From contig CAZBAJ010000003.1 of assembly GCA_964490125.1 (NCBI GenBank), forward strand, positions 33,941-97,940: a stretch of DNA of 64,000 nucleotides, read 5' to 3'. The notes under the pieces are model-generated. The model was not told the DNA's origin. It searched no databases and saw nothing but the letters and a program-made list of their open reading frames with translations. The position numbers were made by a program, and so were the translations under genes. The DNA is from an uncultured Candidatus Saccharibacteria bacterium. Its GTDB lineage: Bacteria > Patescibacteriota > WWE3 > UBA101185 > UBA10185. How positions within the stretch are numbered: the first letter of the stretch is position 1; each line of letters opens with the position of its first letter. Below, piece after piece: positions 1 to 64,000 of the stretch.

Positions 1-346
1 TCTCAATGATTTTTGTATAGCCCAGCGATTTTAGCAGAAAATAAATTTTGGAAAATAAACCTTTATTGGGCAACTCTAGCACAAGTTTAAAACATCGTTT
101 AACATCCTGTGGACGGGTAAAAAGGTACGCCAGTCCGCCCAAAAAGTCGCCAAACTTAAGTCGTCTATAAACTGCATGACTTAAAACCGTGCTTGATGTG
201 CTTCCTGTGGCTTTACTAAGGGACAAAACCGTAATATCCAGGTTTCCCCAGTCAACAAGTTTAGAAATTTCCCGCTCAATAAAAGTTTCGCTAATTCGAG
301 GAAATTCCGGTACAAAGTATAAAACCCGTTTTTTCCCGTCTTTCAT
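1..346 (-). CDS. Putative glycosyltransferase, N-terminal fragment; gene runs off the left edge of the window
   Basis: Minus-strand ATG at 346-344 opens a frame that runs to position 1 (MKDGKKRVLYFVPEFPRISETFIEREISKLVDWG...). The product call is weak pattern recognition only. The + strand ORF 189-380 that overlaps it was judged spurious. Confidence 0.3.
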   Translation of the reverse strand, partial: MKDGKKRVLYFVPEFPRISETFIEREISKLVDWGNLDITVLSLSKATGSTSSTVLSHAVYRRLKFGDFLGGLAYLFTRPQDVKRCFKLVLELPNKGLFSKIYFLLKSLGYTKIIE

Positions 347-389
347 GTCGTCATTATGCAATTTTTTAGGAATGATGTAAAATGCACTT

Positions 390-599
390 ATGGACGATAT
401 GTTGTTAAGGAGAATAGATATAAATCCAAATATTTTAATGGGTAGACCAGTGATTTCCGGTACCCGCATTCCAGTCTCTGTGGTATTGGATCTGCTTTCC
501 AACGACTTAGAACCCAATGAAATCATCGCTACCTATCCGGATTTGACTTTAAGAGACATTAAGGCTGCTGTATTTTTTGGTTCCAAATTAGCGTTTTAA
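390..599 (+). CDS. DUF433 domain protein (antitoxin-like small protein)
   Basis: 69 aa; the 'GRPVISGTRIPVSVVLDLL...EIIATYPDLTLRDIKAAVFF' pattern is characteristic of the DUF433 family. Confidence 0.6.
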   Translation: MDDMLLRRIDINPNILMGRPVISGTRIPVSVVLDLLSNDLEPNEIIATYPDLTLRDIKAAVFFGSKLAF

Positions 600-651
600 T
601 GATTGCATTCAAAATTTTGTGCGAAGGTTGGTGTTAAGGTAGAATCTGTTT

Positions 652-864
652 ATGAGCCATTATCTATGGGACTACGATGAAGAGGAGCTTAAAAAATCGC
701 ATTCAGGGCGACTGAAAATACTGGAGCGTAAAATAAACTACGGTCCTCCCAAGGGTGAAAAAATTAGCAGATCGGAAGTAAAAAAGTATTGGGATGAGCT
801 TGCGCCAAATTTATTTGAACCCCAAAAGGAGCTATTTAAATCTTTACTATGGTCAAAGAACTGA
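652..864 (+). CDS. Small protein upstream of, and overlapping, an AbiEii-like nucleotidyltransferase; putative cognate partner
   Basis: 70 aa ORF whose end overlaps the start of the next gene by 16 nt. It has a paralog with the same position and a shared WDY...KxW motif at 26507-26776. Confidence 0.35.
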   Translation: MSHYLWDYDEEELKKSHSGRLKILERKINYGPPKGEKISRSEVKKYWDELAPNLFEPQKELFKSLLWSKN

Positions 865-1502
865 CACTGCAGATGGAAGATTTTCTTAAGGAGTTTTCCC
901 AGCACTCCAAACTAGCAAATAAGTTTTACTTTACTGGCGGTACGGCATTAGCTTATTACTACCTTCATCACAGAGTGTCTGTTGATCTGGATTTTTTTAG
1001 TACTGACAAGATTGAGCCACAGGAAACCTTAAATTTTGTAACCGCGTGGTCCCAAAACCGTGGCGCTATTTTAAATACAAGAGAGGTCGGTGATGTTCAG
1101 ATTTACGAAATGCGGTTTCCAAACGATTACACCCTTAAAGTAGATTTTGCCCACTATCCTTACAAGCAAATTGAGCCGACAAACTTGTTTGACGGGATAA
1201 TGGTGGATAGTAAAAAAGACATTGCAGTAAACAAGGTGGTGGCAGTAAGTCAGCGGACTGATGTAAAGGACTTTGTGGATCTGTACTATCTGCTAAAGGA
1301 ATATTCCATTTACAATTTGCACGAGCTTTCCAACATCAAATTTAGGCGTGACTACGATTTAATGCTACTGGCGTCTGACTTAACAAAGATTAAGCACTTT
1401 GATTATTTACCCAAAATGCTGACGGATTTAACACTGGATGAATTGAAGATTTTTTATCTCGATTTGTGGAACAATGTCGGAGGTCACGCTACTGATTTTT
1501 AG
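849..1502 (+). CDS. Nucleotidyltransferase of the AbiEii/AbiGii toxin family (DUF1814-like)
   Basis: Motif 'FYFTGGTALAYYYLHHRVSVDLDFF' is typical of AbiEii-type nucleotidyltransferases. Paralog at 26721-27377. Confidence 0.65.
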   Translation: MVKELTLQMEDFLKEFSQHSKLANKFYFTGGTALAYYYLHHRVSVDLDFFSTDKIEPQETLNFVTAWSQNRGAILNTREVGDVQIYEMRFPNDYTLKVDFAHYPYKQIEPTNLFDGIMVDSKKDIAVNKVVAVSQRTDVKDFVDLYYLLKEYSIYNLHELSNIKFRRDYDLMLLASDLTKIKHFDYLPKMLTDLTLDELKIFYLDLWNNVGGHATDF

Positions 1503-1510
1503 CCCATTCG

Positions 1511-2122
1511 TTATAAGAAGGTTTCGAACACCATGCTTTTAGTTTTTAGCAATAAGTCCTTTGTAAAATCCTCGCACATCCGTTTATTGTCGACAAAATA
1601 AAGCTTTAGTAGCTTTAGGAAAAAGCTGTGGGTAACGCAAAGAATTTTTTGTTGCTGATATTCCGTAAGTTCCTCTTCAAGTCCGCGTAACTGATTCAAA
1701 CCATCGTCTAGGGTTTTGGGTGCAGTACCGTCTAAAAAATGCTTTACTCTGGCTTCTTTTAGGTCCAATTTATTTTCTGAAAGCGCAGTTAAAAACCCAC
1801 CCTCGCTTATCATGGACGCGGGATTCCAAAACATCTCTGCTAGACTTTTGTTGACTTTAATTGGTGCATCAATATTAAAAACACTTTTTAAAACAGTCGC
1901 TGTTTCTTCGGTTCGCTTAAGTGGACTTGTTAGGATAAGTTCTGTGTTGGCAAAAGCATCTTTGGCGTATATTTTTCGAGCTTCATCTGCAAGATCTGCG
2001 TTTATTGATGGATCAACTTTTCCGAGTGAAAGTTCGACGAAAGCCTGGTAGGAGATATTTCTACCGTCCAAATAAGGACTTTCTAACTTGTGGTAGTGTC
2101 TTATAAATTTTATTATTTTCAC
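1511..2122 (-). CDS. Histidine phosphatase superfamily protein (phosphoglycerate mutase-like)
   Basis: N-terminal 'IRHYH' matches the RHG-type catalytic motif and there is a C-terminal 'VTHSFF' histidine motif. Confidence 0.5.
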   Translation of the reverse strand: MKIIKFIRHYHKLESPYLDGRNISYQAFVELSLGKVDPSINADLADEARKIYAKDAFANTELILTSPLKRTEETATVLKSVFNIDAPIKVNKSLAEMFWNPASMISEGGFLTALSENKLDLKEARVKHFLDGTAPKTLDDGLNQLRGLEEELTEYQQQKILCVTHSFFLKLLKLYFVDNKRMCEDFTKDLLLKTKSMVFETFL

Positions 2123-2134
2123 TCTAACTGATTA

Positions 2135-2410
2135 TTACTTTTTCCACCTCTTTAAGGACGGAATATCCTTGGTTAGGTATTTTGCGACAAAGCCTGGGAA
2201 GTGCATTTCCCTAAGTCGCCCCACGCACAGTTCCTGCATTTGTTTTACATCTATGTTCGGGTTGGTAAAATCACCGTTTTGAAAACAAAAACTGCAATAT
2301 TCTGTATTCTTTGAGTCGTCTTTATTAGTTCCATTTCCTTTTGGATCTTTCAGCATCGGCATCCCGCAACTTTGGCAATATGGACCTTTTGGTTTGAGCA
2401 TGATTTCCAC
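2135..2410 (-). CDS. Zinc-ribbon domain small protein
   Basis: 91 aa with 'CQSCGMP...DP.G.GTN.D.S...YCSFCFQNG.FTNP' and a C-terminal 'IPSLKRW', a widespread Cys4 zinc-ribbon family pattern. Confidence 0.45.
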   Translation of the reverse strand: MEIMLKPKGPYCQSCGMPMLKDPKGNGTNKDDSKNTEYCSFCFQNGDFTNPNIDVKQMQELCVGRLREMHFPGFVAKYLTKDIPSLKRWKK

Positions 2411-2432
2411 CTCCTTTGGAACTTTTTTCTAA

Positions 2433-3797
2433 CTATTTCCCATTCCGTAAAATAGCCGAGGAGACAATATCCCCGTCCTCTGTATAGCCGTTGGTGCGTT
2501 TGCCTACCGCAAAATAGGTAAAGCCGGTGGATTCCACAGCTTTTTGGTCAAGCAGGTTTCTAGCGTCAAACAACAATTTGCCACGCATTAGTTCTTTGGT
2601 TTTAGTCAAGTCCAGCTTTTTAAATTGCTCCCACTCGGTAAAAATACACAAGGCGTCCGCTTCTTTTATTGCGTCATACTCATCTTTGGCGTAGTAAATT
2701 GCGTCAACACCTAAAACTTTTTTAGTATTTTCCATGGCGGCAGGATCGTACACTCGTAACTTAGCTCCATGACCACGCAACATCCTAATCATTTTAATTG
2801 CGCCGGATTCCCTAATGTCGTCCGTATCATTCTTAAATGCCAAACCCAGCACGGCAAAAGTATAGTCGCTTAAATTGTCGCCCATAGCCTTGGTAATTTT
2901 CTTCATAAAGTTATTTTTTTGGAGTTCATTGACTTCCATAACGGAGCGTAAAAGCTTAAAGTCGTACGCCTGATCCGTGGAAGTTTTGTACAAAGCGGCT
3001 ACATCTTTGGGAAAACAGCTTCCGCCATAACCTACCCCGGTAGCATTTAAGAACGCGCGACCAATGCGTTTATCCAAACCTACGCCGTCCGCCACGATTT
3101 GGACATTAGCGCCAGCCCGTTCGCACAGCTGACCAATTTCGTTAATAAAGGAAATCTTGGTTGCTAAAAGCGCGTTTGAGGCATATTTAATCATTTCCGC
3201 GCTCCTTAAGTCGCACTCAACCATTGGTGCGTTAAAGTCTTTATACAGCTCCCGCATTATTTTTAACGCTCGCTCGCTTTTTGTTCCTACAACAGTCCGG
3301 TTGGTGTTTTTCATATCCTCAATAGCCACGCCTTCCCGTAAAAACTCTGGGTTAGAAACCACATCAAACTCCCCGCCTTTTGGCATATTTTCTTGGACGA
3401 CATGCTCAACGCGTTCGTTAGTTCCTACAGGTACGGTGCTTTTAGTCACAATAATTTTGTAACCATTAAGATTAAGCCCAATTTCTTTTGCTACATCCAT
3501 AACTGCAGTAAGATCCGCCGCGCCCACATCGTTCATAGGTGTACCCACGCAAATAAAAATTACATCCGACTCTTTAACGCCGTCCGCCGTAGAAGTAGTA
3601 AATTTTAGTCGACCTTGTTTGACGTTTTTAAGAACGATTTCATCCAGACCAGGTTCGTAAATCGGCATAACGCCCTGCAAGATCTTACTGATTTTTTCCT
3701 GATCTTTGTCCACACCAACAACCGTATGGCCTTTGTCGGCAAAAATAGCCGCGCCAACTAACCCAACATAACCTGTACCAATTACACAAATCTTCAT
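2433..3797 (-). CDS. ugd: UDP-glucose 6-dehydrogenase (nucleotide-sugar dehydrogenase)
   Basis: N-terminal Rossmann fold 'MKICVIGTGYVGLV' and catalytic-Cys motif 'GYGGSCFPKD'. Length 454 aa. Confidence 0.85.
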   Translation of the reverse strand: MKICVIGTGYVGLVGAAIFADKGHTVVGVDKDQEKISKILQGVMPIYEPGLDEIVLKNVKQGRLKFTTSTADGVKESDVIFICVGTPMNDVGAADLTAVMDVAKEIGLNLNGYKIIVTKSTVPVGTNERVEHVVQENMPKGGEFDVVSNPEFLREGVAIEDMKNTNRTVVGTKSERALKIMRELYKDFNAPMVECDLRSAEMIKYASNALLATKISFINEIGQLCERAGANVQIVADGVGLDKRIGRAFLNATGVGYGGSCFPKDVAALYKTSTDQAYDFKLLRSVMEVNELQKNNFMKKITKAMGDNLSDYTFAVLGLAFKNDTDDIRESGAIKMIRMLRGHGAKLRVYDPAAMENTKKVLGVDAIYYAKDEYDAIKEADALCIFTEWEQFKKLDLTKTKELMRGKLLFDARNLLDQKAVESTGFTYFAVGKRTNGYTEDGDIVSSAILRNGK

Positions 3798-3801
3798 AGT
3801 C

Positions 3802-4602
3802 TTATTTTAAGTCGGCTTCGCCTTTTGAGTTCGCTTTGGTAGCGACAGGCTTGCCGTAGGCTCCCTTTAAGCCTAAAATTTTAATTCGCAAAACATCACG
3901 CGCCATTTTATAGGAATCCACTAGCGGATTAAGTCTTGTAGTCTTTGCAAAAACCCACTTAACCGGTACTTCTTTTATTTTGTAACCCAGCGTTTTTGCA
4001 ATAAATAAGACCTCCACATCAAATGCGCCCAAAAACGCGCTTGTAAGTTTTTTAGTATTTTCGCCGTAAACTATAAGATTGGAAAAAATGGTTTTGGCAA
4101 CCTGACTTTTATATAATTTAAAGCCACATTGTGAGTCCTGTATACCCTTTAACGCCAGAGTTTGGACGACGATATTAAACACTCTACCCATGACATGCCT
4201 GTAAATAGGCTCGCCTTCCCGCTTTGCACCTAAGCCCTCACGGGAGGCAATTACAATATCGTAGTCGTTGTCAATAATCCAGTTGGCTAGGCGTTTAAGC
4301 TCGTCCATGGGCGTAGAAAGGTCACAATCTATAGTGTAAATATACTTGCCGTTGGACGCTAAAACGCCGGTTCTCACCGTGGGACCTTTGCCTTTATGGT
4401 CGTTTCTAATCAATTTTATTTCCGGATGATCTTTAATGTACGACTCCACGGAGTCGGCAGTTTTGTCTTTAGAACCATCATCCACCACAATAATTTCAAA
4501 AGCAGGGGCAAAGGTATTCATAAAAGACAAAACCTGGGTTAAGGTTTTTGTGGCACGCGATTCCTCGTTATACACAGGAATTACAATGGAATAGTCAATC
4601 AT
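3802..4602 (-). CDS. GT2 glycosyltransferase (polyprenol-phosphate glucosyl/mannosyl-transferase-like)
   Basis: 'IVIPVYNEE', 'VVDDGSKD' and a DxD motif 'IDCDL', typical of DPG/DPM-synthase-like GT2 enzymes. Confidence 0.75.
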   Translation of the reverse strand: MIDYSIVIPVYNEESRATKTLTQVLSFMNTFAPAFEIIVVDDGSKDKTADSVESYIKDHPEIKLIRNDHKGKGPTVRTGVLASNGKYIYTIDCDLSTPMDELKRLANWIIDNDYDIVIASREGLGAKREGEPIYRHVMGRVFNIVVQTLALKGIQDSQCGFKLYKSQVAKTIFSNLIVYGENTKKLTSAFLGAFDVEVLFIAKTLGYKIKEVPVKWVFAKTTRLNPLVDSYKMARDVLRIKILGLKGAYGKPVATKANSKGEADLK

Positions 4603-4613
4603 AATAGTTTATT

Positions 4614-5744
4614 TTACTCCTTTTTCTCACTTTGTCGCCAAATCAATTTACTGTAAACCAAGTAGTTCCATACAAGTCCCAACAAAATACCAATTCCAAA
4701 TCCGGTGTTTGCCACAACAAAAGTATTGCCCAACGCTTTTACAAACAAGTCCACTAGCTGGCTTCTAAATAAAATAGGTATTAGGGACGACGCGCCGTAA
4801 ACGGCGAATGTACCAATCAATTTGCCTATTCCAGTGATTTTTCGTTCTCCAAACGACCAAATATTATTTAGGGTAAAAGTAACTAACATGGCAAGAAAGC
4901 CGGAAACCACCGCGGAAAGCGACGAGTCAAACAAGGTAATTCTAAATATATTAAAAAGTCCCGTATCTACAGCCAGTCCGCACAAGCCCACCGCGCAAAA
5001 CCTAAAAAAGTTCTTATTCTCATTAATTCTAATAGAAAGCACCACTTTTAGGGAGTCCAGCGCGTTATTTTGTTCCATTTTAGAGTCGCCCAGGTCCCGC
5101 AAACCAAATGCAATGGGTACTTCCGCAATTTTTGCTCCCAGTTTGTACATTTTGTAGAGCAAATCTATTTTGTAGGCAAAGCCTTTGGAGCGCACGGACG
5201 ACAAATCAAGTCGGTCTAAATAGTTTCTAACGCGAGATGCTTTGTAACCGGAGGTAAAATCCGAGACCGTGTAAATACCCAAAACAACTTTGGAAAATAA
5301 GTTTCCGCCAACACTCCAAAATTTGCGATTTAAACCCCAGTCCTTAGGAATGGATCCGCCTTTAATAAAGCGGGAGCCTATAACATAGTCGTAACCTTCT
5401 TCCAGCTTTTTAATAAAGTTAGGAATTTCTTTAGGATCGTGCTGAAAATCCGCATCCATTTCCATAATTACATCTGCCCGCATATTTTGCATGGCGTGGT
5501 TAAAGGCGTAAATATACGCTCCACCCAACCCGGATTTTTCCTTTTCCATTAGCAAATGTACTCGTTCATTTTCTGTGGACATTTCCTGCACAAGCCCACC
5601 AGTTCCATCGGGTGAATTTCCGTCAACCACTAGAATATGGCAGTCATGCTGTGGAATTTTGTCGCACGACTCAAGTACCGCCGGAATTATCTTTACGATG
5701 TTTTGGGCTTCGTTATAAGTAGGTATAACAATAACAATTTTCAT
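4614..5744 (-). CDS. Polyprenol-phosphate mannose synthase-like GT2 fused to a C-terminal GtrA-like membrane domain
   Basis: 'VIVIPTYNEAQNI', 'VVDGNSPDGT' and 'MDADFQHDP' (DPM1-like), followed by four hydrophobic helices in a GtrA-like C-terminus. Confidence 0.75.
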   Translation of the reverse strand: MKIVIVIPTYNEAQNIVKIIPAVLESCDKIPQHDCHILVVDGNSPDGTGGLVQEMSTENERVHLLMEKEKSGLGGAYIYAFNHAMQNMRADVIMEMDADFQHDPKEIPNFIKKLEEGYDYVIGSRFIKGGSIPKDWGLNRKFWSVGGNLFSKVVLGIYTVSDFTSGYKASRVRNYLDRLDLSSVRSKGFAYKIDLLYKMYKLGAKIAEVPIAFGLRDLGDSKMEQNNALDSLKVVLSIRINENKNFFRFCAVGLCGLAVDTGLFNIFRITLFDSSLSAVVSGFLAMLVTFTLNNIWSFGERKITGIGKLIGTFAVYGASSLIPILFRSQLVDLFVKALGNTFVVANTGFGIGILLGLVWNYLVYSKLIWRQSEKKE

Positions 5745-5751
5745 AGTCGGA

Positions 5752-6009
5752 CTACCTTAAAGAAATGTTAACAAAGAGCAAGGCAAAAACAAAAAGTGAA
5801 AGCGTAATATATTCAAACGCAATATGCCAGCTCATCCTTTGTTCCATAAGTCCGTGTATTATACCCCAAGCGTTATAAAACACACAGCCAGCTACCGCGC
5901 ACCACATTTGGTACACGGGGTTGTTTCTAAAAAATAAAAAGAAAAATAAACACGACAAAAGTCCAAATACCAATATTAAATAGTGTGTAATATGCGCCTG
6001 ACTAGACAT
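5752..6009 (-). CDS. Small hydrophobic membrane protein
   Basis: 85 aa with two to three predicted transmembrane segments, co-directional and adjacent to the GT2 genes. Confidence 0.3.
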   Translation of the reverse strand: MSSQAHITHYLILVFGLLSCLFFFLFFRNNPVYQMWCAVAGCVFYNAWGIIHGLMEQRMSWHIAFEYITLSLFVFALLFVNISLR

Positions 6010-6975
6010 TTAGATAAGCCTCCCTGGTTCCAGAGAAAAATAAATTACCGCTACGGCAAAAATCAAAAACGCCATGTGCGCAAAGGTATGACCGGTAAGT
6101 TTTAAAATTGCGTGTTTTTTTGAATACCAAATATCCAGCGTAAATAGCGCAAACATAAAGCAGGAGAAACTAAGCGCTACAATTTTGGTTGCTAAATAAA
6201 CATCTATTTTTGGTGTTGGGGTATAAATTGGTTGACTTTGTAGACCTGTTTGACCGGGCTGACTAGGTTCGTTTGGCGATTGCTCTAAATGTTGACTAGT
6301 TGGTTCCATTGCGGATGGTACTGCTTCCGTTGGATTAATGTTCCCCTGTTCCAAAGGTCGGACAGCGTAATTATTTTCCGTACCCTTTACTGCCACCTGT
6401 GCGGGCGCATACCTGGGTTTACCAAACATCTGCACTACCAAAGTGGTTTCATAACCGTCCAAAACGCCATTTACTACCGCATAACCTACATCCGTATATT
6501 TTCCATTAATTAAATTTTCCCTATGGGACGGGGACTTATACCAGGCTTCCACTACATCTTTAGAATTGCTAAAATTTTTTGCCAAATTTTCTCCCGCGTA
6601 TAAGTAGTCGTAATCGACACCCACAATAAAACTCCACGGGTCTGTGCCGTCCGGGGCAACATGCGCCCAGTAATTATTTTTAAACATATGTTCCGCTTTT
6701 TTCTGGGCGGCTTTAGTAAGTTTAGGGTCTACCGTCAAACTGCCAACCCCGGCAACCTCCCGTCGGTCATTGGTGTATTTTAATAAGTCGCTCACATAAA
6801 TATTACTTGCGTAACCTAAAACTCCTGGTAAAACCCCATGCACACCTCTAAAAAAAGAAAAAATTGTTAAAATACCCAACGAATAGACAAAAACCGCGCG
6901 GTTACGCAGTAAAGTTGCACGGCGTTTATGCTGGGGGTGTGGCAAAATATGCTTTTTTAGGTGTTTAACAGGCAT
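6010..6975 (-). CDS. CAP/SCP/PR1-like domain protein with C-terminal membrane anchor
   Basis: 'NNYWAHVAPDG...GENLA...AWYKSPSHRENL' is CAP-domain-like. There is a low-complexity Pro/Gln linker and a C-terminal transmembrane segment. Confidence 0.55.
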   Translation of the reverse strand: MPVKHLKKHILPHPQHKRRATLLRNRAVFVYSLGILTIFSFFRGVHGVLPGVLGYASNIYVSDLLKYTNDRREVAGVGSLTVDPKLTKAAQKKAEHMFKNNYWAHVAPDGTDPWSFIVGVDYDYLYAGENLAKNFSNSKDVVEAWYKSPSHRENLINGKYTDVGYAVVNGVLDGYETTLVVQMFGKPRYAPAQVAVKGTENNYAVRPLEQGNINPTEAVPSAMEPTSQHLEQSPNEPSQPGQTGLQSQPIYTPTPKIDVYLATKIVALSFSCFMFALFTLDIWYSKKHAILKLTGHTFAHMAFLIFAVAVIYFSLEPGRLI

Positions 6976-7094
6976 TAGTTTTTATTATACACTCGCTTGC
7001 ACCAATTTTGACACCCCTTGACGAGTATGCTAATCTTAACCTTGCAAAACCCCCGAGTCGGCGGGTTTTTTCTGTCACAGGAGGCAATAAGACT

Positions 7095-7577
7095 ATGAGT
7101 CATACAGTTATTGACGACACAAAAAAGATTATTCTAACCCCGCAAGGTTTAGAAGAATTAAAAAAAGAACTTAAAGAGCTTACGGAAGTTAAGCGCGTAG
7201 AAGTGGTGCAAAAAATATCAGTTGCGCGTGATATGGGCGACTTTTCGGAAAACTCGGCCCTTGCTTCTGCACGGGAAGAACAGTCCTTTATAGAAGGTCG
7301 CATTGCGGAGCTTGAGGACATTATTAAAAACGCGGTGGTTTCCACCGGTACAAGAACTAAAGGGATAGTTGAGGTTGGGTGCAAAATTAAAGTTCATGTT
7401 GACGGGGAAGAAGAGGAATTTCATATGGTTGGCGCGCCGGAGGCAGATCCTAAAGTCAAAAAAATATCCTACGAATCCCCACTTGGCAAGGCGTTAATGG
7501 GTAAAAAAGTGGGCGACAAAGTAGAACTGGACGCTCCCGACGGTAAAATCGTTTACACAATCCTTTCTGTAAGCTAA
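7095..7577 (+). CDS. greA: Transcription elongation factor GreA
   Basis: Coiled-coil N-terminus plus 'DMGDFSENSALASAREEQ...EGRIAELE' and a C-terminal FKBP-like domain. RBS 'CAGGAGG' at 7076-7082 supports the ATG at 7095; the longer ORF from 7008 is rejected. Confidence 0.8.
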   Translation: MSHTVIDDTKKIILTPQGLEELKKELKELTEVKRVEVVQKISVARDMGDFSENSALASAREEQSFIEGRIAELEDIIKNAVVSTGTRTKGIVEVGCKIKVHVDGEEEEFHMVGAPEADPKVKKISYESPLGKALMGKKVGDKVELDAPDGKIVYTILSVS

Positions 7578-7586
7578 AATCAGCGC

Positions 7587-9083
7587 ATGTCAACGCTAAA
7601 AGATTTGCGAAATTCTCGGTTGGAAAAGTTGGAAAAGTTAAAGAGTTTGGGTGTAGATTGTTACCCTGCAAAATCGTACAGAAATACAGAAGTTGGCAAA
7701 ATAATTGGCGACTTTCAGAGTTACGAGGGTAAGGAGGTTATAGTGGCAGGACGGGTGGTTTCTTTACGAAGTCACGGTTCTATTGTTTTTGTTGATTTAA
7801 AAGACGCTAGCGGAAAAATCCAAATACTGGTTAAAAGGGAGAATATTAGTCAGCCGGACTATTCAAAGTCGATGCTTGCTTTTGACGACTTGAGTTTGGT
7901 AGACGAGGGCGATTTTATTGAAATCTGCGGTCAGGTAATAAAGAGCCAAAGGGGAGAAGTTTCTGTTGAGGCAAAGCAGGTTAGAATACTAACCAAAGCA
8001 ATTCGTCCAATGCCTGGGTCTTGGGATGGACTTAAGGATAAGGAAACCAGACTTCGTCGTCGCTATTTAGACACAAACCTAAATCCGGAAGTTTATCAGC
8101 GATATTTGCGTCGCGCAAAATTTTGGGAAGCTCACAGGGAGTTCTTTAAGAAGCATGGATTTTATGAAATTAATATCCCCGTTCTAGAATTAGTGCCTGG
8201 TGGAGCGGATGCCAACCCTTTTATTACGCATATGGACTCTATCGATCAGGATTTTTATTTACGCATTTCCCAAGAACTTTATTTAAAGCGACTTATTGGA
8301 GGTGGGTACGAAAAGGTTTACGAGATAGGTCCGCGGTTTAGAAACGAGGGTATGTCCGATGAGCACTTGCCGGAACACATCGCTATGGAGTTCTACTGGG
8401 CGTACGCGGATTATAACGATGGGATGGAGTTTATTCGGGAGCTTTTTAGATATGTTGCCCAACAAGTTTACGGGACTTTAAAATTTAAGATGCGGGGTTT
8501 TGAGGTCGACTTGGGCGCGGATTGGGAAAAGATCGATTATGTACAGATAATGAAAGATAAGACTGGGTTGGATGTTCTAAATCCGGACGATGGGAAGATT
8601 CAGGAAGTTTTAAAGTCGTACAAGATAAGGTTACCTAAGTACACAACATCCCGAGCGACCGATCATATCTGGAAAGAATTGCGTAAAGAAATTGCTGGAC
8701 CGGCTTTTATTGTGGGGGAGCCAAAAGCTTTATCGCCCCTGGCTAAGAGCGACCCGGTAAATCCATTAATTACGCAAAGATTCCACCCAATACTGGCTGG
8801 AAGCGAGCTGGGGAACGCTTTTTCCGAGCTTAACGATCCGCAGGATCAACTAGCAAGGTTCCGTGAACAGCAGTCATTACGTGAATCAGGCGACGCGGAG
8901 GCTCAATTTTTGGATATTGACTTTGTAGAGATGCTTGAGTATGGCATGCCCCCAACTTTTGGCTACGGTCACTCCGAGCGCGTCTTTTGGTTCTTTGAGG
9001 ATGTGTCTGCTAAAGAAGGTGTGCCATTTCCACAGTTAAAATATGAATTAGACGAGTCCACTAAAGAGATTTACGGGTTGTAA
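7587..9083 (+). CDS. lysS: Lysine--tRNA ligase (class II)
   Basis: OB-fold N-terminus and class II motif 2 'FYLRISQELYLKRLIGGGYEKVYEIGPRFRNEG'. 498 aa. Confidence 0.9.
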   Translation: MSTLKDLRNSRLEKLEKLKSLGVDCYPAKSYRNTEVGKIIGDFQSYEGKEVIVAGRVVSLRSHGSIVFVDLKDASGKIQILVKRENISQPDYSKSMLAFDDLSLVDEGDFIEICGQVIKSQRGEVSVEAKQVRILTKAIRPMPGSWDGLKDKETRLRRRYLDTNLNPEVYQRYLRRAKFWEAHREFFKKHGFYEINIPVLELVPGGADANPFITHMDSIDQDFYLRISQELYLKRLIGGGYEKVYEIGPRFRNEGMSDEHLPEHIAMEFYWAYADYNDGMEFIRELFRYVAQQVYGTLKFKMRGFEVDLGADWEKIDYVQIMKDKTGLDVLNPDDGKIQEVLKSYKIRLPKYTTSRATDHIWKELRKEIAGPAFIVGEPKALSPLAKSDPVNPLITQRFHPILAGSELGNAFSELNDPQDQLARFREQQSLRESGDAEAQFLDIDFVEMLEYGMPPTFGYGHSERVFWFFEDVSAKEGVPFPQLKYELDESTKEIYGL

Positions 9084-9102
9084 CAATTAAGAAAGGAAAA
9101 AT

Positions 9103-9705
9103 ATGTTTACCAAACAAAACGCGTTGGATTTATTGCACGAGCACATGCAAAATCAAAATTTAAGAAGGCATTGTTACGCGGTCGGTAAGGTTTTGTCGGC
9201 TCTGTACGACTATTACAAGCAAAAAGGCGTGCCAGCTAATTTTGTCGACATGGGAACCTTGTCTAAGGAAGAATGGGAGATCGTGGGTATTTTACACGAC
9301 GCAGATTGGGAGATTACGGCAAAAGACGAGTCAAACCATACAAAACTGTTGCTTGACTGGGTAAAGGATAAAGATTTGCCGGAAGAAATGGTAAATGTAT
9401 TTAAGTCGCACAATAACAAGATAACGGGTTTGCGCGAGCCCCAAACATTATTAGAATGGACTTTAGAGTGTTTGGATGAACTTACCGGATTTATTGTTGC
9501 CGTGGCGTTAATGATGCCCGGCAAAACCCTGGCGGAAGTTTCCGTAGAAAGTGTTATTAAAAAGTTTGCCAAAAAAGACTTTGCCAAGGCGGTAAACAGG
9601 GAGCAAATTACCCAATGTGAGCAAAAGTTGGGGATTTCCGTACCGGAGTTTGTAGAGCTGACGCTTAAAGCCATGCAAACCGAGCACGAGCTTTTAGGGC
9701 TTTAG
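9103..9705 (+). CDS. HD/HDIG-domain phosphohydrolase
   Basis: 'RRHCYAV' and 'ILHDADWE' are HD-motif-like. 200 aa. Confidence 0.5.
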   Translation: MFTKQNALDLLHEHMQNQNLRRHCYAVGKVLSALYDYYKQKGVPANFVDMGTLSKEEWEIVGILHDADWEITAKDESNHTKLLLDWVKDKDLPEEMVNVFKSHNNKITGLREPQTLLEWTLECLDELTGFIVAVALMMPGKTLAEVSVESVIKKFAKKDFAKAVNREQITQCEQKLGISVPEFVELTLKAMQTEHELLGL

Positions 9706-10103
9706 GGATATTTATTCCGGAGTTTTTTAATGTCGTAGTCAAAGGAAAATACTTGCGAACTCTCTTTTTTTGCGGAAAGAAAGAGAAGTATGTCACAGAG
9801 ATCTACATTCTCGTTAGCGTAAATATTTAGGGCTTCCCATATAAAGGGTTTTGACGGAAATTCCATGTCTGTTAGTAGAATAAAATCACCCAGCATTTTT
9901 ACAAGTTGCTTTTTCTCGATTTGGTAATTGATTGTTTTTGACCCAAGGACAAAGATGCATTCAGTAATTACGCAGTCTGTAGTATAGAGTTGCGAGGTTT
10001 TTTTACTCTCCTCTAAAAACTTTTTAGCATTTTTGCTAAGTACGGGGTGATCATTAGTTAGCGCTCGGATAATTATATTTGTGTCCACAAAGACCTTTTT
10101 CAT
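9702..10103 (-). CDS. PIN-domain toxin (VapC-like)
   Basis: 'VFVDTNIIIRAL' at the N-terminus and an acidic 'SFDYD' near the C-terminus, typical of PIN. It overlaps the upstream antitoxin ORF. Confidence 0.65.
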   Translation of the reverse strand: MKKVFVDTNIIIRALTNDHPVLSKNAKKFLEESKKTSQLYTTDCVITECIFVLGSKTINYQIEKKQLVKMLGDFILLTDMEFPSKPFIWEALNIYANENVDLCDILLFLSAKKESSQVFSFDYDIKKLRNKYP

Positions 10104-10341
10104 AGCGTTCTATCGCCCTTCTGGACAGAACTTTTTTGGCTTTTGATTTTGAGATAAAGCTTTTAGCTTTTGGGAGCGAATCAAAAAATTCTCCGAGAGT
10201 CTTGTACCTTTGTGGTGAAAGGATAATTCTATCGCCCTCTTTTGTTAAAACCATCTTATCCCCCTCCTCTAGTGAGAGGTCGACTCTAACTTGGGATGGG
10301 ATAACAACCTGACCTTTGGAACTCATCGTAATGTACTGCAT
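10054..10341 (-). CDS. AbrB/SpoVT/MazE-family antitoxin (VapB-like)
   Basis: 'MSSKGQVVIPSQVR' is a swapped-hairpin (SpoVT/AbrB) motif. The start may be the internal Met at 10326. It lies immediately upstream of the PIN gene. Confidence 0.55.
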   Translation of the reverse strand: MQYITMSSKGQVVIPSQVRVDLSLEEGDKMVLTKEGDRIILSPQRYKTLGEFFDSLPKAKSFISKSKAKKVLSRRAIERYEKGLCGHKYNYPSAN

Positions 10342-10507
10342 TCTTACATATTACTAACTGACTTACTTAAAGTCAAGCGGTAAGGTGTGTTTAGCGATTA
10401 GAACTTTCCACCATTATAAGAATAATTGATTTGATAACTCCTTCTTATTCTGCTAGCATATCGACAGTAATGTTAGGCTGTGAGTCGCAACGCGGTTCAC
10501 AAAGAAA

Positions 10508-10535
10508 AGAAGTCCAAACGGGCTTCTTTTTATTT
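10508..10535. terminator. Intrinsic (bidirectional) terminator hairpin
   Basis: Stem agaagtcc / gggcttct with loop aaac, followed by TTTTATTTG on + and a T-rich run on -. It sits 45 nt downstream of the stop of the minus-strand gene 10580-11071. Confidence 0.4.
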
Positions 10536-10579
10536 GTCTCAATCGACAATTACCACAACTCGTGAATGTATTATCCTTG

Positions 10580-11071
10580 CTAATCTAGAGAATCTATTTG
10601 CTTACTGTAAGGATTTTTTAAGTTACCTTTGGTTGCAGTTTCAAGCAAATCTACACCTAGAAACCCAGTATGTTCGGTAAGGACATTTCCCGTTCTTAGG
10701 AACAGTTGATATTCTGTACTTTCTTCAAGCAGTTTAGGATTTTGGGTAAATTCTTTTTTGTATGGTGGGAATTTCTTTTCCACACCTGTTCTTGGATCAC
10801 CCTTTGAATCAGGTGCAACAGAAACTGTCTCCACTCTTACTTCTAAATCCTCAAAAATTGCCCTAGCGGATTCTATATAGGCTTCCAAGGTTAAATTAAA
10901 CTTTTCTTCAGTAGCCTTTCTGTCGACTTCCTGATAAGCTGATCCTAGTAATCTTTCCGCGCTTTCACGGGCGTAACTCTCTCTCTCGTCGCCAGTAATC
11001 GTCGGTTCGATTGTTCCATCAAAGGGTGCAATTGCTTTCATAACTTGGTTTATTGTAACAAACTTTGTCAA
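10580..11071 (-). CDS. Hypothetical protein
   Basis: 163 aa ORF with no recognised motif. It is followed by a terminator and diverges from serS. Confidence 0.4.
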   Translation of the reverse strand: MTKFVTINQVMKAIAPFDGTIEPTITGDERESYARESAERLLGSAYQEVDRKATEEKFNLTLEAYIESARAIFEDLEVRVETVSVAPDSKGDPRTGVEKKFPPYKKEFTQNPKLLEESTEYQLFLRTGNVLTEHTGFLGVDLLETATKGNLKNPYSKQIDSLD

Positions 11072-11121
11072 TATTGCAACCCCTTATTGCTTTCATAAAG
11101 CTAAAGTTGTTAAATAGGGAT

Positions 11122-12465
11122 ATGTTGGATGCCAAATACATACGGGAAAACGCCCAAAAAGTCAAAAAGAACATCCTGGACCGCGGTCTTTCGGGTCCGC
11201 AATTTGAGGTGGACGACTTTTTACGCATTGATGAAAAGAAAAGGTCCACGCTTATGGAGCTAGAGGCTTTGCGGGGCTTGCGGAACAATCTTTCTGGCAA
11301 TTCAGGTAAGCCGTCCCCAGAAGTCGTCCAAAAAGCTAAAGAAGCTAAAGAGCAAATTAAAGTGCTGGAGGACGACTTAAAAGAGCTGGACAAAAAATGG
11401 CAATGGTACATGGATTGGTTTCCAAATACGCTGGACGACTTGGTGCCGGTTGGGGCGGGTGAGGGCGACAATGTGGAATTAAAAGCGTGGTCGCCAGATA
11501 AAGGTTATTTTTCCAAAGAAGATTTGGGTAAAAAAGACTTTTCTAAAAAACTAATGCCCACACTTAATTTTGCGGGTAAGGATCATTTGGATCTTGGGCA
11601 GTCGCTTGACATTATTGACAACAAGCAAAGCGCCATAGTTTCCGGCAGTCGCTTTGTGTATTTAAAAAAGGAAGCGGTTTTATTGCAATACGCCTTGTTT
11701 GAACATCTTAAACAAAAACTCCTCCAAGAAGGTTTTATTCCAATGGTGGTGCCGTTAATTGTTAAGCGCCAAGCTTTGTACGGCAGTTCCCATTTTCCGG
11801 GCGACGAGAGTCAAATATATAAATTAGACCAAGGAGGAATAGAAGAAAACGAGGAAAAGTTTTTAGTAGGGTCTTCGGAGCCGTCGCTTTTTGCTTATTA
11901 CATGGACAAGATGGTGCAGGAAAAAGAATTGCCCCAAAAAATGTTTGCCATTACCACTTGTTTTAGGACGGAGGTTGGTTCTTGGGGTAAAGATGTGCGG
12001 GGTATAAAGCGGGTTCATCAGTTTGACAAGTTGGAGATGGATTTAATTTGTCGCCCCGACCAGTCGGAAGAATTGCATGAGTACTTATTGTCAATAAACG
12101 AGTGGTTTTTGCAATCTTTGGAGCTTCCTTACCATGTAATTTTAATGTGTTCTGGTGATTCGGGCTATTTTGCCACTTCTAAAAAGTACGACTTTGAGGG
12201 ATGGCTTCCGCACACGGGTGAGTTTATCGAGTTGGGTAGTGATACTAATGCTAAGGATTATCAAGCCCGCAGGTACAATACTCGGTATCGGACGCGTGAG
12301 AATAAAGTGGAGTTCGTGTATAATGTTAACGATACGGGTTGCGCGGCGGGCAGAACAATTGTCGCCATTTTGGAAAACTATCAACAGGCAGACGGTAGCG
12401 TAGTTGTACCTAAGGTTTTACGACAACATATGGGTGGGTTAGAGGTTATTAAGGCAATAAAGTAA
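11122..12465 (+). CDS. serS: Serine--tRNA ligase
   Basis: N-terminus 'MLDAKYIRENAQ', a coiled-coil arm, and class II motifs 'TCFRTEVGSWGKDVRGIKRVHQFDKLEM'. Start moved to the Met at 11122. Confidence 0.85.
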   Translation: MLDAKYIRENAQKVKKNILDRGLSGPQFEVDDFLRIDEKKRSTLMELEALRGLRNNLSGNSGKPSPEVVQKAKEAKEQIKVLEDDLKELDKKWQWYMDWFPNTLDDLVPVGAGEGDNVELKAWSPDKGYFSKEDLGKKDFSKKLMPTLNFAGKDHLDLGQSLDIIDNKQSAIVSGSRFVYLKKEAVLLQYALFEHLKQKLLQEGFIPMVVPLIVKRQALYGSSHFPGDESQIYKLDQGGIEENEEKFLVGSSEPSLFAYYMDKMVQEKELPQKMFAITTCFRTEVGSWGKDVRGIKRVHQFDKLEMDLICRPDQSEELHEYLLSINEWFLQSLELPYHVILMCSGDSGYFATSKKYDFEGWLPHTGEFIELGSDTNAKDYQARRYNTRYRTRENKVEFVYNVNDTGCAAGRTIVAILENYQQADGSVVVPKVLRQHMGGLEVIKAIK

Positions 12466-12592
12466 ATCAAACCACACTTTGGGATCGTTCCGATTGGTTA
12501 AAAAAGGGATCTCCTAATAAGTCGTTTAAAATGAGTTAACTCAAGTCCACGCATCTTGAATCTAAAGTCCTAAAATAGTATAGTGGTGGCAA

Positions 12593-13282
12593 ATGACTGT
12601 CTTTGACGGCATTAAACTGCCAAAAACTATATACGAGGTTGACTCGCAATTCAATGGAAAAATCAGTGTCATAGAAGTTGGTTCCACCCGCAAATTAAGC
12701 GTAGAAGGCGTGGTGCAATCAGTCAATTGGGATTCTCCTAATGCAGGTAGACAGGTTTGGGGGCGACTTGTGGAAAACCTGTACGAACAAATGCCGGAGC
12801 TTAAAACTGCTTTAGTTTTGGGCTTGGGTGGAGGTTCTATGCAACATTTAATGTCGCAAAAATTTCCCGGTATTCATATAACCAGCGTAGAAATTGACAA
12901 AGTTATGGTTGAGGTAGCGCAAAAATATTTTGGACTTGATGACATTCCAAACCACCGTGTTATAGTGGGCGACGCTTTAAAAGTTATTGCCGTGCCAGAG
13001 GAGTATGGTATTGCTAACAACAGCATGCAGGCGGTAATTGTAGATATTTTCTGCGGTCAAAAATACCCAGACCTTGGTTCCAGTGGTAACTTTTTTGCTT
13101 GCGTTAAAAATTTAGTGGTGCCTGGTGGGTTGGTGGTTTTTAACCGCATTTATTTAGAACATCACCAGGAGCAAGTTAATCAATTTATAGACTCACTAGA
13201 GACCTTTTTTAGCGACATAAAATCAGTAGTTATTGCAGGTCGTACTAACTCCGATAATGTTATTATCTTTTGTAGGGCGTAG
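12593..13282 (+). CDS. Spermidine synthase-like (aminopropyltransferase-fold) protein
   Basis: 'ALVLGLGGGSMQHL...ITSVEID' glycine-rich MTase/PAPT fold and 'VIVGDA'. Confidence 0.5.
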   Translation: MTVFDGIKLPKTIYEVDSQFNGKISVIEVGSTRKLSVEGVVQSVNWDSPNAGRQVWGRLVENLYEQMPELKTALVLGLGGGSMQHLMSQKFPGIHITSVEIDKVMVEVAQKYFGLDDIPNHRVIVGDALKVIAVPEEYGIANNSMQAVIVDIFCGQKYPDLGSSGNFFACVKNLVVPGGLVVFNRIYLEHHQEQVNQFIDSLETFFSDIKSVVIAGRTNSDNVIIFCRA

Positions 13283-13404
13283 TCACTCCCGCCCGTTTGA
13301 CACTATGGGTCTTTTAGCGTAAAATAAGGCGTTGTAACAAGTTTCCCCTGTCCAAAAGTCAATAAGTAGCAGTTAATGACGCTAAGGTATTTTTACGGAG
13401 GTAT

Positions 13405-14055
13405 ATGCAAATAGACCTACAAACAAACGAACAGTTAACAAGCGTATTAAGAAGCGCAGAAAACATTGCGGTTATTCCAGCCAAGGGCGCGGGCATGGAC
13501 GCCTTTTGTGCCGGTCTTGCTATGCAGTTAATGTTAAAAAGCCTAGACAAGTCGGCTAAACTTTTTTACCCCGGCGAAGTACCAGAAAGTTGCAAGGAGT
13601 TAATAAATGAGTCGGACATTGTAACGGCTTTTTCCCAAAGACAGCTTACGGTTTCTATTGATTATTCCGGTGAGCACGACGCAAAAGCTTGGTACGAGCC
13701 GGCGGGGGAAATTCTTAAAGTCAAACTGGCTCCCGTAAGTAAGGATTTTGACCCTAATTTAAAGGTTCGCTCGCGGTTGGACACGGGTTTTGAATACGAT
13801 ACCGCAATAATTATTGGTGCCAACGAGCTTGAGGATTTAGGCTTTGTCTACAATGAAATTCGTGTTGACCTTGCCAAGTCCACAATTATTAACCTGTCAA
13901 ATTCCAGTAAAAACAACCGGTTTGGAAGCATAAATGTAATAGATCCCATGTGCGTCTCGTTGAGTCAGTTGGTTATAAAAAAAGCCCCACTTTGGGAGTT
14001 AAACATAACTACTCAAGCCGCCCAAGCTTTGCTTCTGGGCATTACGCAGAAATAA
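13405..14055 (+). CDS. DHH-family phosphoesterase-like protein (NrnA-like N-domain, degenerate motif I)
   Basis: 'IAVIPAKGAGMDAFCAGLAMQLMLKSLDK' resembles NrnA 'HxNPDGDAIGSxLAL', but the Asp/His positions are replaced, so it may be catalytically inactive. Confidence 0.35.
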   Translation: MQIDLQTNEQLTSVLRSAENIAVIPAKGAGMDAFCAGLAMQLMLKSLDKSAKLFYPGEVPESCKELINESDIVTAFSQRQLTVSIDYSGEHDAKAWYEPAGEILKVKLAPVSKDFDPNLKVRSRLDTGFEYDTAIIIGANELEDLGFVYNEIRVDLAKSTIINLSNSSKNNRFGSINVIDPMCVSLSQLVIKKAPLWELNITTQAAQALLLGITQK

Positions 14056-14074
14056 TTTGTGCTAAAATAGCCGT

Positions 14075-15052
14075 ATGAAAATTCTTGTGACAGGTTGTGC
14101 GGGGTTTATTGGGTCGGATTTAACCGAATATTTTCTAAACAGAGGGCACGAGGTAATCGGTCTCGACAATTTTAATAATTACTATGATCCCAAGATAAAG
14201 GAATTTAACATTTTAGAATTTAAGGATAATCCTAAGTTTAAGTTGTTCCGGACAGACATTACTGATAGAAAAGAACTTTGGAAGGTTTTTGACGAGAATG
14301 AAATTGACGGAATCGCCCATTTTGCCGCCTATGCTGGTGTTACGCAATCTAACGCTGATCCTAATACTTGGGTTTTTAATAATATTGACGGAACCAGTAA
14401 CCTAGCCGAATTTGCAGTCAAGAAAAAAGTCAAAAGTTTTGTTCTCTCCTCCACATCATCTGTTTATGGATCTAACCCGACTCCGTATAGAGAAGATATG
14501 TCTACGGACGGACCTTTGGGAATTTATCCCGCCAGTAAAAAAGCGGACGAGGTGCTTTTGTATGCTTACTCTTCCTGTTTTAATTTAAATGTATCAATAC
14601 TTAGGTTTTTTAATCCCATTGGACCAAGGCTCCGTCCGGATATGGCGATTCCTAAATTAGTACGCGCCGCAGAATACGGCTACACCTTTACGCTCTATCA
14701 AGGGACAGAGTCCTCAAGAGATTACACCTACATTGAAAATATGGCGCAGGCGGTAGAAACTTGTCTTACAAAACCCTTTAAATACGAAATTCTCAATATA
14801 GGAAATGCCAGACCCGTTACTCTAAAGGAGTTATTGGAGTCCGTACAAAGGGTGTCGGGCAAGACAATTAAAACAATTAGAGATGACCGACCAGGTCAAA
14901 TGCAGGTAACCTGTGCGGATACAACTAAAGCCCAAAAACTTATTGGTTATAATCCGTCCGTAACTTTAGATCAGATGGTTGAAAAATATTACGAATGGTT
15001 TTTAAAACAACCGGAGTGGTATAAAAAAGGAGAGGAATCATGGATGGTTTAA
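14075..15052 (+). CDS. NAD-dependent nucleotide-sugar epimerase/dehydratase
   Basis: 'VTGCAGFIGS' Rossmann motif and 'YPASK' (YxxxK) catalytic motif. Confidence 0.8.
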   Translation: MKILVTGCAGFIGSDLTEYFLNRGHEVIGLDNFNNYYDPKIKEFNILEFKDNPKFKLFRTDITDRKELWKVFDENEIDGIAHFAAYAGVTQSNADPNTWVFNNIDGTSNLAEFAVKKKVKSFVLSSTSSVYGSNPTPYREDMSTDGPLGIYPASKKADEVLLYAYSSCFNLNVSILRFFNPIGPRLRPDMAIPKLVRAAEYGYTFTLYQGTESSRDYTYIENMAQAVETCLTKPFKYEILNIGNARPVTLKELLESVQRVSGKTIKTIRDDRPGQMQVTCADTTKAQKLIGYNPSVTLDQMVEKYYEWFLKQPEWYKKGEESWMV

Positions 15053-16101
15053 AGATAAAAACGCCAAAACTTTACTCTACAAAACCGGCAAATGGCTTGG
15101 TTTCTATTGTCATTCCGGCGTATAAGGAGTCTGGCAATATTGCTACTTACCAGGAAAAACTGTTTCCATATTTGGACAAATTGCCGTACAAATATGAGTT
15201 AGTTATTGTGGACGATGGATCTAATGATAAGTCAGCAAACGATGAAACTTGGGATAAATTAGTGGCGCTTCATCAAAGTCAACCAGAAAAAGTAACTATT
15301 GTAAGACATGCTAGAAACTATGGTATGACCAGCGCCATGCAAACAGGCGTGGAGGCTTCCAGGGGCGACTATGTACTTTTTTACTCCGCGGATCTAGAGA
15401 TTCATCCCAAAGAAATTGCTAGGGTTATAGAAAAGTTGGACGAAGGGTACGACTTTGTAAACACTTTGCGCCAAAAGCGCTGGAGTGAAAGCGGTTTTAA
15501 TAAACTCGTCCGACAGGTGCCTTCTAAAATGGCCAACAGGCTGGCAAACAAAATTTTAGGCTCCACCATTACCGACAACGGCTCCGGTCTTAAAGGCTAC
15601 AAGCGCTTTATTTTAGAAAACTTTAAATTTTACGGGGAAATTCAGCGCCTTATGGGCTCTTACACCGCCTTTTTTACCAAGCGGTACATAGAAATTCCCG
15701 TAGAGTACTACGAGCGAACCTTTGGAGAAAGCGCTTACGGAGGCATTAGGGGTCTGTTTAAGCGCACCTTTGCGGTGTTTTTGGACTTGGCAGAGCTAAA
15801 ATTTATGACCACATTTTCCACCAAGCCGTTTACGCTAAAGCCCGGTCGCGCGTTTGGGTTTAGTGGCATGATTGTTTCCTTTTTGGGTTTGGTGACTACT
15901 TTATACATGCTGGGGCTTAAGCTTTTTACTGACGCAAGCATAGGTTCCCGTCCGTTATTTATTGTTGGACTTATTTTTATTGTTTTAGGCGTTCAGCTTG
16001 TGGTTATGGGCATGCTTGGTGAATTATTACTGCGGGTTTATTACGAAAGTGGCTCCACTAAGAACTTTGTGGTGGCGGAAAAGCATATGGCTAGGGGTTA
16101 A
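15040..16101 (+). CDS. GT2 glycosyltransferase with C-terminal transmembrane domain
   Basis: 'SIVIPAYKESGNI' and 'IVDDGSNDKS'. Two C-terminal transmembrane helices. Confidence 0.7.
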   Translation: MDGLKIKTPKLYSTKPANGLVSIVIPAYKESGNIATYQEKLFPYLDKLPYKYELVIVDDGSNDKSANDETWDKLVALHQSQPEKVTIVRHARNYGMTSAMQTGVEASRGDYVLFYSADLEIHPKEIARVIEKLDEGYDFVNTLRQKRWSESGFNKLVRQVPSKMANRLANKILGSTITDNGSGLKGYKRFILENFKFYGEIQRLMGSYTAFFTKRYIEIPVEYYERTFGESAYGGIRGLFKRTFAVFLDLAELKFMTTFSTKPFTLKPGRAFGFSGMIVSFLGLVTTLYMLGLKLFTDASIGSRPLFIVGLIFIVLGVQLVVMGMLGELLLRVYYESGSTKNFVVAEKHMARG

Positions 16102-16124
16102 GGAGTTTGGACTTTATAGTTCGT

Positions 16125-16310
16125 CTAACTTTTTGTTACTGCATTTCTTCCTTTTTTAGTCGTAAAGGGATTATCTATTCTTTCTAACTTACCCATATAA
16201 TCGGCTATGCTGTGAGTGTCCCAAAACAAGGCCTCCTTTTCAACATCATTAAATTTTGGTATTTCCTTGGCTTTATTTATAGTCATAGTGATAAATAACC
16301 TCAGCACCAT
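16125..16310 (-). pseudogene. BrnA/CopG-like antitoxin, N-terminal fragment (truncated paralog of the gene at 37361-37660)
   Basis: 'IPKFNDVEKEALFWDTHSIADY' matches the 'PKF...EE.EFWE.H...DY' N-terminal motif of BrnA-type antitoxins. It lacks the C-terminal ribbon-helix-helix part present in the 99 aa paralog. Confidence 0.35.
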
Positions 16311-16650
16311 TCTACCCTATTGCATCGGAAAATTTTGACAATGGATAAACTAATAACATAGGTTCGACAAATCTTTAGGTTTTTGCTACAATTCCAACTA
16401 TTCTGTTTACTTTCCAACTCATTTGTTTGGAGTAAGTAGTAGCCCTTTTACAACTAATTTTGGACGACTTTTGGACGGACTAATTCAGCTCCCACGATCT
16501 TACTGATTATAAATACTTTGTGCGACTGGGTATGTGCATCGACAGATTATTTAACCTTGGAGGTTGTGTTAGTTCGTCCAGACGGACAGCGAAGCCCAAA
16601 GCGTCTGCCGAGGGCTATTTTCTTTCACCCCGCAAAGCGGGAAGGAGAAC

Positions 16651-17532
16651 ATGATGTCACCCGTTCCTGTAGCAATCGCAGCCTTGTTTTTGGTCAGCGC
16701 CTTGCTGGCTCCATTGGCGATGCCTTCCGTCGTCACCGCCTCGGTCACCCAGACCGAATCTTCCCCACTTCCGTGGGGTTCCGCCACGCCAACCCTGCTG
16801 ATCTCGCCCCTAACGGGCGAAACCCACGCGGTGTGGGTTGAGCGAGAGGGTTATACCAAAATCCGCCACTCGGTCGAGGCGACCGCCAGCGACTGGACTT
16901 ACGAAACCTACCCCGTCGCCTACGGCGACGCGCCGGATGTCGAATTCACCCAGGACGGTGTACTTCATATAGTGTTCGAAAACCAGTTCATGGGGAACTG
17001 GGAAATCTACTATGTGAAGTTGACCCCAGGGGCGGAGCGTTGGTCGCTTCCGATCAACGGTGCTTATACCCTGGGTGAGTCCCGAAACCCGAGGATGACG
17101 ACCGTCCCCGATGGTGTAGTTCGTATAGTCTGGCAGGACAACACGCCGGGCTATTGGACAATTTACCGGGGGGAACAGTGCGGTGCAGAACTGCAGTTTT
17201 TCTGCAACCGCCCCATTCCCTCAGGTAGAGGATTTGGACCAGATATTTTAGGCGACTGGATTGTCTGGCAAGACACCCCAAGTTGGGAAGGGGGAAATTT
17301 AATCCTCCTCCAGCACCAAGGAGAGTCCGTCTCGTGGATCGTCAACGAGACGGTCCAGTCTTTTGATGGACCCCGCATCCTGCCAGGTGGCGGGGTCCGG
17401 ATTCGCTGGTCGGACGCTGATGGCGCGGATTGGTTCTGCGACGCCTGGTCAGATCCCGAGGGGCGAATCCTTTTGGGGTATGTGTTGCCTTGGAAAGATT
17501 TCAGGATTTTTCTGCCCTCCGTAATTAAGTAG
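16651..17532 (+). CDS. Secreted PD40/TolB-like beta-propeller repeat protein, encoded in a GC-rich island
   Basis: N-terminal signal peptide. Repeated blades 'HAVWVEREGYTKI', 'HIVFENQFMGNWEIYYVKL', 'VRIVWQDNTPGYWTIY', 'WIVWQDTPSWEGG'. RBS GGAAGGAG lies 7 nt upstream. Local GC is about 58-60% against about 40% background. Confidence 0.5.
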   Translation: MMSPVPVAIAALFLVSALLAPLAMPSVVTASVTQTESSPLPWGSATPTLLISPLTGETHAVWVEREGYTKIRHSVEATASDWTYETYPVAYGDAPDVEFTQDGVLHIVFENQFMGNWEIYYVKLTPGAERWSLPINGAYTLGESRNPRMTTVPDGVVRIVWQDNTPGYWTIYRGEQCGAELQFFCNRPIPSGRGFGPDILGDWIVWQDTPSWEGGNLILLQHQGESVSWIVNETVQSFDGPRILPGGGVRIRWSDADGADWFCDAWSDPEGRILLGYVLPWKDFRIFLPSVIK

Positions 17533-17678
17533 GGTTAGTCCGGAGGGTTTAATGGGAGGGGTGAGTTGCCACACAAAGTCGTGTGTCGATTTGCCTCTCC
17601 TGAAGTCAGTACCGATAATTTTTGAAAATGTTTTACTCGCCGTTACTTAGTCGTAAAAATTAGTTAAACTTAGTTAAA

Positions 17679-18830
17679 CTAATGTCCAATTGTGGAATTA
17701 TCGCCTAAAAATTGTCGCTCAACCAAACTACCGTCTGCAACCGTCCCACCACGACCTAAAAAGGACCCAATAATTTTGCAATTTTTACCAATCTGCCACG
17801 CGTCCAAAATATTACTTTCAACAACCTCCGTCCCCCCGCCAACAAAAGAAAGATCCCCAATTGAGCAGTTGCGCAAATAAACCCCGTCCTCCACCACACT
17901 ATCTTTTCCTATAAATACGCTTCCTTCAACTTTAATTTTACCGTCCCTAATTTTGTCAATAGTTTGCAAAGCCTGTTTTAGCGCAAAGCTACTTCTACCG
18001 CGCACCCAAACCTTGCAGTTTTCATTTCTATACTGCGTGCAAACCCGCGCCAAAAAGTTTTCCATACATGGCGTGGGGGAGCGTAAAAGGGAAAGTACGC
18101 TTGCTAAATGTTCCTGCGGATTGCCAAAGTCGTACCAGGGATGGTCAAAAATATAACCGCCTACTAACCCTTTAGCCGTAAGCTGGGGAATAACATGTTT
18201 GCCAAAGTCGGCGTGCAAAAAATTAAAAACGCTGGGTTTTATAAAGTAAATTCCGGTATTTACCAAAGCGCCGTTTTTATACGCGTCACCAGGTTTTTCT
18301 AAAAAGTTGGTAATTTGGTGCGACATGGGGTTATACTCCGCTACACCTAGCTGGCTTCCGTCTTGGACATGAGTTAGGGCTACAACAAAGTCGTACGACG
18401 ATTTTAAGGCAACCTCGCTAAAATTTTTGATGTCTTCCCCCCAAAAAAGGTTGTCGGACTGACAGATGATGACGGGTTGGTCAATGGAAAACTCTTGAAT
18501 ATTGTAGCGCGCGCTATCCGCGTTTCCTGTATCGCTATAATTTGGATTTTGGTACTCAAAATGCGCCTGTGGTGTTATGCCAAGCTTGCCGCTCCAGCCG
18601 GAACCGCCCTGAAAGTAGTTTTGCAGGTTTATATAGTGGTTTGCACCTTTTACGCCAAAAATGAATTTTCTTAGTTTTGCGCCGTGGGTTAGGGCGTACA
18701 GGATAAGCTCCAAAATGGGAAAGTTGTTTATTACGGGTACTAAAGGTTTAGACCTGTTTTCTGTGTACGGTTTTAAGCGTTTACCCTCCCCGCCGGTTGG
18801 TATTATGATGTAAAGGTCTTGCGGTAACAT
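17679..18830 (-). CDS. Sugar-1-phosphate nucleotidylyltransferase (NTP-transferase N-domain plus C-terminal left-handed beta-helix)
   Basis: 'IIIPTGGEGKRLKPYTENRSKPLVPV' (G-x-G-x-R...K signature), with hexapeptide repeats in the C-terminal third. Confidence 0.75.
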   Translation of the reverse strand: MLPQDLYIIIPTGGEGKRLKPYTENRSKPLVPVINNFPILELILYALTHGAKLRKFIFGVKGANHYINLQNYFQGGSGWSGKLGITPQAHFEYQNPNYSDTGNADSARYNIQEFSIDQPVIICQSDNLFWGEDIKNFSEVALKSSYDFVVALTHVQDGSQLGVAEYNPMSHQITNFLEKPGDAYKNGALVNTGIYFIKPSVFNFLHADFGKHVIPQLTAKGLVGGYIFDHPWYDFGNPQEHLASVLSLLRSPTPCMENFLARVCTQYRNENCKVWVRGRSSFALKQALQTIDKIRDGKIKVEGSVFIGKDSVVEDGVYLRNCSIGDLSFVGGGTEVVESNILDAWQIGKNCKIIGSFLGRGGTVADGSLVERQFLGDNSTIGH

Positions 18831-18881
18831 AATGCGGTAGTATAACCTTTATTGTTGGTTTGTGTCAAAAACGCCAAGGGC

Positions 18882-18971
18882 TGGCGGAGGGTGTGGGATT
18901 CGAACCCACGAGCGGCTTTGACACCGCTACGGTTTAGCAAACCGTTGCCGTAACCACTTGGCTAACCCTCC
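18882..18971 (-). tRNA. tRNA-Ser (anticodon GCU)
   Basis: Reverse complement GGAGGGTTAGCCAAGTGGTTACGGCAACGGTTTGCTAAACCGT... with anticodon loop TTGCTAA, a long variable arm, T-loop GGTTCGAATCC and encoded CCA. Confidence 0.85.
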
Positions 18972-20823
18972 TTGTAGTAGTGGTATTATACCTTACTTTT
19001 TAAGCTGGTTGCTTTGGTATACTTACGGCGTGGGTAAAAGATCCAGGACAAAAAAGGAACGACGGGAGGGGGAGATCAGCACGATTGATTCAGAAAAACT
19101 TAGGACTAGATTGCATACACCTAAAAATGCATCGTCGTCGGGATTTAACTTGGTTAGGGACTCAAAAGAAGGAAATCTGTCTGAAAAACATCGGTTACAT
19201 TATCCCGGTAAGGATGTTGTGACTACACCTTTGGATTCATTGAACTCCCTCAAAGAGGTTCTTAACTTCTTTAAGCTAAACATTCCGATTTTTCTTTTAA
19301 TTGCTGTACTGGCGATTATAGGTTATGCCAACGGGCTTAACGGGCAATTTCTTTCTGCTGACGATATCCCGGGCATCGTCCAAAATCCGGCACTGCGCAA
19401 TTTTTGGCAAGTCGCCAAGTCGCTCAACCTAACCTCCACTTACGCCTCCGTGATTGTAAATCTTTTTGGCACCAATCCCGTAATTTTTCACGCAGTCAGC
19501 TTGGTACTCCACATAGTCAACACCTGTCTAGTAATGCTCCTGGCGTTTCAACTCTTTGGCAAACGCGTCGCCCTTTTTGCGTCGCTCATTTTTTGCCTAC
19601 TTCCCAGCGGGAGCGAAGCGATTTTTTGGATTGCCGGTATGGGTTATGTTTTTCAGGCGCTTTTCTCTCTAATCTGCGTCAATTTATTTTTTCTTTTTAG
19701 GACGACGGGTGACAGGCGATTTTTTATTGCGTCGACGGTAGTTTATTTAGCCTCACTTGTATTTTTGCAAACGCCTTGGATGTTTACGGTACCATTTATA
19801 ATAATTTCCTTGGATATATTTTGTTTTGGTTTGACTTTGGAACATTTCAAGGGCGTTAAACAGTTCATCCAAAGAACCGCCAAACTTGCCGTCGCCCGAC
19901 TGCCACACTACTCCATTTTTCTCGCCTCCACAGTCGGTTATTGGCTAATTTTTATGAGCGGACGCTTTACCGCCCGTGTTACCGCTCTAGTTACCGATTA
20001 CTATGTGGACCCCGCCAAGTCTACCGCCCTGCTTTATAGACTCCCATATACTATCTACAAAGCCACGGAGTTATATTTGGTACCCTTGCGCTTAAGTTTT
20101 TTCCACGAGGAAGCCCTGACCAAGCCGGTTTACGCTTTAATGGTTGGTGTAACCGTCGTCGTTTTTGCTTTGCTAGCCTATTTGTTATTAAAAAAACCAG
20201 TTTATGGCGGACTTCTTTTAGCGATTTTTGCCAGCGTTGCGCCTACTTTTAGCCCCGTGCAGGTGGCGTGGTTTATTGCCGAGCGGTATTTATATTTAGG
20301 CGGGGCGTTTTTTGCCATACTACTTTCGCTTATAATAATTAGTGTCGACAGGTTGGTTAACAGGAAATTTGGCGTTAAAAACTTAGCCGGAGTCTTTTTG
20401 TCGCTCTTACTTATTTTTTACTCTGCCCGACTCATTACCAGGGCAAATGTTTTTAAGTCCAGCAAAACTTTGTGGACGGCTACGCAAAAAACCGCACCAA
20501 TTAGCTATCGCGTTTATAACAATTTAGGGGATGTTTATACCAATGAGCAAAATTGGGAGCTAGCCATTGCAAATTTTAAAAAATCCATTGAGTTGGCACC
20601 GGACTACGCGGACGCTATTCATAATTTAGGATACACATACATGCTTATGGGCGACTACGAGAACGCCAAAAAATACTTATTGGAATCGTACCAAAAAAAT
20701 GGGCGACTTTGGCAAGCATTAGAAAAATTAGGCAGGATTGAGCAGCTACAGGGGAATAGCAAGCAGGCGGAAGAATACTTTAGCAAGATGCAAGAAATTA
20801 ATCAGGGGATCCGTGTTCAATAG
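18958..20823 (+). CDS. TPR-repeat polytopic membrane protein, TMTC/PMT-like (DUF1736-type)
   Basis: About nine transmembrane helices followed by C-terminal TPR repeats ('YNNLGDVY', 'AIANFKKSIELAPDYADAIHNLGY'). The listed ORF start overlaps tRNA-Ser, so the true start is probably downstream (about 19000-19270, possibly non-ATG). Confidence 0.55.
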   Translation: MANPPCSSGIIPYFLSWLLWYTYGVGKRSRTKKERREGEISTIDSEKLRTRLHTPKNASSSGFNLVRDSKEGNLSEKHRLHYPGKDVVTTPLDSLNSLKEVLNFFKLNIPIFLLIAVLAIIGYANGLNGQFLSADDIPGIVQNPALRNFWQVAKSLNLTSTYASVIVNLFGTNPVIFHAVSLVLHIVNTCLVMLLAFQLFGKRVALFASLIFCLLPSGSEAIFWIAGMGYVFQALFSLICVNLFFLFRTTGDRRFFIASTVVYLASLVFLQTPWMFTVPFIIISLDIFCFGLTLEHFKGVKQFIQRTAKLAVARLPHYSIFLASTVGYWLIFMSGRFTARVTALVTDYYVDPAKSTALLYRLPYTIYKATELYLVPLRLSFFHEEALTKPVYALMVGVTVVVFALLAYLLLKKPVYGGLLLAIFASVAPTFSPVQVAWFIAERYLYLGGAFFAILLSLIIISVDRLVNRKFGVKNLAGVFLSLLLIFYSARLITRANVFKSSKTLWTATQKTAPISYRVYNNLGDVYTNEQNWELAIANFKKSIELAPDYADAIHNLGYTYMLMGDYENAKKYLLESYQKNGRLWQALEKLGRIEQLQGNSKQAEEYFSKMQEINQGIRVQ

Positions 20824-20943
20824 ATCTTAAACTACCCCGTCACGCGTTTGCGTTTTTGGACGCGCCTTCTTATGTCTTTACTTTTTTGTGAGTCTCGCTT
20901 TTTCTTTTTAAGTGCCATGTTTCTCCAGTCGCACAGACAAAAT

Positions 20944-21303
20944 TTAACTAACCAATTTAACAGAAAACTTCATGTGCTTAACATTCCCGTCGGCATCGGT
21001 TATCTCTAGTGTACCGTTATCCCGGTAATAGTCAACCAGCTCCTGCGCCAAAATCTCGCGGTTTTCCTTAACCTCCTGCATTTTCTCCTTGATTTCTTCT
21101 TGGTAGCCCTTAACCACGGCGGTACTCATTATTTTTTCTTTTTTTTCTTTGCGAGACTTTTTGGTTTCCTCGTCCTCCTCCACCATTTTGCTGTAGTTGG
21201 GATCGTCCATAAGCGCATCTTCTAAGTCCGCCTTAAGTTTGTTAAGCTCCTGCGTGAGGTCGTCCAGAATTTTTAGTCTTTTTTGAATAACTTCTTGGTT
21301 CAC
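20944..21303 (-). CDS. Hypothetical coiled-coil, Lys/Glu-rich protein
   Basis: 119 aa ORF with no recognised motif. Charged low-complexity centre. Confidence 0.35.
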   Translation of the reverse strand: MNQEVIQKRLKILDDLTQELNKLKADLEDALMDDPNYSKMVEEDEETKKSRKEKKEKIMSTAVVKGYQEEIKEKMQEVKENREILAQELVDYYRDNGTLEITDADGNVKHMKFSVKLVS

Positions 21304-21467
21304 AAAAGCTAGGGTACATTATTTGGACGACATTAGCAAGGCTTTGGGTGGAATTCATAGTATAATGTTGACGACATGTGGTCGATTTAGTCCTGAAGGA
21401 AGCGAACGGACCGAATCAACGAGGAATTACTGTGAAGCGTAATTCCGAGTGATTCGGGAGTGAGCAA

Positions 21468-21543
21468 CGGGGTGTGGCGCAGTTGGTAGCGCGCCAGTAT
21501 GGGGTACTGGAGGCCCGCGGTTCGAGCCCGCGCACCCCGACCA
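21468..21543 (+). tRNA. tRNA-Pro (anticodon GGG)
   Basis: CGGGGTGTGGCGCAGTTGGTAGCGCGCCAGTATGGGGTACTGG...GGTTCGAGCCCGCGCACCCCGACCA. Cloverleaf folds with anticodon loop ATGGGGT, G37 and encoded CCA. Confidence 0.85.
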
Positions 21544-21568
21544 TATTAGTCTGGCAGGGTAACAATCA

Positions 21569-22321
21569 ATGAGAGAAATATTTAAGCTGATACCAAAAAC
21601 TGTGCAATTTGAGGGTAAAACTATCCTTGACGCAGGTTCAGGTGACCAAAGTTTGGAGTTTTTAACTAGTCGAAATATCGGAACGATCTATTCAGTTTCT
21701 ATTGATGCAAAGGAAGTTGAGAAAAACAAATCAAAATACGGCTCTCACAAAAACATTGTGTTTGTTCAGAGCGACTTAACCAAAGAGTCGTTAGATAATA
21801 AGTTCGATTTAATTTTTTGCGACTATTTTTTTGCTGGAGTCGAAGGATTTTCTCCTTTTAAAAGTTTAGAGACACTCAAGAATTTAAAAGCCTCGCTAAA
21901 AGCAGACGGTGTTGTGGTAATTGTTGGGCTGGAACCTCTGGTTGATCCCAAAACTCCCGAGCAAACGGCGATAGAAGAGCTTATTAGGAGGCGCGGCGCT
22001 TTAAAAATGTGGTTGGGCGAGCCTGTATACAGAGAATTACCCCGATTATATTTAGAAAGTCTACTCAATTCTTTGGACTTTAAAATCGAGACCGTTACCA
22101 CAAGAGATAGTTACTACGACAGCGTCTTTTTCACGAAATATCTGGGTAGTATAGAAAGCCATGCAAACAACATCGATAACTTGGAGATAAAAAAGGGCTT
22201 ATTGGTGTTTGTCGACGAATATAGAAAGAAGATTAAGGATTTTATTTTTCCGTGTGTATTCGGTGAGGAATATGTCTTGATTGGGCGCCCAAATAAGAAT
22301 AGCAACCACGATCAAAATTAG
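21569..22321 (+). CDS. Class I SAM-dependent methyltransferase
   Basis: Motif I 'ILDAGSGDQ' and an acidic motif II 'DLIFCD'. Confidence 0.5.
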   Translation: MREIFKLIPKTVQFEGKTILDAGSGDQSLEFLTSRNIGTIYSVSIDAKEVEKNKSKYGSHKNIVFVQSDLTKESLDNKFDLIFCDYFFAGVEGFSPFKSLETLKNLKASLKADGVVVIVGLEPLVDPKTPEQTAIEELIRRRGALKMWLGEPVYRELPRLYLESLLNSLDFKIETVTTRDSYYDSVFFTKYLGSIESHANNIDNLEIKKGLLVFVDEYRKKIKDFIFPCVFGEEYVLIGRPNKNSNHDQN

Positions 22322-22357
22322 TGTAGCCATTTATGTTTTTTGCTAGAATAAGAAAAA

Positions 22358-23200
22358 ATGAATAAAAAAAACCTTTGGTTAATTATTAACGCGGTTTGCT
22401 TGATTGTATTTTTATACAATTTTATAGGTATTTACGCTTGTGAAAGCCTGCCCATTTATAATTCTAACCATATACCAGACCCTATATTTTTCGGAGTTTA
22501 TGGAGGGTTTGGGTGCAATTTGGGCTATTCCCTGGCAACTGGTTTTTTCACGCTTGTTTGGGTGAGTGTGACTTTGTTGGGGTTAATTTTTTCATGGCTA
22601 AAGAAGTGTCTACGAAGAAATTTAAAGACTTCTTTAGTATTTATTTTAATTTGGGGTATTTTATCCTCCTTTTCGTTTTTCCATGAGCGAGGAAGGATAA
22701 GTAACATTGCTAGGGAACAGGCGGACAAGCTTGCACAAGAAAAAATACAGGAAGAAATTAAGAAAGCCAAAGAAGCTAACACCCCTGGTAATTATAATGT
22801 TACAGACTGCTACGATATTTTAGATAAGCAGTTTTCTGCAAACCCCGTTATAAGAATAAATTGTTTTGTGAGTGTAAAAATGCCGGGTACTTATATTGTA
22901 AAGGGTACTTTGCAACCTGTCGACGCCATTGCTGATGGTTCTGACAATGCTCTTATGGAATCCGATTCTATCGCTTGGGGTTTGCAAGATACTACTGTGA
23001 TAATGGTCCATTTTAATTACAGACATTTGGCCAAGAACAAAGCTATACCCGATGGTCCTTATACTTATAACATTACTTTTTATCCGGGAGAAGGCCTTAC
23101 AGACAAACTTTTTCCGTATACATATACAGGTGTTACAGAAAATAGCTATCTCGGTTCTATGTTTAACGATTTTTCTTACAAACCCGTCAATCAATTATAA
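22358..23200 (+). CDS. Hypothetical membrane protein
   Basis: Three to four N-terminal transmembrane helices, then a soluble domain. Its stop overlaps the start of the next gene. Confidence 0.4.
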   Translation: MNKKNLWLIINAVCLIVFLYNFIGIYACESLPIYNSNHIPDPIFFGVYGGFGCNLGYSLATGFFTLVWVSVTLLGLIFSWLKKCLRRNLKTSLVFILIWGILSSFSFFHERGRISNIAREQADKLAQEKIQEEIKKAKEANTPGNYNVTDCYDILDKQFSANPVIRINCFVSVKMPGTYIVKGTLQPVDAIADGSDNALMESDSIAWGLQDTTVIMVHFNYRHLAKNKAIPDGPYTYNITFYPGEGLTDKLFPYTYTGVTENSYLGSMFNDFSYKPVNQL

Positions 23201-23925
23201 TGGAACCTAAATTTACCTTAGAAAAAATAAAATTTGCCACAGATCCGGATACATTTAGTCGTGCAGTAGAAATTTACGAGAACAACCAGATTAGTGATTT
23301 TAAGGAACTTATTGCTTGCTACTCCGCCACCGTTAAGGGAAAACATGCCTATAAAACCACTATTGAGAACAGGGATTTTAGGCTTGGTATGTGTGATTGC
23401 TATTTAGGTCAGCACAATTACTATTGTAAGCATTTGTTGGCGTTGGCTATTTATGTAGTTTTAAGAGGCAAGCCTTTGGAGGCTGATTATAAAGAAGTTA
23501 TTGACACTCCTAAATCCAGCAATCGGTTGGGAGAGTTAAGCCCTGCGGAGCTTGTAGAGGCGCGCAAGGCAATTACTTCCGCCATGGCGTATTTAAGGTC
23601 GTACACAGGACCTTCCAGTAGATGGTTTTCCTACCAAGCTTCACTTTCAGAAGGCTGTCATCGCTTGTCGGCCATAGTTTCTAAATTTCCCGTAAGTAGG
23701 CAGACGAGTGATGTATTAGTTAAATTGTTATTGCGACTTGGTAACAAACTAGCAACCAGTGTGGACGACTCCGACGGCACAGTTGGTGGCTTTGCAGACG
23801 CCTTGGTGGTTATGTTACAGGAATACGCCAAGTTAGATCCCGCTTGTAAAGAGTCGTTTAAGGTTTTTAAGACCAAGGAAACCGGTTTTGGTCTTGAGGA
23901 TCCTTTGGTGAAGATGCTCTACTAA
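23200..23925 (+). CDS. SWIM zinc-finger domain protein
   Basis: 'CDCYLGQHNYYCKHLLALAIY' fits the CxC...CxH SWIM signature. Confidence 0.5.
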   Translation: MEPKFTLEKIKFATDPDTFSRAVEIYENNQISDFKELIACYSATVKGKHAYKTTIENRDFRLGMCDCYLGQHNYYCKHLLALAIYVVLRGKPLEADYKEVIDTPKSSNRLGELSPAELVEARKAITSAMAYLRSYTGPSSRWFSYQASLSEGCHRLSAIVSKFPVSRQTSDVLVKLLLRLGNKLATSVDDSDGTVGGFADALVVMLQEYAKLDPACKESFKVFKTKETGFGLEDPLVKMLY

Positions 23926-23984
23926 GGATTTTGTCAACCTCCATGTATTGGCAGGTCTTTTGATGCCTTTGATATAATAATCCT

Positions 23985-24482
23985 GTGTTAAAGGAACCTA
24001 ACAATATTGCCTACATCGATGCGGCTAATCTTCACAACGGTAATCGCGATCTTGAATGGAGATTAGATTATAGGCGTTTTCGTGTTTGGCTACGAGAAAA
24101 ATACTCCGTAAAAATGGCATATTTGTTTATTGGTCTAATTCCAAAGTTTACAGACCTTTACAAATCTTTACAGGAATATGGATATACGCTTGTTTTTAAA
24201 GAGGTTATATACGACAAAGAAGGAAAGGCAAAAGGTAATTGCGATGCAGATTTAGTATTACAGTCAGTTCGTGATGCCTACGAGGATAATTGTGAGAAAG
24301 TAGTACTCGTTACAAGCGATGGGGACTACGCCAGTTTAGTGAAGTTTCTGATAGAGAAGGAAAAATTCAAGACTATTATTTCACCAAATATCGAAAGTAA
24401 ATGTTCAGTATTATTAAAAAGGACAGGGGCAAGTATCGTTTATTTAAATGACAAAAGATATCTTTTAGAGTTGCGTAAATAA
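23985..24482 (+). CDS. NYN-domain (LabA-like) protein
   Basis: 'AYIDAANL' at the N-terminus and 'VVLVTSDGDYASLV' match conserved acidic motifs of NYN/LabA. Confidence 0.6.
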   Translation: MLKEPNNIAYIDAANLHNGNRDLEWRLDYRRFRVWLREKYSVKMAYLFIGLIPKFTDLYKSLQEYGYTLVFKEVIYDKEGKAKGNCDADLVLQSVRDAYEDNCEKVVLVTSDGDYASLVKFLIEKEKFKTIISPNIESKCSVLLKRTGASIVYLNDKRYLLELRK

Positions 24483-24565
24483 AAAAAAGACCCCCAATGG
24501 AGACGGGACACCACAAGGGTTCTTTTTGTAATGATCTGTGAGTAGTATAGCTATGTTACATAAAA

Positions 24566-25363
24566 ATGTCAAAAATAATATTTAAGCCCATCACAGTTAT
24601 AGCTGTAGCCCCGATAATTTTGGCTAGCGGGTATTTGCTTTTTGCGTATGGGCAATTTTATAACACTATTGGGGAAAAAAACTTGCAAAGTCCGTATAAC
24701 CAAAAGCAATTTGTGCTCGAGAATCCTCAAAAAGAAGGTGCGGTAAAATATGTGGCTTTGGGCGACAGTTTGACAGCTGGAGTCGGTAGTGACGATGTCG
24801 AGTCGACCTTTGTTTATCAGGTTGCCAAAAAGTTTTCCGATCAGTATGGCAAAGTTGAAGTGGTTAATTTAGGAGTGCCTGGAGCAACGAGTCAGGATTT
24901 AATCGTGGACCAGCTACCCCAAGTCGTGCAAGATTTAGATAATGTTACAGACGACGGTAGTCTTACGAATGAAACGCAACATATAACGCTGTTAATTGGA
25001 ATAAATGATATTCATAACAAAGTGAGTGTGCAGGATTATAAAGATCGCCTTAGTCTTATTGTTGACGAATTGCTTGCCAAAACTAACGCTCACATAGCCT
25101 TAATTAACTTGCCGTATCTTGGCGCGCCAGATGTCGTATCTTTTCCACTTAACAAGGTTTTGGACAGGAGAACGCGGGAATTTAATAATGTTGTTGAGGA
25201 GGTTGGTCAGATAAAAGGGCAAAGCGGAAGGTTAAAAGTAGTAGATTTATATATCCAAACGCGTCAGCCTCCTTATGACGACGCAAAATATTACGCCTCC
25301 GATCACTTTCATCCTTCCGGTGAGGGTTATTTGCTGTGGGGAAAAATTATCAATGCAGATTAA
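24566..25363 (+). CDS. SGNH/GDSL hydrolase
   Basis: Block I 'VALGDSLTAG' and block V 'DHFHPS'. N-terminal transmembrane or signal segment. Confidence 0.75.
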   Translation: MSKIIFKPITVIAVAPIILASGYLLFAYGQFYNTIGEKNLQSPYNQKQFVLENPQKEGAVKYVALGDSLTAGVGSDDVESTFVYQVAKKFSDQYGKVEVVNLGVPGATSQDLIVDQLPQVVQDLDNVTDDGSLTNETQHITLLIGINDIHNKVSVQDYKDRLSLIVDELLAKTNAHIALINLPYLGAPDVVSFPLNKVLDRRTREFNNVVEEVGQIKGQSGRLKVVDLYIQTRQPPYDDAKYYASDHFHPSGEGYLLWGKIINAD

Positions 25364-26483
25364 CATAGTCGACCCGGTTTTACAGACCCAGATTTTTACC
25401 GCGCTACTTGTTTTAGCAATTATTCTAACCGTCAGAAAAAAGCCGTCCAAAAATTCCTTTGACGCTCAGCTAACCAACGAGCTTAAAGGTGTAGCAATCC
25501 TTATGGTAATGTTTTCTCACATCGGTTACTTTTTGGCTACCGATAATAGGTTTTTGTTTCCACTTTCCGTGGCTGCCGGCAAAGGGGTGGACATTTTTTT
25601 GTTTCTTTCTGGCTTTGGACTTACTATTTCTGCCCTCCAGTCGTCGCTAAACATAAAGAATTTTTACTTTAAGCGACTTAAAAAGATTTTTGTCCCTATG
25701 TGGCTGGTTTTAGCGGTATTTTTGCTTATGGACGCAGTAGTTTTGCGCAGATTTTACCCTACTACAAGTGTCGCCCAAAATATTTTAGGCTTTTTCCCAA
25801 GCGCGGATCTTTATAACAATGTAAACTCGCCCCTGTGGTATTTTACGCTCATTCTCTTTTATTATTTGCTTTTTCCATTATGTTTGTTGGACTTTTTTGT
25901 CAGACGCGTGCCGGTTGTTTCCGCATTGATAATGCTGGGACTTGGTTATTTTGCCACGAACCTGAATTTACCCGTTGCCCCCGATGTTCTTAAGCTTTAT
26001 AAACTGCATTACATGGCTTTTCCGCTTGGGATGTTTTTTGCCACGGTGTTGCGTTACTTTAGAAACCACCCGTTAGTCCTTACGCCACTTCCTCGTGTTG
26101 ACGCCTTATTTGCTAAACTATTTGTAATAATAATTTTGACTGGGGTATTTTGCTACCTTGCCATCCATTCCGGCGTAGGCGGGTCTCTAGTCAAAGAGCA
26201 GTTAATCAGCTTGCTTTCCTTGGGATGTCTGGTTGCGGTATTTTTACTTAAGGGCTTTTACTCTCGCTTTTTGACTTTGATAGGCGCTTATTCTTACGAA
26301 TTATATTTAATCCACTGGCCGTTAATGAGTCGGTACGACTTTTTATACACCAGGTTTCCCGCCTGGCTTGCTACCGCCCTTTATATGGTCATTCTCCTGA
26401 CTTTAGGAGTCGCCCTAAATAAGCTTGCCAGTCGATTTGTTGGTATAATACCCATATGGAAAGTCCATCGGTCACGCAAGTAA
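25353..26483 (+). CDS. Acyltransferase family 3 (OatA-like) membrane protein
   Basis: 'LKGVAILMVMFSHIGYF' is the family 3 His motif, with ten or more transmembrane helices. Start set at ATG 25353 (MQINIV), which overlaps the GDSL gene by 11 nt. Confidence 0.7.
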   Translation: MQINIVDPVLQTQIFTALLVLAIILTVRKKPSKNSFDAQLTNELKGVAILMVMFSHIGYFLATDNRFLFPLSVAAGKGVDIFLFLSGFGLTISALQSSLNIKNFYFKRLKKIFVPMWLVLAVFLLMDAVVLRRFYPTTSVAQNILGFFPSADLYNNVNSPLWYFTLILFYYLLFPLCLLDFFVRRVPVVSALIMLGLGYFATNLNLPVAPDVLKLYKLHYMAFPLGMFFATVLRYFRNHPLVLTPLPRVDALFAKLFVIIILTGVFCYLAIHSGVGGSLVKEQLISLLSLGCLVAVFLLKGFYSRFLTLIGAYSYELYLIHWPLMSRYDFLYTRFPAWLATALYMVILLTLGVALNKLASRFVGIIPIWKVHRSRK

Positions 26484-26506
26484 AACAAAAATACCTAGAT
26501 CCTGCT

Positions 26507-26776
26507 ATGTTTGGGAATTTGGTCTGGGATTATACAATTTCCCCGCAGGAGTTTTTTGACATTTTGGAGAATAAGCGCGTTTTGGGTAATTTTAATCAAG
26601 ATTGGGCAATAGGCAGAGTCTTGGCGCACACTAATTACTATGACGCCATGAATTTGGTGGGTTTGACGACTTTACGGAAACATTGGTCAAATGTAAAAAG
26701 TAGAATTTTTAACAAGGAGCTTGCACATGGTTACGAATACTTACTACAAAGACAAACTTTATCCGCTACAAGATAA
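26507..26776 (+). CDS. Small protein paralogous to 652-864; putative partner of the downstream AbiEii-like nucleotidyltransferase
   Basis: Shares 'VWDY...EFF' and 'RKHWSNV' with the 'LWDYDEEEL' and 'KKYWDEL' of the 652-864 protein. It overlaps the downstream gene in the same way. Start taken as ATG 26507. Confidence 0.35.
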   Translation: MFGNLVWDYTISPQEFFDILENKRVLGNFNQDWAIGRVLAHTNYYDAMNLVGLTTLRKHWSNVKSRIFNKELAHGYEYLLQRQTLSATR

Positions 26777-27377
26777 GGTTTTACAAATTATAGGTACTTT
26801 AGATACGCCGTTTTATTTAACAGGCGGGACGGCATTATCGCGGTGTTATTTTAATCACAGGTATTCGGACGACTTGGATTTTTTTGTCAATAAAGATGCT
26901 AATTACCAAACCCATGTCGCTAAAATAGTAGACGGACTTGCAGATCTGGGCATTACCGAACTTAGAAAATTCGATACCTTTACATCTTTTATGGTGGATG
27001 GTTTGTTAAAAGTCGATTTAGTAAACGATATTCCTTCCCATATAGGTGATTTTAATGCTTTTGGTATTTTTTCAAAGGTCGACAATTTGCAGAACATCTT
27101 GTCTAACAAGATTAGTGCTTTGGTAAGCAGGGATGAGCCTAAAGATGTTGTGGACATTTGGACTATCGCTAGGTCTCAAAAAGTCGACTGGAAGCAGATA
27201 TTTGTGGATGTTTCATCTAAGGCAGTAGGGATTTTTCCTCCCGGGATTGCGGAAAGATTAGAAACATTCCCTCTGGAGTTGTTGGATAAAATCGTTTGGG
27301 TAGATGAAAAAGTGCCTGATAAAGAGATATTTAAAGTCGGGTTACAAAATATAATTGACACAATGTTGGAACCGTAA
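26721..27377 (+). CDS. Nucleotidyltransferase of the AbiEii/AbiGii toxin family (paralog of 849-1502)
   Basis: 'FYLTGGTALSRCYFNHRYSDDLDFF' motif. 218 aa against 217 aa for the paralog. Confidence 0.65.
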   Translation: MHMVTNTYYKDKLYPLQDKVLQIIGTLDTPFYLTGGTALSRCYFNHRYSDDLDFFVNKDANYQTHVAKIVDGLADLGITELRKFDTFTSFMVDGLLKVDLVNDIPSHIGDFNAFGIFSKVDNLQNILSNKISALVSRDEPKDVVDIWTIARSQKVDWKQIFVDVSSKAVGIFPPGIAERLETFPLELLDKIVWVDEKVPDKEIFKVGLQNIIDTMLEP

Positions 27378-27380
27378 AAT

Positions 27381-27890
27381 ATGGAATTTCACCCAGTCGT
27401 TCAAAAAATTAAAGACTTGCTGGAAAGTCGTCAAATTAAGTACGAATATTTTGAACACGATCCTGTTAGAACCAGCGAGGAGGCCTCAAAAATCCGTCCA
27501 GGGTTTACCTTAAAACAGGGGGCAAAGGCGCTTATTGTTAAGTTGTATTTGCGCAGGGGTGTTTCTGCTAACGGCGCTCAATCGGAGAGGTTTGTTATGT
27601 TGGTGGTGCCGGGTGACGCCAGGTTTGACGGAAAAAAAGTCAAAAAGCTATTTGACGCCAAGGATTTGCGCTTTGCCACGGAAGAAGAAGTGAGTCAGGT
27701 TACTGGGGGAGTGTTGGTAGGCGGAGTGCCTCCGTTTGGGAGTTTATTTGGTTTGCAGACTTACATGGATCCGCAAGTTGCCCAAAACGAAAAAATTATT
27801 TTTAACGCAGGCGACAGGCGGGTAAGCATCGCTCTGGCGGTTGCGGACTATATTCTCGCGGAGAATCCTCAACAAGTCGACTTAATTTAA
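27381..27890 (+). CDS. YbaK/ProX-type aminoacyl-tRNA deacylase
   Basis: About 170 aa with 'KALIVK...VVPGD.R' and 'TGG.LVGGVPPFG' patterns typical of YbaK/EbsC editing domains. Confidence 0.6.
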   Translation: MEFHPVVQKIKDLLESRQIKYEYFEHDPVRTSEEASKIRPGFTLKQGAKALIVKLYLRRGVSANGAQSERFVMLVVPGDARFDGKKVKKLFDAKDLRFATEEEVSQVTGGVLVGGVPPFGSLFGLQTYMDPQVAQNEKIIFNAGDRRVSIALAVADYILAENPQQVDLI

Positions 27891-30802
27891 GCGTGTTGGG
27901 TTTGGGGTTTGACCAGTTTTGCCAAGTCAAAAACCACCGTTATCAAAAAGGAAAGACCTAAAACCAAGAGCCAGCTTTTGTATCCAACGGGCACAGTCTC
28001 AAAAAAGATGTTTAGTGGTGTGTAGACAATAATTATGGTGGCCACTAGCGAGGCAGAAGTCGCCCAAACCAAAGGCCTATTTACTAATGGTGAGCGACTC
28101 AATGTGGGTTTTCTAAACGACCTAAAAGTAAAAGCGGTTATAATTTCTAGACAGATTAGAGCAATAAGGGTAGTAGTTGCGGAGACTCCTGCGTCGTGCC
28201 CCCAAAAATTAAAGCTAAAATACTGGGCGACTAATGTCCCTAAACCCATAAGCGCGCCAGCAAATATCAAGGTAGAAACTGTAAAGCGGTTAATAATGCC
28301 ACTTTTAGCGCGGGGTTTGGCAAGCATAATATCGGGCGAGGTGGGGTTAAAACCAAGCATTATGGCGGGAAGGGAATCGGTGACCAGGTTCATAAACAGA
28401 ATTTGCAGTGCGGTAATTATGGGAATTTGCCAGCCAAACGATGGGGCAAGTAAAACGCCAAAAAACAAAACTAAAAGTTCGGCAAAGTTACACGCTAATT
28501 GGTACGACACAAATTTTTGGATATTATTAAAGACTCCGCGACCCTCCCTAACTGCGGAGATAATGGTAGCAAAATTATCGTCCTTTAAGGTTATGTCAGC
28601 GGTAGCGCGGGAGACATCCGTACCGTTTTTGCCCATGGCAATGCCCACATGCGCCTCTTTTAGCGCGGGTGCGTCATTAACGCCGTCTCCGGTCATGGCA
28701 ACAATATGACCCAGTTCTTTTAACGCTTTAACAATGCGGATTTTGTGTTCCGGACGCACCCGCGCAAAAACCACCGTCGATTCTACAATAAGTCGCAAAC
28801 CTTCGTCCGTTAAGTCGTCAATATCCGCGCCTTCCAAAGCCTTACCCTCAAGCCCAATTTTTCTACCAACCGAAATTGCCGTCTCAATATTGTCGCCCGT
28901 AATCATTTTTACTGTAATACCAGCCGTTTTTGCCGTTTGCACTGCCTGTTTAACTTCTTCCCGCGGAGGATCCTCCAGAGCCAGTAGTCCCAAAAATACC
29001 AAGTCAGACTCTAATTCTGCCAGCTCTTTTTTTACCAAATCCTGCGAGTTTAGCTCGTCAGCTGGTTTGTGTGTAAGTCGACCAAAAAGTCGTGCTAACA
29101 AAGAGTTGTGCGGATGATTTTCTACCGGATGCGGTCCCACTTTTTTATACGCCAGCGCCAAGGTTCGGTAAGCTTGACCGGACGCCTCATTTACCAAAGT
29201 TTTTATACTTTCTTTGGTTGACTCTGTGAGGGCAACTTCCTGTCCATCTTTTGCTATAAACGCGCTTTTTTCCAGTAGGACTTCCGGCGCGCCCTTGGAA
29301 AATACTATTACGCCGTCCGCACGACTTTCCTGGTCTTTTACCGCCACCGACATCATTTTTCTTTCGGAACTAAAGGGAAGTTCTTCCAGTCGAGCGGTGT
29401 CGATGTCCTCCTTGTATAGTCCCGCTTTGCCGGCTAAAACCAGGAGTGCGCCTTCGGTGGGGGAGCCGGTAACTTTAATGTCGGAGTTTTGTTCGGTGGC
29501 TTGTATTTTGGCGTCGTTACAAATGACGGCGCAGGTAAGTAGGCGTTTTAATTCGGGCGACATTGTAAGGTCGGCGACATACCTTCCCTCGCTAGGTCCT
29601 CGTCCGCCAAGGCGGACTGCGGAAGCGCTCGGGTAAGGTATGTCTGCCGACCCGCCATTGCCAAGGAAGGAGGCGTCAAGCCTTCTCACTTGGTCCTCCC
29701 CCGCTGTGGCGGGGTGCGGTGATCGTTCGAAGGACTTCTCGCCTCCTTTTTCATCGATATTCCCTCGTCGTACTATGTCCCCGTCTAAACTAAAACCCGC
29801 TCCACCTACATCATAAATATCGTTCCCACAATAAATTTGCTTAACAGTCATTTGACCCGTGGTAATAGTCCCTGTTTTGTCGCTACAAATTACCGTCACC
29901 TCACCCAGAGTTTCTATAACGCCCATCCTATTAACAATGGCGTTTTGTTTTGCCATTCGGCCCGCTCCTACCGCTAAAGTAGTAGTTAGTACCACGGGCA
30001 AGCCCTCCGGAAAGGAAGAAACAGAAAGCGCTACCACCAAAATTAAAATGCCTGTCATGTTTTCCCAATCCAAAGACGGATTCCGCACAAACATCAGAGC
30101 TCCAGTCGCTAAAGCCATCGTTAAACCAACTGCCACTGTATACTTCCCAATGGCGTTTACCTTTTTTTGCAAAGTTAACTCTTTTTCCGCACCGGAAATT
30201 AGGGATGCAATTTTGCCAAATTTGGTTGACATGCCGGTCTGCACAACGCGCGCTACACAGTGTCCACCCACAATAAATGAGCCCATATAAATCTCATCGT
30301 TTACAAACTTTTCTACCTCTTTAGCCTCTCCCGTTAAAACAGACTCGTTTACTAACAGCGATTTCTGGTCCAAAATCTCACAGTCAGCCGGCACTTTTTC
30401 TCCAGTTCGCAAAATTACAACGTCATCTGGTACTAAATATGTACTTTCCACCTTCTGTTCTTTGTCGTCCCTAATGACCGTGGAAAACTGGGTCAACATA
30501 TTTTTTAGCGCCTCCGTAGCCTTTTCTGCCTTGTATTCCTGAATAAAACCAAAGACCACTACTACAATTACTACTGCTATAAGTGCGTAGGTAGTTTCTA
30601 TTTTTCCCACAGCAAAAGAAATTATGGACGACACTGCAAGCAGATAAATTATAAAATTGCCTCTAATTTGTCGGAGTAAAATTTTAAGGGGACTTGCTTT
30701 GTTTGACTCTTTTATCTGGTTTAAACCGTATTTTTCTAGGCGACTTTGCGCTTCGCGCTGATTAAGTCCAACAAAACTTTGGGGCATGGATTTATTATAC
30801 AC
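27887..30802 (-). CDS. P-type cation-transporting ATPase (type II, Ca2+-ATPase-like)
   Basis: 'ICSDKTGTITTG' phosphorylation motif, 'MTGDGVNDAPALK' hinge motif and 'TGES'-like actuator region. 971 aa. It contains an in-frame GC-rich low-complexity insertion in the N domain (see repeats at 29573-29730). Confidence 0.9.
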   Translation of the reverse strand: MYNKSMPQSFVGLNQREAQSRLEKYGLNQIKESNKASPLKILLRQIRGNFIIYLLAVSSIISFAVGKIETTYALIAVVIVVVVFGFIQEYKAEKATEALKNMLTQFSTVIRDDKEQKVESTYLVPDDVVILRTGEKVPADCEILDQKSLLVNESVLTGEAKEVEKFVNDEIYMGSFIVGGHCVARVVQTGMSTKFGKIASLISGAEKELTLQKKVNAIGKYTVAVGLTMALATGALMFVRNPSLDWENMTGILILVVALSVSSFPEGLPVVLTTTLAVGAGRMAKQNAIVNRMGVIETLGEVTVICSDKTGTITTGQMTVKQIYCGNDIYDVGGAGFSLDGDIVRRGNIDEKGGEKSFERSPHPATAGEDQVRRLDASFLGNGGSADIPYPSASAVRLGGRGPSEGRYVADLTMSPELKRLLTCAVICNDAKIQATEQNSDIKVTGSPTEGALLVLAGKAGLYKEDIDTARLEELPFSSERKMMSVAVKDQESRADGVIVFSKGAPEVLLEKSAFIAKDGQEVALTESTKESIKTLVNEASGQAYRTLALAYKKVGPHPVENHPHNSLLARLFGRLTHKPADELNSQDLVKKELAELESDLVFLGLLALEDPPREEVKQAVQTAKTAGITVKMITGDNIETAISVGRKIGLEGKALEGADIDDLTDEGLRLIVESTVVFARVRPEHKIRIVKALKELGHIVAMTGDGVNDAPALKEAHVGIAMGKNGTDVSRATADITLKDDNFATIISAVREGRGVFNNIQKFVSYQLACNFAELLVLFFGVLLAPSFGWQIPIITALQILFMNLVTDSLPAIMLGFNPTSPDIMLAKPRAKSGIINRFTVSTLIFAGALMGLGTLVAQYFSFNFWGHDAGVSATTTLIALICLEIITAFTFRSFRKPTLSRSPLVNRPLVWATSASLVATIIIVYTPLNIFFETVPVGYKSWLLVLGLSFLITVVFDLAKLVKPQTQHA
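29573..29730. repeat. Two adjacent GC-rich palindromic mini-elements inside the P-type ATPase coding sequence (in frame)
   Basis: Element 1 spans about 29573-29648. Its outer inverted repeat is cgacataccttccc / gggtaaggtatgtc and its core hairpin is gtccgccAAggcggac. Element 2 spans about 29690-29730 with core hairpin cccccgcTGTGgcgggg. The two cores match the two elements near mnmA (gtccgccATGggcggac and cccccgccAGTggcggggg). GC is well above background. Confidence 0.5.
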
Positions 30803-31194
30803 AACCTGTACCGAAAACCGCCCTTAAGTAGTATTTTGTTTATAATGTACCTATGGTTAATAACAAATCTCTAATTTTGTCGCGCGCATCAGAAGCAGAA
30901 TGGTTGGAAGCAAGTAAAGCCGTACTCGGCATGTGGAAAAATAGACGGGATATGCGAGATTCGGTTGCTTGGGTGAGAAAAATTAGAAAAAACACAAGTT
31001 CTAAATCTGTGTCCTAGTATAAACGGCAATGCCGTGCTTCTGCCACAAACTTAAATTCCTTTAGATTCCCACAGGCTTGCTAACGGAGTGCCTAGGTTTT
31101 TTTGCATAACATTCAAAAGCTCAAGGGCGCGTCTTCTACCCTCTCTCCTCACAGGCACAGGTTACATAAGGTTTTTGCCAATTAATACTGTATC

Positions 31195-31884
31195 TCACGA
31201 ACGAGCCACTAAGCTCTTAAAGTCGTCGATGATTTCTTCTGCACGCCTAGTTTGAGCGCGCCACTCGCCTCCCGCTTCCATAAAGGTACTTACCTCATTG
31301 GCTACTTTTTTGCAACCATCTAACATGTCTTCAGCTAATTTGGGATTTGCAGACACTTCTTCCCTTGCCTTCTTTACGAACAAAGAAGCTACGGCTAGAG
31401 TATCGGAACGGATGCCGTCCGTGCTTGCCTGTCGTTCCGTCATCTGATTATTTTCAACTAAGCTCTCAATCCCAAGTTTATAAGCACGCATTTTAATGTA
31501 GGCCTCCCGTGCTAGTATTGGATCGTCCACAGTTCCCAGATATATTGCTGCAGTTAAGCGGTTTTGCCCATCGTACTGGAAACCAAGATCATCTGGATCA
31601 AAACTCTCAGTAGACTCTTTGTAATTGATTTCGTCCATGACCATGCCTCTGTAATCCAAAAGATCCGCTGATAATACCGTACTTGCTTCGCGTAAGATGC
31701 TTTGTAGCCTGTTGTTACAGGCGACAAGATCTTTCTCTGGGTTGAGTTCAACGGCTTGTCCCAGTGTATACCTACCGTTTGCAAGGACTAGCGCTCTAAA
31801 AGAGGCATCTTCCATGGCTTCTTTATGTTCTACTGTCCGCGCCTCATCAAATACATTAGTTGGATAGCTGTCATTTTTTTTCAT
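31195..31884 (-). CDS. ParB/Srx-superfamily (DUF262-like) protein
   Basis: 'FQYDGQNRLTAAIYLG' closely matches the DGQQRLT hallmark of DUF262/ParB-like nuclease domains. No DUF1524/HNH part is present. 229 aa. Confidence 0.4.
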   Translation of the reverse strand: MKKNDSYPTNVFDEARTVEHKEAMEDASFRALVLANGRYTLGQAVELNPEKDLVACNNRLQSILREASTVLSADLLDYRGMVMDEINYKESTESFDPDDLGFQYDGQNRLTAAIYLGTVDDPILAREAYIKMRAYKLGIESLVENNQMTERQASTDGIRSDTLAVASLFVKKAREEVSANPKLAEDMLDGCKKVANEVSTFMEAGGEWRAQTRRAEEIIDDFKSLVARS

Positions 31885-31917
31885 ACTGTAGTATCCTTTC
31901 CGACTTTCTAAGTCAAA

Positions 31918-32466
31918 CTATAATAAAAAGAACGACAAAATTAACACACCCAAAAGTATAGCAGAGTACATCACCAGACCTTTTTTGTCCGGCTTATTTT
32001 TAAAAGCCCAAAACCAGTCGTCCGAATTTTTATACTCCAAATGCTGCTCCGCAAGTCGATACATTGAGTTCACAAAGGCGGAAATTACCAAAGCTTTAGC
32101 AAAATTGCTGGCTGTGGAAGAAACCACCAAAACACTTGCTCCACCCAAAACCAGTTGAAAAATGGCGCTATTTAAAGTCTTTTCTTTTAAGTCGTTCTTA
32201 TGATAATAAATGTAGCTAGCTAGTCCTTTAATATCCTTGTGATGAAAGTAGCCCTGCACGCTTTTACCAAACTCACTTGCGGGTTCCAAAAAGTAGGCGT
32301 GAATAATGTAATCCAAGTCCAAAAAGAACGACCCTATAAGCGCGCCCAGTAAGACAAAGGTAATTTGGACGGGATTTTTTTGGACGGTAAGAGCCAGAAT
32401 TGCCACGGAAACAAAAACTGCCAAAAGGAGCGGGAATTTGTACAGGTCTAAAAGTTTTTTGAGCAT
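31918..32466 (-). CDS. Hypothetical membrane protein (4-5 transmembrane helices)
   Basis: 182 aa hydrophobic ORF directly upstream of, and co-directional with, the ParB-like gene. Confidence 0.4.
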   Translation of the reverse strand: MLKKLLDLYKFPLLLAVFVSVAILALTVQKNPVQITFVLLGALIGSFFLDLDYIIHAYFLEPASEFGKSVQGYFHHKDIKGLASYIYYHKNDLKEKTLNSAIFQLVLGGASVLVVSSTASNFAKALVISAFVNSMYRLAEQHLEYKNSDDWFWAFKNKPDKKGLVMYSAILLGVLILSFFLL

Positions 32467-32492
32467 TAATTGATATATTAGGGCAAACTGAT

Positions 32493-33230
32493 TTGTTTGT
32501 CATCTTTTCCCGAGTAACTTATACTCTAATTATGTTTTTTCAAAGATTGAGGCATGGTGGCACTGATTTAAGTGGTTTGGTCCAAGTAGGTACAGTTAGA
32601 GAACTACAAACTCAAGAGCTTACTGATAAGGAGCGAGGAATGTTAGGTTGTTTTGACCTTGCCGTCCGACAGGAATTTTTTGAGCGGATTCACGAGTCTC
32701 CATTAGGAATTAGATTGGCTAAAGAGGTTGGCTTACGAATGAAGGTTTACGATAAAGACCCTAACAAGCCTGTAGCTCTTTCAAAAATCGCTCACAGTGC
32801 GACTGTAGATACAGTAGATATTTTACCAATGGAATCATCCCACTCCGATCTTAGAAGTCTGACAGATCCCTATATAATGGATAAAAATGGGGTTTTGTGT
32901 GTTGAAGCGTCAATGCTTGCGGAAGTGGCAGAGCATCTTGCTTATGGTTGGTCGGGTGATAGACCGGATTATACAGGCTATACTCAGGAAGTGTTTCTTA
33001 AGACAATGGGAATAGATGGTAAGGCAGGCTACCACATGGTGTTAAAATCGGTCTTCTCGGTTGAAGATGGTCGTCAAGTTTCAAGATTTTCAGATCCAAT
33101 TAATGGTCTAGAGGATAGCTGGGAAGCGTTGGTAGATGGAGAGGCTTATCTCGATTTTGAGGCTAGACCTACAGACATAGTAGGTTTTTCGGAACCCATC
33201 AAATTTTTATGGTACCCCCCTCGGTCGTAA
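32493..33230 (+). CDS. Hypothetical protein
   Basis: 245 aa ORF with no recognised motif. The start could be an internal Met. Confidence 0.35.
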   Translation: MFVIFSRVTYTLIMFFQRLRHGGTDLSGLVQVGTVRELQTQELTDKERGMLGCFDLAVRQEFFERIHESPLGIRLAKEVGLRMKVYDKDPNKPVALSKIAHSATVDTVDILPMESSHSDLRSLTDPYIMDKNGVLCVEASMLAEVAEHLAYGWSGDRPDYTGYTQEVFLKTMGIDGKAGYHMVLKSVFSVEDGRQVSRFSDPINGLEDSWEALVDGEAYLDFEARPTDIVGFSEPIKFLWYPPRS

Positions 33231-33507
33231 GCGGAGTTTGACTTTTCTGTCGTGCGGTTCGTAATTCCTTTAACTTCCACATAAACAGCTTGCCCAGCCC
33301 CAATTTTTTGTCGGTATCCAAAACAAACGCTAGGGAAGCGTCCAAAAGCTTCCGATCCTCCTCTTTGGCAAGTTTTATGTACAGGGTGCGATGTTTAGCG
33401 TCGTACAGTTTTTCTGCCAGCATATTGCCGTACGCCTGATATTCGTGCTTGTTTCTAAAGTCGGCAATAACGCCTTTATCTTTTAAAATGTCGGAAATTG
33501 ACTGCAT
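33199..33507 (-). CDS. Small hypothetical protein (102 aa), translationally coupled to the DUF4870 gene
   Basis: Its ATG overlaps the DUF4870 stop as TAATG. It is the C-terminal portion of the listed ORF 33199-33999; the N-terminal part of that ORF is rejected as an alternate-frame overlap. Confidence 0.35.
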   Translation of the reverse strand: MQSISDILKDKGVIADFRNKHEYQAYGNMLAEKLYDAKHRTLYIKLAKEEDRKLLDASLAFVLDTDKKLGLGKLFMWKLKELRTARQKSQTPLTTEGGTIKI

Positions 33508-33914
33508 TATTTGTAGACTTGGTCGTGGGCTATTTTTCCCACAAAAGGTAATTGATATTCCTCTTTGTTGTAAGCCTTCCACATTAGAAAAAACCACAGG
33601 GCAACCCCTGCAACAGTAATTATGGGCGACAAAATAAGTCCAATTAAAATTATGTAAAGACTTGCAGCAATGGTGGATGCTCCGTACCAAACAAGTCCAA
33701 AAATTATGGATTGAAAAGCGTGAAACCGCACAAATTTGTTTTCCTTTTCCGTGAGAAGCACCACTATGCCCATAATTAAGGGTATTGCGTAAGCCAGCGC
33801 TCCTAGTACATTTGGTTCCAGTTGGGGTTTGGTTGACGATACTGTCGACGCAGTTTCCGATTTGTGGGTACTTGTTTGATCGGCCTTTGGCTCTGCGGGT
33901 TGGTTTTCTTCCAT
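33507..33914 (-). CDS. DUF4870-family membrane protein
   Basis: 'TEKENKFVRFHAFQSIIFGLVW' and 'WKAYNKEEYQLPFVGKIA' are hallmark DUF4870 motifs. Preferred over the overlapping alternate-frame ORF. Confidence 0.6.
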   Translation of the reverse strand: MEENQPAEPKADQTSTHKSETASTVSSTKPQLEPNVLGALAYAIPLIMGIVVLLTEKENKFVRFHAFQSIIFGLVWYGASTIAASLYIILIGLILSPIITVAGVALWFFLMWKAYNKEEYQLPFVGKIAHDQVYK

Positions 33915-34018
33915 AGGATGAGTATAACATATTTGGGGATACAGAATCGTTATGGGTATGTTGATTCTCCAGACCGATTTTGCTATAAAGATGATACAAA
34001 TTATCCTGCCCTACTATT

Positions 34019-34330
34019 ATGCCAAGTTTAATCGTAAGACCGAGGGTATCGGATTTTTTGAATAAGCTAGAAAATAGCGCTTACGCTAAATCCTTGCGTC
34101 TATTAACATTGTTGAATAAATATCGTTACGAACTTAGAGAACCCTATACCAAAAAGATCACAGGAAATATCTACGAGCTAAGAATAAAGGGAAAACAAGA
34201 AGTTAGGCTTTTCTACGGTTACAGAAATAACGATATTATTATTGTTAGCGGATTTGTCAAAAAGACTCAAAAAATTCCGTCGACTGAGATAGACAAGGCA
34301 GAAAGAGAGTTTGCAGGCCTTGACATATAA
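34019..34330 (+). CDS. RelE/ParE-superfamily toxin, Gp49/HigB-like (DUF891)
   Basis: 'ITGNIYELRIKGKQEVRLFYGYRNNDIIIVSGFVKKTQKIPSTEIDKA' matches the Gp49-like toxin pattern. It is followed by an XRE antitoxin gene. Confidence 0.65.
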   Translation: MPSLIVRPRVSDFLNKLENSAYAKSLRLLTLLNKYRYELREPYTKKITGNIYELRIKGKQEVRLFYGYRNNDIIIVSGFVKKTQKIPSTEIDKAEREFAGLDI

Positions 34331-34354
34331 CATATATGTAATACAATTCCTGTT

Positions 34355-34648
34355 ATGGACGGTATGACACTAAATCAATTAATGGAAGAGGCCTTTAAAG
34401 ATCCTGAAGTTAAGGCTGAATATGACAGGCTTGAGCCCGAGTTTGCCATAATAGAGGCTACAATTATGAAGAGGCTAGAAAAGAAAATGACTCAAAAGGC
34501 GCTCGCTCAAAAATTACATACCAAACAAAGCGCCATTTCCAGGTTTGAGTCGGGTTTGTACAATCCTTCGATCAAGTTTTTAAGTAAGGTTGCTAAGGCG
34601 CTTGATTACAAGGTAGATGTTACTTTTAGTCCCTTAAATCCGGTTTAA
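34355..34648 (+). CDS. XRE-family HTH antitoxin (HigA-like)
   Basis: 'MTQKALAQKLHTKQSAISRFESG' is an HTH_XRE motif. 97 aa, immediately downstream of the toxin. Confidence 0.65.
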   Translation: MDGMTLNQLMEEAFKDPEVKAEYDRLEPEFAIIEATIMKRLEKKMTQKALAQKLHTKQSAISRFESGLYNPSIKFLSKVAKALDYKVDVTFSPLNPV

Positions 34649-34651
34649 AAT

Positions 34652-35383
34652 ATGTCGGACTTTGCCATCCAAAATTTGCACAAAGAACTAATCAGTGAAT
34701 TTGTTAGGTACGACAGCAAGAAGACGGGGCATTTTAACCTGTCGACCTACTTAGGTACTCAAAACAAGCTGTACCACCTAAATAGCGCTCAGGAAAAGCA
34801 AATCGCTAAGGATTTTTTAAGTCGTTATGCAGAAATTACACAGGAGCAATTTTTGGACTTGCTTAACGCGCTTTACGCGGGCGAGTCTTTTAACGAGAGG
34901 ACTTTTGGCACCAAGTTGTTAGCCTACAGAAAGCCGTTTAAGGGGCTTTTTACGCCACAGCGGGTTTATGGTTGGCTTGGCGGACTTTCCGGCTGGTGTG
35001 AGGTTGATTCACTTTGTCAAAGTACTTTTGCCGCTCAAGATTTGTTGGGCGACTGGGGGGATTGGTGCAAAATGCTGACTAAAATGTCGTGCGACAAGAA
35101 TATTTCCCGTAGGCGGGCAAGCTTAGTGCTGCTGTGTAAATCCGTTAGGGGCAGTTCCGATCAACGACTGGGGGATGTGGCTTTTGCAAATTTAGACCGA
35201 CTTAAGGGGGAAAAAGACATCTTAGTTTCTAAAGCCGCTTCTTGGTTGTTGCGGGACTTAATCAAACACCACCGTCTCCGCGTTATAGATTTTATAGCTA
35301 CATATCGGGATGTTTTGCCTAAATTCGTCGTAAGAGAAGTGGAAAACAAACTTAAATTCGGCAAAAAGTCCATAAAGAGGTAA
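34652..35383 (+). CDS. DNA alkylation repair enzyme-like (AlkC/AlkD HEAT-like repeat family)
   Basis: About 240 aa helical-repeat protein. Pattern 'GWLGGLSGWCEVDSLCQ...W...RRASLVLL' is consistent with the DNA_alkylation family. The call is from pattern memory only. Confidence 0.45.
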   Translation: MSDFAIQNLHKELISEFVRYDSKKTGHFNLSTYLGTQNKLYHLNSAQEKQIAKDFLSRYAEITQEQFLDLLNALYAGESFNERTFGTKLLAYRKPFKGLFTPQRVYGWLGGLSGWCEVDSLCQSTFAAQDLLGDWGDWCKMLTKMSCDKNISRRRASLVLLCKSVRGSSDQRLGDVAFANLDRLKGEKDILVSKAASWLLRDLIKHHRLRVIDFIATYRDVLPKFVVREVENKLKFGKKSIKR

Positions 35384-35384
35384 C
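35290..35384 (+). repeat. Direct repeat copy A (3' end of the alkD-like gene)
   Basis: gattttatagc...tcgtaagagaagtggaaaacaaacttaaattcggcaaaaagtccataaagagg. It recurs at 36562-36662 with the distal 52 bp about 88% identical. Confidence 0.6.
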
Positions 35385-35429
35385 TAATAATGAGTGGTTG
35401 GCAATAGATTTATGTGGTAAAATCGCGTC

Positions 35430-35654
35430 GTGATGGACATTAAAGCCAATTTTTATCGCACATACGCAAATTTACCAATGGGGGTTAGAAGCGAGATTAT
35501 TGCAGTAGTGGACGGTAATCCTTTAACATGGAATTCTCTAAGAATAGAAGTCGATAACGATACTCCCATAGCTAAAAAAGCACTGGAAAACATGGTTCAA
35601 ATGGAAATTTTACGAGAGGAGAAAAAGACCGATGTTACAGAAAATGCCAAATAA
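35430..35654 (+). CDS. Hypothetical small protein (cassette gene 1)
   Basis: 74 aa. Preceded by TGgTAAAAT (an extended -10) at 35415-35423. First of three overlapping, coupled ORFs. Confidence 0.35.
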   Translation: MMDIKANFYRTYANLPMGVRSEIIAVVDGNPLTWNSLRIEVDNDTPIAKKALENMVQMEILREEKKTDVTENAK

Positions 35655-35880
35655 TCCAACTAGTCAGAATATAAAGTGTTTAGTAACAGAGCGTATAAAA
35701 ACAATGTCGGGGAATATACACATTCATGTGGGCTCTAACCAAACCTCCCTATCTAAGGAAGAGCTTATTAAAAACATTTCAAATAACACCGAGGTTGGTC
35801 AAAAGCTTATAAAACAGCAGATGGCGTATATTCAAGCTACTGCCTCTGGAGAAATTTACAAACTGCTACAAAATGAATAA
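35644..35880 (+). CDS. Hypothetical small protein (cassette gene 2)
   Basis: Overlaps gene 1 (ATGCCAAATAA) and gene 3 (ATGAATAA), indicating translational coupling. An alternative start is at 35632. Confidence 0.35.
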   Translation: MPNNPTSQNIKCLVTERIKTMSGNIHIHVGSNQTSLSKEELIKNISNNTEVGQKLIKQQMAYIQATASGEIYKLLQNE

Positions 35881-36523
35881 GTCTTTGCTGGTCACGCGCC
35901 CTCGGCACGATGAAACAACCATGTACCTGTATTATTGGGCATCTTTAGTATTGGAGTTTGCAAAGACAAGAACCTTTTCCGTTTACGACTTGGAGGGAGA
36001 AAAGGCGAAGCCAGAATTGTTTAAAAGCTACATCGTTAGAAACAATCCTAGTTTGGTGTTTTTTAACGGCCACGGTAATCCAAAACAGATAGCAGGTCAT
36101 AATAACGAGGTTTTAATTGAAGTTAATAAGAATGAGGATCTTCTTAAAGGGCGCGTTGTCTATGCACTAAGTTGTAGTACCGCTACAGTTTTGGGTAAAA
36201 GCTGCGTAGACTCCGGTGCTAAGGCATACATTGGCTACACAGATGAATATGTTTTTGCGACTAGTGCTGACTGTATCTCCAGACCCCTACAAGATAATTT
36301 AGCAAAAATGTTTCTTGAACCCTCCAATCTTGTAATGACCACATTAATTAAGGGAAATAGCGTTTACGAGGCTTACAGTCGATCGAAAGAAGCGCTATTT
36401 AAGAATTTAAAATTCTCTCTTTCTAGTTTGGCGTCACAGGAGCAAAAGGAAGTTTCGGTATATTTGTGGACGGACATCAATATTTTTAAAGTTTTTGGCG
36501 ACTTAGATTCGGCTATTCTTTAG
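35873..36523 (+). CDS. Hypothetical protein with possible His/Cys dyad (FFNGHG ... YALSCS), possibly a caspase-fold peptidase (cassette gene 3)
   Basis: 216 aa. A hydrophobic strand followed by 'GHG', then a hydrophobic strand followed by 'SC' 34 residues later, loosely resembles the caspase/clostripain-fold His-Cys arrangement. Weak inference only. Confidence 0.4.
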   Translation: MNKSLLVTRPRHDETTMYLYYWASLVLEFAKTRTFSVYDLEGEKAKPELFKSYIVRNNPSLVFFNGHGNPKQIAGHNNEVLIEVNKNEDLLKGRVVYALSCSTATVLGKSCVDSGAKAYIGYTDEYVFATSADCISRPLQDNLAKMFLEPSNLVMTTLIKGNSVYEAYSRSKEALFKNLKFSLSSLASQEQKEVSVYLWTDINIFKVFGDLDSAIL

Positions 36524-36561
36524 GTTTGCGTTGCGATTTATGTACGGTGAAGATTTGCGGT

Positions 36562-36662
36562 TACCAGATGCGGATTTTATAGCCAAAAACCCAGATAATT
36601 ACCAAAGCCTATCGTAAGAGAGGTGGGGAACAAACTTAAATTGGGTAAAAGTCCATAAAGGA
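36562..36662 (+). repeat. Direct repeat copy B (non-coding degenerate duplicate of the alkD-like 3' end)
   Basis: gattttatagcc...atcgtaagagaggtggggaacaaacttaaattgggtaaaagtccataaaggat. An in-frame stop means it is a relic copy. Confidence 0.6.
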
Positions 36663-36677
36663 TGCTAAAATAGTCAA

Positions 36678-37322
36678 GTGACAATACCACAAGAGGTTCT
36701 GGATAAAATTATTTTCCTTTACCAAGGCTATTCTCGTGAACATAGGGCTAGTACCCAGCCATTTCATCTGGAGAAAGTCCAAAAAGCTATAAAAGATTAT
36801 GTTTATAAGTACGACGACTTGCTTGTACGCGAACCGTTAATTGAGCATACGGGTAGCCTCCCCATCGTCGCAACAACAATCTATCCCTATATAATTAATA
36901 AAAATGTGGACTTGGGTAGAGCCTTGATTATGCTTGCCGTGCACGATATTGGCGAGCTTATAGTGGGCGATGAAATTACCTTTACAAAAAAAGGTGAAAA
37001 CGCAAAGGGTGAGAAAGAACAGGCATTGAAACTGTTGCCGGAATATTACCATGTGGCTTACTTAGAAATGGAGGAAAGGGGCAGTGACACGGCAAGATTT
37101 GCCAAGGCAGTGGACAAAATGACTCCGGATATTGTCGACTTGATGACATCTGCCGAAGTTACCGTGGAGAGGTACAAAATGTTTGTTAAAAAGAAACCGC
37201 GGGAGATCGTTCCAACTATTAAGGAATTTAAACACCCGTACATGTTGTGGGACGACTTTATGAGAGACTTGCATTTAGAGATTTTGACGAGGATTGACGA
37301 TAAGCTTAGCCCTTTCTACTGA
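36678..37322 (+). CDS. HD-domain phosphohydrolase, YfbR-like 5'-deoxynucleotidase family
   Basis: 'LAVHDIGELIVGD' is the H-D...E...GD signature of YfbR-type HD proteins. Confidence 0.6.
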   Translation: MTIPQEVLDKIIFLYQGYSREHRASTQPFHLEKVQKAIKDYVYKYDDLLVREPLIEHTGSLPIVATTIYPYIINKNVDLGRALIMLAVHDIGELIVGDEITFTKKGENAKGEKEQALKLLPEYYHVAYLEMEERGSDTARFAKAVDKMTPDIVDLMTSAEVTVERYKMFVKKKPREIVPTIKEFKHPYMLWDDFMRDLHLEILTRIDDKLSPFY

Positions 37323-37360
37323 TGTTAAAATACCCCAAGCGTTAAAATCTTAGAAGAAAA

Positions 37361-37660
37361 TCACCCGCGCATCTTAGTTGAAGTAAAAATGTAAACCTCG
37401 TTTTTTAGGGCTTGTTCTAAAAGTAGCCTTACAACATCCTCCGTAGATAGGGACTTACTTTCAGCAATACTTTTAATATTTTTAGCAAGCGCTTGTGGAA
37501 TGCTCACTAACATATTATTAGGACTAAATTTTAGATTGGGAAAACTAACCCCGTGCAAAGGCTTTGCCGTATCGAAGTAGTCAACCGCTTCGTGTTTTTC
37601 CCAGAACTCAAATTCCTCGTCTTCGTTATTAAATTTTGGATACACTTTTACTCTTTTCAT
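37361..37660 (-). CDS. BrnA/CopG-like antitoxin (N-terminal 'PKF..EE.EFWE.H...DY' motif plus C-terminal RHH)
   Basis: 'YPKFNNEDEEFEFWEKHEAVDYFD' and C-terminal 'ALAKNIKSIAESKSLSTEDVVRLLLEQAL'. No cognate BrnT-like toxin was seen next to it. Confidence 0.55.
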   Translation of the reverse strand: MKRVKVYPKFNNEDEEFEFWEKHEAVDYFDTAKPLHGVSFPNLKFSPNNMLVSIPQALAKNIKSIAESKSLSTEDVVRLLLEQALKNEVYIFTSTKMRG

Positions 37661-37677
37661 AACGCCAGTTATTACAC

Positions 37678-39474
37678 TTACTCTGACGACTTTCTTTGAG
37701 ATTTGTGCAGGGCGAGGATTTCTTTGGGCGAAGTGGTGTCGGTGGGGGATTTGTCGTCACGGAATTTAATTAGGCGGGGAAAGCGCAGGGCGTAACCACT
37801 GGTATGGGTTTGGGAAACAGATATTTCGTCTCCACCTAGTTCCACTACAATTTGCGGTTGAGTCCAAACATCCGGAATTAAGACCTTGGGTACCTTAACA
37901 TTTTTGGGCGACTCTTTTACTTTTATTTTGTCGCACCGATTTTTTAATTCTACCCACTCTTCATCCCGTAATCCCGTGCCTACTTTGGTTAATGTGGTAA
38001 AAATTTGTTCTTTACTGTCCCAAAGCCCGCAAATAAAGCCTCCAATGCCAAAATTTGCCCTGGTACCTCGTCCAAAATAATAACCCAAAACCACGCAATC
38101 AATCGTGTCCTCCAGAATATCCGTATTGGAGCGTTTCAGCTTAATCCAGCTAAATTCTCTGGCGCCGGCGCGGTAGGGCGACTTTGGGTTTTTTATCATA
38201 ATGCCTTCTAGGTTTTTTTCTTTGGACGACTCGAAAAACTGCCACAACTGCGTCGGATCCCTAGTTTCTATATGCTTGGCAACTTCCAGCACCCCGTCGC
38301 CCTCAATGGATTTTTCCAGCAGTTTATGCCGTTCTACCAAGGAAAGCGTAGTGAGTGATTTGCCGTCCAAATACAAAATGTCAAAAACTATATATTTAAG
38401 CGGAATTTGCTTGGCGTAGTCGCCCACATTGTGCTTGCGTTTGCGTTGCATCATGTCCTGAAAGGGAATATAACGGTTGGTTTTTGGGTCGTAGCCAATG
38501 GCCTCTCCGTCCAAGATAATGTTTTTTGCGGAAATTTGCTTTAGCGCCGACTCTACAATATCCGGAAATTGATATGTGTTTTCTTCTAGGTTTCTTGTAA
38601 AGGTTTTTGCCAGTACAGAGCTTTTGTTGAAAGCAAACAAGCTGTTTTGATCCAGCTTCTTGTCCAAACCCGTCTTTGTTCTATCTAAATGTAGCTGAAC
38701 CCGCGTTCCGTCTAGTTTATATTCCGCCCACGCCGTACCTTCCATTTTTTCCAAAATCTCCTCCGGGTCGCTTAGGCGTTGGGCTTTTTGAGAAAGCACG
38801 GGAACTCCGGTTTCTATGTCAATGTCGTCTAGACCTTGTAGACCTTTTTCCTTAAGAACCCTTGATATAAAGCCTATATTTGGGTGAATGTTGTAAGTTT
38901 CTTCAATTTTGCGACTTGCGGACTTGTCGCCAGAAAGGATGTTTGACAGCGCGTCTATGACAGTCTGTTCCGTAAAGCCCAGCCTAGTGGTTCCGAGTAC
39001 AATTCTTATGGTATATTTTGCCGACAGGGGGGAGAGCGCTTTTAGTAGCTCCGAAAGCGCTAGGATTTTTCTGTCCTGCGAGCCCGCTCCTTCGTCAAGA
39101 GCAATCTCACACAGCACTTTATGAATGTCAAGGATCGACTGTTTTTCACCAGTTGTCTTTGGACTTAATTTGGCTACAACATCGCCCAAGTCGCCCGCAT
39201 ACGAGTACAGTTTTTCCACCTTTTCTCTATCTACGCCGTAACAAAGCTCAAGCGCCCGCACCACCATTTTGTCGGCCATATTAAATCTAATTTGATCGTA
39301 CGGGGGATTTAGATAGCCCAGGGAAAGAAAGACGGCTTTTTCTACCTCCTGCGGGGTCAATTTGGTGATCATTTCTGCCAAAATCGCGGTTATTTCCAAT
39401 CGTTTGCTGGTTTGGTTAAGTCGTTCTAAATAGTCAGAAAAAACAGAATAGGTCATGTGAGAACATTTTATCAC
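37678..39474 (-). CDS. lig: ATP-dependent DNA ligase
   Basis: Adenylation motif I 'EYKLDGTRVQLH' (KxDG), with nucleotidyltransferase and OB domains. 598 aa. Confidence 0.85.
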   Translation of the reverse strand: MIKCSHMTYSVFSDYLERLNQTSKRLEITAILAEMITKLTPQEVEKAVFLSLGYLNPPYDQIRFNMADKMVVRALELCYGVDREKVEKLYSYAGDLGDVVAKLSPKTTGEKQSILDIHKVLCEIALDEGAGSQDRKILALSELLKALSPLSAKYTIRIVLGTTRLGFTEQTVIDALSNILSGDKSASRKIEETYNIHPNIGFISRVLKEKGLQGLDDIDIETGVPVLSQKAQRLSDPEEILEKMEGTAWAEYKLDGTRVQLHLDRTKTGLDKKLDQNSLFAFNKSSVLAKTFTRNLEENTYQFPDIVESALKQISAKNIILDGEAIGYDPKTNRYIPFQDMMQRKRKHNVGDYAKQIPLKYIVFDILYLDGKSLTTLSLVERHKLLEKSIEGDGVLEVAKHIETRDPTQLWQFFESSKEKNLEGIMIKNPKSPYRAGAREFSWIKLKRSNTDILEDTIDCVVLGYYFGRGTRANFGIGGFICGLWDSKEQIFTTLTKVGTGLRDEEWVELKNRCDKIKVKESPKNVKVPKVLIPDVWTQPQIVVELGGDEISVSQTHTSGYALRFPRLIKFRDDKSPTDTTSPKEILALHKSQRKSSE

Positions 39475-39488
39475 CGATTGACAGATTT

Positions 39489-40490
39489 TTAGCCCTTGAG
39501 TTTGTATTTGGACGACTTGGTACTGCCCACTTTCACTATCACGCCTTTGTCTATCAGTAGTTTTAAGTCACGCAAAACGGAATCTTCCGAAATTGATGGG
39601 AACAGCGAGGCAAAATCCTTGTTGATCATAGTGCCGTAATTGGATAGGAACTGAACAATGCGTTCCTGCCTTTCCGTAAGATCCGTAAGACCTTGAGCCA
39701 CGGCGGTTTTAGTGCGTCGTTCGCCCAGCATAACTTTTTCTTTAATGTCCATGGCGTCGTAGGACAAGGCTTCCGAAAAATACTCCAGCCAGTAAGTGTA
39801 ATCTCCTTCGTCCTTAAAAATTGAGTAAGTGGCTTTTTGGTACCATTGCTTATCTGCTACAAAGCGCTCCTCATATTTTAAAAAGCCGTTTACGCTATAA
39901 CCGCGCCAACGCAAAGCCATTCTGGTAAATAAATTACTCACAACGGGGTTTAAGCTTTCAAAAGCGCCGATAATTTCTAGTCGGGCACGCAAAACGCCGG
40001 CAAAAACTACCGGGTGAGTTTCCAGCGCGTCCACGCTTTGACACCAGTCCATAAGTTCCACAAGTCCGGCTAAAATTTCTTCCGGATCAATATATTTGTC
40101 AATTTTTTGCGAACGATAGGGTAGTTTTCCAAAATCGTCCATACCCACAAGCATTTGGTAAACTCGTTTTAAACCCGTGTTTGAGTAATCTTCCGGTTCA
40201 AGAGTAGTATGGTTGACCGTTTTAACGATATTGCCAAGGTCCGCTGGTACGGTTTGCAATAGTCCGTCCTGTGCCATTTTAATTTGATTGTCAGAAAAAG
40301 TTTTTCCCAGTTCTGCACAAATAGCTTTAATTAAGCAAAACTGAGCCTCTTTTTGCATACTTTCTTCTAGCGCGGGCAAAATTGGGGTGTTTTCTGCCAG
40401 GGCTTTAGCATACTCCACCGTGGCAATGTTTTTTAGGATCTTATTGGTTATGGTGTACTCGGGCAGGAACATGTAAAACAATCTTTGCAT
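39489..40490 (-). CDS. Fic/DOC-family protein with C-terminal winged-helix domain (degenerate Fic motif)
   Basis: 'ETHPVVFAGVLRARLEIIGAFESLNP' sits where HPFx[DE]GNGR is expected. The C-terminal wHTH reads 'LTERQERIVQFLSNYGTMINKDFASLF...LRDLKLLIDKGVIVKVG'. Confidence 0.5.
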   Translation of the reverse strand: MQRLFYMFLPEYTITNKILKNIATVEYAKALAENTPILPALEESMQKEAQFCLIKAICAELGKTFSDNQIKMAQDGLLQTVPADLGNIVKTVNHTTLEPEDYSNTGLKRVYQMLVGMDDFGKLPYRSQKIDKYIDPEEILAGLVELMDWCQSVDALETHPVVFAGVLRARLEIIGAFESLNPVVSNLFTRMALRWRGYSVNGFLKYEERFVADKQWYQKATYSIFKDEGDYTYWLEYFSEALSYDAMDIKEKVMLGERRTKTAVAQGLTDLTERQERIVQFLSNYGTMINKDFASLFPSISEDSVLRDLKLLIDKGVIVKVGSTKSSKYKLKG

Positions 40491-40534
40491 ATTTCCCGCA
40501 GGGTGTAAATAGCTTGTAGAGTTACGCAGGTGCG

Positions 40535-41637
40535 TTAGAGAAGTATAGTGTTTTGTGGTGTTATGTCGGGGTGGGTTGAGGTAATAATAGTTTGTTGGTT
40601 TTGGACGACTTTAGTCAGCGCAGTTTTATGGTCTTCGTCCAGTTCGGAGAAAATATCGTCTAGCAGCAAAACCGGCTTTGCGGACGTTTTTAAGGCGACA
40701 ATATCCAGCTCCAGAACTTTAAGCGACAAGACGGCTGTTCTTTGTTGACCGCGGGAGCCGTAGTTGGCAATATTGTAGTCGGACAGCAAAAAGTCAAAAT
40801 CATCCCGATGCGGACCTACCAGCGTGGTTTTGGCGTAAATTTCGTGGTCGGCGTGCTTTTCCAGTCGCTCCGGGGTTAGTTGGTTGACTTTGTAATTGAC
40901 GGAAGTTTTTTGGGTTTGGTTTGAGATGCTGGAAAAAGTCTGTTCTATTCCTTGGTTTAGGCTCTGGATCATTTCCTGGCGTTTTTCTTGGATGTAAACA
41001 CCGCTAGAGAGAATTTTATCCGTCCAAAACGGCAGTTCCTCTTGTCCTCTGCCCGTCTTATTAATTTTTTCCAAAACCTTGTTTCTTTGGCGAAGGGCTT
41101 TTGTGTATAGCATGTGTTCTTTTTTGTATTTTTGGTCGATTTTATAAAGCAGGTCGTCTAAAAAGCGTCGTCTAAAAGCAGGTGAGCCGGTAAATAGTTC
41201 CAAATCGTGTGGGGTAAATAGGACCACATTAAAAATGCCGGCGGTTTCGTAAATTCTTTTGGCGGTACCGTTTAGTTTATAGGTTTTTTGACTAAAATTT
41301 GTATCCGGATTTTCCCTGACTATGGTAATTTCAACGCTGTCTTGGTCTGCACCGGTTTGGATTAGTCCTGTAACCTTGGCAAATTCTTTGGTTGTTAAAG
41401 CGCCGTCAAAAACCTCGCCAATATCTTTTGTCCGACCAAAAATAGTAGGATTGTAAATCATCTCATGATCGTAGCGGGCTTTAAAGGATTTCCCCGTTGA
41501 CAAAAGGTTTACTGCCTCCAAAATATTGGTTTTACCTGCGCCGTTTGGTCCAACAATTAAAGTTACTCCGTCGCCAAAGCGCGCTGTAAAATTCTTGTGG
41601 TTCCTAAAATTGGTTAGTTTAAGCTCTGTTATAGTCA
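40535..41637 (-). CDS. recF: DNA replication and repair protein RecF
   Basis: Walker A 'GPNGAGKTNILEA' and N-terminus 'VTITELKLTNFRNH' (RecF consensus). Start proposed at the GTG at about 41637, just after the fpg stop. The ATG at 41694 would overlap fpg by about 50 nt. Confidence 0.75.
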
Positions 41638-41645
41638 CTTTTAAC

Positions 41646-42479
41646 TTACGGGGTAAGGATTTGGCAATTTGGACAAAAATATGTACCCCGCCCATTTAAC
41701 TTTTTGAACTGTACTTTGCTTTGACAGTCGGGGCAGTGTGTTTTTCCGTAAATTCTAAAATGATTTTGATGACTGCCGGGTTTTCCAAAGACATCAACAT
41801 ACGCTTCATCCGGTAAAGTGGATCCGCGGTGAGTAATGCCTTCCAGTAAAATCTCTTTGGCAGATTTGAGTAAAGCTTGTGCTTGTTTTAGCAAAATCTC
41901 TTGGGTTTTAGCTTCTGGGTGGATTCTTGCCATCCACAAGGCGTCCGTGGCGTAAATGTTTCCCAGTCCCGCAACAATTGTTTGGTCTAGCAAAGCGTTT
42001 TTAATATTTGTTCTCTTTGACCGCAACCTAGTCAAAAAAACTTCTGTGGTAATTTCTTCCAGCACCACATCCGGTCCGTATTTTTGCTTAAGTTTGTGGA
42101 CTCCTGCGGCGTCCAGCACGCCAGTTTTGCCAAACATCCGCGCGTCGCAAAACCTTAATAACTTAATTTTATCTTCGTTAGACAAGGTTAGTTGGACTTT
42201 TTGATGCGGAGCTTTTGGCGAATTATTGTCCTGCAGTAAGAGTCGCCCGGTCATAGCCAAATGAAAAGTTAAAAAACTGCCGTTACTTAATTTTATAACA
42301 ATGTTTTTTCCGACTCTCCCAACCTTGTTGACAAGCGATCCTGTTAGCAGTTGGGCGTAAATTTTATTCTCTGGGATAGTATTGTACCCATGTTCAATTT
42401 CTACTTTGTCTATACGCCAATCAACAAGGTTTTTCTTTAAATCACTGGCTATGATGTGGACTTCAGGCAGTTCCGGCAT
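41646..42479 (-). CDS. mutM: Formamidopyrimidine-DNA glycosylase (Fpg/MutM)
   Basis: Obligate N-terminus 'MPELPEV' (catalytic Pro2) and C-terminal zinc finger 'CPDCQ...CPNCQ'. Start set at the Met-Pro at 42479. Confidence 0.8.
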   Translation of the reverse strand: MPELPEVHIIASDLKKNLVDWRIDKVEIEHGYNTIPENKIYAQLLTGSLVNKVGRVGKNIVIKLSNGSFLTFHLAMTGRLLLQDNNSPKAPHQKVQLTLSNEDKIKLLRFCDARMFGKTGVLDAAGVHKLKQKYGPDVVLEEITTEVFLTRLRSKRTNIKNALLDQTIVAGLGNIYATDALWMARIHPEAKTQEILLKQAQALLKSAKEILLEGITHRGSTLPDEAYVDVFGKPGSHQNHFRIYGKTHCPDCQSKVQFKKLNGRGTYFCPNCQILTP

Positions 42480-43731
42480 TTTGCAAGTCCTCCCATTTTT
42501 GTCTAACAAAGTCGCCAAACTCTTGTTTAAATCGTTCTGTACTAAATTTTTGGACGGAGTTAATAGCTTTTTGGCTGTCGTACAAGCCCGCGTCTATGTT
42601 TTTGTCAAACTCTATAATTTTTTGCGACAGGTGTTGGGGCAAAAGCTCGTCAAAAAACATACCTGTTACACCTTCCTGCACAATTTCCAGCGGACCTCCG
42701 GAACGATGACACAAAACCGGCTTGCCGTAAGACAGGGCTTCCACCGGCACAATGCCAAAATCCTCGTGATCGGTGGGGAAGATAAAGCCTTTGCAATTTG
42801 CCAGCAGTTCTTGTTTTTGGTCGTTTGTGACAAAGCCTAAAAGCTCGATATTCTGCGTCTTAAGTAATAAATCCTGTCCAAGTACGGCTTTAGGTTCCGC
42901 GTCGATTCTGGGCCTTGTCAAAATTTCCGTTTTTGTTTGGGCTATTTCTCTAAGGCGTTTTTCTTCTTTACCTGTACCGGCGATTTTTAGTTTTAGGTTA
43001 GTGAGTTTAAACGCCTGGATTAATAAGTCGATGTTTTTATATGCTGCTAGACGGGAGATGCACAGGTAGTAACCGTCAGTCATATTATTAGGGGCTCGCA
43101 GGCGATGTCCATAAGCAGAAACTTGCGAAGCTCGTGACTGCGATGGACTCGCCAAGAGCCCCGACATGTCAACCGGAGGATAGATCACCACCGAATCCCG
43201 TCCATAAAACTTTTGTACTCGTTTAGCCACTTCTTGTGAGTTTAGCAGTATGTAATCCGGTCTTTGACTTGCGCAGTAGTCCCAGATGAGTAGAAAATGA
43301 TCGATAATTTTTAAAACCGGTTTAAAGTACCACTTTTCTCTTTTTTGACCTTCTGTGGCATAGCCATATAAAAACCTCGGTGGGGTATGAATATACGCAA
43401 CATGCAACTGTTGCGGATTTGTAATCACGCCCTTTGCCCAAATGACGCCCTCGCTTATTACAACATCGTAGTTTCTCAAATCAAAGCTCTCAAAGATAAA
43501 AGGCATCAGAAAACTTAGCCAAGTAGGCAAAGTTCTGCTAATTATCTTGTGCTCAAGTATTTTTTGACTAATATTTTTTGGTCGATAAATTCCTGTATAG
43601 ATGTCCGCTTGGGGGAAAATATCCAAAATCGCCTCTAAAGTCCGTTCCGCCCCGCCATATTGGGTTAGTTGGTCGCGAACAATGGCAATTTTTAAGTCGA
43701 CAAAATTTTTCACCCAAATATTATTGCACAT
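42463..43731 (-). CDS. GT4 (group 1) glycosyltransferase
   Basis: N-terminal 'IAIVRDQLTQYGGAERT' and a C-terminal GT-B domain with E...E motifs ('HEDFGIVPVEALSYGKP'). Confidence 0.75.
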   Translation of the reverse strand: MCNNIWVKNFVDLKIAIVRDQLTQYGGAERTLEAILDIFPQADIYTGIYRPKNISQKILEHKIISRTLPTWLSFLMPFIFESFDLRNYDVVISEGVIWAKGVITNPQQLHVAYIHTPPRFLYGYATEGQKREKWYFKPVLKIIDHFLLIWDYCASQRPDYILLNSQEVAKRVQKFYGRDSVVIYPPVDMSGLLASPSQSRASQVSAYGHRLRAPNNMTDGYYLCISRLAAYKNIDLLIQAFKLTNLKLKIAGTGKEEKRLREIAQTKTEILTRPRIDAEPKAVLGQDLLLKTQNIELLGFVTNDQKQELLANCKGFIFPTDHEDFGIVPVEALSYGKPVLCHRSGGPLEIVQEGVTGMFFDELLPQHLSQKIIEFDKNIDAGLYDSQKAINSVQKFSTERFKQEFGDFVRQKWEDLQNAGTA

Positions 43732-43758
43732 TCGCGTTTTTTATGTTTTTATTAACGC

Positions 43759-44232
43759 ATGTCCAAAGGATTTGCCCATCCTTATTTAATTGTTGCCGTA
43801 CTGGTAATTATTGGTGCCGGTGTAGCAGTTTTTGCCGGTTCTCCTAGACTAGCAGGACTTGTTTTGGGTACCAAGTCGTACGACACAAAAAACTATCAAA
43901 ACAAGGTGGACGGACTTAAAGTCACCGTAATTTCTCCAAACGCTTCTTGGGATTTAATGCAGTATGTGTGTAAGACGCGCGACGAGTGTGAGAAATCTCC
44001 CACCAGTGGAAAGTGGTGGGCAACGGTAAGTGGCGCCCCCACAACCGAGGATGGTCATGAGGTATTTATAGAAAAATCATCAGGTTGGGCGGATTATGGG
44101 TTTCTGAAGGTGGTCGTGCGACAGGCGAACCCAGTCAGTCAGTATCTTGACCCTGTTGGTTATTCTGGTAAGTCTTTGGTTGTGAGTATATTAGATCTGG
44201 ACAGCGCTGATAGGGATATTATTTTTAAATAG
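43759..44232 (+). CDS. Hypothetical membrane-anchored (N-terminal transmembrane) extracytoplasmic protein
   Basis: 157 aa. N-terminal hydrophobic helix 'YLIVAVLVIIGAGVAVFAG'. Two Cys residues. Confidence 0.4.
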   Translation: MSKGFAHPYLIVAVLVIIGAGVAVFAGSPRLAGLVLGTKSYDTKNYQNKVDGLKVTVISPNASWDLMQYVCKTRDECEKSPTSGKWWATVSGAPTTEDGHEVFIEKSSGWADYGFLKVVVRQANPVSQYLDPVGYSGKSLVVSILDLDSADRDIIFK

Positions 44233-44258
44233 GTTTCACTTTGTGCTATAAATAAATT

Positions 44259-45845
44259 ATGCCCAACATTGTTGAATCTCCCTTTGTAGGTGGCAAAGTT
44301 TTTGATCCCAAGCAGGAATTACACTCTCTGACCGCAGGTCAAGAACATTATTCCTATGAAGCTGTTGAGGATTTCAAACATAAATACGAATTCCAAACCC
44401 AGGGTCTAGCACAACTTGAGGAGGAAATCGTTGATGCTTTGGAAAAGAACCTAAGGACAACCAAAGAAACATTGATGGTAATGTTGGCAGAGAGATCGCA
44501 CGATCTTGGATTAACAGGGGAACAAAGTTTACTGGCATCTTCCTTAATTGGCGAATTTATGAACAGGCACGCTGCTGTAATGGATGTTTATGACAGGCAT
44601 AACGGAGATCCAAAGGCAATTTATCAGGAAGTATTTGGCAGAGAAGCCGTAGGTGATGTCGAGACGATTCTCGGTCCCTCCGTACTGTATTTTAGATGTC
44701 ATAGCGAGGATGACTACGCTTTGATATATAGTCAAAAGTTCTTAGCAACGGGGCAACCTCTGACAGAGGAGGATAAAAGGATTGCAAACAATTCTGGTGG
44801 TGCAAGTATACAAACCGCCCTTAGTCCATCTTTACAGGGAGCGTTAATTGCGGAAAACGCACACGGTAGACCCTACGATGGTGTAGCAAGGGAGATTTAC
44901 GAACATGAAAAAAGGCACGCACTCAACAAATTCTTTTTAGAGCGGGGAACGGCGATTAATAGATTTTACGAGATGAAGAATGCCAAAACACCGGAAGAGC
45001 GGGATTTTGCAATGAAGCAATATCTACGATTTATCAGAAGTGGGCAAGAAAGCCGTGCTGCCGATGAACTACTCGCTTATTCTAGTACTGGTAATGAGTC
45101 GCAGTATATTTTGGATACGCTAACTCGTAAAAAGGCTGACGGAGGGCTTTATGACTATTTTGCGGATTATGTAGGTAGCGACTCAACTGGCGGGGGGGGG
45201 CAGATGGAGGAATTTCTTATCAGTATACTGGGTTCGGAAAATAGGCAAAAAATACGAGATGCCATACAGCAGGTATTTGTGGATGAGTATAGGCGAGAAC
45301 TTACAAGAGGTATAGATTCGATCAAACGGCTTACTAGCAGGGGCTACTCACCCCAAGAAGCAACCTCGATTTTAGGGAGGACACCCCTTACAGAATGGAC
45401 GAAAATTAGCAGTCGTTTAGCTGCGGAAAGGTACTTACCGCGAGAGAAATTTTGGCTACCCGGCAACAAAGGTATTAAAGTAGTTGTTGCCGACAGCGAT
45501 GGTCAATTTTATGGTGATGTTGAATTAGCAAGGTACAACCCGTATACCGGTTTACCGGAATATGGGACCATGCGGGACGATCCTGCAGGTAACATTGATT
45601 CCATGCCTGTTGACGATCTTAAAGCTATTAATTATCCATTCAAAACACCTGATTTGTGGTATGAGGTTTGGATGCGTTCTGGAGGGGACCCTGCGGTGAA
45701 AGAAAGCCTAAATCTCGATTTTACCTCTACCCAAGAGATTTCTGCTGATGTTGCATGGGGAAAATTTAGAAGATACTGCAAACCCGATAGTAGGGCTCTT
45801 CGTGTTTTTAATACATATCGGAGGTTACTTCGTGAGGCGTATTAA
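44259..45845 (+). CDS. Large hypothetical protein (528 aa) with a single HExxH (HEKRH)
   Basis: No transmembrane segment. 'EIYEHEKRHALNKFFLERG' contains a potential zincin motif. There is an internal G9 homopolymer at 45192-45200. Confidence 0.45.
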   Translation: MPNIVESPFVGGKVFDPKQELHSLTAGQEHYSYEAVEDFKHKYEFQTQGLAQLEEEIVDALEKNLRTTKETLMVMLAERSHDLGLTGEQSLLASSLIGEFMNRHAAVMDVYDRHNGDPKAIYQEVFGREAVGDVETILGPSVLYFRCHSEDDYALIYSQKFLATGQPLTEEDKRIANNSGGASIQTALSPSLQGALIAENAHGRPYDGVAREIYEHEKRHALNKFFLERGTAINRFYEMKNAKTPEERDFAMKQYLRFIRSGQESRAADELLAYSSTGNESQYILDTLTRKKADGGLYDYFADYVGSDSTGGGGQMEEFLISILGSENRQKIRDAIQQVFVDEYRRELTRGIDSIKRLTSRGYSPQEATSILGRTPLTEWTKISSRLAAERYLPREKFWLPGNKGIKVVVADSDGQFYGDVELARYNPYTGLPEYGTMRDDPAGNIDSMPVDDLKAINYPFKTPDLWYEVWMRSGGDPAVKESLNLDFTSTQEISADVAWGKFRRYCKPDSRALRVFNTYRRLLREAY

Positions 45846-45917
45846 AATCGTTTATTAAAAAAGTGAGGATACGAATTAATTTTGGTGAAATACGAGTTTT
45901 GTTGCTAAACTAATCTT

Positions 45918-46445
45918 ATGCAAATCCTCGCCCGAAATTCGGTTTTATGGGAATACCTTTCGCCTGAGCAACAAGGCTTGGTGCAAGACGGCGAGCTTTT
46001 AATGGAGCAGGCGCACAAAATGCCTCACGGTGTCTCCGATTATTCTTATCTTGTTTTCCCTTTTTCCAAAGCCTATGAGGGCTTTTTAAAAAAGCTGTTT
46101 TTGGACATGAAGCTGATGCGTCCGGAGGATTATTACGGCGAGGACATTAGAATCGGCAAAATTTTGAATCCGCATTTTACCAAAGAGCACGACTCTGTTT
46201 ATAACCGCGTTTGCAAGGGCGCCTTAGAAAACGGAGAAAATATTGTAGCAGCACGACTTTGGAACACCTGGAAAAAAGGGCGTAATCTGGTTTTTCATTA
46301 CTTTCCTCACAATTTTAGGCGACTTTCTTACGACGAGGCAAAAGGGATTATTGAGGAAATTGTTGGTTCTATGAGTTTTGCCATGGAAAAGTGCGATCTT
46401 CCTGTTTATAAGTCAGAAAAGGTAGATTCTTTAGTTCTGTCTTGA
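45918..46445 (+). CDS. HEPN-domain protein (R-N-x3-H motif)
   Basis: 'WKKGRNLVFHYFPH' contains the canonical R[NDH]xxxH HEPN motif near the C-terminus of a helical, roughly 175 aa protein. Confidence 0.5.
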   Translation: MQILARNSVLWEYLSPEQQGLVQDGELLMEQAHKMPHGVSDYSYLVFPFSKAYEGFLKKLFLDMKLMRPEDYYGEDIRIGKILNPHFTKEHDSVYNRVCKGALENGENIVAARLWNTWKKGRNLVFHYFPHNFRRLSYDEAKGIIEEIVGSMSFAMEKCDLPVYKSEKVDSLVLS

Positions 46446-46448
46446 GAC

Positions 46449-46519
46449 TTGCCTGCGATTTGAGGAGTCGGGCGTCCGCCATGGGCGGACAGGGACCCGC
46501 GACGAAAAACGCAGGCAGG
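46449..46519. repeat. GC-rich palindromic mini-element, intergenic copy (HEPN gene / mnmA spacer)
   Basis: ttgcctgcg-atttgaggagtcgggcgtccgccatgggcggacagggacccgcgacga-aaaa-cgcaggcagg. It has outer inverted repeats and an inner perfect hairpin gtccgcc/ggcggac. The core is shared with the copy at 46965-47039. Confidence 0.6.
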
Positions 46520-46556
46520 TCGAGAATAATTCTTGTCGATGAGCTACAATCTCCCC

Positions 46557-47777
46557 ATGTCGTCAAACAAAATAAAAGTAGCGGTGGGGCTTAGCGGAGG
46601 CGTGGATTCGGCAGTTTCCGCCTACCTACTTAAATCTCAAGGTTACGATGTTACCGGCGTTCACATGCAATGCTGGGATTATTCCGACGAAACCTGCAAA
46701 GGCAACGAAGACCGCAGTGACGCGGTGGCAATTTGTGGTCAGCTGGATATTAAGTTTAAGTTTTTGAATTTTGAAAAAGAGTACAAAAGCAAGGTGATTG
46801 ACTATTTTTATGCGGAGTATAAGGCTGGGCGCACACCTAATCCGGATGTTTTGTGTAACAAGGAAATTAAGTTTGGACTTTTTTTGGACTGGGTGATGCG
46901 GGAAGGTTTTGACTTTGTGGCGACGGGGCATTATGCAAGAATAGAAAGCGCATTTGAGGAGGATGGCACGGCAATTCGAGGAGTCGGGCATCCCCCGCCA
47001 GTGGCGGGGGATCGGGACCCGCGACGAGAATGTCGTGCCATCCGACAAACACCGCAGTCGTACAGATTGCTCAAAGGCGTCGACGACAGCAAGGATCAGT
47101 CGTACTTTTTATACCGCCTGACCCAAAGTCAACTGGCAAAAACACTTTTCCCCATTGGCGCAATGAAAAAAAGCGAGGTTAGGAAAATTGCCAAAGAGCA
47201 AAAATTAGTGGTGGCGGAGAAAGCGGAAAGCATGGGGATTTGTTTTGTGGGCGAGGTGGACATCAACAAGTTTTTAAAAAAGCAGATTGAGCCAAAAGCG
47301 GGCGAAGTTATTTTAAAATCCACTGGGGAGACAATTGGTCGACATGAAGGAGTTTGGTTTTACACCATCGGTCAGCGCCACGGGTTTGAGGTGACCAAAT
47401 ATGTAGGTTTGCCGTTGTATGTGGTGGGTAAAAATATTGACCAGAACCAGTTAATTGTTGGCTATTACAACGACTGCTTGCGCGATGGGTTTGATGTCGA
47501 CGATGTTTTTTTTATATCGGAAGGCACGGCGCCAGCTTTTCAAATTCACGGTGTGGAGAACAAGCTCGGATTAGGTTTGGATAGCGAGGTAATTTCTTCC
47601 TTTGACTGCGATGTTCGTATAAGGCACTTGGGTCAACTATACAAGGCTAGGGTTACAAAATCGACAGCGAGTTCATTGCAGATACGACTTGAAGAATCCG
47701 CCTTTGGCGTTGCTCCAGGCCAATCCGCCGTTTTCTACCAGGGTGATGTGGTTTTAGGTGGCGGTGTAATAGTTTAG
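46557..47777 (+). CDS. mnmA: tRNA-specific 2-thiouridylase MnmA
   Basis: PP-loop 'VGLSGGVDSAV' and 'KDQSYFLY', with the C-terminal domain ending 'PGQSAVFYQGDVVLGGGVI'. Start chosen at 46557 (MSSNKIKVAVGL); the longer ORF starts at 46533. It contains a 25-codon in-frame element (46965-47039). Confidence 0.85.
   Translation: MSSNKIKVAVGLSGGVDSAVSAYLLKSQGYDVTGVHMQCWDYSDETCKGNEDRSDAVAICGQLDIKFKFLNFEKEYKSKVIDYFYAEYKAGRTPNPDVLCNKEIKFGLFLDWVMREGFDFVATGHYARIESAFEEDGTAIRGVGHPPPVAGDRDPRRECRAIRQTPQSYRLLKGVDDSKDQSYFLYRLTQSQLAKTLFPIGAMKKSEVRKIAKEQKLVVAEKAESMGICFVGEVDINKFLKKQIEPKAGEVILKSTGETIGRHEGVWFYTIGQRHGFEVTKYVGLPLYVVGKNIDQNQLIVGYYNDCLRDGFDVDDVFFISEGTAPAFQIHGVENKLGLGLDSEVISSFDCDVRIRHLGQLYKARVTKSTASSLQIRLEESAFGVAPGQSAVFYQGDVVLGGGVIV
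46965..47039. repeat. GC-rich palindromic mini-element, copy inserted in frame in mnmA (25 codons)
   Basis: ggcacggca-attcgaggagtcgggcatcccccgccagtggcgggggatcgggacccgcgacga-gaatgtcgtgcc. It shares 'att[tc]gaggagtcgggc' and 'gggacccgcgacga' with the intergenic copy and encodes GTAIRGVGHPPPVAGDRDPRRECRA, which lies in a region that is about 10 aa long in E. coli MnmA. Confidence 0.6.
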
Positions 47778-47862
47778 CGCGGTTTTTTTGATCTATCCCT
47801 CAAAGGCTATTTTCTATCGTATTGCAATTGAATTGCATTTGCAATCTATATGCAATACAGGG

Positions 47863-50274
47863 TCAGAAGGTGTTTGCGATCGTAAAAACGCTACCTTCCA
47901 GTTTAATCTCGTCCTTAAAAAGCCCAAGCGTGTCTACTTTTAACAAGTGCGAGTCTTGCGTGGGTTCCCAATTTTCCGCCAAATCTACGGAGCGGTAAAG
48001 CACGGCAAAGATTCCCTCTTTTACAATTTGGGTTTGGGTTAAATACTCTTCCCAGGAATCTCCGCCGTCTAAAGAAAAAAAGGTTTTTGCTACGCCCGAC
48101 CCGCCTTCTCCGTCCGTGGCGCTCAATTCTATAAAAGGACTTTGGGTGTACCAACCGTCGGTCTGGTTTCCGCTAATACTTATAATGGTTGACGGGGGAT
48201 CTGGGTCAATTTTGTCCCCAAAAACCGCGAATTCACTTAAATGATTAGTAAAACCTGTGATTTTCTTAGTCGATTCGTCCCACACCGAAGCAATTTCTTC
48301 CCAAAATTGGTTTTCTGCGTTAAAGTACAAAATTTTCAGGCTTGACGGGATAATGGCGGACAAATTTAGTTGTGACAAATCAAAAGAAATGTCTATCAAG
48401 TTAGCAAACGATGTTACTGCATCACCCAAATTGTCATAGGCGGTAAACTTTGTGACGGTGCCTTGGATGTAGCTATTAACCACATCTGCCAGTTCCACAT
48501 TAGCTTTAGTGGATTTTTGGGCTTTTAGGGTAATATTTTTGTCCAAAGCTTCGGCCGGAATTGTTATAGAAACCTTATCTGCGGAAACCGTCCCCCCACC
48601 GTCGTCCAAATACTGGGAATTTACCTCCAAAAATTCTTTCCATAAATAATAGCTTTCCGCGCCTGTGTGGTCGCCCAGATCGTCCGTCCAGCTATAAACT
48701 TCCCACGGATCTTCCGACCGTTCGTCCTGCCAGGAATACGGATCAATCCGCCCGTCAGGGACATCGTCCGTAAAGTCGCCGTTTAAATTTTTGTCGTACC
48801 GCACCCCAAAATGCAAATGCGGTCCTGTGGTGTTACCTGTAAGTCCAACCAACCCAACCTGCTGGTTCTTGTCAATCCATTTAGGTTCTTTATCTTTAGA
48901 AGTTACAAACAAGCCCTCTTTTTGAAAATGCAAATACTGCGTTTGATAGCCGTTTTGGTGGTCTATTTTAATAGTATGACCGCCTCCGGCTGAATACGAG
49001 TACGATGCGTAACCGGAAGCCGGGGCTAAAATGGGCGTGCCGTATTTGAGTCCAAAGTCTACTCCGTCGTGGCTGGAATAGTACAGTTGGGGGGTTTTTT
49101 CTTTGTCGCCCCAAAAATTTACCGTGGTATTAGCCTCTTTTGTCGGTTCGCTTTTGTAAGGGTAGGCAAGCAGGGGGTAGGCGTGGTCAAAATACGAGGT
49201 TATAGTGTCTGTTTGGTCGCTCATGGCGTCCCGCGCCCACAATTTGTCCAAAAAAGATTGGGTTTTTGGCACATACGGCGGGACTTTATACCGGAACAAG
49301 CCTGTGCCTGGGCTGGTGGCAAAAATGTAGCCTGGTTCTGCTACAAGGTAGGCAAGTTCGCGGATATAATTTACAAGTTCGTCCGAAGGGTTTTCATCCT
49401 CCCAGGTCACGCCTTTGTCGCGCGACTTTAGAACATTGTAATAGCCGGTGTTGTTGCTGTGGGAAGACGCGTAAAACACGCCATTATAATAGGTAGTAGC
49501 GTAGCATGGATTGGGACTCCAGTTAGGTATTGGGTAAAAGGTTTCCCCATTGTCGGTTGACCTATAAAGTCCTGCTGTGGTGTCACTGCAAGCCAGCCAC
49601 ACGTTGTTGTTGACGGCAAGTCCCAGTAGATAGCCCGGTACTGCGGTAAATAGTCCCCAAGTATTACCGCAGTCGTAAGAAATGTAAGAATTATAGTAAT
49701 TAGAAACTACCACGGCGTCGTCCGCCACATTTACCCTTAAATAGTCACCACTAGAGCCAAAAATGTCTTTGTTTTGATTCCATGTCTGTCCACCGTCGTC
49801 AGAAACCCAAAGTCCGTGGCTATAAGTGCCTAAAATTATATTGTTCCCGCAGGTAGCAACGCTTGCCGTAGAGCAATCGGGACCAATGTGTACCCAGGTT
49901 GACCCCTTGTCGCTTGATTTATACAATCCCGGCGCTTCACTTACGCCCCAATAATAAACTGTGGCATATAAATTCCCATCGTCGTCAAAAGCAATATCCG
50001 TTACACCCCGGTCAAAAAGTCCGCTTTCTTGCCAGGTTTGGCCTAAGTCGCGCGAGAAAAAAACACCGTTGTAAGGAAAAGAACTCCAATTACTGTTAAA
50101 CTCGCCCGCGTAAAGTCCCCACGGGGTTATTTCCGTAGTGTAAAAAGCCTTTGGACTGGCAAGCAGTTCCCAAGCGTCATTCTCCTGATTTATGGTTAAC
50201 GCATAGGTTTTTGCTGTCAATAAAGCCATGTTTATTAAAGCAATCAAAACCAAAGTCGACCAGATTTTTTTCAT
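47863..50274 (-). CDS. Secreted BNR/Asp-box repeat protein fused to an M23 (LytM-type) peptidase domain
   Basis: Signal peptide. Multiple S-x-D-x-G-x-T-W Asp-box repeats ('SRDLGQTWQE', 'SSDKGSTWVH', 'SDDGGQTWNQ', 'SYDCGNTWGL', 'STDNGETFYP', 'SRDKGVTWED'). M23 signature 'GNTTGPHLHFGVRY'. 803 aa. Confidence 0.65.
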   Translation of the reverse strand: MKKIWSTLVLIALINMALLTAKTYALTINQENDAWELLASPKAFYTTEITPWGLYAGEFNSNWSSFPYNGVFFSRDLGQTWQESGLFDRGVTDIAFDDDGNLYATVYYWGVSEAPGLYKSSDKGSTWVHIGPDCSTASVATCGNNIILGTYSHGLWVSDDGGQTWNQNKDIFGSSGDYLRVNVADDAVVVSNYYNSYISYDCGNTWGLFTAVPGYLLGLAVNNNVWLACSDTTAGLYRSTDNGETFYPIPNWSPNPCYATTYYNGVFYASSHSNNTGYYNVLKSRDKGVTWEDENPSDELVNYIRELAYLVAEPGYIFATSPGTGLFRYKVPPYVPKTQSFLDKLWARDAMSDQTDTITSYFDHAYPLLAYPYKSEPTKEANTTVNFWGDKEKTPQLYYSSHDGVDFGLKYGTPILAPASGYASYSYSAGGGHTIKIDHQNGYQTQYLHFQKEGLFVTSKDKEPKWIDKNQQVGLVGLTGNTTGPHLHFGVRYDKNLNGDFTDDVPDGRIDPYSWQDERSEDPWEVYSWTDDLGDHTGAESYYLWKEFLEVNSQYLDDGGGTVSADKVSITIPAEALDKNITLKAQKSTKANVELADVVNSYIQGTVTKFTAYDNLGDAVTSFANLIDISFDLSQLNLSAIIPSSLKILYFNAENQFWEEIASVWDESTKKITGFTNHLSEFAVFGDKIDPDPPSTIISISGNQTDGWYTQSPFIELSATDGEGGSGVAKTFFSLDGGDSWEEYLTQTQIVKEGIFAVLYRSVDLAENWEPTQDSHLLKVDTLGLFKDEIKLEGSVFTIANTF

Positions 50275-50362
50275 GCCCCAAGGATGCCAGAAAAAAGTTT
50301 AAATACAATAGAGTTCTCTCTAATCAGAATAGAATTTTGACATTTAATTTGGGTAGTTTACA

Positions 50363-51694
50363 ATGGCAAACATGGTTTCTATGTCGGACTTACAATATAA
50401 AAACCCCAGTCTGCGGAAAGCCCAGCTTGAAGGCATTCTCTATTATTTCAAGAATTTGCCGTCACTACGGTCTTCTCAATTGGTGGCGCTTACTGGTTTG
50501 CCCAAGGAAACTTTGCGGACTTTTAAGTCGTCCATAAAAGAGTTTTTAGAGCCTGCTGACGGGGATAATTTGGTGTTAAACGACTTGGGGAGGCATTTTG
50601 TCGCCCAAAACGCTTGTCCGCCCTATAAATGGTCTTTGGTAGAGTATAGCGACAAGGAGTTGGAGGCTAAATTAGAGCTGGTAAGATCCTCCACGCGTCT
50701 CGCCAGTGAGCCAAAGAGGCAATACGACCAATTTTTTGCCTCAATTCAAAGTTCCGTCGCTAAGGCGTTGGTGGTAAAAGATAAGGGTTTGCTCACAGAC
50801 AAAGCCAAAATTGCGCTACTTGGTGACGATGATTTAGTCAGCCTTGTTTTAGCCCTTGTCAACCCTAACTTGGAAATTACTGTTTTTGAAATTGACAAAG
50901 ACATTAGCAACACAATTAGCGCTGGCATGGATTTATTGGGTATCAAAAATATCCAATTAGTTTTGTACGACGCTAGAAACGGCCTAGAAAAGCATTTTGC
51001 AGATAAATTTGATGTCGTTCTAACCGATCCGCCTTACACCAAGTCCGGTTTTGCCCTTTTTTTAAAGCGCGCAGTAGAACTTGCTGGTTATGATGCTCAC
51101 AAACAGCAGGCCAAGTACATTTTTATCCATTACGGCGCGTCTTTTAAGTCGCCAGAAAAATTTTTAAAAGTGCAGGAAGTTATAAACCGGTTTGGACTTT
51201 GGCAAGAGGATGTTTTGTACAATTTTGCCCGTTATTACGGTGCGGAATCTATTGGCAACGCTAGCTCGTTATATATTTTGCAGACGACTCCGCACGCCAA
51301 TGCCCAAGCGGTGCTGTCGCCCCAAACCATTTACACCTTTGAAGCCCAACAAGAGGAAAAGTTTCCTTATGTCGACCATTTTGTACTCAAACTTAACAAG
51401 GTACCCGTTAGTATAATAGATTCCAAAAAACAGCTCCAAAAATTGGCGGGGGAGTTTTGCAACATCCACAAACTTAATGTGGTTCAGTCGGAAATTTACA
51501 AATTTAAGCCCCACGGCTATTCGTTAACTTTTATTTTGTCCAACAGTAATTTGTTAATTCACACTTGGCCGGAATACGGGGCAATTCATGTGGACTTAAT
51601 AACCTGTGTTCCTCTTTTTAACAAGCAAATTTTGGGCGATACTTTCAGTCGCTTGTTCCAAACCCAGTCAATTGAACTTACGCAGGTTGAATAA
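50363..51694 (+). CDS. Fusion of a DUF43/BpsA-like aminopropyltransferase (branched-polyamine synthase-like) with a SpeH-type pyruvoyl S-adenosylmethionine decarboxylase
   Basis: The N-terminal domain carries 'LLGDDDLVSL' and 'VLTDPPYT' (BpsA/DUF43-like). The C-terminal roughly 120 aa carry 'LSNSNLLIHTWPEYGAIHVDLITC', which matches the SpeH/SpeD '(E)SH..iHTWPE...D.F.C' proenzyme motif. Confidence 0.5.
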   Translation: MANMVSMSDLQYKNPSLRKAQLEGILYYFKNLPSLRSSQLVALTGLPKETLRTFKSSIKEFLEPADGDNLVLNDLGRHFVAQNACPPYKWSLVEYSDKELEAKLELVRSSTRLASEPKRQYDQFFASIQSSVAKALVVKDKGLLTDKAKIALLGDDDLVSLVLALVNPNLEITVFEIDKDISNTISAGMDLLGIKNIQLVLYDARNGLEKHFADKFDVVLTDPPYTKSGFALFLKRAVELAGYDAHKQQAKYIFIHYGASFKSPEKFLKVQEVINRFGLWQEDVLYNFARYYGAESIGNASSLYILQTTPHANAQAVLSPQTIYTFEAQQEEKFPYVDHFVLKLNKVPVSIIDSKKQLQKLAGEFCNIHKLNVVQSEIYKFKPHGYSLTFILSNSNLLIHTWPEYGAIHVDLITCVPLFNKQILGDTFSRLFQTQSIELTQVE

Positions 51695-51774
51695 TTAAAT
51701 GACCTCATTTTCCTTAGTTGATCAATGTGGTAAATTGACGGCACTGAAATTGGCGCCGTTTTGAATAGTAGTCC

Positions 51775-52416
51775 TTAGACTGCGTTCCGGGTTAGACCGT
51801 GATAGAAACGGCGTATATTTTTATAGATAGACCTCTTCATCCCCTCTGTTTTCGTTGTATTGTTGATACTTCTTCCCGTTTCGTATTCGTATACGAGTCC
51901 AGAAACCATGTCTGCAACTTGAATCAACTCGTCGTTTTTGGAATTACTGTACCTTATTTCAAGTTGAGCATCGGATGATTTATCTTTAACAGCTCTTTTT
52001 ATATCCATTAAGTATTTTTTACTACCTTTACCGTCTATGACTATGTGAAATGCAAAAGAACCAGTTGGTAAAGTTTTCCTTATTTGAGCGAAAAGATAGC
52101 CTAAATACTTTCCGTAACTGGTATTAGGATCGTTAGGTTTTTTATTTACCACTAAAGCAAAAGCTTGGCATTCCACATGTTTCAGATTTCCAAAGAAAGC
52201 TTCCTTATATAAACCCCGCGTTTTCTGATACTTAAATTCATAACTTCCCGGAATTTTGAGATGTTTCTTGAGTGTTTGTATTTTTTCTACTGCCAGCATA
52301 GTGGAGATTTTGTCAGAAAAGTAAATTGCAGACATAACAAAAACTTTAGAAGCTCCTCGCCTTGTAATAGAGCCGATGTCGCCAGACTCGTCAATAAAAA
52401 GGTATTGTTTTACCAT
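51775..52416 (-). CDS. DUF3800-family protein
   Basis: N-terminal 'YLFIDESGD' and C-terminal 'LIQVADMVSG' are the hallmark motifs of DUF3800. Confidence 0.6.
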   Translation of the reverse strand: MVKQYLFIDESGDIGSITRRGASKVFVMSAIYFSDKISTMLAVEKIQTLKKHLKIPGSYEFKYQKTRGLYKEAFFGNLKHVECQAFALVVNKKPNDPNTSYGKYLGYLFAQIRKTLPTGSFAFHIVIDGKGSKKYLMDIKRAVKDKSSDAQLEIRYSNSKNDELIQVADMVSGLVYEYETGRSINNTTKTEGMKRSIYKNIRRFYHGLTRNAV

Positions 52417-52568
52417 AATTAGGAAATTGAGCAGGGGAGCAGGTTACAAAACATATTAGCAGAATTATTTCTGATTTCAACAGGCGCAACCCTTGAGGGT
52501 TAATGAGGATACCAAATAGGTTTTTCGCCGTCACAACAACTAATAATTTGAGGTCACAAATTGTGACC

Positions 52569-53201
52569 TCAAGTTGTTACTGAAGCAGAAACTATTTTTT
52601 CCAATAAGTAAAGATACTCTACATTCTTGCCCTTGGCGCCTAAAATGGGCGACTTAACGGAGTCGACAACAGAAAAGCCCGCGGCTAAAACATCCTTGGT
52701 AACCTTTTGAAGAAGTGCTTGGACGGTTGCATCCTGTTCCAGATCGGGGTTGCCCGTTTTGGGATAGTTTAAATCCAGCCTCTTCGACCACTTTACCTGT
52801 CGGCTATTTCCCCCTGCCTCAAAACTTAGTTTGACTAAAGAAATTACCCGCCCACCGTCCTTTAAATTCTTAGAAGCTGACGGCAGGATAACCGATTGTT
52901 TTGTCCACCCCGCGTCAATAGTAATAAGATCTACTTTTTCCGGAAGTTCCACATACACCGCGTTGGTTTTTTCCATGACCACCACCCGCCCGTCGTTCCG
53001 CAGTTTCCAGTCCAAAAGCCCGTAACCCGTTTCCACCGCGTAAACCTTTTTAGCCCCGTTCTGCAGCAGGCAATCCACAAATCCTCCGGTTGACGACCCG
53101 AAGTCCGCGCAAATCAAGTCGTTTACCTCCACATTGAAGGACTTTAAGGCAAACTCTAGTTTTTCCCCCGCCCGGCTGGCATACTTTTGTTTCTGCATCA
53201 C
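52569..53201 (-). CDS. tlyA: TlyA-family rRNA 2'-O-methyltransferase (FtsJ-like)
   Basis: 'YASRAGEKLEFAL' and 'CADFGSSTGGFVDCLLQNGAKKVYAVETG' resemble the TlyA/FtsJ SAM-binding region. No S4 domain (short form). Confidence 0.65.
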   Translation of the reverse strand: MMQKQKYASRAGEKLEFALKSFNVEVNDLICADFGSSTGGFVDCLLQNGAKKVYAVETGYGLLDWKLRNDGRVVVMEKTNAVYVELPEKVDLITIDAGWTKQSVILPSASKNLKDGGRVISLVKLSFEAGGNSRQVKWSKRLDLNYPKTGNPDLEQDATVQALLQKVTKDVLAAGFSVVDSVKSPILGAKGKNVEYLYLLEKIVSASVTT

Positions 53202-53223
53202 ACTATTTTAGCATTTACCGCTG

Positions 53224-53252
53224 TTGACACAGACGCTTTAGTTTGCTATGGT
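53224..53252 (+). promoter_or_regulatory. Candidate sigma70-type promoter for the 16S rRNA gene
   Basis: TTGACA at 53224-53229, a 17 nt spacer, then TATGGT at 53247-53252. It lies about 190 nt upstream of the 16S 5' end. Confidence 0.35.
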
Positions 53253-54154
53253 GTCGTTTGTCCCCTGATTCTATTGTCGTACTATTACTACACAGGCAGG
53301 GCGTCAGCTCTTTGAAAAATTGTGGAAGAAAGTATAGGTAAGAAGACCTTTCTACTTTAAAGTCGTACAACAAGGTACCAGCAAAAAACGCTGATACCGT
53401 GGTCAAAAGACAAGTTCAAAAGTTGAAAGGCAAAAAGAATGTTTCTTTGAGAATTTGATCCTAGTTCAGGACGAACGCTAGCGGCGTGCCTAAGGTATGC
53501 AAGTCGAACGGTTTAATTGTCGCAAGATAGTTGGATAGTGGCGAACGGCTGAGTAACACACAGGAATCTACCCATAAGTAGAGGATAGTCTGCCGAAAGG
53601 CAGGGTAATACTCTATGTGGTCGCAAGACTAAAGCAGCAATGCGCTTAAGGATGAGCCTATGGCCTATCAGGTAGTTGGTGGGGTAATTGCCTACCAAGC
53701 CTATGACGGGTAGCCGGTCTGAGAGGACGAACGGCCAGAGGGGGACTGAGACACGGCCCTCACTCCTACGGGAGGCAGCAATTGGGAATTTTGCACAATG
53801 GACGAAAGTCTGATGCAGCGACGCCGCGTGAAGGATGACGGCCTTCGGGTTGTAAACTTCGATAAAGCACCGGCAAACTACGTGCCAGCAGCAGCGGTCA
53901 TACGTAGGGTGCAAGCGTTGTCCGGATTTACTGGGCGTAAAGAGTTCTGTAGGCGGTTGCGTAAGTTACAAGTTAAATCTTTGGGCTCAACCCAAAAACT
54001 GCTTTTAATACTGCGCGACTAGAGACATCTAGGGGACAGCGGAACTTATGGTGGAGCAGTGAAATGCGTTGATATCATAGGGAACACCAAGGGGGTAGCC
54101 AGCTGTCTGGGGATGTACTGACGCTGAGAGACGAAAGCGTGGGGAGTAAAACGG

Positions 54155-55192
54155 ATAGTAGTCTGGTCCCTCCTTTAAGGTGACTTTTAGGAGAAAAATT
54201 CGGCTATATGCTGGGACACCCGTACCACAATTAAGGGAAATATGTGGTTGACACCAAAATGTCGTAAAAGTATCTTGAACTACTAAACATATTCGGGTAA
54301 AATTCGTATATGTTCAGTGAAAATGTTTCAAGTGCGGACAATCAGCAGGAAAGACTGGGAACAAAAGTTCCCGGAATCCTCAGAGACTGTACGCCGAATG
54401 TCTCGGGTTCTTTTGGTTTACCTTCCTTATTGGGTCTACTTTATACTGATGGCTGTCTTTCAGCCAAAGGTAAAAGTTGGCGTTTATTCTTTGCCGTCAA
54501 GTCGTACAAACTGGTATGCGTGTTTGAAGAATGCGTCTATCGGTTGTTTAATGTCGACAAGGGCAGAGTGAGGGTAGCTAGAACAAAAGATGATTTATGG
54601 AGAGCGGTTGTAGACTCTAAAGAAATTGGAAACTACTTAACAAAAAACTTTGGTTGTTTTAGAACAGCAAAGTTTAAAGACGGTTCCTTACCGGGAATCA
54701 GGTTACCATTAACCTATCTTAGGCAATGTAACGGTATTAGAGAATTTTTGTCGTCCGCATTTAGTTGCGACGGCGGAGTTTCTTTTTATCCAGTTTACAG
54801 AACCGGTAGGTTTGGTGGAACTAGGTGGTTTAACAGAAATGTTTTTTTGGCGTGTATGCACCCTATGTTACTTAATGACTACAGTTTTTTGCTAAATTCA
54901 TTGGGTATAAAGGGGTCTGTGCTAAACGACAGGATAAAGATTTCTTCTAGAGAAGATATGTCCAACTTCCAGCGTGAAGTGGATTTTATCAAAGGTGTTG
55001 AGGTTACTAATCATTCCAAACTATGGAGAGGTTTAGATAAGTCAACACTATTAACATACGCTATAAATTCATATACAAACCGAGATAATGGTATAGCCCG
55101 ATCTCTATAGCGATATAGAGAGTTAGTGATAGTGTACTAACCTTTTGTCCTAATTAAAGAGTGACAAAAGCAACAAGCAGAAATATTACAAT
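54155..55192 (+). mobile_element. Intervening sequence or intron within the 16S gene (at the 'GGATTAGATACCC' ~785-800 region), carrying a homing-endonuclease ORF
   Basis: About 1036 nt absent from the canonical 16S alignment. The boundaries are ambiguous by 1-2 nt because 'at' is shared at the junction. Class (group I, other, or unspliced IVS) was not determined. Confidence 0.6.
54310..55110 (+). CDS. LAGLIDADG homing endonuclease (double-motif)
   Basis: Motif 1 'LLGLLYTDGCLS' and motif 2 'FLSSAFSCDGGVSF', about 100 aa apart, inside the 16S intervening sequence. 266 aa. Confidence 0.7.
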   Translation: MFSENVSSADNQQERLGTKVPGILRDCTPNVSGSFGLPSLLGLLYTDGCLSAKGKSWRLFFAVKSYKLVCVFEECVYRLFNVDKGRVRVARTKDDLWRAVVDSKEIGNYLTKNFGCFRTAKFKDGSLPGIRLPLTYLRQCNGIREFLSSAFSCDGGVSFYPVYRTGRFGGTRWFNRNVFLACMHPMLLNDYSFLLNSLGIKGSVLNDRIKISSREDMSNFQREVDFIKGVEVTNHSKLWRGLDKSTLLTYAINSYTNRDNGIARSL

Positions 55193-55683
55193 GTAGATAC
55201 CCGTGTAATCCACGCCGTAAACCATGCCTGCTAGATACCCGATTTATTTTAGGTGTCGAAGCTAACGCGTTAAGCAGGCCGCCTGGGGAGTACGGTCGCA
55301 AGGCTAAAACTCAAAGGAATTGGCGGGGTCCCGCACAAGCGGTGGAGCATGCTCTTCAATTGGCTGCTAACCCAAGAACCTTACCCAGACTTGACATGCA
55401 AGAGTTCTATGCCGGTGAAAGCCGGCAAATCCGCAAGGAGGCTTGCACAGGTGTTGCATGGCTGTCGTCAGCTCGTATCGTGAGACGTACCCTTAAGTGG
55501 GCTAACGAGCGCAACCCCTACCGTTAGTTGTATCACTCTAGCGGAACTGCCCTGGTAACAGGGAGGAAGGCGGGGACGACGTCAAGTCAGGATTGCCTTT
55601 ATGTCTGGGGCTAGAAGCATGCTACAATGGCGCGTACAGCGAGAAGCAAGATCGTGAGGTTGAGCAAATCTCTTAAAACGCGT

Positions 55684-55722
<39 letters not shown>

Positions 55723-56227
55723 TTGGAATCGCTAGTAATCGGCGGTCAGCTATACGCCGGTGAATACGTTCTCGGGTCTTGCACACACCGCCCGTCACGC
55801 CAGCAAAGCTGGGGCTACCCTAAATCTCTGCATTAGTAGGGCTCACGGTAGAACCAGTGATGAGGGTGAAGTCGTAACAAGGTAGCCGTAGGGGAATCTG
55901 CGGCTGGATCACCTCCTTTCTAGGGAGAAACTTTAGCCAGTGAAAAATCGGATACTTTAATGACCAAGCGTCAAGCGAGTCCGTCTTTGAATCTGGCGCC
56001 GTCTGACCAAGAAACTCATAAGTCAAACGCGTAACCTCCATAACTCACGGAGGGTTGGGTAAGTTTTAAGGTAAGCTTCAAACCTTTAAATGAGCATTCT
56101 TTTTGCCTTTCTTCCTTTGAACAATTAAATTTAGGACGACTTTTTGGGCGACAAATTAGGAGTTTGACGATTTTATCTGTTGATATGTCGCACGATTTGT
56201 CCACTTTGTGCGATTTAACGGTGTTAA

Positions 56228-56304
<77 letters not shown>

Positions 56305-56379
56305 GTACAACCGTTCCAAGGTGTCGGTATTATATCCTAGATTATAGAAGCCCACAATCTTTTGTGATAGTGTTGTTTT

Positions 56380-58068
56380 ATGAAACGGTTGTTTGTTTTT
56401 TTGACTGAACTAGCCTTATTCACCCTGCTTTTACTACTTTCCTCTCAGTTAATGCTAACCACATTAAAATATGACGAAGAGCATAATTATATTCTGCCTT
56501 CTACAAAAGTTTGGTCTGATTTTACAGTTAATCTACCGCTTATAAGATCTTTTTCCATTGGTGGAAATTTTCACAAACTCGCGTCTGGGCAAGCTCCCGA
56601 GTATCCAGTGTTCCCGGGAGAGCCTATTAAATACCACTATTTATTTTTTCTTCTTGACGCTATGCTGGAAAAAGCTGGGTTACGCATTGACTGGGCGCTA
56701 AACATACCCAGCATAATAGGTTTTTTCCTTTTAGGTAGCATGGTTTATCTGTTTTCAAAGAGAGTTTTTAGAAGCGTTTTTGTTGCCTGGCTGTCGGTTG
56801 TACTATTTCTATTCAATGGGGCTTTTGCGTTTATTGATTTTTTTAAACAGAATCCTTTGTCGTCGCAAACTTTAACCGACATATTTACTAATAAATTATT
56901 TTGGGGTTTGGCTCCGTGGGCGCAAGGGACAATAGCTTCTTCCATGTGGAACCTAAACATCTATACTAATCAAAGACATTTAGGGCTTGCCCTTGGCTTG
57001 GTGTTGCTATTTATGTACACCGCACTGGTGCTAGAAAACCAGCCTTGGAGAAGGCAGGGTTTAGTAGCATTGTTTTGGGGATTAATTTTAGGTTTTTTTC
57101 CATATTTTCACCAACCGGCTTTATTGATAATAGCCGTTGTTATGGTGTGCTACTGGCTGACGATCCCGTCGTTAAGAAAATATCTGTTAGTAACAGGAGT
57201 TGTTAGTGGATTGTTAATACTTCCACAGCTAGTGAATATTCAGCACGGTCCTTCTGTTGTAAATTGGCGTCCAGGTTTCATTATCCACCCGCCCTTAAGC
57301 TTTATAAACATCCTATCGTTTTGGTGGCAGAATTTTGGTTTGCATATAATCCTCATGCCTTTTGGTTTTCTACTACTAGAGAAAAGGCTTAAGAAATATT
57401 TTTTTCCAATTTTCCCGGTTTTTATAATTGCTAGCTTATTTACATTTTCCCCCGATCCTGCCACAAACCATAAGTTTTTTAACTATGTACAGATAGTTGG
57501 TGGCATGTTGACTGCATATGTTGTGGCATTATTTACTAAAAACCGTATTTTCTCCAAAAACATTGTTTTTAGGGTATTTGGATTTGTTTCTTCGGCATTA
57601 CTTATTATTTTCCTGACTCTTTCGGGCGTCATCGACTATTTTGCAGTAATTAATGATAGCTGGATTCCAATGCCAGATGTTAAGGCTCATCCCGTAACTG
57701 CTTGGCTCGTTAGTAACACGGATAAGGATGCCCTAGTACTAAATAGTAGTTTTTTTGCACCTTATCCTTTGTCCGGGCGAGCGATTTTTTTAGGCTGGCC
57801 ATATTTTAGTTGGTCGGCAGGTTATGATGTTACCCAAAGGCAACGCGAGCTCAAGGGTTTTTTGGAGACCGGTTCAATCGAGCAACAGTGTGCTTTAGTA
57901 AGTAAATACGGCATAGACTACTTTGTTTTAGAGTACCCTCCTCAAGAGCCTAAAGAATTTACTCCAAATTACGCGATTTTTGAGGCGCACGACCAGCCAG
58001 TTTTTGAGTCGGTTTATAATGGCGTTAATTTTACGATATATGAGGCCGAATCCTACTGCAATAAATAA
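56380..58068 (+). CDS. Polytopic membrane protein, putative GT-C superfamily (ArnT/PMT-like, COG1807-type) glycosyltransferase
   Basis: At least 12 transmembrane helices plus a C-terminal soluble domain ending '...KYGIDYFVLEY...NFTIYEAE'. It is paralogous to the next gene through shared C-terminal motifs. Confidence 0.45.
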   Translation: MKRLFVFLTELALFTLLLLLSSQLMLTTLKYDEEHNYILPSTKVWSDFTVNLPLIRSFSIGGNFHKLASGQAPEYPVFPGEPIKYHYLFFLLDAMLEKAGLRIDWALNIPSIIGFFLLGSMVYLFSKRVFRSVFVAWLSVVLFLFNGAFAFIDFFKQNPLSSQTLTDIFTNKLFWGLAPWAQGTIASSMWNLNIYTNQRHLGLALGLVLLFMYTALVLENQPWRRQGLVALFWGLILGFFPYFHQPALLIIAVVMVCYWLTIPSLRKYLLVTGVVSGLLILPQLVNIQHGPSVVNWRPGFIIHPPLSFINILSFWWQNFGLHIILMPFGFLLLEKRLKKYFFPIFPVFIIASLFTFSPDPATNHKFFNYVQIVGGMLTAYVVALFTKNRIFSKNIVFRVFGFVSSALLIIFLTLSGVIDYFAVINDSWIPMPDVKAHPVTAWLVSNTDKDALVLNSSFFAPYPLSGRAIFLGWPYFSWSAGYDVTQRQRELKGFLETGSIEQQCALVSKYGIDYFVLEYPPQEPKEFTPNYAIFEAHDQPVFESVYNGVNFTIYEAESYCNK

Positions 58069-59512
58069 TTATCATATAGCTAGTTTGTTGGTGCTTTTGC
58101 TTTGTTTTGTATTTTGGTCTACGATGTTCCGTTACCAAGGCGGTGATGTGGTGGCGCAAACAGTTCCCGTATGGGGTGATTGGGCATTACACGCCCAAAT
58201 TGCTACCGGTTTTGCTTATAGACCACCAGCTTTATGGTTTTTACACCACCCCGTTTATTACGGCATACCCTTTTCATACCCGTTTTTAGCAGATTTTATT
58301 TCTAGTTTATTTATCAGGCTTGGTTTTAATATAGTTGACTCTTTTGTGATACCCAGCGCATTAACCACCTTCTTACTTTACCTTCTTGTAAAACGATTAT
58401 ATTTTTTAATCTTACCCAGCAGGTCTTCTATATTAGGTTTTCTTATCTTTTTATTTTTATTTGTCTTTAGTGTGGGGAATTTGACTAATAAAGTACTGAT
58501 TCCCCAGAGATCGATGTTGTTAGGGTTTGTGTTTACAATTATCGCTATAATTTTTATTCATCAGGAATTCTTGTCCGACAAAAGACACACTTTTAAAACT
58601 TTTATTTACGGACTGGTGGGAGGCTTAATTTTGCTTATTCATGCACACTCCATACTTATAATAATGTTAGTTTCGTTAATCTATGCGGTTGCAAGACATC
58701 AAATTAGTAAGCTTGCGGTCTATTATTTTGGATTGTGTGTAACTGGGATATCGTTATACCTATTCCTATATAAAGGGGTTCTGACTAACCATTTTTTTAG
58801 TTTTCTAGAACCCCCTTTTTCCGGTACGGTATTTATGGATGGACCGTGGTTGTATTTTGTTGTTTTGTCCGTACTTTCTGCTGTCGTACTAAAAACCTAC
58901 ACACACCCATTGTTAATATCTGGTTGGTTATTAATCTTTCTTACAGGCGTCATCAAATTTCAACCTTGGGACTGGGACAACACTAAGTTGCTTGTCTACG
59001 CAAGTTTATTTCTTAACATGTTTATTAGCAAATTCTTTATTTTTTCTTTCAAGAATAGTGTGATAAAGGTGTTATTAGCGCTTTTGCTAATTCCGCTACT
59101 TGTTTACTCAAGTTTTCTGGAGTGGCATAAAAATTTACCGCCCGTTTCTAACGGTTTTGTTTTGTGGACTTTAGATGATATAAAACTAGCAGAAAATTTT
59201 AGAGATAATACGCCACCAGATGTTTTGGTTTTAACTAAAGGAGTTCACAATGATCCTATAGCGAATCTATCTGGTAGGCAGATCTTTATGGGTTACGACG
59301 GCTGGTTATGGTCGTACGGCATTGATTACATGGACAGAAAGCAAGAGATAGACAAGTTTTTTAGTTGCGACAAGGACTCCAAATTATTAGAAAAATGGTC
59401 AATTGATTACATTGTTTTTAAGGGAAGGGTTTGTGATGTTCCGCAAGCAAGGTTAATTATGAACAATGCCGATTACTGGATTTACAAAGTAGAACGGAGT
59501 GAAGATGTTTAA
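58040..59512 (+). CDS. Polytopic membrane protein, paralog of 56380-58068 (putative GT-C glycosyltransferase)
   Basis: C-terminus '...KWSIDYIVFKG...DYWIYKVE' parallels that of the upstream gene. The start is uncertain: the listed ORF from 57980 overlaps the previous gene, and the Met at 58040 precedes the first transmembrane helix. Confidence 0.45.
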   Translation: MRPNPTAINNYHIASLLVLLLCFVFWSTMFRYQGGDVVAQTVPVWGDWALHAQIATGFAYRPPALWFLHHPVYYGIPFSYPFLADFISSLFIRLGFNIVDSFVIPSALTTFLLYLLVKRLYFLILPSRSSILGFLIFLFLFVFSVGNLTNKVLIPQRSMLLGFVFTIIAIIFIHQEFLSDKRHTFKTFIYGLVGGLILLIHAHSILIIMLVSLIYAVARHQISKLAVYYFGLCVTGISLYLFLYKGVLTNHFFSFLEPPFSGTVFMDGPWLYFVVLSVLSAVVLKTYTHPLLISGWLLIFLTGVIKFQPWDWDNTKLLVYASLFLNMFISKFFIFSFKNSVIKVLLALLLIPLLVYSSFLEWHKNLPPVSNGFVLWTLDDIKLAENFRDNTPPDVLVLTKGVHNDPIANLSGRQIFMGYDGWLWSYGIDYMDRKQEIDKFFSCDKDSKLLEKWSIDYIVFKGRVCDVPQARLIMNNADYWIYKVERSEDV

Positions 59513-61004
59513 ACTGTCACCTATAAAATTGGCTTTAGCGCTAATTATTACCTTTCTAGCTTTCGCTTTCCGTGTTCACAGACTTGCCATACCCACAGCA
59601 TGGGTCTTTGACGAAATTTACCATGCCTACACGGCAGAATTTTACGCTCTTAACGATCCCCGCGGTTACGAGTGGTGGCACCCCATTCCACAAGGGCTGG
59701 CACTGGAGTGGCTCCACCCGCCGGTAGAAAAACTCCTAATGGCTGCAAGTATCCGCATATTTTCCAAACCAACCGAATATTTTTCTCAAACCAACCCGCC
59801 ACTGGATGCCAAAACTACCTTTGCTTGGCGCTTTCCCACCGCCGTCTGCACCTCGCTCACCGTGCTAGTCGTCATACTTATGGGTACGCGCATGTTTAAC
59901 TTTCCCGTAGGCTTTTTAGCAGGACTCTTTTACGCCATAGATCCGCTCTCCTTTGTCCACGGTCGGCTTGCCACCAGCGACGGTATTTTTACCTTTTTTT
60001 CCACCCTCGCTTTTTACCGTCTGTACATTTTTTTAGCCGAATACCCACGCAAATATCTCCAAAACCTTCTGCTTCTTGGTCTTACCCTTGGTCTGGCTTT
60101 TAGCACCAAATTTACCGGTACCTTTAATATTATTTGGTCGACTCTATCTATCGTGGGACTTTTTGTTTGGCGACATGTGACAAGCCAAATTCCCGTCGTT
60201 CGCCCGAATAAGTCAAAAAAACCAGTCAGCCCGTCCAACATACTTAGTAGCGACTACACTTTAGATAAACTTTTTCTCACGCTACTTACGCTTGGTTTAA
60301 CAGTTCTAAACGTCTACCTTTTCTCTTACTTACAATGGTGGTTGCAGGGACACACTTGGCAACAATTTTACGAGCTACACAACCAAATTATCCGCTATCA
60401 CATTGGGCTTAAAGCCACGCACCCTTTTAGCTCGCATCCGCTTTCCTGGCCAATTATGCAAAAGCCCGTTTGGATTTATATGGGCAAAGATGAATTAGGA
60501 AATACGTTAAATATCTGGTCGACGGGGAATAAGGTAACTTGGTACGGCGGGCTGGTTGCTGTTTTGTATTTTGTAGGACTTTTGGGGGTGCGACTTGGAA
60601 AGTCGGTTCGATGTGAGTGGCAGGAGCGGTTAACTAATCCCTCCCGACAAGCAAAGCATCGTCAGAAGGAAAATCATATTCAACTGTGTAAACCCAGTGC
60701 GTTTCTAACCTCCACGCTCAATGGTTTTCTTACAACCCAAAACTTAAGACTCGTCTTCTTGCTAATCGCCTATTTTGGGATGTTTCTGCCGTGGGCGCTA
60801 TCCCCCAGAATCATGTTTATTTACCACTATCTGCCCGCCTTGCCGTTTTTGTTTTTACTGTTAGCTAAGTTTCTTCTCACCGTTACTTATAAGTTTAGCG
60901 GTTTTATTAGCAAATTTATCAAAATCCCTGTCTGCTTTACTCGGGGTTTCTATGATTTTCTTGTAATACCTGTCGTACTCTTTTTCTGCCAGTTCTTTTG
61001 CTAA
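59499..61004 (+). CDS. PMT-family (GT39) protein O-mannosyltransferase-like membrane glycosyltransferase
   Basis: 'DEIYHAYTAEFY' and 'EWLHPPVEKLL' are the DE/HPP signature of loop 1 in the PMT/GT39 family. The 3' end overlaps the convergent RhuM gene by about 140 nt and lacks the C-terminal domain of its neighbours, so it may be truncated or read through. Confidence 0.6.
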   Translation: MKMFKLSPIKLALALIITFLAFAFRVHRLAIPTAWVFDEIYHAYTAEFYALNDPRGYEWWHPIPQGLALEWLHPPVEKLLMAASIRIFSKPTEYFSQTNPPLDAKTTFAWRFPTAVCTSLTVLVVILMGTRMFNFPVGFLAGLFYAIDPLSFVHGRLATSDGIFTFFSTLAFYRLYIFLAEYPRKYLQNLLLLGLTLGLAFSTKFTGTFNIIWSTLSIVGLFVWRHVTSQIPVVRPNKSKKPVSPSNILSSDYTLDKLFLTLLTLGLTVLNVYLFSYLQWWLQGHTWQQFYELHNQIIRYHIGLKATHPFSSHPLSWPIMQKPVWIYMGKDELGNTLNIWSTGNKVTWYGGLVAVLYFVGLLGVRLGKSVRCEWQERLTNPSRQAKHRQKENHIQLCKPSAFLTSTLNGFLTTQNLRLVFLLIAYFGMFLPWALSPRIMFIYHYLPALPFLFLLLAKFLLTVTYKFSGFISKFIKIPVCFTRGFYDFLVIPVVLFFCQFFC

Positions 61005-61898
61005 TTCGTGGGATATTTTCCCGGCATTTTCCAAAATTTCGCGGTCATTAAGTTTAAGAAATCCGTTTAGTTTAGCGATCCAGTCCTTCATGTACATCGG
61101 TATTCTCCGCATTGCCTGACCTTGGGCAAAAATTAGGTACTGCTCCACAAGGTTATTAAGGGCAGAAAGTTCCTCTTCGTTTAGATAGTTTTTAGCTATT
61201 ACCACATCATCTTTCCGCAATATAGCCCCGCGCCAACTGGTTAAACCCATGTTTGGTTTTTTACTATCCGCCCGCTCACTAATAATTTCCGCAGCAGTTT
61301 TACCTGTTATTGCCCAATGCACCTTGTTTTGGACTGTTTGGAAAAACAGGATGCTCATCTCATTTGTGGGGTCGTAATCAACGCTCGTTGCATAAATGTC
61401 GGTAATTTTTCTATAAAACCTTTTTTCCGAGGTTCTAATGTCCTGAATGCGCTTAGCCAGTTCTTCAAAGTAGTCAAAAGGGAGGTCGGGATTTTTTAGT
61501 CTTTCGTCGTTAAGCAAAAAGCCTTTAACGATATATTCGCGCAACTGTGCCGTTGCCCACTGTCTAAAAGCGGTTGCAATGGCGCTTTTTACACGATAGC
61601 CAACGGAAATTATAAGATCCAAATTATAGTACTCGATTCCTCTGGAAACTTCACGGCTACCTTCATTTTGAACTGTTAGGAATTTCCTAATAGTTGAAAT
61701 TTCGTCCAACTCTCTTTCTTTGTAGATATTTTTAATGTGCTCGTTGATTGTTGGGATAGTAACTTGGAACAATTCCGCTAAAGACTTTTGAGTAAGCCAT
61801 ACAGTTTCGTTTTCAAACCTTACCTCAATTTTTGTTTGACCGTCTTGGGTTTTGTAGATAACTATTTGTGACTGTTGGGGGATGATACTACTATGCAT
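60861..61898 (-). CDS. RhuM-family protein (virulence-associated / Fic-DOC related DNA-binding family)
   Basis: N-terminal 'IVIYKTQDGQTKIEVRFENETVWLTQKSLAELFQV' is the characteristic RhuM N-terminus. Start taken at the internal Met (61898); the longer ORF reaches 61952. Confidence 0.65.
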   Translation of the reverse strand: MHSSIIPQQSQIVIYKTQDGQTKIEVRFENETVWLTQKSLAELFQVTIPTINEHIKNIYKERELDEISTIRKFLTVQNEGSREVSRGIEYYNLDLIISVGYRVKSAIATAFRQWATAQLREYIVKGFLLNDERLKNPDLPFDYFEELAKRIQDIRTSEKRFYRKITDIYATSVDYDPTNEMSILFFQTVQNKVHWAITGKTAAEIISERADSKKPNMGLTSWRGAILRKDDVVIAKNYLNEEELSALNNLVEQYLIFAQGQAMRRIPMYMKDWIAKLNGFLKLNDREILENAGKISHELAKELAEKEYDRYYKKIIETPSKADRDFDKFANKTAKLISNGEKKLS

Positions 61899-62090
61899 AT
61901 ACGAATTATACCACCAGATTTGCCCAAAACTCTTGTATACCCGCCTACACAAGAAACCTAGGTTTGTAATCTATTACGCTATACAAGAAACAGCAGGCTA
62001 AAAATAGCCTTGGTGGACTTGACAAAAATCCTGACGAACCCTAAAATTCATATGAGAAATGCAGTATTTATTGCATTTTGGATACCACTT

Positions 62091-63395
62091 ATGCAACGAT
62101 TACTTACAAAAAGCTTAATAGCTTGGAAAAACAACCCTTTAAGAAAGCCCTTAATCCTTAAGGGTGTTAGGCAATGCGGTAAAACCTACCTTCTTTTGGA
62201 ATTTGGCAAAGCCAACTACCAAGATGTAACCTATTTTAATTTTGAGAACAACACCCCTTTACAACAACTTTTTGAAAAAGACCTTGATGTTAAAAGACTA
62301 ATCACAGAGTTGGGCGTGTTACAAAATAAACCTATTCTTCCTACAACTACGCTTATTATTTTTGACGAGATTCAGTTTTGCGGTAAGGCTTTAACCTCGC
62401 TTAAGTATTTTTGCGAGCTTGCTCCAGAATACCATATTGTATGTGCGAGGTCGCTTTTGGGTTTGGCTCTTTCGGGACCATCGTCCTTTCCAGTAGGCAA
62501 AGTTGAGTTTTTAACTATGTACCCCATGAATTTTGCGGAGTTTATTTTGGCTAGTGGGGAGCAAATGTTGTATGACCACATGCAAGCTTTGTCCTACACT
62601 GCTACACTTTCCAATTCTTTTGCGTCAAAGTTAGAAGGACTTTTGCGGATATATCTAATAACCGGCGGTATGCCGGAGGTTGTGGCTTGCTGGATCAAAA
62701 CTGGCGACATAACTAAAGTGGAGGAGATTCAGCAAAGAATTATTGACGGTTACGAGCTGGATTTTGCCAAACACGCCCAAACCTCCGAGTTTCCTAAACT
62801 TACCTTAATTTGGCGCTCCATTCCTAACCAACTGGCGCGGGAAAGCGGTAAATTTATCTTTAGTCATGCTAAAAAAGGCTTGCGAGCTAAGGATCTGGAA
62901 GATGCTTTGGAATGGTTAATTAATGCAGGTTTGGTTTATAAAGTGGCAAAAATTGAAAAACCCGGGATACCCCTTTCTGCCTATGCAGATCAGTCGTACT
63001 TTAAACTATATTTAAGTGATGTGGGCTTGCTTGGCAGAATGTCAAAACTGCCAGCATCGGCATGGTTGCAAGAAAGTCCAACATTTAAAGAATTTAAGGG
63101 TGCAGTTACAGAAAATTTTGTGTTGACTGAACTTGTCCACCTCCAAAATACCACTCCTTATTATTGGAAATCAGGAAATACTGCAGAGGTTGATTTTATA
63201 ATTCAGCTGGGCGACAAAATTATTCCCATAGAAGTTAAGTCAGAAAGAAATACCCAAGCTAAAAGCCTTACTTTGTATCAAAATAAATACAACCCAGAGG
63301 TAGCTATAAAAACCTCCATGCATCCCGCCAGCGGCAATGGAGTTAAAAACATCCCTCTTTATAATTTATGGAATTTGCCAAAAATTACAGACTAG
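62091..63395 (+). CDS. AAA-family ATPase with DUF4143 (ATP-binding protein)
   Basis: Walker A 'GVRQCGKTYLL' and Walker B 'LIIFDEIQ'. C-terminal DUF4143-like region. Start at ATG 62091 (MQRLLTKSLIAWKN). Confidence 0.65.
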   Translation: MQRLLTKSLIAWKNNPLRKPLILKGVRQCGKTYLLLEFGKANYQDVTYFNFENNTPLQQLFEKDLDVKRLITELGVLQNKPILPTTTLIIFDEIQFCGKALTSLKYFCELAPEYHIVCARSLLGLALSGPSSFPVGKVEFLTMYPMNFAEFILASGEQMLYDHMQALSYTATLSNSFASKLEGLLRIYLITGGMPEVVACWIKTGDITKVEEIQQRIIDGYELDFAKHAQTSEFPKLTLIWRSIPNQLARESGKFIFSHAKKGLRAKDLEDALEWLINAGLVYKVAKIEKPGIPLSAYADQSYFKLYLSDVGLLGRMSKLPASAWLQESPTFKEFKGAVTENFVLTELVHLQNTTPYYWKSGNTAEVDFIIQLGDKIIPIEVKSERNTQAKSLTLYQNKYNPEVAIKTSMHPASGNGVKNIPLYNLWNLPKITD

Positions 63396-63574
63396 TATAA
63401 AAAGTCAATAGGATTTGAGGGAAGACATCACCTTCCCGCTCTCCCGTTATTTATTATTAGCAAAGTTTACCTACGGGTGAGTGATCCCAATTAAACATCC
63501 CGTAACAACAGCCTTAAAAGCCCTCTCCAAGAAGTTTCCTTGACAGAAGGAAACTTTTGCTGTAATCTTTCCTT

Positions 63575-64000
63575 ATGGGAAGGAAAGACTTACTAAAAAC
63601 CATAATAACTGACAACCAAGCCAGAGAACTGCCTATACTGTGGTCCAGAGAGCAAAAAATACCCATAGCCACCAATAAAATAATAACCATAGCAGGAGTT
63701 AGAAGAAGCGGTAAAACCTACCACGCTTTTAACATTATGAAACAGCTCACAGATCAAGGCGTCCCATCCACTAAAATGCTGTATTTAAATTTTGAGGACG
63801 AGCGCCTAAAACTAGAAAAAGGCGAACTCGATCTCATCCTCCAAGCTTTTAGAGAGCTTTACCCCAACCAAAACCTACAGGAATGTTATTTCTTTTTTGA
63901 CGAACTTCAGGAAGTTAACGGTTGGGAAAAATTTATTAACCGCATGTATTCCACCATCACCAAGAACATTTTTATTACGGGTTCAAACGCCAAACTACTT
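63575..64000 (+). CDS. AAA-family ATPase (DUF4143-type), paralog of the previous gene; 3' end truncated by the window edge
   Basis: ATG at 63575. 'TIAGVRRSGKTYH' Walker A and 'FFFDELQEV' Walker B. Same architecture as 62091-63395. Confidence 0.5.
   Translation, partial: MGRKDLLKTIITDNQARELPILWSREQKIPIATNKIITIAGVRRSGKTYHAFNIMKQLTDQGVPSTKMLYLNFEDERLKLEKGELDLILQAFRELYPNQNLQECYFFFDELQEVNGWEKFINRMYSTITKNIFITGSNAKLL

Follow-up and report, generated by a model that had tools for sequence, protein, structure and literature searches.

Two tandem palindromic hairpin units within a Patescibacteria P-type ATPase gene, a probable non-autonomous repeat element borne as a translated loop

The gene for a cation-transporting ATPase in a Patescibacteria genome contains a GC-rich segment that is an insertion relative to its orthologs, and that belongs to a repeat family also found in other genes and other genomes. 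This segment probably represents two adjacent copies of a small non-autonomous palindromic element, which behaves like the RPEs of Rickettsia, has a build like that of a REPIN or a MITE, and is tolerated by its host protein as a translated surface loop. The host lineage, Patescibacteria, belongs to the candidate phyla radiation, and most of the DNA of such genomes is coding. To our knowledge, most documented cases of selfish palindromic DNA surviving in protein-coding genes come from Rickettsia. In what follows, the window refers to the whole stretch of 64 kb that was analysed.

The host gene (27887..30802, minus strand) is an uninterrupted open reading frame (ORF) of 971 aa, which encodes a type II (Ca2+/cation) P-type ATPase. 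Its best PDB match is LMCA1 (E = 1.7e-134), and its homologs contain the Pfam domains Cation_ATPase_N, E1-E2_ATPase, Hydrolase and Cation_ATPase_C. The whole in-frame insert, as delimited by the limits of AlphaFold confidence and by ortholog comparison, covers 29567..29761 on the minus strand (aa 348-412), and has a length of about 56-65 residues, 56 aa being the value against the nearest ortholog with an empty site (L115). The preliminary description had reported a segment of ~80 aa between the DKTGT motif (aa 308-312) and the hinge motif; the quoted peptide does lie there, but the first ~20 residues of the 84-aa string (GGAGFSLDGDIVRR...) are a native conserved beta-hairpin. Its claim of an in-frame GC-rich hairpin insertion in the ATPase N domain is borne out by the intact ORF, by the ortholog comparison and by the composition of the GC-rich island at 29551-29749, in which GC reaches 62% (46% in the gene, 42% in the window). 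Conceptual translation of the ORF gives a Gly/Ser/Ala/Pro/Arg-rich loop that includes SPHPATAGEDQVR and LGGRGPSEGR. AlphaFold models precisely the extra segment as a disordered loop (pLDDT 25-30, without secondary structure), with well-predicted N-domain elements on either side (73-88). Judging from the integrity of the ORF, the insert would be kept in the mRNA and translated rather than removed. At the nucleic acid level, the insert folds far more stably than expected by chance (z = -9.2 for the sense strand, -7.1 for the plus strand), and none of 200 shuffles was equally stable.

The insert is not one element but two tandem hairpin units, which follow one another along the gene in the order unit B, a 14-nt linker and unit A. 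Each unit is an imperfect hairpin of ~85 nt and consists of a copy-specific self-complementary outer stem of 12-22 bp round a conserved ~45-nt core, and this core is made up of two internal-loop strands beside a GC-rich apical hairpin, with the consensus CTCGCTArGTCCTCG - hairpin - CTGCGGArnCGCTCG. Unit A (29569..29652, plus strand) is a long imperfect hairpin, the arms of which (29569-29587 and 29632-29652) pair over 19 bp with an arm-arm dG of -32, compared with -11.8 for shuffled arms; its core (29588..29631, plus strand) reads CTCGCTAGGTCCTCG - apical hairpin TCCGCCaaGGCGGA - CTGCGGAAGCGCTCG, and the unit matches model R1 with 79.7 bits (E = 4.5e-19). Unit B (29667..29748, plus strand; core 29685-29729) is a diverged second hairpin in the same orientation, with the stem AAGGAGGCG..AAG / CTT..CGCCTCCTT and E = 0.0033 against model R1. 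The two units share a 35-nt direct repeat that is 74% identical and in which changes in the apical stem compensate one another. The inverted repeat that had been noticed earlier (GACATACCTTCCC / GGTAAGGTATGTC, 29576-29588 / 29632-29644; 13 nt, 92% complementary) is real, but it encloses unit A only, i.e. half of the insert, and the end position of 29730 given at that time has to be corrected, as it falls inside unit B.

The hairpin structure of these units is maintained, as shown by the covariation of their arms: compensatory double changes occur at 9 of the 18 consensus pairs, and the pairing energy of each copy's own arms averages about -31 kcal/mol, compared with -9 to -20 for shuffled arms. 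Identity across copies is 87% in the core and 45-49% in the arms. Furthermore, the core is 89-98% identical where the host gene is 68-79% identical; the core of unit B, for instance, is 89% identical to the copy in L082, with host flanks at 68-75%.

The site of the insert in the ATPase is variable among relatives, with 10-82 residues at the loop in close orthologs (60-78% identity) and about 18 in distant homologs. Close relatives have the site empty, filled, rearranged or inverted, and homologs from further afield, i.e. LMCA1, SERCA, archaeal and other Patescibacteria proteins (~880 aa), have no insertion here. The refutation proposed in the preliminary description, a conserved insertion of equal length in unrelated lineages, was thus not borne out. 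Most orthologs do not carry the element, and the syntenic ATPase site of L115/L116 is empty. In the closest ortholog (L081) unit A is inverted yet still in frame (alignment score 88 vs 31 for the window gene, WIN, against L081), and the inversion takes in the whole unit including the bulge in its arm. In the ATPase tree, the filled clades are not sisters, the composite of B and A is recognisably homologous in both of them, and the empty L004 is nested among filled sites. The emptiness of P0007/L004 is best explained as secondary loss, and the GGGGTCGGCGGAC carried by L004 is probably a deletion footprint. The filled sites could descend from a single ancient insertion with five or more subsequent losses, instead of from repeated insertion. 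The flanks of L082 and L004 are 84-93% identical, and the junctions of the 177 nt by which the two differ carry the direct repeats GACTTA/GACCTA. This 6-bp repeat is the sole case resembling a target-site duplication, and it may instead be the repeat that mediated a deletion; no consistent flanking duplication was seen at the other sites compared (L115/L116, mnmA and the glycosyltransferase of the window). Every variant, copies retrieved by a DNA-level search blind to ORFs included, has a length divisible by three and no stop in the frame used. This holds for either orientation and across three different genes; the element occurs both ways round with the frame preserved.

Related hairpins are found elsewhere in the window. 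Upstream of mnmA, an intergenic unit, M1 (46447..46520, plus strand), matches model R2 with 85.8 bits; it is present in the near-identical relative L117 and absent from L118 and L119. A second unit, M2 (46961..47043, plus strand), lies in frame within mnmA as part of a 30-aa insert (46974-47063) that is flanked exactly by the equivalents of B. subtilis MnmA residues 142|143; it shows presence and absence among relatives, and its arms covary with those of the L118 copy. In addition, an MFE scan of the window revealed a 72-nt in-frame hairpin (43091..43162, minus strand) in a GT4 glycosyltransferase gene (ORF 42463..43731), which forms an insert of about 24 aa relative to the orthologs of L003, L002 and L119; its core differs from that of the ATPase units, but its behaviour is alike. 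The window thus holds four related units and one other hairpin, few and mostly intragenic, and each related Patescibacteria locus has a single site. The core of unit A itself is found in frame in a GT4 glycosyltransferase gene of other Patescibacteria (L096, L087 and L104), with 98% identity to the core in the L096 insert, and the orientation in L096/L087 is opposite to that in L104. Flipped copies encode different peptides, so that it is not at the level of the protein sequence that the element is conserved.

A BLAST search of the window with the insert returned no second copy and no similarity to the mnmA elements; the family was recovered through structure and motif alone. The preliminary description had stated that the ATPase insert shares its hairpin cores with the elements near mnmA, which was an overstatement in that the exact core motif is confined to the ATPase, while the architecture is indeed alike. 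Reciprocal matches of the covariance models of the ATPase and mnmA units are weak and lie in the predicted orientation (E = 0.27 and E = 0.017); the link is a distant superfamily relationship without shared sequence. With this qualification, the earlier reading that the protein tolerates the insertion, and that the latter is related to other elements of the window, is supported.

A metagenome scan seeded with a 20-nt core pattern also retrieved copies in high-GC loci of Luteibacter (Gammaproteobacteria), a soil bacterium unrelated to Patescibacteria. The copies from the scan retain the unseeded 3' half of the core (CTGCGGAAnCGCTCG) as well as the hairpin architecture, and match model R1 at E = 1e-17 to 1e-27, with 2-3 copies per few kb in these loci. 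The Luteibacter copies are intergenic and multi-copy, e.g. between lpxC and secA, and 76-80% identical to the core of unit A; their arms accompany the element within subfamilies. Searches elsewhere were negative: the insert peptide had no candidates among 5.8 billion proteins, annotated plasmids gave no match in a distant blastn search with the window insert and one Luteibacter copy as queries, Rfam 15 yielded no gathering-level match for the window and 10 loci (at E <= 10, nothing but noise from long hairpins, with scores well under the thresholds), and a literature search for exact 15-mers and for MITEs in Patescibacteria returned nothing relevant. In viral contigs, a loose core pattern had two chance matches, neither of them with a hairpin. 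Resemblances of the core to SRP-RNA-like, HDV-like, hammerhead and twister RNAs had no Rfam support, and an intein or a group I/II intron was rejected on account of the wrong size and the lack of motifs.

Several other explanations of these observations have been considered. One is that the units are cis-acting structured nucleic acids with a selected function of their own, such as an RNA that binds proteins or processes itself, a target for an RNase, or a site at which translation pauses between the P and N domains. The conservation of the 45-nt core across phyla, above the level of the host gene, and the compensatory changes that preserve the stems are in line with such a function, as is the strand asymmetry of the arm mismatches: 21 A.C against 1 G.U in one orientation correspond to G.U wobbles on the opposite strand, as expected under single-strand selection, although this count comes from only about six independent lineages. 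However, orthologs differ in how the element is oriented to the host mRNA, which makes a function of the sense-strand mRNA unlikely; moreover, the element is missing from most orthologs, in Luteibacter the copies lie between genes and form clusters as selfish repeats do, and Rfam yields only noise even at E <= 10, so that we consider this explanation unlikely. It is also conceivable, if a little less likely still, that the segment is a vertically inherited, lineage-specific loop of single origin, which later decayed, was rearranged or was lost without ongoing mobility, the hairpins being a by-product of, e.g., palindromic duplication. That all ATPase copies occupy one site, that the B-A composite is homologous in two clades, and that secondary loss best explains the emptiness of P0007/L004 would all agree with this; but a 98% identical core resides in a different gene elsewhere, the element is multi-copy in Luteibacter, the filled clades are not sisters, the core outconserves the flanking gene, and the closest ortholog has unit A inverted. 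The occurrence of the element at additional unrelated loci of a single genome, which would refute a single origin, has in part been shown already.

The insert might, on the other hand, never reach the protein, because it is excised at the mRNA level or because ribosomes hop over it in the manner of the yeast mitochondrial 'byps' or the phage T4 gene 60 hop. Very stable hairpins within a coding region could suggest this, as could the matching junction codons in L082 (GAC TTA ... GAC CTA), which are however limited to that one lineage. We regard skipping as very improbable, because a skipped insert would not need the constraint on frame and stops, and all the variants, in both orientations and three genes, obey it. 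Finally, the chance that a chimeric join or a foreign read cluster produced the insert during assembly or binning is practically negligible: its GC content does depart from that of the genome, which is itself metagenome-assembled, but homologous inserts at the same codon positions with an intact frame recur in at least six independent assemblies (L081, L082, L083, L084 and L093, with L117 for the neighbouring elements).

Under the preferred reading of a small palindromic element, copies would arrive at, or be retained in, a few permissive sites, and in the mostly coding DNA of Patescibacteria those surviving would be the ones that keep the frame, are free of stops and lie in surface loops. The ribosome would translate the element as a disordered peptide, the sequence of which would be unimportant. 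Past or present movement may proceed via a single-stranded hairpin intermediate, with mobilisation in trans by an enzyme encoded elsewhere (e.g. an HUH/RAYT-type transposase) or with spread by recombination, and the GC-rich copies may have entered the AT-richer Patescibacteria genome by horizontal transfer. Some observations count against this reading. None of the roughly 50 ORFs in the window encodes a transposase, an HUH/RAYT enzyme or a reverse transcriptase, the window contains no autonomous parent insertion sequence with the same ends, and no autonomous partner was identified in any of the loci analysed. The low copy number in the Patescibacteria sequence, the conserved core with variable arms, the possible descent of the filled ATPase sites from one insertion and the single doubtful target-site duplication point the same way. 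More tentatively, and with a rather low probability in our view, the ~45-nt core might be a functional single-stranded module, either a recognition or cleavage site of a mobilising enzyme (HUH-type or other) or a new small catalytic or protein-binding RNA, which crossed between Luteibacter and Patescibacteria, colonises loop-coding hot spots and possibly takes part of its stem from the target flank. The copy in mnmA hints at such a stem, and the native-looking codons 'GSA(D)' (ATPase) and 'EDGT' (MnmA), which form the 5' arms, had prompted the idea that the outer stem is host flank plus an inverted copy made at insertion. For the ATPase this idea is rejected, because L004 is nested among filled sites, the Luteibacter arms travel with the element, and the inversion between WIN and L081 involves the whole unit; for M2, the derivation from host flank is only suggestive.

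If the preferred reading is right, the behaviour documented in Rickettsia extends to Patescibacteria, the reduced, gene-dense genomes of which would repeatedly house such elements as translated surface loops. The proteins concerned here are an ion pump, a tRNA-modifying enzyme and glycosyltransferases, with hot spots that recur and copies that face either way. This would offer one account of some of the lineage-specific inserts and length variation in the affected proteins, and would caution against taking such segments for functional domains in annotation and structure prediction. The sharing of the core with Luteibacter provides a culturable organism for direct tests of mobility and of any activity, and were the core a functional module, it would represent a mobile element of a new class, shared across phyla and able to remodel the proteins of ultra-small bacteria.

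In Rickettsia, many genes carry RPEs as in-frame insertions (PMC10969869, citing Ogata et al. 2000). As far as that account describes them, they are small palindromic repeats of ~100-150 bp in a reduced genome, lack a transposase of their own, sit in frame in unrelated housekeeping genes with read-through compatible with the fold, and are intergenic as well (PMC10969869), and the elements described here resemble them in these respects: the units are long hairpins of 72-85 nt with stems of 15-22 bp, and, according to the ORFs, stop-free in-frame copies occur in the ATPase, MnmA and two GT4 glycosyltransferases. In the same account, however, RPE families are conserved along the whole element or peptide, whereas here only the 45-nt core is, with copy-specific arms; in addition, the present element is found in both orientations at one site, and its core is common to a gammaproteobacterium. 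As the host belongs to Patescibacteria, a different phylum, we claim a common mode of behaviour and not RPE membership, the comparison being one of behaviour and not of sequence.

REPINs are mobile hairpin-forming units of ~70-110 bp (PMC3116915), and the present units are likewise hairpins of comparable size, predicted to fold as ssDNA or RNA, non-autonomous and persisting in lineages (PMC3116915, PMC3337134); the Luteibacter copies (2-3 per few kb) also resemble the multi-copy extragenic clusters of REPINs. In REPINs, however, the inverted REPs at the ends are conserved and the spacer is less so, whereas here the reverse is found (centre 87%, arms 45-49%) and conserved end REPs are absent; furthermore, REPINs are almost exclusively extragenic, whereas the Patescibacteria copies of the window are mostly intragenic, and there is no RAYT gene among its about 50 ORFs. 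With MITEs, such as the intragenic ERIC, Correia and BOX elements (PMC10969869), the family shares small size, inverted-repeat ends, occasional in-frame ORF fusions and presence/absence among strains. Each copy has complementary arms, but these are not conserved between subfamilies, so that the terminal inverted repeats, unlike those of MITEs, are not common to all copies, and there is no clear target-site duplication. Classical MITEs and REPINs thus have conserved ends, whereas the present element has a conserved core and variable arms. The last comparison is with the GC-rich clusters and 'byps' of yeast mitochondria and the palindromes in coding genes of Nematomorpha mitochondria, which are likewise GC-rich hairpins within coding genes of AT-richer reduced genomes (PMC6649704). 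Both systems are organellar. Ribosomes skip the byps, whereas read-through is favoured here by the statistics of frame and stops; and the two arms of the Nematomorpha palindromes code for conserved protein (PMC6649704), whereas the peptide here is unconstrained. What the mitochondrial palindromes have in common with the ATPase insert is that strong secondary structure coexists with coding function (PMC6649704).

The insert in the P-type ATPase is genuine and more interesting than a lone odd loop: it belongs to a palindromic repeat superfamily, not described before, whose members sit at loop-coding hot spots in several housekeeping genes of this Patescibacteria lineage and whose core is shared with repeats of Luteibacter. 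In its GC content (42%), its long 16S rRNA gene and the nearest named matches of its proteins, which belong to the 'Patescibacteria group' and candidate division WWE3, the window looks like part of a Patescibacteria (CPR) genome. The ATPase is encoded by an intact ORF of 971 aa on the minus strand (30802 to 27887); among solved structures its best match is the Listeria Ca2+-ATPase LMCA1 (E = 1.7e-134). From the DKTGT motif to the first N-domain helix it has 92 residues versus 18 in LMCA1, and the GC-rich segment noted in the preliminary description is indeed found here (62% GC at 29551-29749 versus 46% for the gene). The inverted repeat reported to bound this segment exists as well (29576-29588 / 29632-29644), but it does not bound a single element: the insert comprises two hairpin units, A (29569-29652) and B (29667-29748), each predicted to fold into an outer stem, internal loops and a GC-rich apical hairpin. 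The folding of the 201-nt region gave z = -9.2 and -7.1 for the two strands, with none of the shuffles as stable. A 35-nt direct repeat of 74% identity is shared between the interiors of the two units, while their apical stems differ through compensatory changes (TCCGCC/GGCGGA versus CCCCGC/GCGGGG). In an AlphaFold2 model based on an alignment of 21 orthologs, moderate overall (mean pLDDT 64, pTM 0.42), residues 348-412, i.e. the two hairpin units (29567-29761), have a pLDDT of 25-30 and no secondary structure, the adjoining N-domain strands and helix scoring 73-88.

An 8-nt direct repeat, GGCGACAT (gene strand: ATGTCGCC), is also present at 29556-29563 and 29573-29580, with one copy in the arm of unit A and the other 9 nt outside the unit; a similar pair occurs in the orthologous locus L081, and the repeat could be a junction remnant of an insertion event. 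The same gene has a second lineage-specific indel at 29015-29137 (aa 556-596, GPHPVENHPHNSLLARLFGRLTHKPADELN...), found in the relatives P0002 and P0004 but not in the others, with AlphaFold confidence below 50 at residues 562-565 and 574-587, and with neither GC enrichment nor a strong-hairpin flag.

The insertion is polymorphic among related genomes. ATPase homologs at about 50% identity are nearly uniform in length, around 880 aa; among the 17 closest relatives (60-78% identity) the length varies between 870 and 950 aa, and the ortholog alignment locates the differences mostly to this loop. In the syntenic loci L115 and L116 the site is empty (...D G S A | E F D R...), and the window protein has 56 additional residues at this point. 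In a second clade, flanks of the orthologous loci L082 and L004 are 84-93% identical, yet a 177-nt block differs, with GACTTA/GACCTA direct repeats at its junctions. In a neighbour-joining tree of 833 ungapped columns, the filled sites form two non-sister clades, and the empty P0007 (L004) nests next to the filled P0005 (L082), so that the empty site of L004 is best explained by a clean secondary loss; the history of the insert would involve either at least two gains and a loss, or one old gain and at least five losses. The window and L082 inserts share exact blocks, e.g. CGAGGACCTAGCGAGGGAAGG, and their B cores are 89% identical, compared with 68-75% for the flanking host gene. What is homologous among the inserts is the DNA, not a conserved peptide. 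In L081, the closest ortholog (78% protein identity), unit A is inverted with respect to the gene (alignment score 88 versus 31, ~84% identity across 85 nt); this inverted unit is in frame, yet its encoded peptide is unrelated to that of the window, which speaks against the insert being under selection for its amino-acid sequence.

When metagenomes were scanned for a 20-nt pattern taken from core A, 28 loci were returned, and 16 of them hold true copies. In these, conservation extends to the hairpin architecture and to the 3' half of the core (CTGCGGAAnCGCTCG), which was not part of the seed. Four copies lie on low-GC, Patescibacteria-like contigs: that of L093 in another ATPase ortholog, and those of L096, L087 and L104 in frame in a GT4 glycosyltransferase, directly after its IYPFVD motif, the L104 copy being inverted relative to the other two. 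The A cores of the window and L096 are 98% identical in unrelated host genes, their arms just 44-50%. The other copies are intergenic on contigs of 61-70% GC, e.g. between lpxC and secA adjoining ftsZ, with two or three copies per few kb. As FtsZ and LpxC of L100 are identical to the proteins of a cultured Luteibacter strain, and the PNPase of L090 falls in a cluster of mostly Luteibacter proteins (identities confirmed by NCBIfam), a gammaproteobacterium too carries this core as a multi-copy intergenic repeat. When 15 copies were compared, the cores were 87% and the arms 45-49% identical, while the own arms of each copy pair over 15-22 bp (mean about -31 kcal/mol versus -9 to -20 for shuffled arms), with double compensatory changes at 9 of the 18 consensus pairs. 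Within Luteibacter subfamilies the arms are shared by different loci, and are therefore part of the repeated unit. This Luteibacter repeat is ~100 nt long, dense and intergenic (up to 3 copies in 4 kb; contigs L089, L090, L099, L100, L113, L114 and others), with the core CTCGCTAAGTCCTCGTCCGGCCTTCGCCTCCCTGCGGArwCGCTC and at least three arm subfamilies; Rfam has no family matching it.

With tRNAs, rRNA and a GC-rich ORF set aside, the strongest hairpins in an energy scan of all 64 kb were the ATPase pair, M1 (46447-46520) in the spacer upstream of mnmA, M2 (46961-47043) in frame inside mnmA, and a 72-nt hairpin (43091-43162, dG about -46) in a minus-strand GT4 glycosyltransferase ORF (42463..43731). 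The MnmA alignment places the M2 insert, exactly 30 residues (46974-47063), between B. subtilis MnmA residues 142 and 143, and variation among MnmA relatives parallels that of the ATPase, the same position being empty, filled by an M2-type insert or filled by a different insert. The M2 arms covary between the window and L118, and M1 was confined to the window and L117, a near-identical relative. The glycosyltransferase hairpin is in frame after an IYPPVD motif, and is missing from the orthologs in L003, L002 and L119. A covariance model of A-type copies (R1) matched unit B (E = 0.003) and M2 (E = 0.27) on the predicted strand, with no match to M1 in the window; a model of M-type units (R2) had unit A as its best non-self window match (E = 0.017, predicted strand), and also matched a degenerate insert in the L084 glycosyltransferase (E = 0.012). 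By these scores unit B is a diverged copy of the A family and the mnmA units are distant relatives only, so the earlier statement that the ATPase insert contains the same hairpin cores as the elements near mnmA was not borne out.

Several further features of these genes were observed. M1 and M2 share the junction motifs GAGGAGTCGGGC ... GGGACCCGCGACGA. Because the E-D-G-T encoded by the 5' arm of M2 looks native, the 3' arm of M2 may have arisen by inverted copying of host sequence. MnmA of the window has an extra segment, GTAPAFQIHGVENKLGLGLDSEVIS, in its C-terminal region (about 47520-47590), which even P0121, a relative with 86% identity, lacks; in other relatives the C-terminal domain carries different inserts at two additional positions. 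A paralogous glycosyltransferase of other genomes carries an ATPase-type unit at the equivalent site, and the window glycosyltransferase has a second lineage-specific insert of 27 aa (KTEILTRPRIDAEPKAVLGQDLLLKT), common to L084.

Every in-gene copy keeps the frame and lacks stop codons, regardless of orientation and across three different genes, a tally that includes copies from the ORF-blind DNA scan, and the downstream two-thirds of the ATPase (hinge, transmembrane helices 5-10) follow in unchanged frame. The simplest reading of these reading frames is that the element would be read through by translation as a passenger loop. Read-through as an extra peptide has been proposed for Rickettsia palindromic elements (RPEs) (PMC10969869). 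Transition mismatches in the arms are strand-asymmetric, with 21 A.C versus 1 G.U in the seed orientation over about six independent lineages only, which corresponds to G.U wobbles on the opposite strand; on the corresponding strand, a G.T wobble occurs in the two M2 copies as well. This is suggestive at best of one element strand folding single-stranded, as ssDNA or RNA. Since the putative folding strand varies in orientation between host genes, being sense in some and antisense in others, any such selection would be the element's and not that of the host mRNA. Among the genes of the 64-kb window there is none for a transposase, HUH enzyme or reverse transcriptase.

Other unusual features were found in the window. 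The 16S rRNA gene (53443-55919) is 2,477 nt long versus 1,533 nt for the model, and its ~940-nt insertion, with a 266-aa ORF (54310-55107) containing a LAGLIDADG_3 domain (E = 1.1e-6), is intron-like and homing-endonuclease-carrying, an element different in kind from the hairpin units. A 293-aa ORF (16651-17532) of 63% GC in this 42% GC genome, with a signal-peptide-like N terminus and no Pfam match, holds a strong GC hairpin at about 17370-17400 (GGACCCCGC...GCGGGGTCC) and is followed by two more stable hairpins (region 17509-17600); it may have been acquired horizontally from a high-GC organism. An Rfam DUF3800-IX RNA motif (51752-51819; 38.8 bits, slightly over the gathering score, 36.8) overlaps the 3' terminus of a DUF3800-domain ORF on the minus strand (51778-52416).

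Rfam gave no match at the gathering threshold and no convincing one at E <= 10, no annotated plasmid was found to carry the element, and the literature search found neither the core sequence nor such elements in Patescibacteria. REPINs and MITEs, small non-autonomous repeats, are closest in architecture and multi-copy intergenic spread (PMC3116915). A REPIN has conserved ends and a variable spacer, the reverse of the conserved core and variable arms seen here, and the MITE hallmarks of a target-site duplication and a parent insertion sequence are unproven for this element. In behaviour, RPEs are the closest known system, and mitochondrial coding palindromes and GC clusters are the closest as hairpins within genes of reduced genomes (PMC6649704). 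The element is classed as a member of none of these systems.

Follow-up and report, generated by a model that had tools for sequence, protein, structure and literature searches.

A mobile three-gene operon with a putative caspase-fold protease in a variable slot next to a duplicated alkD end

Genes and features at the locus

The window, i.e. the whole 64,000-nucleotide stretch analysed here, carries three overlapping genes, termed A, B and C, between an intact alkD-like gene and a degenerate copy of its 3′ end. The features of the slot and of its borders are the following.

34652–35383, + strand: alkD-like gene, 243 aa, intact and containing repeat copy 1 (Pfam PF08713 DNA_alkylation, E=2.3e-18)
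35288–35377, + strand: first copy of the direct repeat, within the coding sequence of alkD at its 3′ end, locally aligned with 36573–36660
35415–35423, + strand: extended -10 element TGGTAAAAT, ending 9 nt 5′ of the ATG of A
35433–35654, + strand: gene A, 73 aa, ATG start, small and usually acidic protein
35632–35880, + strand: gene B, 82 aa, second small protein, whose family HMM matches 90 ORFs
35873–36523, + strand: gene C, 216 aa, encoding a standalone protein that resembles the cysteine peptidases of clan CD (caspase-hemoglobinase fold), with the dyad H67/C101
36525–36560, - strand: relic of a DNA ligase 3′ end, read as the fossil of an older convergent C/ligase junction (reverse complement PQIFTVHKSQRK, compared with the ligase C-terminus ending in ILALHKSQRKSSE before the stop)
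36573–36660, + strand: direct repeat copy 2, a non-coding, frameshifted alkD 3′-end relic, with protein-level similarity from about 36552
36678–37322, + strand: HD-domain gene, 214 aa, in the putative second allele block (Pfam HD_3, E=1.1e-9; YfbR-like, E=2.2e-4)
37361–37660, - strand: CopG-type antitoxin gene (Pfam PF12441, E=3.4e-12), in the block missing from the related locus L012
37678–39474, - strand: ATP-dependent DNA ligase gene, intact counterpart of the ligase relic and conserved right border of the variable slot (Pfam families assigned on the identical gene of L001)

The alkD-like gene shares 71% identity with its orthologue in L012 and 78% with that in L092. The first-pass annotation had described a duplication of the alkD 3′ end around the cassette, with a degenerate non-coding downstream copy and about 88% identity in the distal part, and each of these points proved to be real. 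The two copies are identical in 70 of 87 ungapped columns of the local alignment (80%, with 4 indels), and the alignment score of 69 may be compared with 18.0 ± 2.7, and a maximum of 33, in 300 shuffles. The identity over the distal 50 nt of the repeat is 88%. Copy 2, translated with two frameshifts, reads DLRLPDADFIAKNPD / LPKPIVREVGNKLKLGKSP followed by a stop, i.e. the AlkD C-terminus, and is therefore a pseudogene fragment.

The three ORFs had earlier been given as 74, about 78 and 216 aa long; the length of C stood, whereas A and B were corrected to 73 and 82 aa. The ATG of A is favoured over a GTG at 35430 by the database gene call and by the alignment with L012 and L007, and the MLQK start of B is kept in P0057, P0058 and L012, therefore B comprises 82 rather than about 78 residues. 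A and B overlap by 23 nt and B and C by 8 nt (ATGAATAA), an arrangement of frames which suggests translational coupling. The overlapping frames and the gene order kept across loci bear out the description of a tightly coupled, three-ORF accessory operon. The position of the -10 box is also kept, since L012 has TGTGGTAAAAT and L007 has TGTGGTATCAT there; a consensus promoter scan did not call the element at 35415–35423 and detected no good -35 element there. Among bacterial loci, a -10 box ending 4–14 nt before the ATG of A was present in 27 of 56, compared with 44 of 253 control ORFs, and an SD-like motif preceded A in 1 of 56 loci, compared with 45 of 253 controls. These frequencies support the earlier suggestion of a leaderless or short-leader transcript, and the A-B-C mRNA is probably leaderless or nearly so.

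Protein C and its two small partners

Protein C has the alpha/beta/alpha caspase-hemoglobinase fold that defines MEROPS clan CD, together with the dyad typical of the clan, in which His-Gly and then Cys each stand right after a hydrophobic beta-strand: H67-G68 follows the strand 61–66, and C101 follows the strand 95–100. The motifs NGHG (H67) and YAxSC (C101) occur unchanged in each of 29 homologues, and the caspase-like His/Cys dyad suspected in the 216-aa protein was thus upheld, along with the caspase-type fold. Arg9 and Asp141 are invariant too and are candidates for residues of the S1 pocket. Members of clan CD act as peptidases or transpeptidases and are strictly specific at P1. The similarity of C to Peptidase C25 (PF01364) reached 13.5 bits, below the cut-off of 23 (E=0.042), NCBIfam returned nothing, the PDB profile search gave no peptidase match, and no structural neighbour in BFVD was closer than giant-virus caspase or clostripain domains. 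The N-terminus (MNKSLLVTRPRHDETT) contains no obvious signal peptide by inspection, and the protein appears to be cytoplasmic. C is best described as a new minimal cysteine protease of the caspase/gingipain fold, for which enzymatic activity is predicted.

The family of C comprises 2,692 clusters at 50% identity when E<=1e-3 is applied, 1,457 at E<=1e-10 and 414 at E<=1e-30, and the best 150 members listed are all short, single-domain proteins, most of them of 200–230 aa. C differs from the gingipains (MEROPS C25), caspases and metacaspases (C14), legumain (C13), clostripain (C11) and separase (C50) in that its 216 residues include no pro-domain, Ig-like or added domain. Unlike gingipains and other clan-CD peptidases, it stays under every family threshold, has no PDB sequence match, is always encoded with two small partner genes and is apparently cytoplasmic.

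Each of the 90 ORFs matched by the family HMM of B lies between A and C. Residues L17, V18, R21, G34 and G56 of B are invariant in 25 database homologues, and G73 is nearly so; neither Pfam nor the PDB contains a match to this protein. No DNA-binding fold, ribbon-helix-helix or HTH, is recognisable in A, whose residues 39–44 form a conserved E-x-x-N-D-T motif, and hhalign gives a weak hint of paralogy between A and B (P=0.0014, probability 18%). Across loci, the median pI values of A, B and C are 5.7, 5.1 and 8.65; in the window, B has a pI of 9.2 (basic) and C one of 6.8 (neutral). The charges of B and C in the window and the missing DNA-binding fold of A are points against a toxin-antitoxin (TA) reading of the operon.

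Distribution of the cassette and history of the slot

Of 92 loci found in CPR bacteria and DPANN archaea, 86 have A, B and C in this order and on the same strand; a contig end interrupts the cassette in five of the remainder, and the last (L070) has a frameshifted C. The hosts belong to many CPR classes and to DPANN archaea, with one Bacteroidota isolate, and a pattern-limited scan gave 93 matches among 185,579 species genomes. All three genes are under strong purifying selection, and decayed copies also occur, with a truncated 3′ end of C in L012, the frameshifted C in L070 and an A/B deletion-fusion in L087. No relatives were found in IMG/VR viral contigs, and the literature search yielded no relevant description of a caspase-like cassette of CPR or DPANN.

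Cassettes that are 83–90% identical at the nucleotide level adjoin flanks without homology; for the pairs L039/L053 and L021/L027, at least 5 kb of flank was available on each side. The homology of such cassettes starts about 12–53 nt 5′ of the called A ORF, whose called start may lie as far as about 65 nt 5′ of the true ATG, and ends between about 50 nt before and 1 nt after the C stop. A-B-C forms a self-contained unit of about 1.1 kb, an operon that has its own promoter and spreads by horizontal transfer. In 418 flanking ORFs the largest homology cluster has only 5 members, the Pfam families of the neighbours are heterogeneous and often include housekeeping genes, and no conserved neighbour or pathway partner was found among the flanking genes compared. 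Both in the window and in L010, A-B-C has other TA genes as neighbours. The term 'defence island' previously used for the window is overstated: HigBA, the CopG antitoxin, AbiEii and DUF3800 do occur, but they are dispersed between housekeeping genes, and the ORF named 'Fic' has no Pfam match. Housekeeping genes among the neighbours of the cassette count against a TA or defence reading, and so do the negative search of IMG/VR viral contigs and the lack of closer structural neighbours in BFVD.

Comparison with related loci bore out a variable slot 3′ of alkD. L012 is collinear with the window from HigB through C (70% nucleotide identity) and then jumps to the ligase, giving the order alkD-A-B-C-ligase; its ligase, 73.5% identical to that of the window at the nucleotide level, abuts C directly, and window positions 36489–37690 are missing from it. 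L092 has the order alkD-glyoxalase-HD, with a glyoxalase gene (PF00903) in place of the cassette. Its homology with the window extends up to 35352 and resumes at 36657, so that the alkD relic is missing from it. The HD genes of both loci are 81% identical at the nucleotide level, and the one in the window has its own TGCTAAAAT box (36663–36671), which ends 6 nt 5′ of the GTG start and corresponds to TGTTAAAAT at the same place in L092. No alkD-HD-CopG-ligase allele without A-B-C was found; the contigs L001 and L095–L097, from close strains, have the same arrangement as the window where they overlap it, and exact-protein look-ups of alkD and HD among close strains, in search of an empty site, returned the same arrangement only.

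The ligase relic lies directly after the stop codon of C, where L012 has the real ligase 3′ end, and stands back to back with the alkD relic. It matches the C/ligase junction of L012 in 18 of 22 nt (2 of 500 shuffles reach the score) and window positions 37696–37721 in 20 of 26 nt (5 of 500), figures to be read with the shortness of the relic in mind (22–26 aligned nt, shuffle p of about 0.004–0.01) and with a support that is partly its positional correspondence with L012. The alkD relic is 80% identical to the resident alkD, while the orthologous 3′ ends of L012, L092 and L093 are 63–73% identical in that segment. Because the relic is closer to its own alkD than the orthologues are, and L012 already has alkD next to A-B-C, the duplication is younger than this adjacency.

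The reading that we favour, with only slightly better than even confidence, is that two alternative alleles of the locus were joined at one illegitimate junction, and that A-B-C is a mobile, leaderless, tripartite protease operon resembling TA or abortive-infection systems. The window would then consist of stacked alleles, alkD-[A-B-C]-ligase 3′ relic and alkD 3′ relic-[HD-CopG]-ligase, with the relics meeting at a single junction at about 36550–36572. Such a structure could have been produced by homology-facilitated illegitimate recombination between versions of the locus, with one crossover in the shared flank and one illegitimate join, and either block may have been the resident and the other the incoming one. 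On this most economical route the alkD repeat is a recombination scar or by-product, not an attachment site or integrase footprint. As in allele stacking at hotspots, truncated 3′ ends of alkD and ligase meet at one junction between cargo blocks, and the relatives L012 and L092 each carry a single alternative cargo. The case differs from such hotspots in that the process is deduced here from structure alone rather than from observed donor and recipient alleles, and in that most other A-B-C loci have no detectable repeats.

The first-pass annotation had preferred site-specific integration at alkD, and in this scenario A-B-C would be an integrative cassette which, with an integrase acting in trans, entered at the alkD 3′ end, brought a replacement 3′ end and left the displaced original as the relic. 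A direct repeat duplicating a gene 3′ end does bracket the cassette, and the relic runs straight on into the HD promoter, which is what one would expect of an original end that had been displaced. Other A-B-C loci are repeat-flanked as well: direct repeats of at least 36 bits flank 10 of 63 loci compared with 1 of 237 pseudo-cassettes (Fisher p=8e-7). L008 and L076 contain arrays of three or four copies, of the kind that tandem site-specific integration gives, and a serine recombinase lies about 3 kb upstream in L008. However, no recombinase is located inside any repeat-bounded unit; in the window, the repeats enclose no genes other than A, B and C, and recombinase families are absent from the scanned flanking genes. 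At the 10 loci the repeats are local sequences without relation to one another, between 22 and about 700 nt long, and those of nine loci contained neither conserved cassette ends, nor an att core, nor a conserved inverted-repeat element. Moreover, the homology of near-identical cassettes stops within about 50 nt of the C stop, so there is no att-like sequence 3′ of C; this end at or near the stop and the repeats without a conserved inverted repeat do not fit integron attC sites either. Thus, neither a recombinase in or next to the repeat-bounded unit nor a common att core, the marks of a site-specific element, was found. Integration also does not account for the ligase relic, which separates C from the second copy of the alkD end, whereas a ligase relic beside an alkD relic is the expected remnant of a junction between two variants, and the adjacency of alkD and A-B-C in L012 at 70% identity, against 80% between relic and alkD, places the duplication later than that adjacency. 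Site-specific entry is accordingly regarded as improbable. Far less probable still is that repeat and relics arose from fortuitous resemblance or from the chimeric assembly of strain variants: the source DNA is metagenome-derived and the cassette lies less than 1 kb from a contig end in roughly a quarter of loci (counted from the locus table), but the repeat scores far beyond the shuffle distribution, and its copies are 80% identical and frameshifted rather than identical, which argues against a k-mer collapse. L001, 97–99% identical to the window, contains the repeat too, and L095–L097, compared by gene arrangement, have the gene order and spacing of the window. The arrangement was found again in the independent samples SRR8925812, SRR11845628 and SRR11845629, therefore it is no assembly artefact. 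A tRNA-type attachment site was excluded, with no Rfam match within 33.5–38 kb and the nearest tRNA gene about 14 kb away.

Possible function of the operon

The operon has several traits of TA modules, namely the small-small-large order with overlaps of 23 and 8 nt, the occurrence of decayed copies, the median pI values of its three proteins and the TA genes beside it in the window and in L010, and it matches the picture of TA and defence modules as compact, co-transcribed, mobile and patchy. No catalogued toxin, antitoxin or defence protein proved to be a homologue of A, B or C: PADLOC assigned 0 families to A, B and C, and Pfam (including TA families), NCBIfam, PHROGs and PDB profiles gave nothing significant for them. 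We infer that A-B-C works like a tripartite TA or abortive-infection unit, of a selfish or defence type. In the proposed mechanism, C would be a cytoplasmic minimal clan-CD cysteine peptidase (His67/Cys101) and A and B its small partner proteins; binding of A and/or B, in the role of inhibitor, pseudo-substrate or substrate, would hold C inactive, and once the partners were lost or titrated away, C would be released and would cut its targets in the cell. The protease activity of C, its interaction with A and B, and a toxic or defensive role are all predictions.

Tripartite TA operons of the omega-epsilon-zeta type are similarly compact and self-promoted, with a small-small-large order, overlapping ORFs, mobility as a unit and a patchy occurrence with decayed copies. 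A-B-C differs from them in that its putative toxin has a protease fold, not that of a kinase or RNase, and A has no ribbon-helix-helix or HTH fold. To our knowledge, no TA toxin has a caspase-type fold. In comparison with the CHAT-domain proteases of prokaryotic immunity and signalling, such as SAVED-CHAT, the Craspase TPR-CHAT with Csx30 and the DdvA anti-sigma factor, A-B-C has no SAVED or TPR sensor domain, no CRISPR or cyclic-nucleotide context and no PADLOC match, and its partners have only 60–85 aa.

A different role, which we consider rather unlikely, would be that of a proteolytic maturation, transpeptidation or regulatory system of CPR and DPANN cells, with A and B as substrates or adaptors. 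Clan-CD-type enzymes such as legumain, GPI8 and PorU process or ligate specific proteins. The strict co-conservation of A-B-C, the strong purifying selection on all three genes, a distribution largely limited to two groups of ultra-small episymbionts, the frequent housekeeping neighbours and the lack of matches to known defence or TA families are in line with such a role. Nevertheless, the patchy distribution found in the pattern-limited scan, a context that varies even at 90% cassette identity, the pseudogenised copies, the lack of a conserved neighbour as candidate substrate or pathway partner, and an N-terminus of C without an obvious signal peptide on inspection all speak against it. The TA-like or abortive-infection-like reading might tentatively, and at a probability well below even, be extended to an undescribed tripartite conflict module, with the smallest known standalone caspase-fold protease and two small controllers of novel fold, in which a 1.1-kb unit spreads between CPR and DPANN without a cassette-encoded recombinase and often with target duplications of variable length.

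Summarizing, the locus is a natural example of two hotspot alleles stacked by a single illegitimate junction, at the confidence given above, and it cautions that the duplication of a gene end need not mean an integrase footprint. Proteases with a caspase fold are increasingly recognised as effectors of immunity and programmed cell death in prokaryotes, and the characterised prokaryotic ones known to us are large multi-domain proteins tied to sensors, whereas A-B-C contains a bare catalytic domain of 216 aa, always with the same two proteins of 60–85 aa. The family of C, with well over a thousand clusters at 50% identity that are not covered by Pfam, NCBIfam or PADLOC, is concentrated in CPR and DPANN, crosses the boundary between bacteria and archaea and has unrelated flanks even at 90% identity. 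A-B-C offers a minimal, experimentally tractable system for studying the restraint and release of a caspase-like protease.

A co-inherited three-gene unit

The cassette ABC lies downstream of the alkD-like gene (PF08713 match in Pfam, E=2.3e-18) and consists of three overlapping genes.

Genes of the cassette in the window
35433-35654, gene A, 73 aa
35632-35880, gene B, 82 aa, with an MLQK start kept in close homologues
35873-36523, gene C, 216 aa

A word-index search with C returned 55 homologues (about 215 aa), all lacking a Pfam domain, and their contigs carried the same small-small-large triplet in unrelated neighbourhoods. The scan of one genome per GTDB species yielded 80 loci, hosted by many classes of Patescibacteria (CPR), DPANN archaea (Woesearchaeota, Nanoarchaeota), Altiarchaeota and one cultured Bacteroidota, Nemorincola. 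The three-ORF operon proposed in the first-pass annotation is supported, as HMMs built for A and B recovered the three genes in the sequence A-B-C, adjacent and on the same strand, in 86/92 loci; the departing loci were cut by contig ends or frameshifted. In an exhaustive profile search, the C family comprised 2,692, 1,457 and 414 clusters at 50% identity (E<=1e-3, 1e-10 and 1e-30, respectively), and the best 150 listed matches were all short and single-domain, most of 200-230 aa.

The suggestion that the transcript is leaderless gains support from the comparison between loci. The element TGGTAAAAT at 35415-35423 ends 9 nt upstream of the ATG of A, and the box keeps its position in the related locus L012 and in L007, the context of which is otherwise unrelated. 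A -10 hexamer ending 4-14 nt before this ATG was present in 27/56 bacterial loci vs 44/253 control ORF starts (p=5e-6), with a TGn extension in 15 of the 27, and an SD-like motif was nearly missing before A (1/56 vs 45/253 controls). The HD gene downstream of the cassette also has an extended -10 box, TGCTAAAAT (window 36663-36680), which ends 6 nt before its GTG start, with no SD motif; TGTTAAAAT occupies the equivalent position in another related locus, L092. Leaderless expression may be common in the genome of the window.

ABC is shown to be a strictly co-inherited, translationally coupled and self-promoted three-gene unit. It is also an accessory unit, mobile between domains and liable to decay: in L012 (3942-4715) about 10 codons are missing from the end of C, at its overlap with a ligase gene, in L070 (5923-6649) a frameshift splits C, and in L087 (1244-1543) an internal deletion fuses A and B.

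History of the locus downstream of alkD

The claimed duplication of the 3' end of the alkD-like gene was borne out for its last ~90 nt, and A, B and C lie between the two copies. In a local alignment, 35288-35377 pairs with 36573-36660, with 70/87 ungapped columns identical and 4 indels; the score of 69 compares with 18.0 +/- 2.7 (maximum 33) for shuffles, and the distal 50 nt are 88% identical. Read in two frames, the downstream copy gives DLRLPDADFIAKNPD / LPKPIVREVGNKLKLGKSP*, and by its sequence it is a decayed alkD C-terminus. The arrangement recurs in independent assemblies of close strains: L001, at 97-99% identity and with the repeat itself, and L095-L097, which match in gene order and spacing. 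Chance and a chimera are therefore excluded as explanations.

Site-specific integration of ABC at the alkD 3' end, the mechanism initially suggested for this duplication, was not borne out, and a recombination history is better supported by the identity of the relic and by a ligase fossil. L012, whose C is 69% identical, aligns collinearly with the window (70% nt identity) over the stretch from HigB to C, its 3'-truncated C directly overlaps a convergent DNA ligase gene, and window 36489-37690 has no counterpart there. In L092 (alkD 78% identical), HigB-HTH-alkD is followed by a 132-aa Glyoxalase-family gene and then by the HD gene, which shares 81% nt identity with that of the window; homology to the window ends at 35352 and restarts at 36657, exactly the relic end. 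Therefore, the cargo of the slot downstream of alkD differs between lineages. Identity to the resident alkD is 80% for the relic but only 63-73% for the orthologous 3' ends in L012, L092 and L093; had the non-coding relic been as old as the alkD-ABC adjacency also present in L012, it should have diverged further than these orthologues, not less. Moreover, the 36 nt directly after the C stop codon (36525-36560) are a minus-strand fossil of a ligase 3' end, reading PQIFTVHKSQRK vs ...ILALHKSQRKSSE* in the ligase. The fossil matches the L012 C/ligase junction at 18/22 nt and the window's own ligase at 20/26 nt, scores reached by 2 and 5 of 500 shuffles, respectively. A simple insertion of ABC at alkD that created the repeat is ruled out by the 80% relic identity together with this fossil after C.

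From the two relics, the locus is therefore read as X-[ABC]-Y'|X'-[HD-CopG]-Y, where X stands for the 3' end of alkD and Y for that of the ligase gene. Such stacking of alleles is the probable history of the locus. An L012-like allele and an HD-bearing allele would have been joined at one illegitimate junction near 36550-36572, through homology-facilitated illegitimate recombination with one homologous crossover in a shared flank and one illegitimate join, which would yield exactly this pair of back-to-back relics.

Neighbourhood and repeats at other loci

The defence-island-like character ascribed to the neighbourhood did not hold, although several gene assignments did: Pfam matches confirmed HigB/Gp49 with its HTH antitoxin, the HD_3/YfbR-like gene and the CopG antitoxin, while the 333-aa ORF called Fic had no Pfam match at E<=1e-3. 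AbiEii (26.7 kb), a weak RnlA-like match (45.9 kb) and DUF3800 (51.8 kb) also lie in the window. Scattered between these genes are the ligase gene, RecF-like, MutM-like and glycosyltransferase genes (assigned from Pfam matches of their near-identical counterparts in L001) and a tRNA methyltransferase gene. The region is variable and rich in toxin-antitoxin genes, but it does not form a compact defence island. The following sizeable ORFs near the cassette, among them the 333-aa ORF called Fic, had no Pfam match at E<=1e-3.

39489-40490 (-)
31195-31884 (-)
32493-33230 (+)
44259-45845 (+)

L001 lacks the HigB/Gp49 toxin gene (window 33915-34488), a stretch likewise missing from L093 and L094, and has another segment where the window carries the 229-aa ORF of 31195-31884 (window 31121-31893). 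These L001 differences are indels between strains, no more than a few kb from the cassette. A free-standing ORF of 266 aa at 54310-55110 (+) matches LAGLIDADG_3 (E=1e-6) and possibly encodes a homing-endonuclease-like protein.

The genes flanking ABC elsewhere are not conserved: the largest homology cluster holds 5 of 418 neighbours, and their Pfam families are heterogeneous. Cassettes 83-90% identical in nucleotides (L018/L019/L023, L051/L067, L039/L053, L021/L027) have no detectable homology adjoining them, with at least 5 kb available on each side for L039/L053 and L021/L027; for L019/L023, the sole other match lies ~3 kb downstream. The common block starts a few tens of nt before A and stops close to the stop codon of C. 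Direct repeats that scored 36-117 bits and lay no more than 500 nt from the cassette on each side were found at 10/63 non-redundant loci vs 1/237 pseudo-cassettes (p=8e-7), which were of equal size and placed elsewhere in the same loci. These control positions were mostly core genes, and the excess therefore places ABC at recently recombined points and does not point to insertion chemistry of its own. At three further loci, the sequence just after C is repeated 0.8-1.8 kb downstream. The repeats, 22 to ~700 nt long, consist of local sequence such as 3' ends of genes, the 5' end of one gene, and promoters; compared across loci, they had no common core and enclosed no recombinase.

Two loci, L008 and L076, carry successive cassettes set apart by three or four copies of a repeat. 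L008 (3525-6598) is a cassette array, with four copies of a ~65-97-nt repeat, each ending in a hairpin and T-run and spaced by 701, 1478 and 798 nt, between which lie a 68-aa ORF, ABC and an ORF of 183 aa; just upstream there are two tRNA-Met genes and a gene for a large serine recombinase. In L076 (4116-6725), two consecutive cassettes, of which ABC is one, are bracketed by three copies of a 147-nt sequence, the 3' end of a 413-aa gene, at 80% and 65% identity to the reference. A further 61-nt repeat (5336-5396/7807-7867, 98% identity) lies alongside. The L050 repeat (1219-1318 and 2484-2582) is the 5' end, start codon included, of the downstream 136-aa gene, and its relic copy precedes A by 33 nt. 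This arrangement mirrors the 3'-end relic in the window.

Protein C and the possible role of the cassette

The proposal that C has a caspase-like fold was supported, as the protein carries the clan-CD peptidase fold and its dyad. Both dyad residues are invariant: His67, in the motif NGHG, follows strand 61-66, and Cys101, in YAxSC, follows strand 95-100. R9, G121-Y122 and D141 are invariant as well.

Comparison table for protein C (figures unlabelled)
gingipain RgpB, 18.0
gingipain Kgp, 17.4
SAVED-CHAT, 16.6
separase, 13.7
metacaspase, 13.7
legumain, 13.0

Against C25, C scored 13.5 bits, below the cut-off of 23, and NCBIfam, PADLOC and PDB sequence searches gave no match. C thus fails sequence-level membership of every existing family, which makes it a new family in clan CD. 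Neither A nor B has a Pfam or PDB sequence relative, and hhalign gave only a hint of their paralogy. Across the families, A and B are mildly acidic and C mildly basic, from which the window's own B and C deviate.

C would act as a cytoplasmic endopeptidase, with A and/or B restraining it or serving as its substrates, and its release would arrest growth, as expected of a tripartite toxin-antitoxin or abortive-infection system. Omega-epsilon-zeta, separase-securin, Craspase-Csx30 and CalpL-CalpT are analogues of such a module. This reading of ABC is a tentative one; a non-selfish role in processing or transpeptidation is somewhat less likely.

The only match from a named strain, L054, comes from the Bacteroidota isolate Nemorincola caseinilytica JCM 32105. 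Here ABC lies between two ~700-nt blocks (4742-5420 and 6769-7446, 70% identical), each with one ORF that by eye resembles a Cro/C1-type HTH regulator. N. caseinilytica might permit experiments on ABC, which is a new, uncharacterised operon architecture within a known protease clan and is widespread in CPR and DPANN genomes.

Follow-up and report, generated by a model that had tools for sequence, protein, structure and literature searches.

The GC-rich hairpins found in the window (the whole 64,000-nucleotide stretch of DNA analysed here) are probably copies of a non-autonomous selfish palindromic DNA repeat, similar in kind to the Rickettsia palindromic elements (RPEs), in a lineage of Patescibacteria (the ultra-small bacteria of the CPR) near WWE3 and Microgenomates. 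The repeat unit measures ~72-90 bp (typically ~75 bp) and is 65-77% GC in genomes of 41-47% GC; copies occupy both spacers and genes, in either orientation. In the window the elements are 65-68% GC against ~42% for the window as a whole, in line with the compositional contrast described in the initial annotation. An outer stem of 13-22 bp, which differs from copy to copy, encloses a conserved and asymmetric core in which the 5′ segment TYGAGGAGTCGGGC pairs with the 3′ segment MGGGACCCGCGACGARAA. This pairing leaves two tandem G-A/A-G mismatches, a bulged U, a CGGG/CCCG helix, and bulged GG and A. The apical hairpin is GC-rich and variable among copies.

The window holds two canonical copies and two that we class tentatively as degenerate (Table 1). 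That the canonical pair belongs to one family, with a common core wrapped in copy-specific arms, had been proposed on first reading and was confirmed both by a covariance model and by exact matches. Copies A and B are the only places in the window where the 12-mer GAGGAGTCGGGC and the 14-mer GGGACCCGCGACGA are found, once in each copy. Chance recurrence of the exact 12-mer in 128 kb (both strands) is estimated at ~0.008, and the 14-mer recurs too, with matched spacing. The sites assigned to the two copies by the initial annotation stood, and the full hairpins extend a few bases beyond both ends of the intervals given there (46449-46519 and 46965-47039).

Table 1. Positions of the elements and their host or neighbouring genes in the window.
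Feature	Coordinates	Strand	Description
Copy A	46444..46521	+	Intergenic; covariance model 54.6 bits, E 2e-11
Copy A layout	outer arms 46446-46457 / 46510-46521; 5′ core 46458-46473; apical hairpin 46474-46490; 3′ core 46491-46509	+	
Copy B	46958..47047	+	In frame, sense, inside mnmA; covariance model 74 bits, E 3e-16
Copy B layout	outer arms 46961-46973 / 47031-47043; 5′ core 46974-46989; apical hairpin 46990-47012; 3′ core 47013-47030	+	
Element C	29569..29651	-	In frame, sense, P-type ATPase; covariance model 15.4 bits, E 0.22 (filters off)
Element D	29664..29750	-	In frame, sense, P-type ATPase, directly upstream of C in the gene; covariance model 14.1 bits, E 0.47 (filters off)
Cation-transporting P-type ATPase	27887..30802	-	971 aa as listed
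Upstream neighbour ORF	45918..46445	+	175 aa; weak RnlA-toxin-like matches; stop codon abuts copy A
mnmA (tRNA 2-thiouridine synthase)	46557..47777	+	406 aa, ORF intact; homologues with PF03054, PF20259 and PF20258, named MnmA at source

Copy A reads GACTTGCCTGCG-ATTTGAGGAGTCGGGC-GTCCGCCATGGGCGGAC-AGGGACCCGCGACGAAAAA-CGCAGGCAGGTC from 46446 to 46521 and folds at -46.4 kcal/mol (z -6.4 versus shuffled sequence). It lies directly 3′ of the TGA (46443-46445) of an RnlA-like ORF (45918-46445) and ends 35 nt upstream of the mnmA ATG. The C-terminus of the RnlA-like ORF falls at the same residue position in L002, where the element is missing. The same spacer is also without a copy in L124 and L127, carries an identical copy A in L001, and in L125 holds a different copy in the opposite orientation.

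Copy B, which reads GGATGGCACGGCA-ATTCGAGGAGTCGGGC-ATCCCCCGCCAGTGGCGGGGGAT-CGGGACCCGCGACGAGAA-TGTCGTGCCATCC from 46961 to 47043, folds at -56.3 kcal/mol (z -6.4 versus shuffled sequence) and codes for roughly residues 135-165 of MnmA. Translation bore out the earlier claim that 46965-47039 comprises exactly 25 in-frame codons (GTAIRGVGHPPPVAGDRDPRRECRA), and the region, put there at about 10 residues in E. coli MnmA, proved just as short in relatives: the spacing from HYARI to LLKGVD is 10 residues in MnmA relatives without the element, compared to 41 in the window protein. Many orthologues have an empty site here. AlphaFold modelling of MnmA (mean pLDDT 79.6) gives residues 135-139 and 141-165 a pLDDT <50 and places them between the strands at 128-131 and 169-172, with the remainder of the protein outside the insert modelled confidently. 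On this model the insert is predicted to be a disordered loop of ~25-31 residues at the tip of a beta-hairpin, a permissive surface site. Translation of the inserts, which is probable, would yield peptides such as GVGHPPPVAGDRDPR. A second window-specific insertion in MnmA (47526-47589) was considered as a further element and rejected, as it is not a hairpin (z -0.25).

The assignment of the two adjacent segments in the P-type ATPase gene, which had been annotated as diverged copies, held in part. Elements C and D are the third and fourth best covariance-model matches in the window, and they share with the family the apical stems GTCCGCC/GGCGGAC and CCCCGC/GCGGGG and the overall architecture; the GTCCGCC/GGCGGAC stem of C is identical to that of copy A. 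Both fold strongly (z versus shuffled sequence -6.3/-7.8 for C and -4.1/-4.7 for D) and they are related to one another (alignment z 5.8; nhmmer E 0.08-1.3). Against this, their covariance-model E values are high (Table 1) and a sequence profile did not recover the pair (E>50). A canonical copy (L128:11040-11114, E 6e-12) is found in the orthologous ATPase at the same site as D, and the outer arm ends of this copy and of D have 5′ GGAGGCG and 3′ GACGCCTCC in common. The segment corresponding to C is missing from ATPase orthologues. C and D appear to be degenerate family members, rather than clear copies, with position as the main argument. The close relatives of this ATPase are 870-928 aa long; by comparison with relatives that begin MPQS, the window gene probably starts at the ATG at 30787. 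The ATPase pair and a half-element remnant in the mnmA of relatives illustrate the decay of old copies. A high-GC gene at 16651-17532 was rejected as a family member, its covariance-model matches reaching only E 7-9.5.

The initial annotation had called for a search of related genomes. A covariance model built from 17 copies was used to search the window and related Patescibacteria contigs, and 20 distinct copies were identified (E 1e-7 to 5e-19); copies with the same core and unrelated arms occur in other contigs. Related genomes differ in density, from one copy per ~3 kb to one per ~16 kb; one contig (L125/L128) carries nine copies in ~29 kb, eight of which are intragenic, and the syntenic relatives L130 and L131 have none in 42.5 kb (covariance model, filters off). 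Occupancy therefore varies between close relatives. The same elements are found at orthologous sites in independent assemblies (Logan, NCBI, JGI, ENA), and paralogues at different loci of one genome have arm sequences in common. Scans with sequence patterns added little: among the matches listed for the pattern GTCGGGC..GGGACCCGCGMCGA in a genome collection, one was a real extra copy (L070) and the rest were chance matches in high-GC genomes, and an exact-core pattern picked out five metagenome stretches, one of them a chance match in 70% GC DNA (L123). The exact-core pattern had no match in a viral collection, and BLAST found none in phage and plasmid collections. The literature searched, incomplete in its coverage, gave no account of such elements in CPR.

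Comparison of filled with empty sites indicates the size of the inserted unit. MnmA and ATPase proteins of close relatives lack the segments, with clean boundaries and a difference of whole-hairpin size, as the family interpretation had anticipated. At the MnmA site and two ATPase sites the filled proteins are longer by 23-24 residues, near the 75-nt unit, and the excess over all six sites compared, with the orthologues in L130 and L131 as the empty reference, is 19-28 residues. The inserted unit is thus the entire hairpin, including both arms. The possibility that the outer arms are copied from the target site was rejected, since the filled-site excess approximates the whole hairpin and paralogues at other loci have the same arms.

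Coding copies reside in MnmA, the P-type ATPase, DNA ligase, an SMC-like ATPase, a GT4 glycosyltransferase, an acyltransferase, a GT-like membrane protein, another membrane protein (669-aa ORF, L122) and one small uncharacterised ORF. In every coding copy examined the host ORF stays open. A tally from gene coordinates gives ~11 sense and 8 antisense copies relative to the host gene; sense copies are read in three frames (RGVG..RDPRRE, EESG..GTRDE and LRRRA..) and antisense copies in two (FSSRVP.. and LVAGP..). Most coding copies are free of stops in all six frames within the element. While spacer copies have TTTGAGG, which contains TGA, most coding copies have TCGAGG together with a compensating change on the partner strand. 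The inserts are probably translated as floppy protein loops.

The folding check suggested by the initial annotation came out in its favour: the hairpins fold strongly (z -4 to -8), and their stems co-vary. Twenty-one of 27 stem pairs have changed on both sides; 80% of alignment cells are paired, compared to ~40% when the partner is slid, and the observed values were reached in none of 500 shuffles. Close paralogues diverge mainly through compensated double changes: L122a and L122b are separated by three double changes, with a single difference among 21 unpaired positions. The core is constrained at the level of its bases. In the window copy B and its orthologue in L002, 29 of 31 core bases are identical, compared to only 45% identity at 4-fold sites of the same gene. 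For the copies that came from pattern search, conservation of the core is in part built into the method; it also holds for copies found later by profile and for orthologous pairs. Comparison of the window with its closest relative L001 was uninformative about selection, identity being mosaic and ~100% across both elements and their flanks. A feature that the initial annotation did not foresee is that the copy-specific arms belong to the inserted unit and evolve by compensated change.

Paired stems of this kind could also reflect selection on RNA, in which case the copies would be functional structured RNAs (cis-regulatory hairpins or small RNAs) with a protein-binding internal loop. The strong covariation and the conserved purine-rich internal loop are consistent with this explanation, as is the observation that with RNA energy parameters 15 of the 17 copies fold more stably as the element plus strand than as the minus strand. 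This advantage is due solely to the favourable energy assigned to tandem G-A pairs and is nearly gone with DNA parameters, under which the two strands fold about equally. An apparent excess of G-U over A-C pairs on the plus strand (27 versus 5) proved to be a counting artefact; a symmetric recount gives 27 G-U pairs on each strand, and this parity points to a DNA palindrome, not an RNA. Intragenic copies in both orientations and syntenic relatives with no copy at all likewise argue against a structured RNA. Rfam returned nothing overlapping the elements at gathering thresholds and no family match even at E up to 10, the best local matches (E 7-9) being to unrelated families. Hammerhead, K-turn or C/D-box and other ribozyme motifs were considered and rejected: the UGAGGA/CGACGA loops bear a superficial resemblance to C/D boxes, but they lack the 3-nt bulge and Rfam gave no match. 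We therefore regard an RNA function as improbable. Less probable still are intervening sequences that are cut at the stem and religated from the mRNA, or bypassed by the ribosome, such that the peptides are never made. Long perfect GC stems in coding sequence should impede translation, and insertions in rRNA are a known trait of CPR bacteria, one being present in the 16S gene of the window. However, open and stop-free frames in both orientations and in several frames would be needless if the segment were removed, the TGA-containing TTTGAGG is a feature of spacer copies with TCGAGG in most coding copies, and neither a take-off/landing codon pair nor a ribozyme motif was found.

The foremost competitor of the selfish repeat, itself unlikely, is a DNA signal selected by the host (an uptake, recombination, replication or defence-related site) and spread by the cell, and thus not purely selfish. 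Core conservation at orthologous sites is well above neutral expectation, different genomes have the same sites filled, in some cases with the orientation reversed, and the ORFs scanned include no transposase, all of which a host signal would accommodate. It is harder to reconcile with the uneven density among related genomes, down to zero copies in close syntenic relatives, with the persistence of degenerate copies, and with protein insertions within essential genes, which look costly, not designed. A purely local and independent origin (for example, template-switch mutation in GC-rich codons), or assembly artefacts, with no dispersed family, is hardly credible. Arm-to-arm templated correction, a known mutational route, would account for perfectly paired, copy-specific arms. 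It would leave unexplained the asymmetric core of 26-31 nt common to unlinked loci and different genomes, the within-genome paralogues with common arm sequences, and the orthologous-site elements in independent assemblies, which also count against an artefact. Taken together, these results favour a selfish palindromic DNA repeat.

We infer that the repeat is mobile from the differences in presence and absence and from the spread of paralogues. No transposase, RAYT, Y1_Tnp or other mobilising candidate was detected when ~40 window ORFs were compared with Pfam, nor did any appear among the genes called in the flanking sequence of the related contigs. Neither a conserved flank nor a consistent direct repeat was seen at the hairpin boundaries, which are placed to within a few bases, the empty sites being too diverged for base-level comparison. 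In one possible model, an enzyme encoded elsewhere would move the element in trans, recognising its conserved core once the DNA had extruded as a hairpin or cruciform. The arms would need only to pair; selection for transposition competence, or else correction of one arm with the other as template, would preserve their complementarity at the DNA level, and selection against frameshifts and stops would filter which gene insertions survive. The asymmetric centre might flip in place through recombination between the arms, or the same permissive sites might be hit repeatedly. We suggest only tentatively that this amounts to an undescribed mechanism of mobile DNA, in which nothing but the internal asymmetric module (two tandem G-A pairs and the bulged GGGA) is conserved, the arms are regenerated or corrected at each move, and in-place flipping may occur. 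If so, repeats at ~1 copy per 3 kb, mostly intragenic, would be a major unrecognised source of lineage-specific insertions in CPR proteins.

To our knowledge, selfish palindromes inside protein-coding genes are a textbook curiosity, familiar mainly from Rickettsia and organelles. Patescibacteria, which are likewise host-dependent and have small genomes, provide a second and independent case, and this suggests that such elements are driven into genes repeatedly wherever genomes are reduced and spacer DNA is scarce. The family accounts for part of the variation in length, and of the low-complexity inserts, of CPR proteins (MnmA 343-432 aa; P-type ATPase 870-971 aa), and the inserted segments can mislead alignment, phylogeny and structure prediction. 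The near-invariant asymmetric core, combined with fast two-sided change of the arms, makes the family a natural system for studying palindrome upkeep and the recognising enzyme, and the differences in occupancy among syntenic relatives are possible strain-level markers in metagenomes.

Several known systems invite comparison. Bacterial MITEs (Correia/NEMIS, ERIC, BOX, RUP and others) have conserved terminal inverted repeats matching a parent IS, and target-site duplications (PMC10969869). Like them, the CPR elements are small, non-autonomous and hairpin-forming, MITEs too being occasionally intragenic with in-frame fusions possible. In the CPR elements, however, the termini are the variable part and the centre is conserved, with no duplication visible at boundaries placed to within a few bases and no parent IS found in the window or flanks. 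REP sequences and REPINs are 20-40 bp, extragenic, begin with a GTAG or CGTC head and are mobilised by RAYT (Y1/HUH) transposases (PMC3733652). The likeness lies in an imperfect, GC-rich palindrome, presumably recognised as a hairpin of single-stranded DNA, and in a conserved recognition module in place of long terminal repeats. The CPR elements, in contrast, are 72-90 bp and mostly intragenic, with no GTAG or CGTC head at the aligned copy ends, and the ~40 window ORFs gave no Y1_Tnp match of the kind expected for a REP/REPIN-RAYT system. Yeast mitochondrial GC clusters are GC-rich hairpin repeats in an AT-richer genome. These clusters, together with mitochondrial double-hairpin elements and coding palindromes, resemble the CPR elements as GC-rich hairpins inside genes that still function, combining stringent structure with an open frame. 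They differ in being organellar and in their sequences; moreover, both arms of the coding palindromes of Nematomorpha mitochondria encode conserved protein regions (PMC6649704), whereas the CPR insert is predicted to be an added disordered loop.

The closest parallel remains the RPEs, which, according to PMC10969869 (citing Ogata et al. 2000, 2002), are ~100-150 bp elements of ten families in an alphaproteobacterium. Both are short, geneless palindromes dispersed in the small genome of a host-dependent bacterium, with a mobilising enzyme identified in neither, and both occupy spacers and also unrelated housekeeping genes, where they lie in frame and are apparently compatible with the fold and function of the host protein. 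The CPR unit is shorter (~75 bp), far more GC-rich than its genome and from another phylum, and its conserved asymmetric core is flanked by co-varying outer arms that differ between copies. Each RPE is said to encode a conserved peptide, whereas the CPR elements use several frames and both orientations. The resemblance to RPEs proposed at the outset is thus supported as a functional one, drawn by comparison with descriptions of RPEs. The two differ in size, GC content and host phylum and have no known sequence relationship; the CPR elements are placed in an RPE-like functional class and not filed as RPE members.

Two closely related repeats were read on the plus strand of the window. One is intergenic (copy A) and begins directly after the stop codon of the upstream ORF, while the other (copy B) lies in frame within mnmA and supplies approximately residues 135-165. 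Both contain a 5′ block (TYGAGGAGTCGGGC) and a 3′ block (MGGGACCCGCGACGARAA), and the 12-mer and 14-mer blocks of this core each occur exactly twice in 64 kb, in copies A and B only. Each copy has its own perfect GC hairpin at the centre (GTCCGCC-ATG-GGCGGAC for A, ATCCCCCGCC-AGT-GGCGGGGGAT for B) and its own outer inverted repeat (GACTTGCCTGCG/CGCAGGCAGGTC for A, GGATGGCACGGCA/TGTCGTGCCATCC for B). Their GC content is 65-68%, versus ~42% for the window. Each is predicted to fold into a single long hairpin (-46 kcal/mol for A, -56 kcal/mol for B; z = -6.4 each) in which the outer stem is followed by a UUY/RAA helix, two tandem G-A/A-G mismatches split by a G-C pair (5′ GAGGAG versus 3′ CGACGA), a bulged U, a CGGG/CCCG helix, a C-G pair with bulged GG and A, and the apical hairpin. 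The sequence as read matches the initial annotation, whose observation of two copies with a shared core and copy-specific arms is borne out. No Rfam family was found at either site.

Positions of the repeats and of other features (window coordinates unless a relative's stretch is named)
Feature	Position	Strand	Remark
Copy A	46446-46521	+	intergenic
Copy B	46961-47043	+	within mnmA
mnmA	46557-47777		
Element C	29569-29651	-	in frame and sense in ATPase
Element D	29664-29750	-	in frame and sense in ATPase
Half-element remnant	L002:10368-10399		
Half-element remnant	L124:1849-1879		
Second MnmA insertion	47526-47589		residues 324-344
Third ATPase insertion	~28890-29020	-	estimated from protein position
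Toxin-/defence-like genes	849-1502, 9702-10103, 23985-24482, 26721-27377, 45918-46445		last one is the ORF before copy A
293-aa ORF	16651-17532	+	
tRNA-Ser	18882-18971	-	
TPR membrane ORF	18958-20823		621 aa
DUF3800-IX RNA	51752-51819	+	
DUF3800 gene	51775-52416	-	
16S rRNA gene	53443-55919		2477 nt
ORF in 16S insertion	54310-55110	+	LAGLIDADG_3 match

DNA of syntenic loci from relatives (stretches designated by L numbers) was compared with the window. A search of metagenome contigs for the exact core returned four real stretches, and a pattern scan of a genome collection gave at least one further copy; all of these copies share the core but not their outer arms, which are 15-22 bp long and unrelated. 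A profile made from them detected further, more divergent copies, and a covariance model based on 17 copies recovered 20 distinct copies in all (E 1e-7 to 5e-19), so that the search in related genomes proposed initially was productive. The contig of one relative (L125/L128) carries nine copies in the ~29 kb examined, eight of them inside genes, and the window two canonical and two degenerate copies in 64 kb. Two syntenic relatives (L130 and L131) yielded none in 42.5 kb with the covariance model run unfiltered and hits accepted to E 1, and their orthologous proteins are shorter at exactly the sites occupied elsewhere. The proposed alignment of mnmA and ATPase orthologues likewise found the segments absent from relatives, with a deficit of 23-24 residues in MnmA and at two ATPase sites, nearly matching the 75-nt unit; across all six sites it is 19-28 residues. 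Because proteins with empty sites are shorter by about the length of a hairpin, the inserted unit is the whole hairpin with both arms, and this difference rules out arms copied from the target site. Searches of viral, phage and plasmid collections did not find the element. A spacer copy from a MAG labelled Saccharibacteria (L070:2258-2286) has its apical hairpin reduced to GCGAAGC, known as a DNA mini-hairpin of exceptional stability.

MnmA homologues 60-86% identical to the window protein range from 343 to 432 residues. The spacing from HYARI to LLKGVD is 10 residues in many aligned relatives and in WWE3 outgroups, and 41 in the window protein. A subset of relatives has a peptide of the same type (..RGVG..RDPRRE..) at this place, and others have a different peptide (..ATAFSSRVP..), which is the element read on the other strand. 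Judged by these alignments, the mnmA segment is a lineage-specific insertion. AlphaFold2 models the window protein confidently as a whole (mean pLDDT 79.6), but pLDDT is <50 over residues 135-165, which lie between the strands at 128-131 and 169-172; this predicts the insert to be a disordered loop at the tip of a beta-hairpin. Copies A and B are both present and unchanged in L001 (86% MnmA identity). L002 (70%) lacks copy A, and its copy B has a different, fully paired apical hairpin (GTCCCGC/GCGGGAC), an outer stem altered at paired positions (GCA/TGT to ATG/CAT) and two Watson-Crick pairs in place of one tandem G-A (GGAG/CGAC to GGCG/CGCC). Just upstream of the intact sense mnmA copy, L002 and L124 carry a half-element remnant (antisense 3′ core, TCGTCGCG..), at a place where L127 has one complete antisense copy. 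This arrangement hints at nested insertion or partial inversion, and the remnant shows the same kind of decay as the ATPase elements described below.

A second, window-specific MnmA insertion (..TAPAFQIHGVENKLGLGLDSEV..; pLDDT <50) is absent from L001; it was rejected as a hairpin element (z -0.25) and is thus a different kind of indel. Over 45800-48000, identity between the window and L001 is a mosaic: ~100% over 45800-46550 and 46910-47090, 82-93% over the rest of mnmA to ~47510 and lower beyond, with 47510-47630 and 47780-47870 unalignable. This pattern suggests recombination between related populations.

Across the window and the relatives' loci, the host genes are mutually unrelated, encoding MnmA, a P-type ATPase (two sites), an ATP-dependent DNA ligase, an SMC-like ATPase, a GT4 glycosyltransferase, an acyltransferase, a GT-like membrane protein, another membrane protein (a 669-aa ORF in L122 with two copies) and a small ORF. 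Tallied from gene coordinates, ~11 copies are sense and ~8 antisense to the host gene, using three sense and two antisense frames. In most coding copies all six frames are free of stops across the element. The motif TTTGAGG of spacer copies includes a TGA; its counterpart in most coding copies is TCGAGG, compensated by CGAGAA on the partner strand. A single site can hold opposite orientations in different genomes. The mnmA site is occupied in sense in the window, L002 and L124, in antisense in L127 and L125, and is empty in many orthologues; the spacer upstream of mnmA is occupied in sense in the window, in antisense in L125, and is empty in L002, L124 and L127; one loop of the GT-like membrane protein (within ~6-8 codons) is occupied in sense in L121 and in antisense in L119. 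Either the asymmetric centre is flipped by arm-arm recombination, or permissive sites are hit repeatedly.

The initial annotation had also counted two ATPase hairpins as further, diverged copies. Both (C and D) are long hairpins (fold z -4 to -8) in a segment absent from ATPase orthologues, are related to one another (alignment z 5.8; nhmmer E 0.08-1.3) and have apical stems matching those of A and B. The sequence profile of the family did not detect them. With filters off, the covariance model placed them third and fourth in the window (E 0.22 for C, 0.47 for D), aligned in the same orientation over the full model length; apical stems are unscored by the model, so their similarity is additional. 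The orthologous ATPase of L125/L128 has a canonical copy at the same site (E 6e-12), with outer arms that begin and end like those of D (GGAGGCG... and ...GACGCCTCC). On this mixed evidence, chiefly the last, we treat C and D as degenerate family members. D is probably orthologous to that copy and C a tandem derivative. A third long ATPase insertion (GPHPVENHPHNSLLARLFGRLTHKPADELNSQDLVKKELAELE) is common, among aligned homologues, only to the window protein and P0122, a protein homologue, and gave no signal in GC or hairpin scans.

Pairing is maintained while sequence changes. Changes on both sides were seen in 23 of 32 proposed pairs in the 17-copy alignment and in 21 of 27 in the model-fitted alignment, where 80% of cells are paired versus ~40% with partners slid by 1-3 columns; none of 500 shuffles reached the observed values. 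Between close paralogues, arm differences are mostly compensated double changes and the unpaired core is nearly unchanged (three double changes, one single change and 1/21 unpaired positions between the two L122 copies). L002 and the window agree at 29 of 31 core bases but at only 45% of mnmA four-fold degenerate sites, so the core is constrained or homogenised. Such compensation could reflect a structured RNA. However, G-U pairs are rare (~5%) and equal on the two strands (27 versus 27), fold strength with DNA parameters is about equal on both, and orientation bias is absent, which together favour a palindrome maintained at the DNA level. An apparent excess of G-U over A-C was dropped as an artefact of mismatch counting. 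Three further rivals, like the structured RNA, each fail at least one direct test: an intervening sequence that is excised or bypassed, palindromes arising locally de novo or as assembly artefacts, and a DNA signal selected by the host.

Several other features of the window were recorded. The 16S rRNA gene exceeds its 1533-nt model by an insertion of ~940 nt, and the LAGLIDADG_3 ORF within it suggests an intron with a homing endonuclease, which are common in CPR; L002 and L125 have LAGLIDADG ORFs downstream as well. A DUF3800-IX RNA match (Rfam, 38.8 bits; gathering score 36.8) overlaps the 3′ end of the DUF3800 gene on the opposite strand. The 293-aa ORF (local GC to 0.70 versus 42%; hydrophobic N-terminus; no Pfam match) may be a foreign gene; it was rejected as a family member (covariance model E only 7-9.5). 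Several toxin- or defence-like genes were noted: two of AbiEii type, a PIN, an NYN and a weak RnlA-like match. The TTG listed as the start of the TPR ORF falls within the 5′ end of tRNA-Ser; the true start of this ORF probably lies further downstream.

Among ~40 window ORFs scanned against Pfam and the genes called in the relatives' flanking DNA, none was a transposase, a RAYT or otherwise an obvious candidate for mobilising the element, and no target-site duplication was seen at hairpin boundaries, themselves placed to within a few bases. Our preferred inference is that an enzyme supplied in trans would recognise the core, as its recognition module, on an extruded DNA hairpin, with arms that would need only to pair. 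Taken together, the 20 copies, empty orthologous sites and open ORFs support the initial likening to RPEs (Rickettsia palindromic elements), that is, selfish palindromic repeats of a known kind, here in Patescibacteria. Full-text literature searches turned up nothing describing elements like these in CPR or Patescibacteria. Their conservation pattern, variable arms around a conserved asymmetric centre, is unusual and hence worth attention.

RPEs are the closest match by function: they are gene-less palindromic repeats of a reduced genome, many of whose housekeeping genes carry them in frame (summarised in PMC10969869). The present elements differ from RPEs in size, composition and host, use several frames and both orientations, and have variable termini. 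Unlike a classical MITE, they lack conserved terminal repeats, and no parent IS was found in the window or the flanks. Nor do they show the REP/RAYT hallmarks: in contrast to short extragenic palindromes they are longer and mostly intragenic, no GTAG or CGTC head is seen, and no Y1 transposase turned up among the ~40 window ORFs. Mitochondrial GC clusters parallel them in another setting, as do mitochondrial coding palindromes (PMC6649704).
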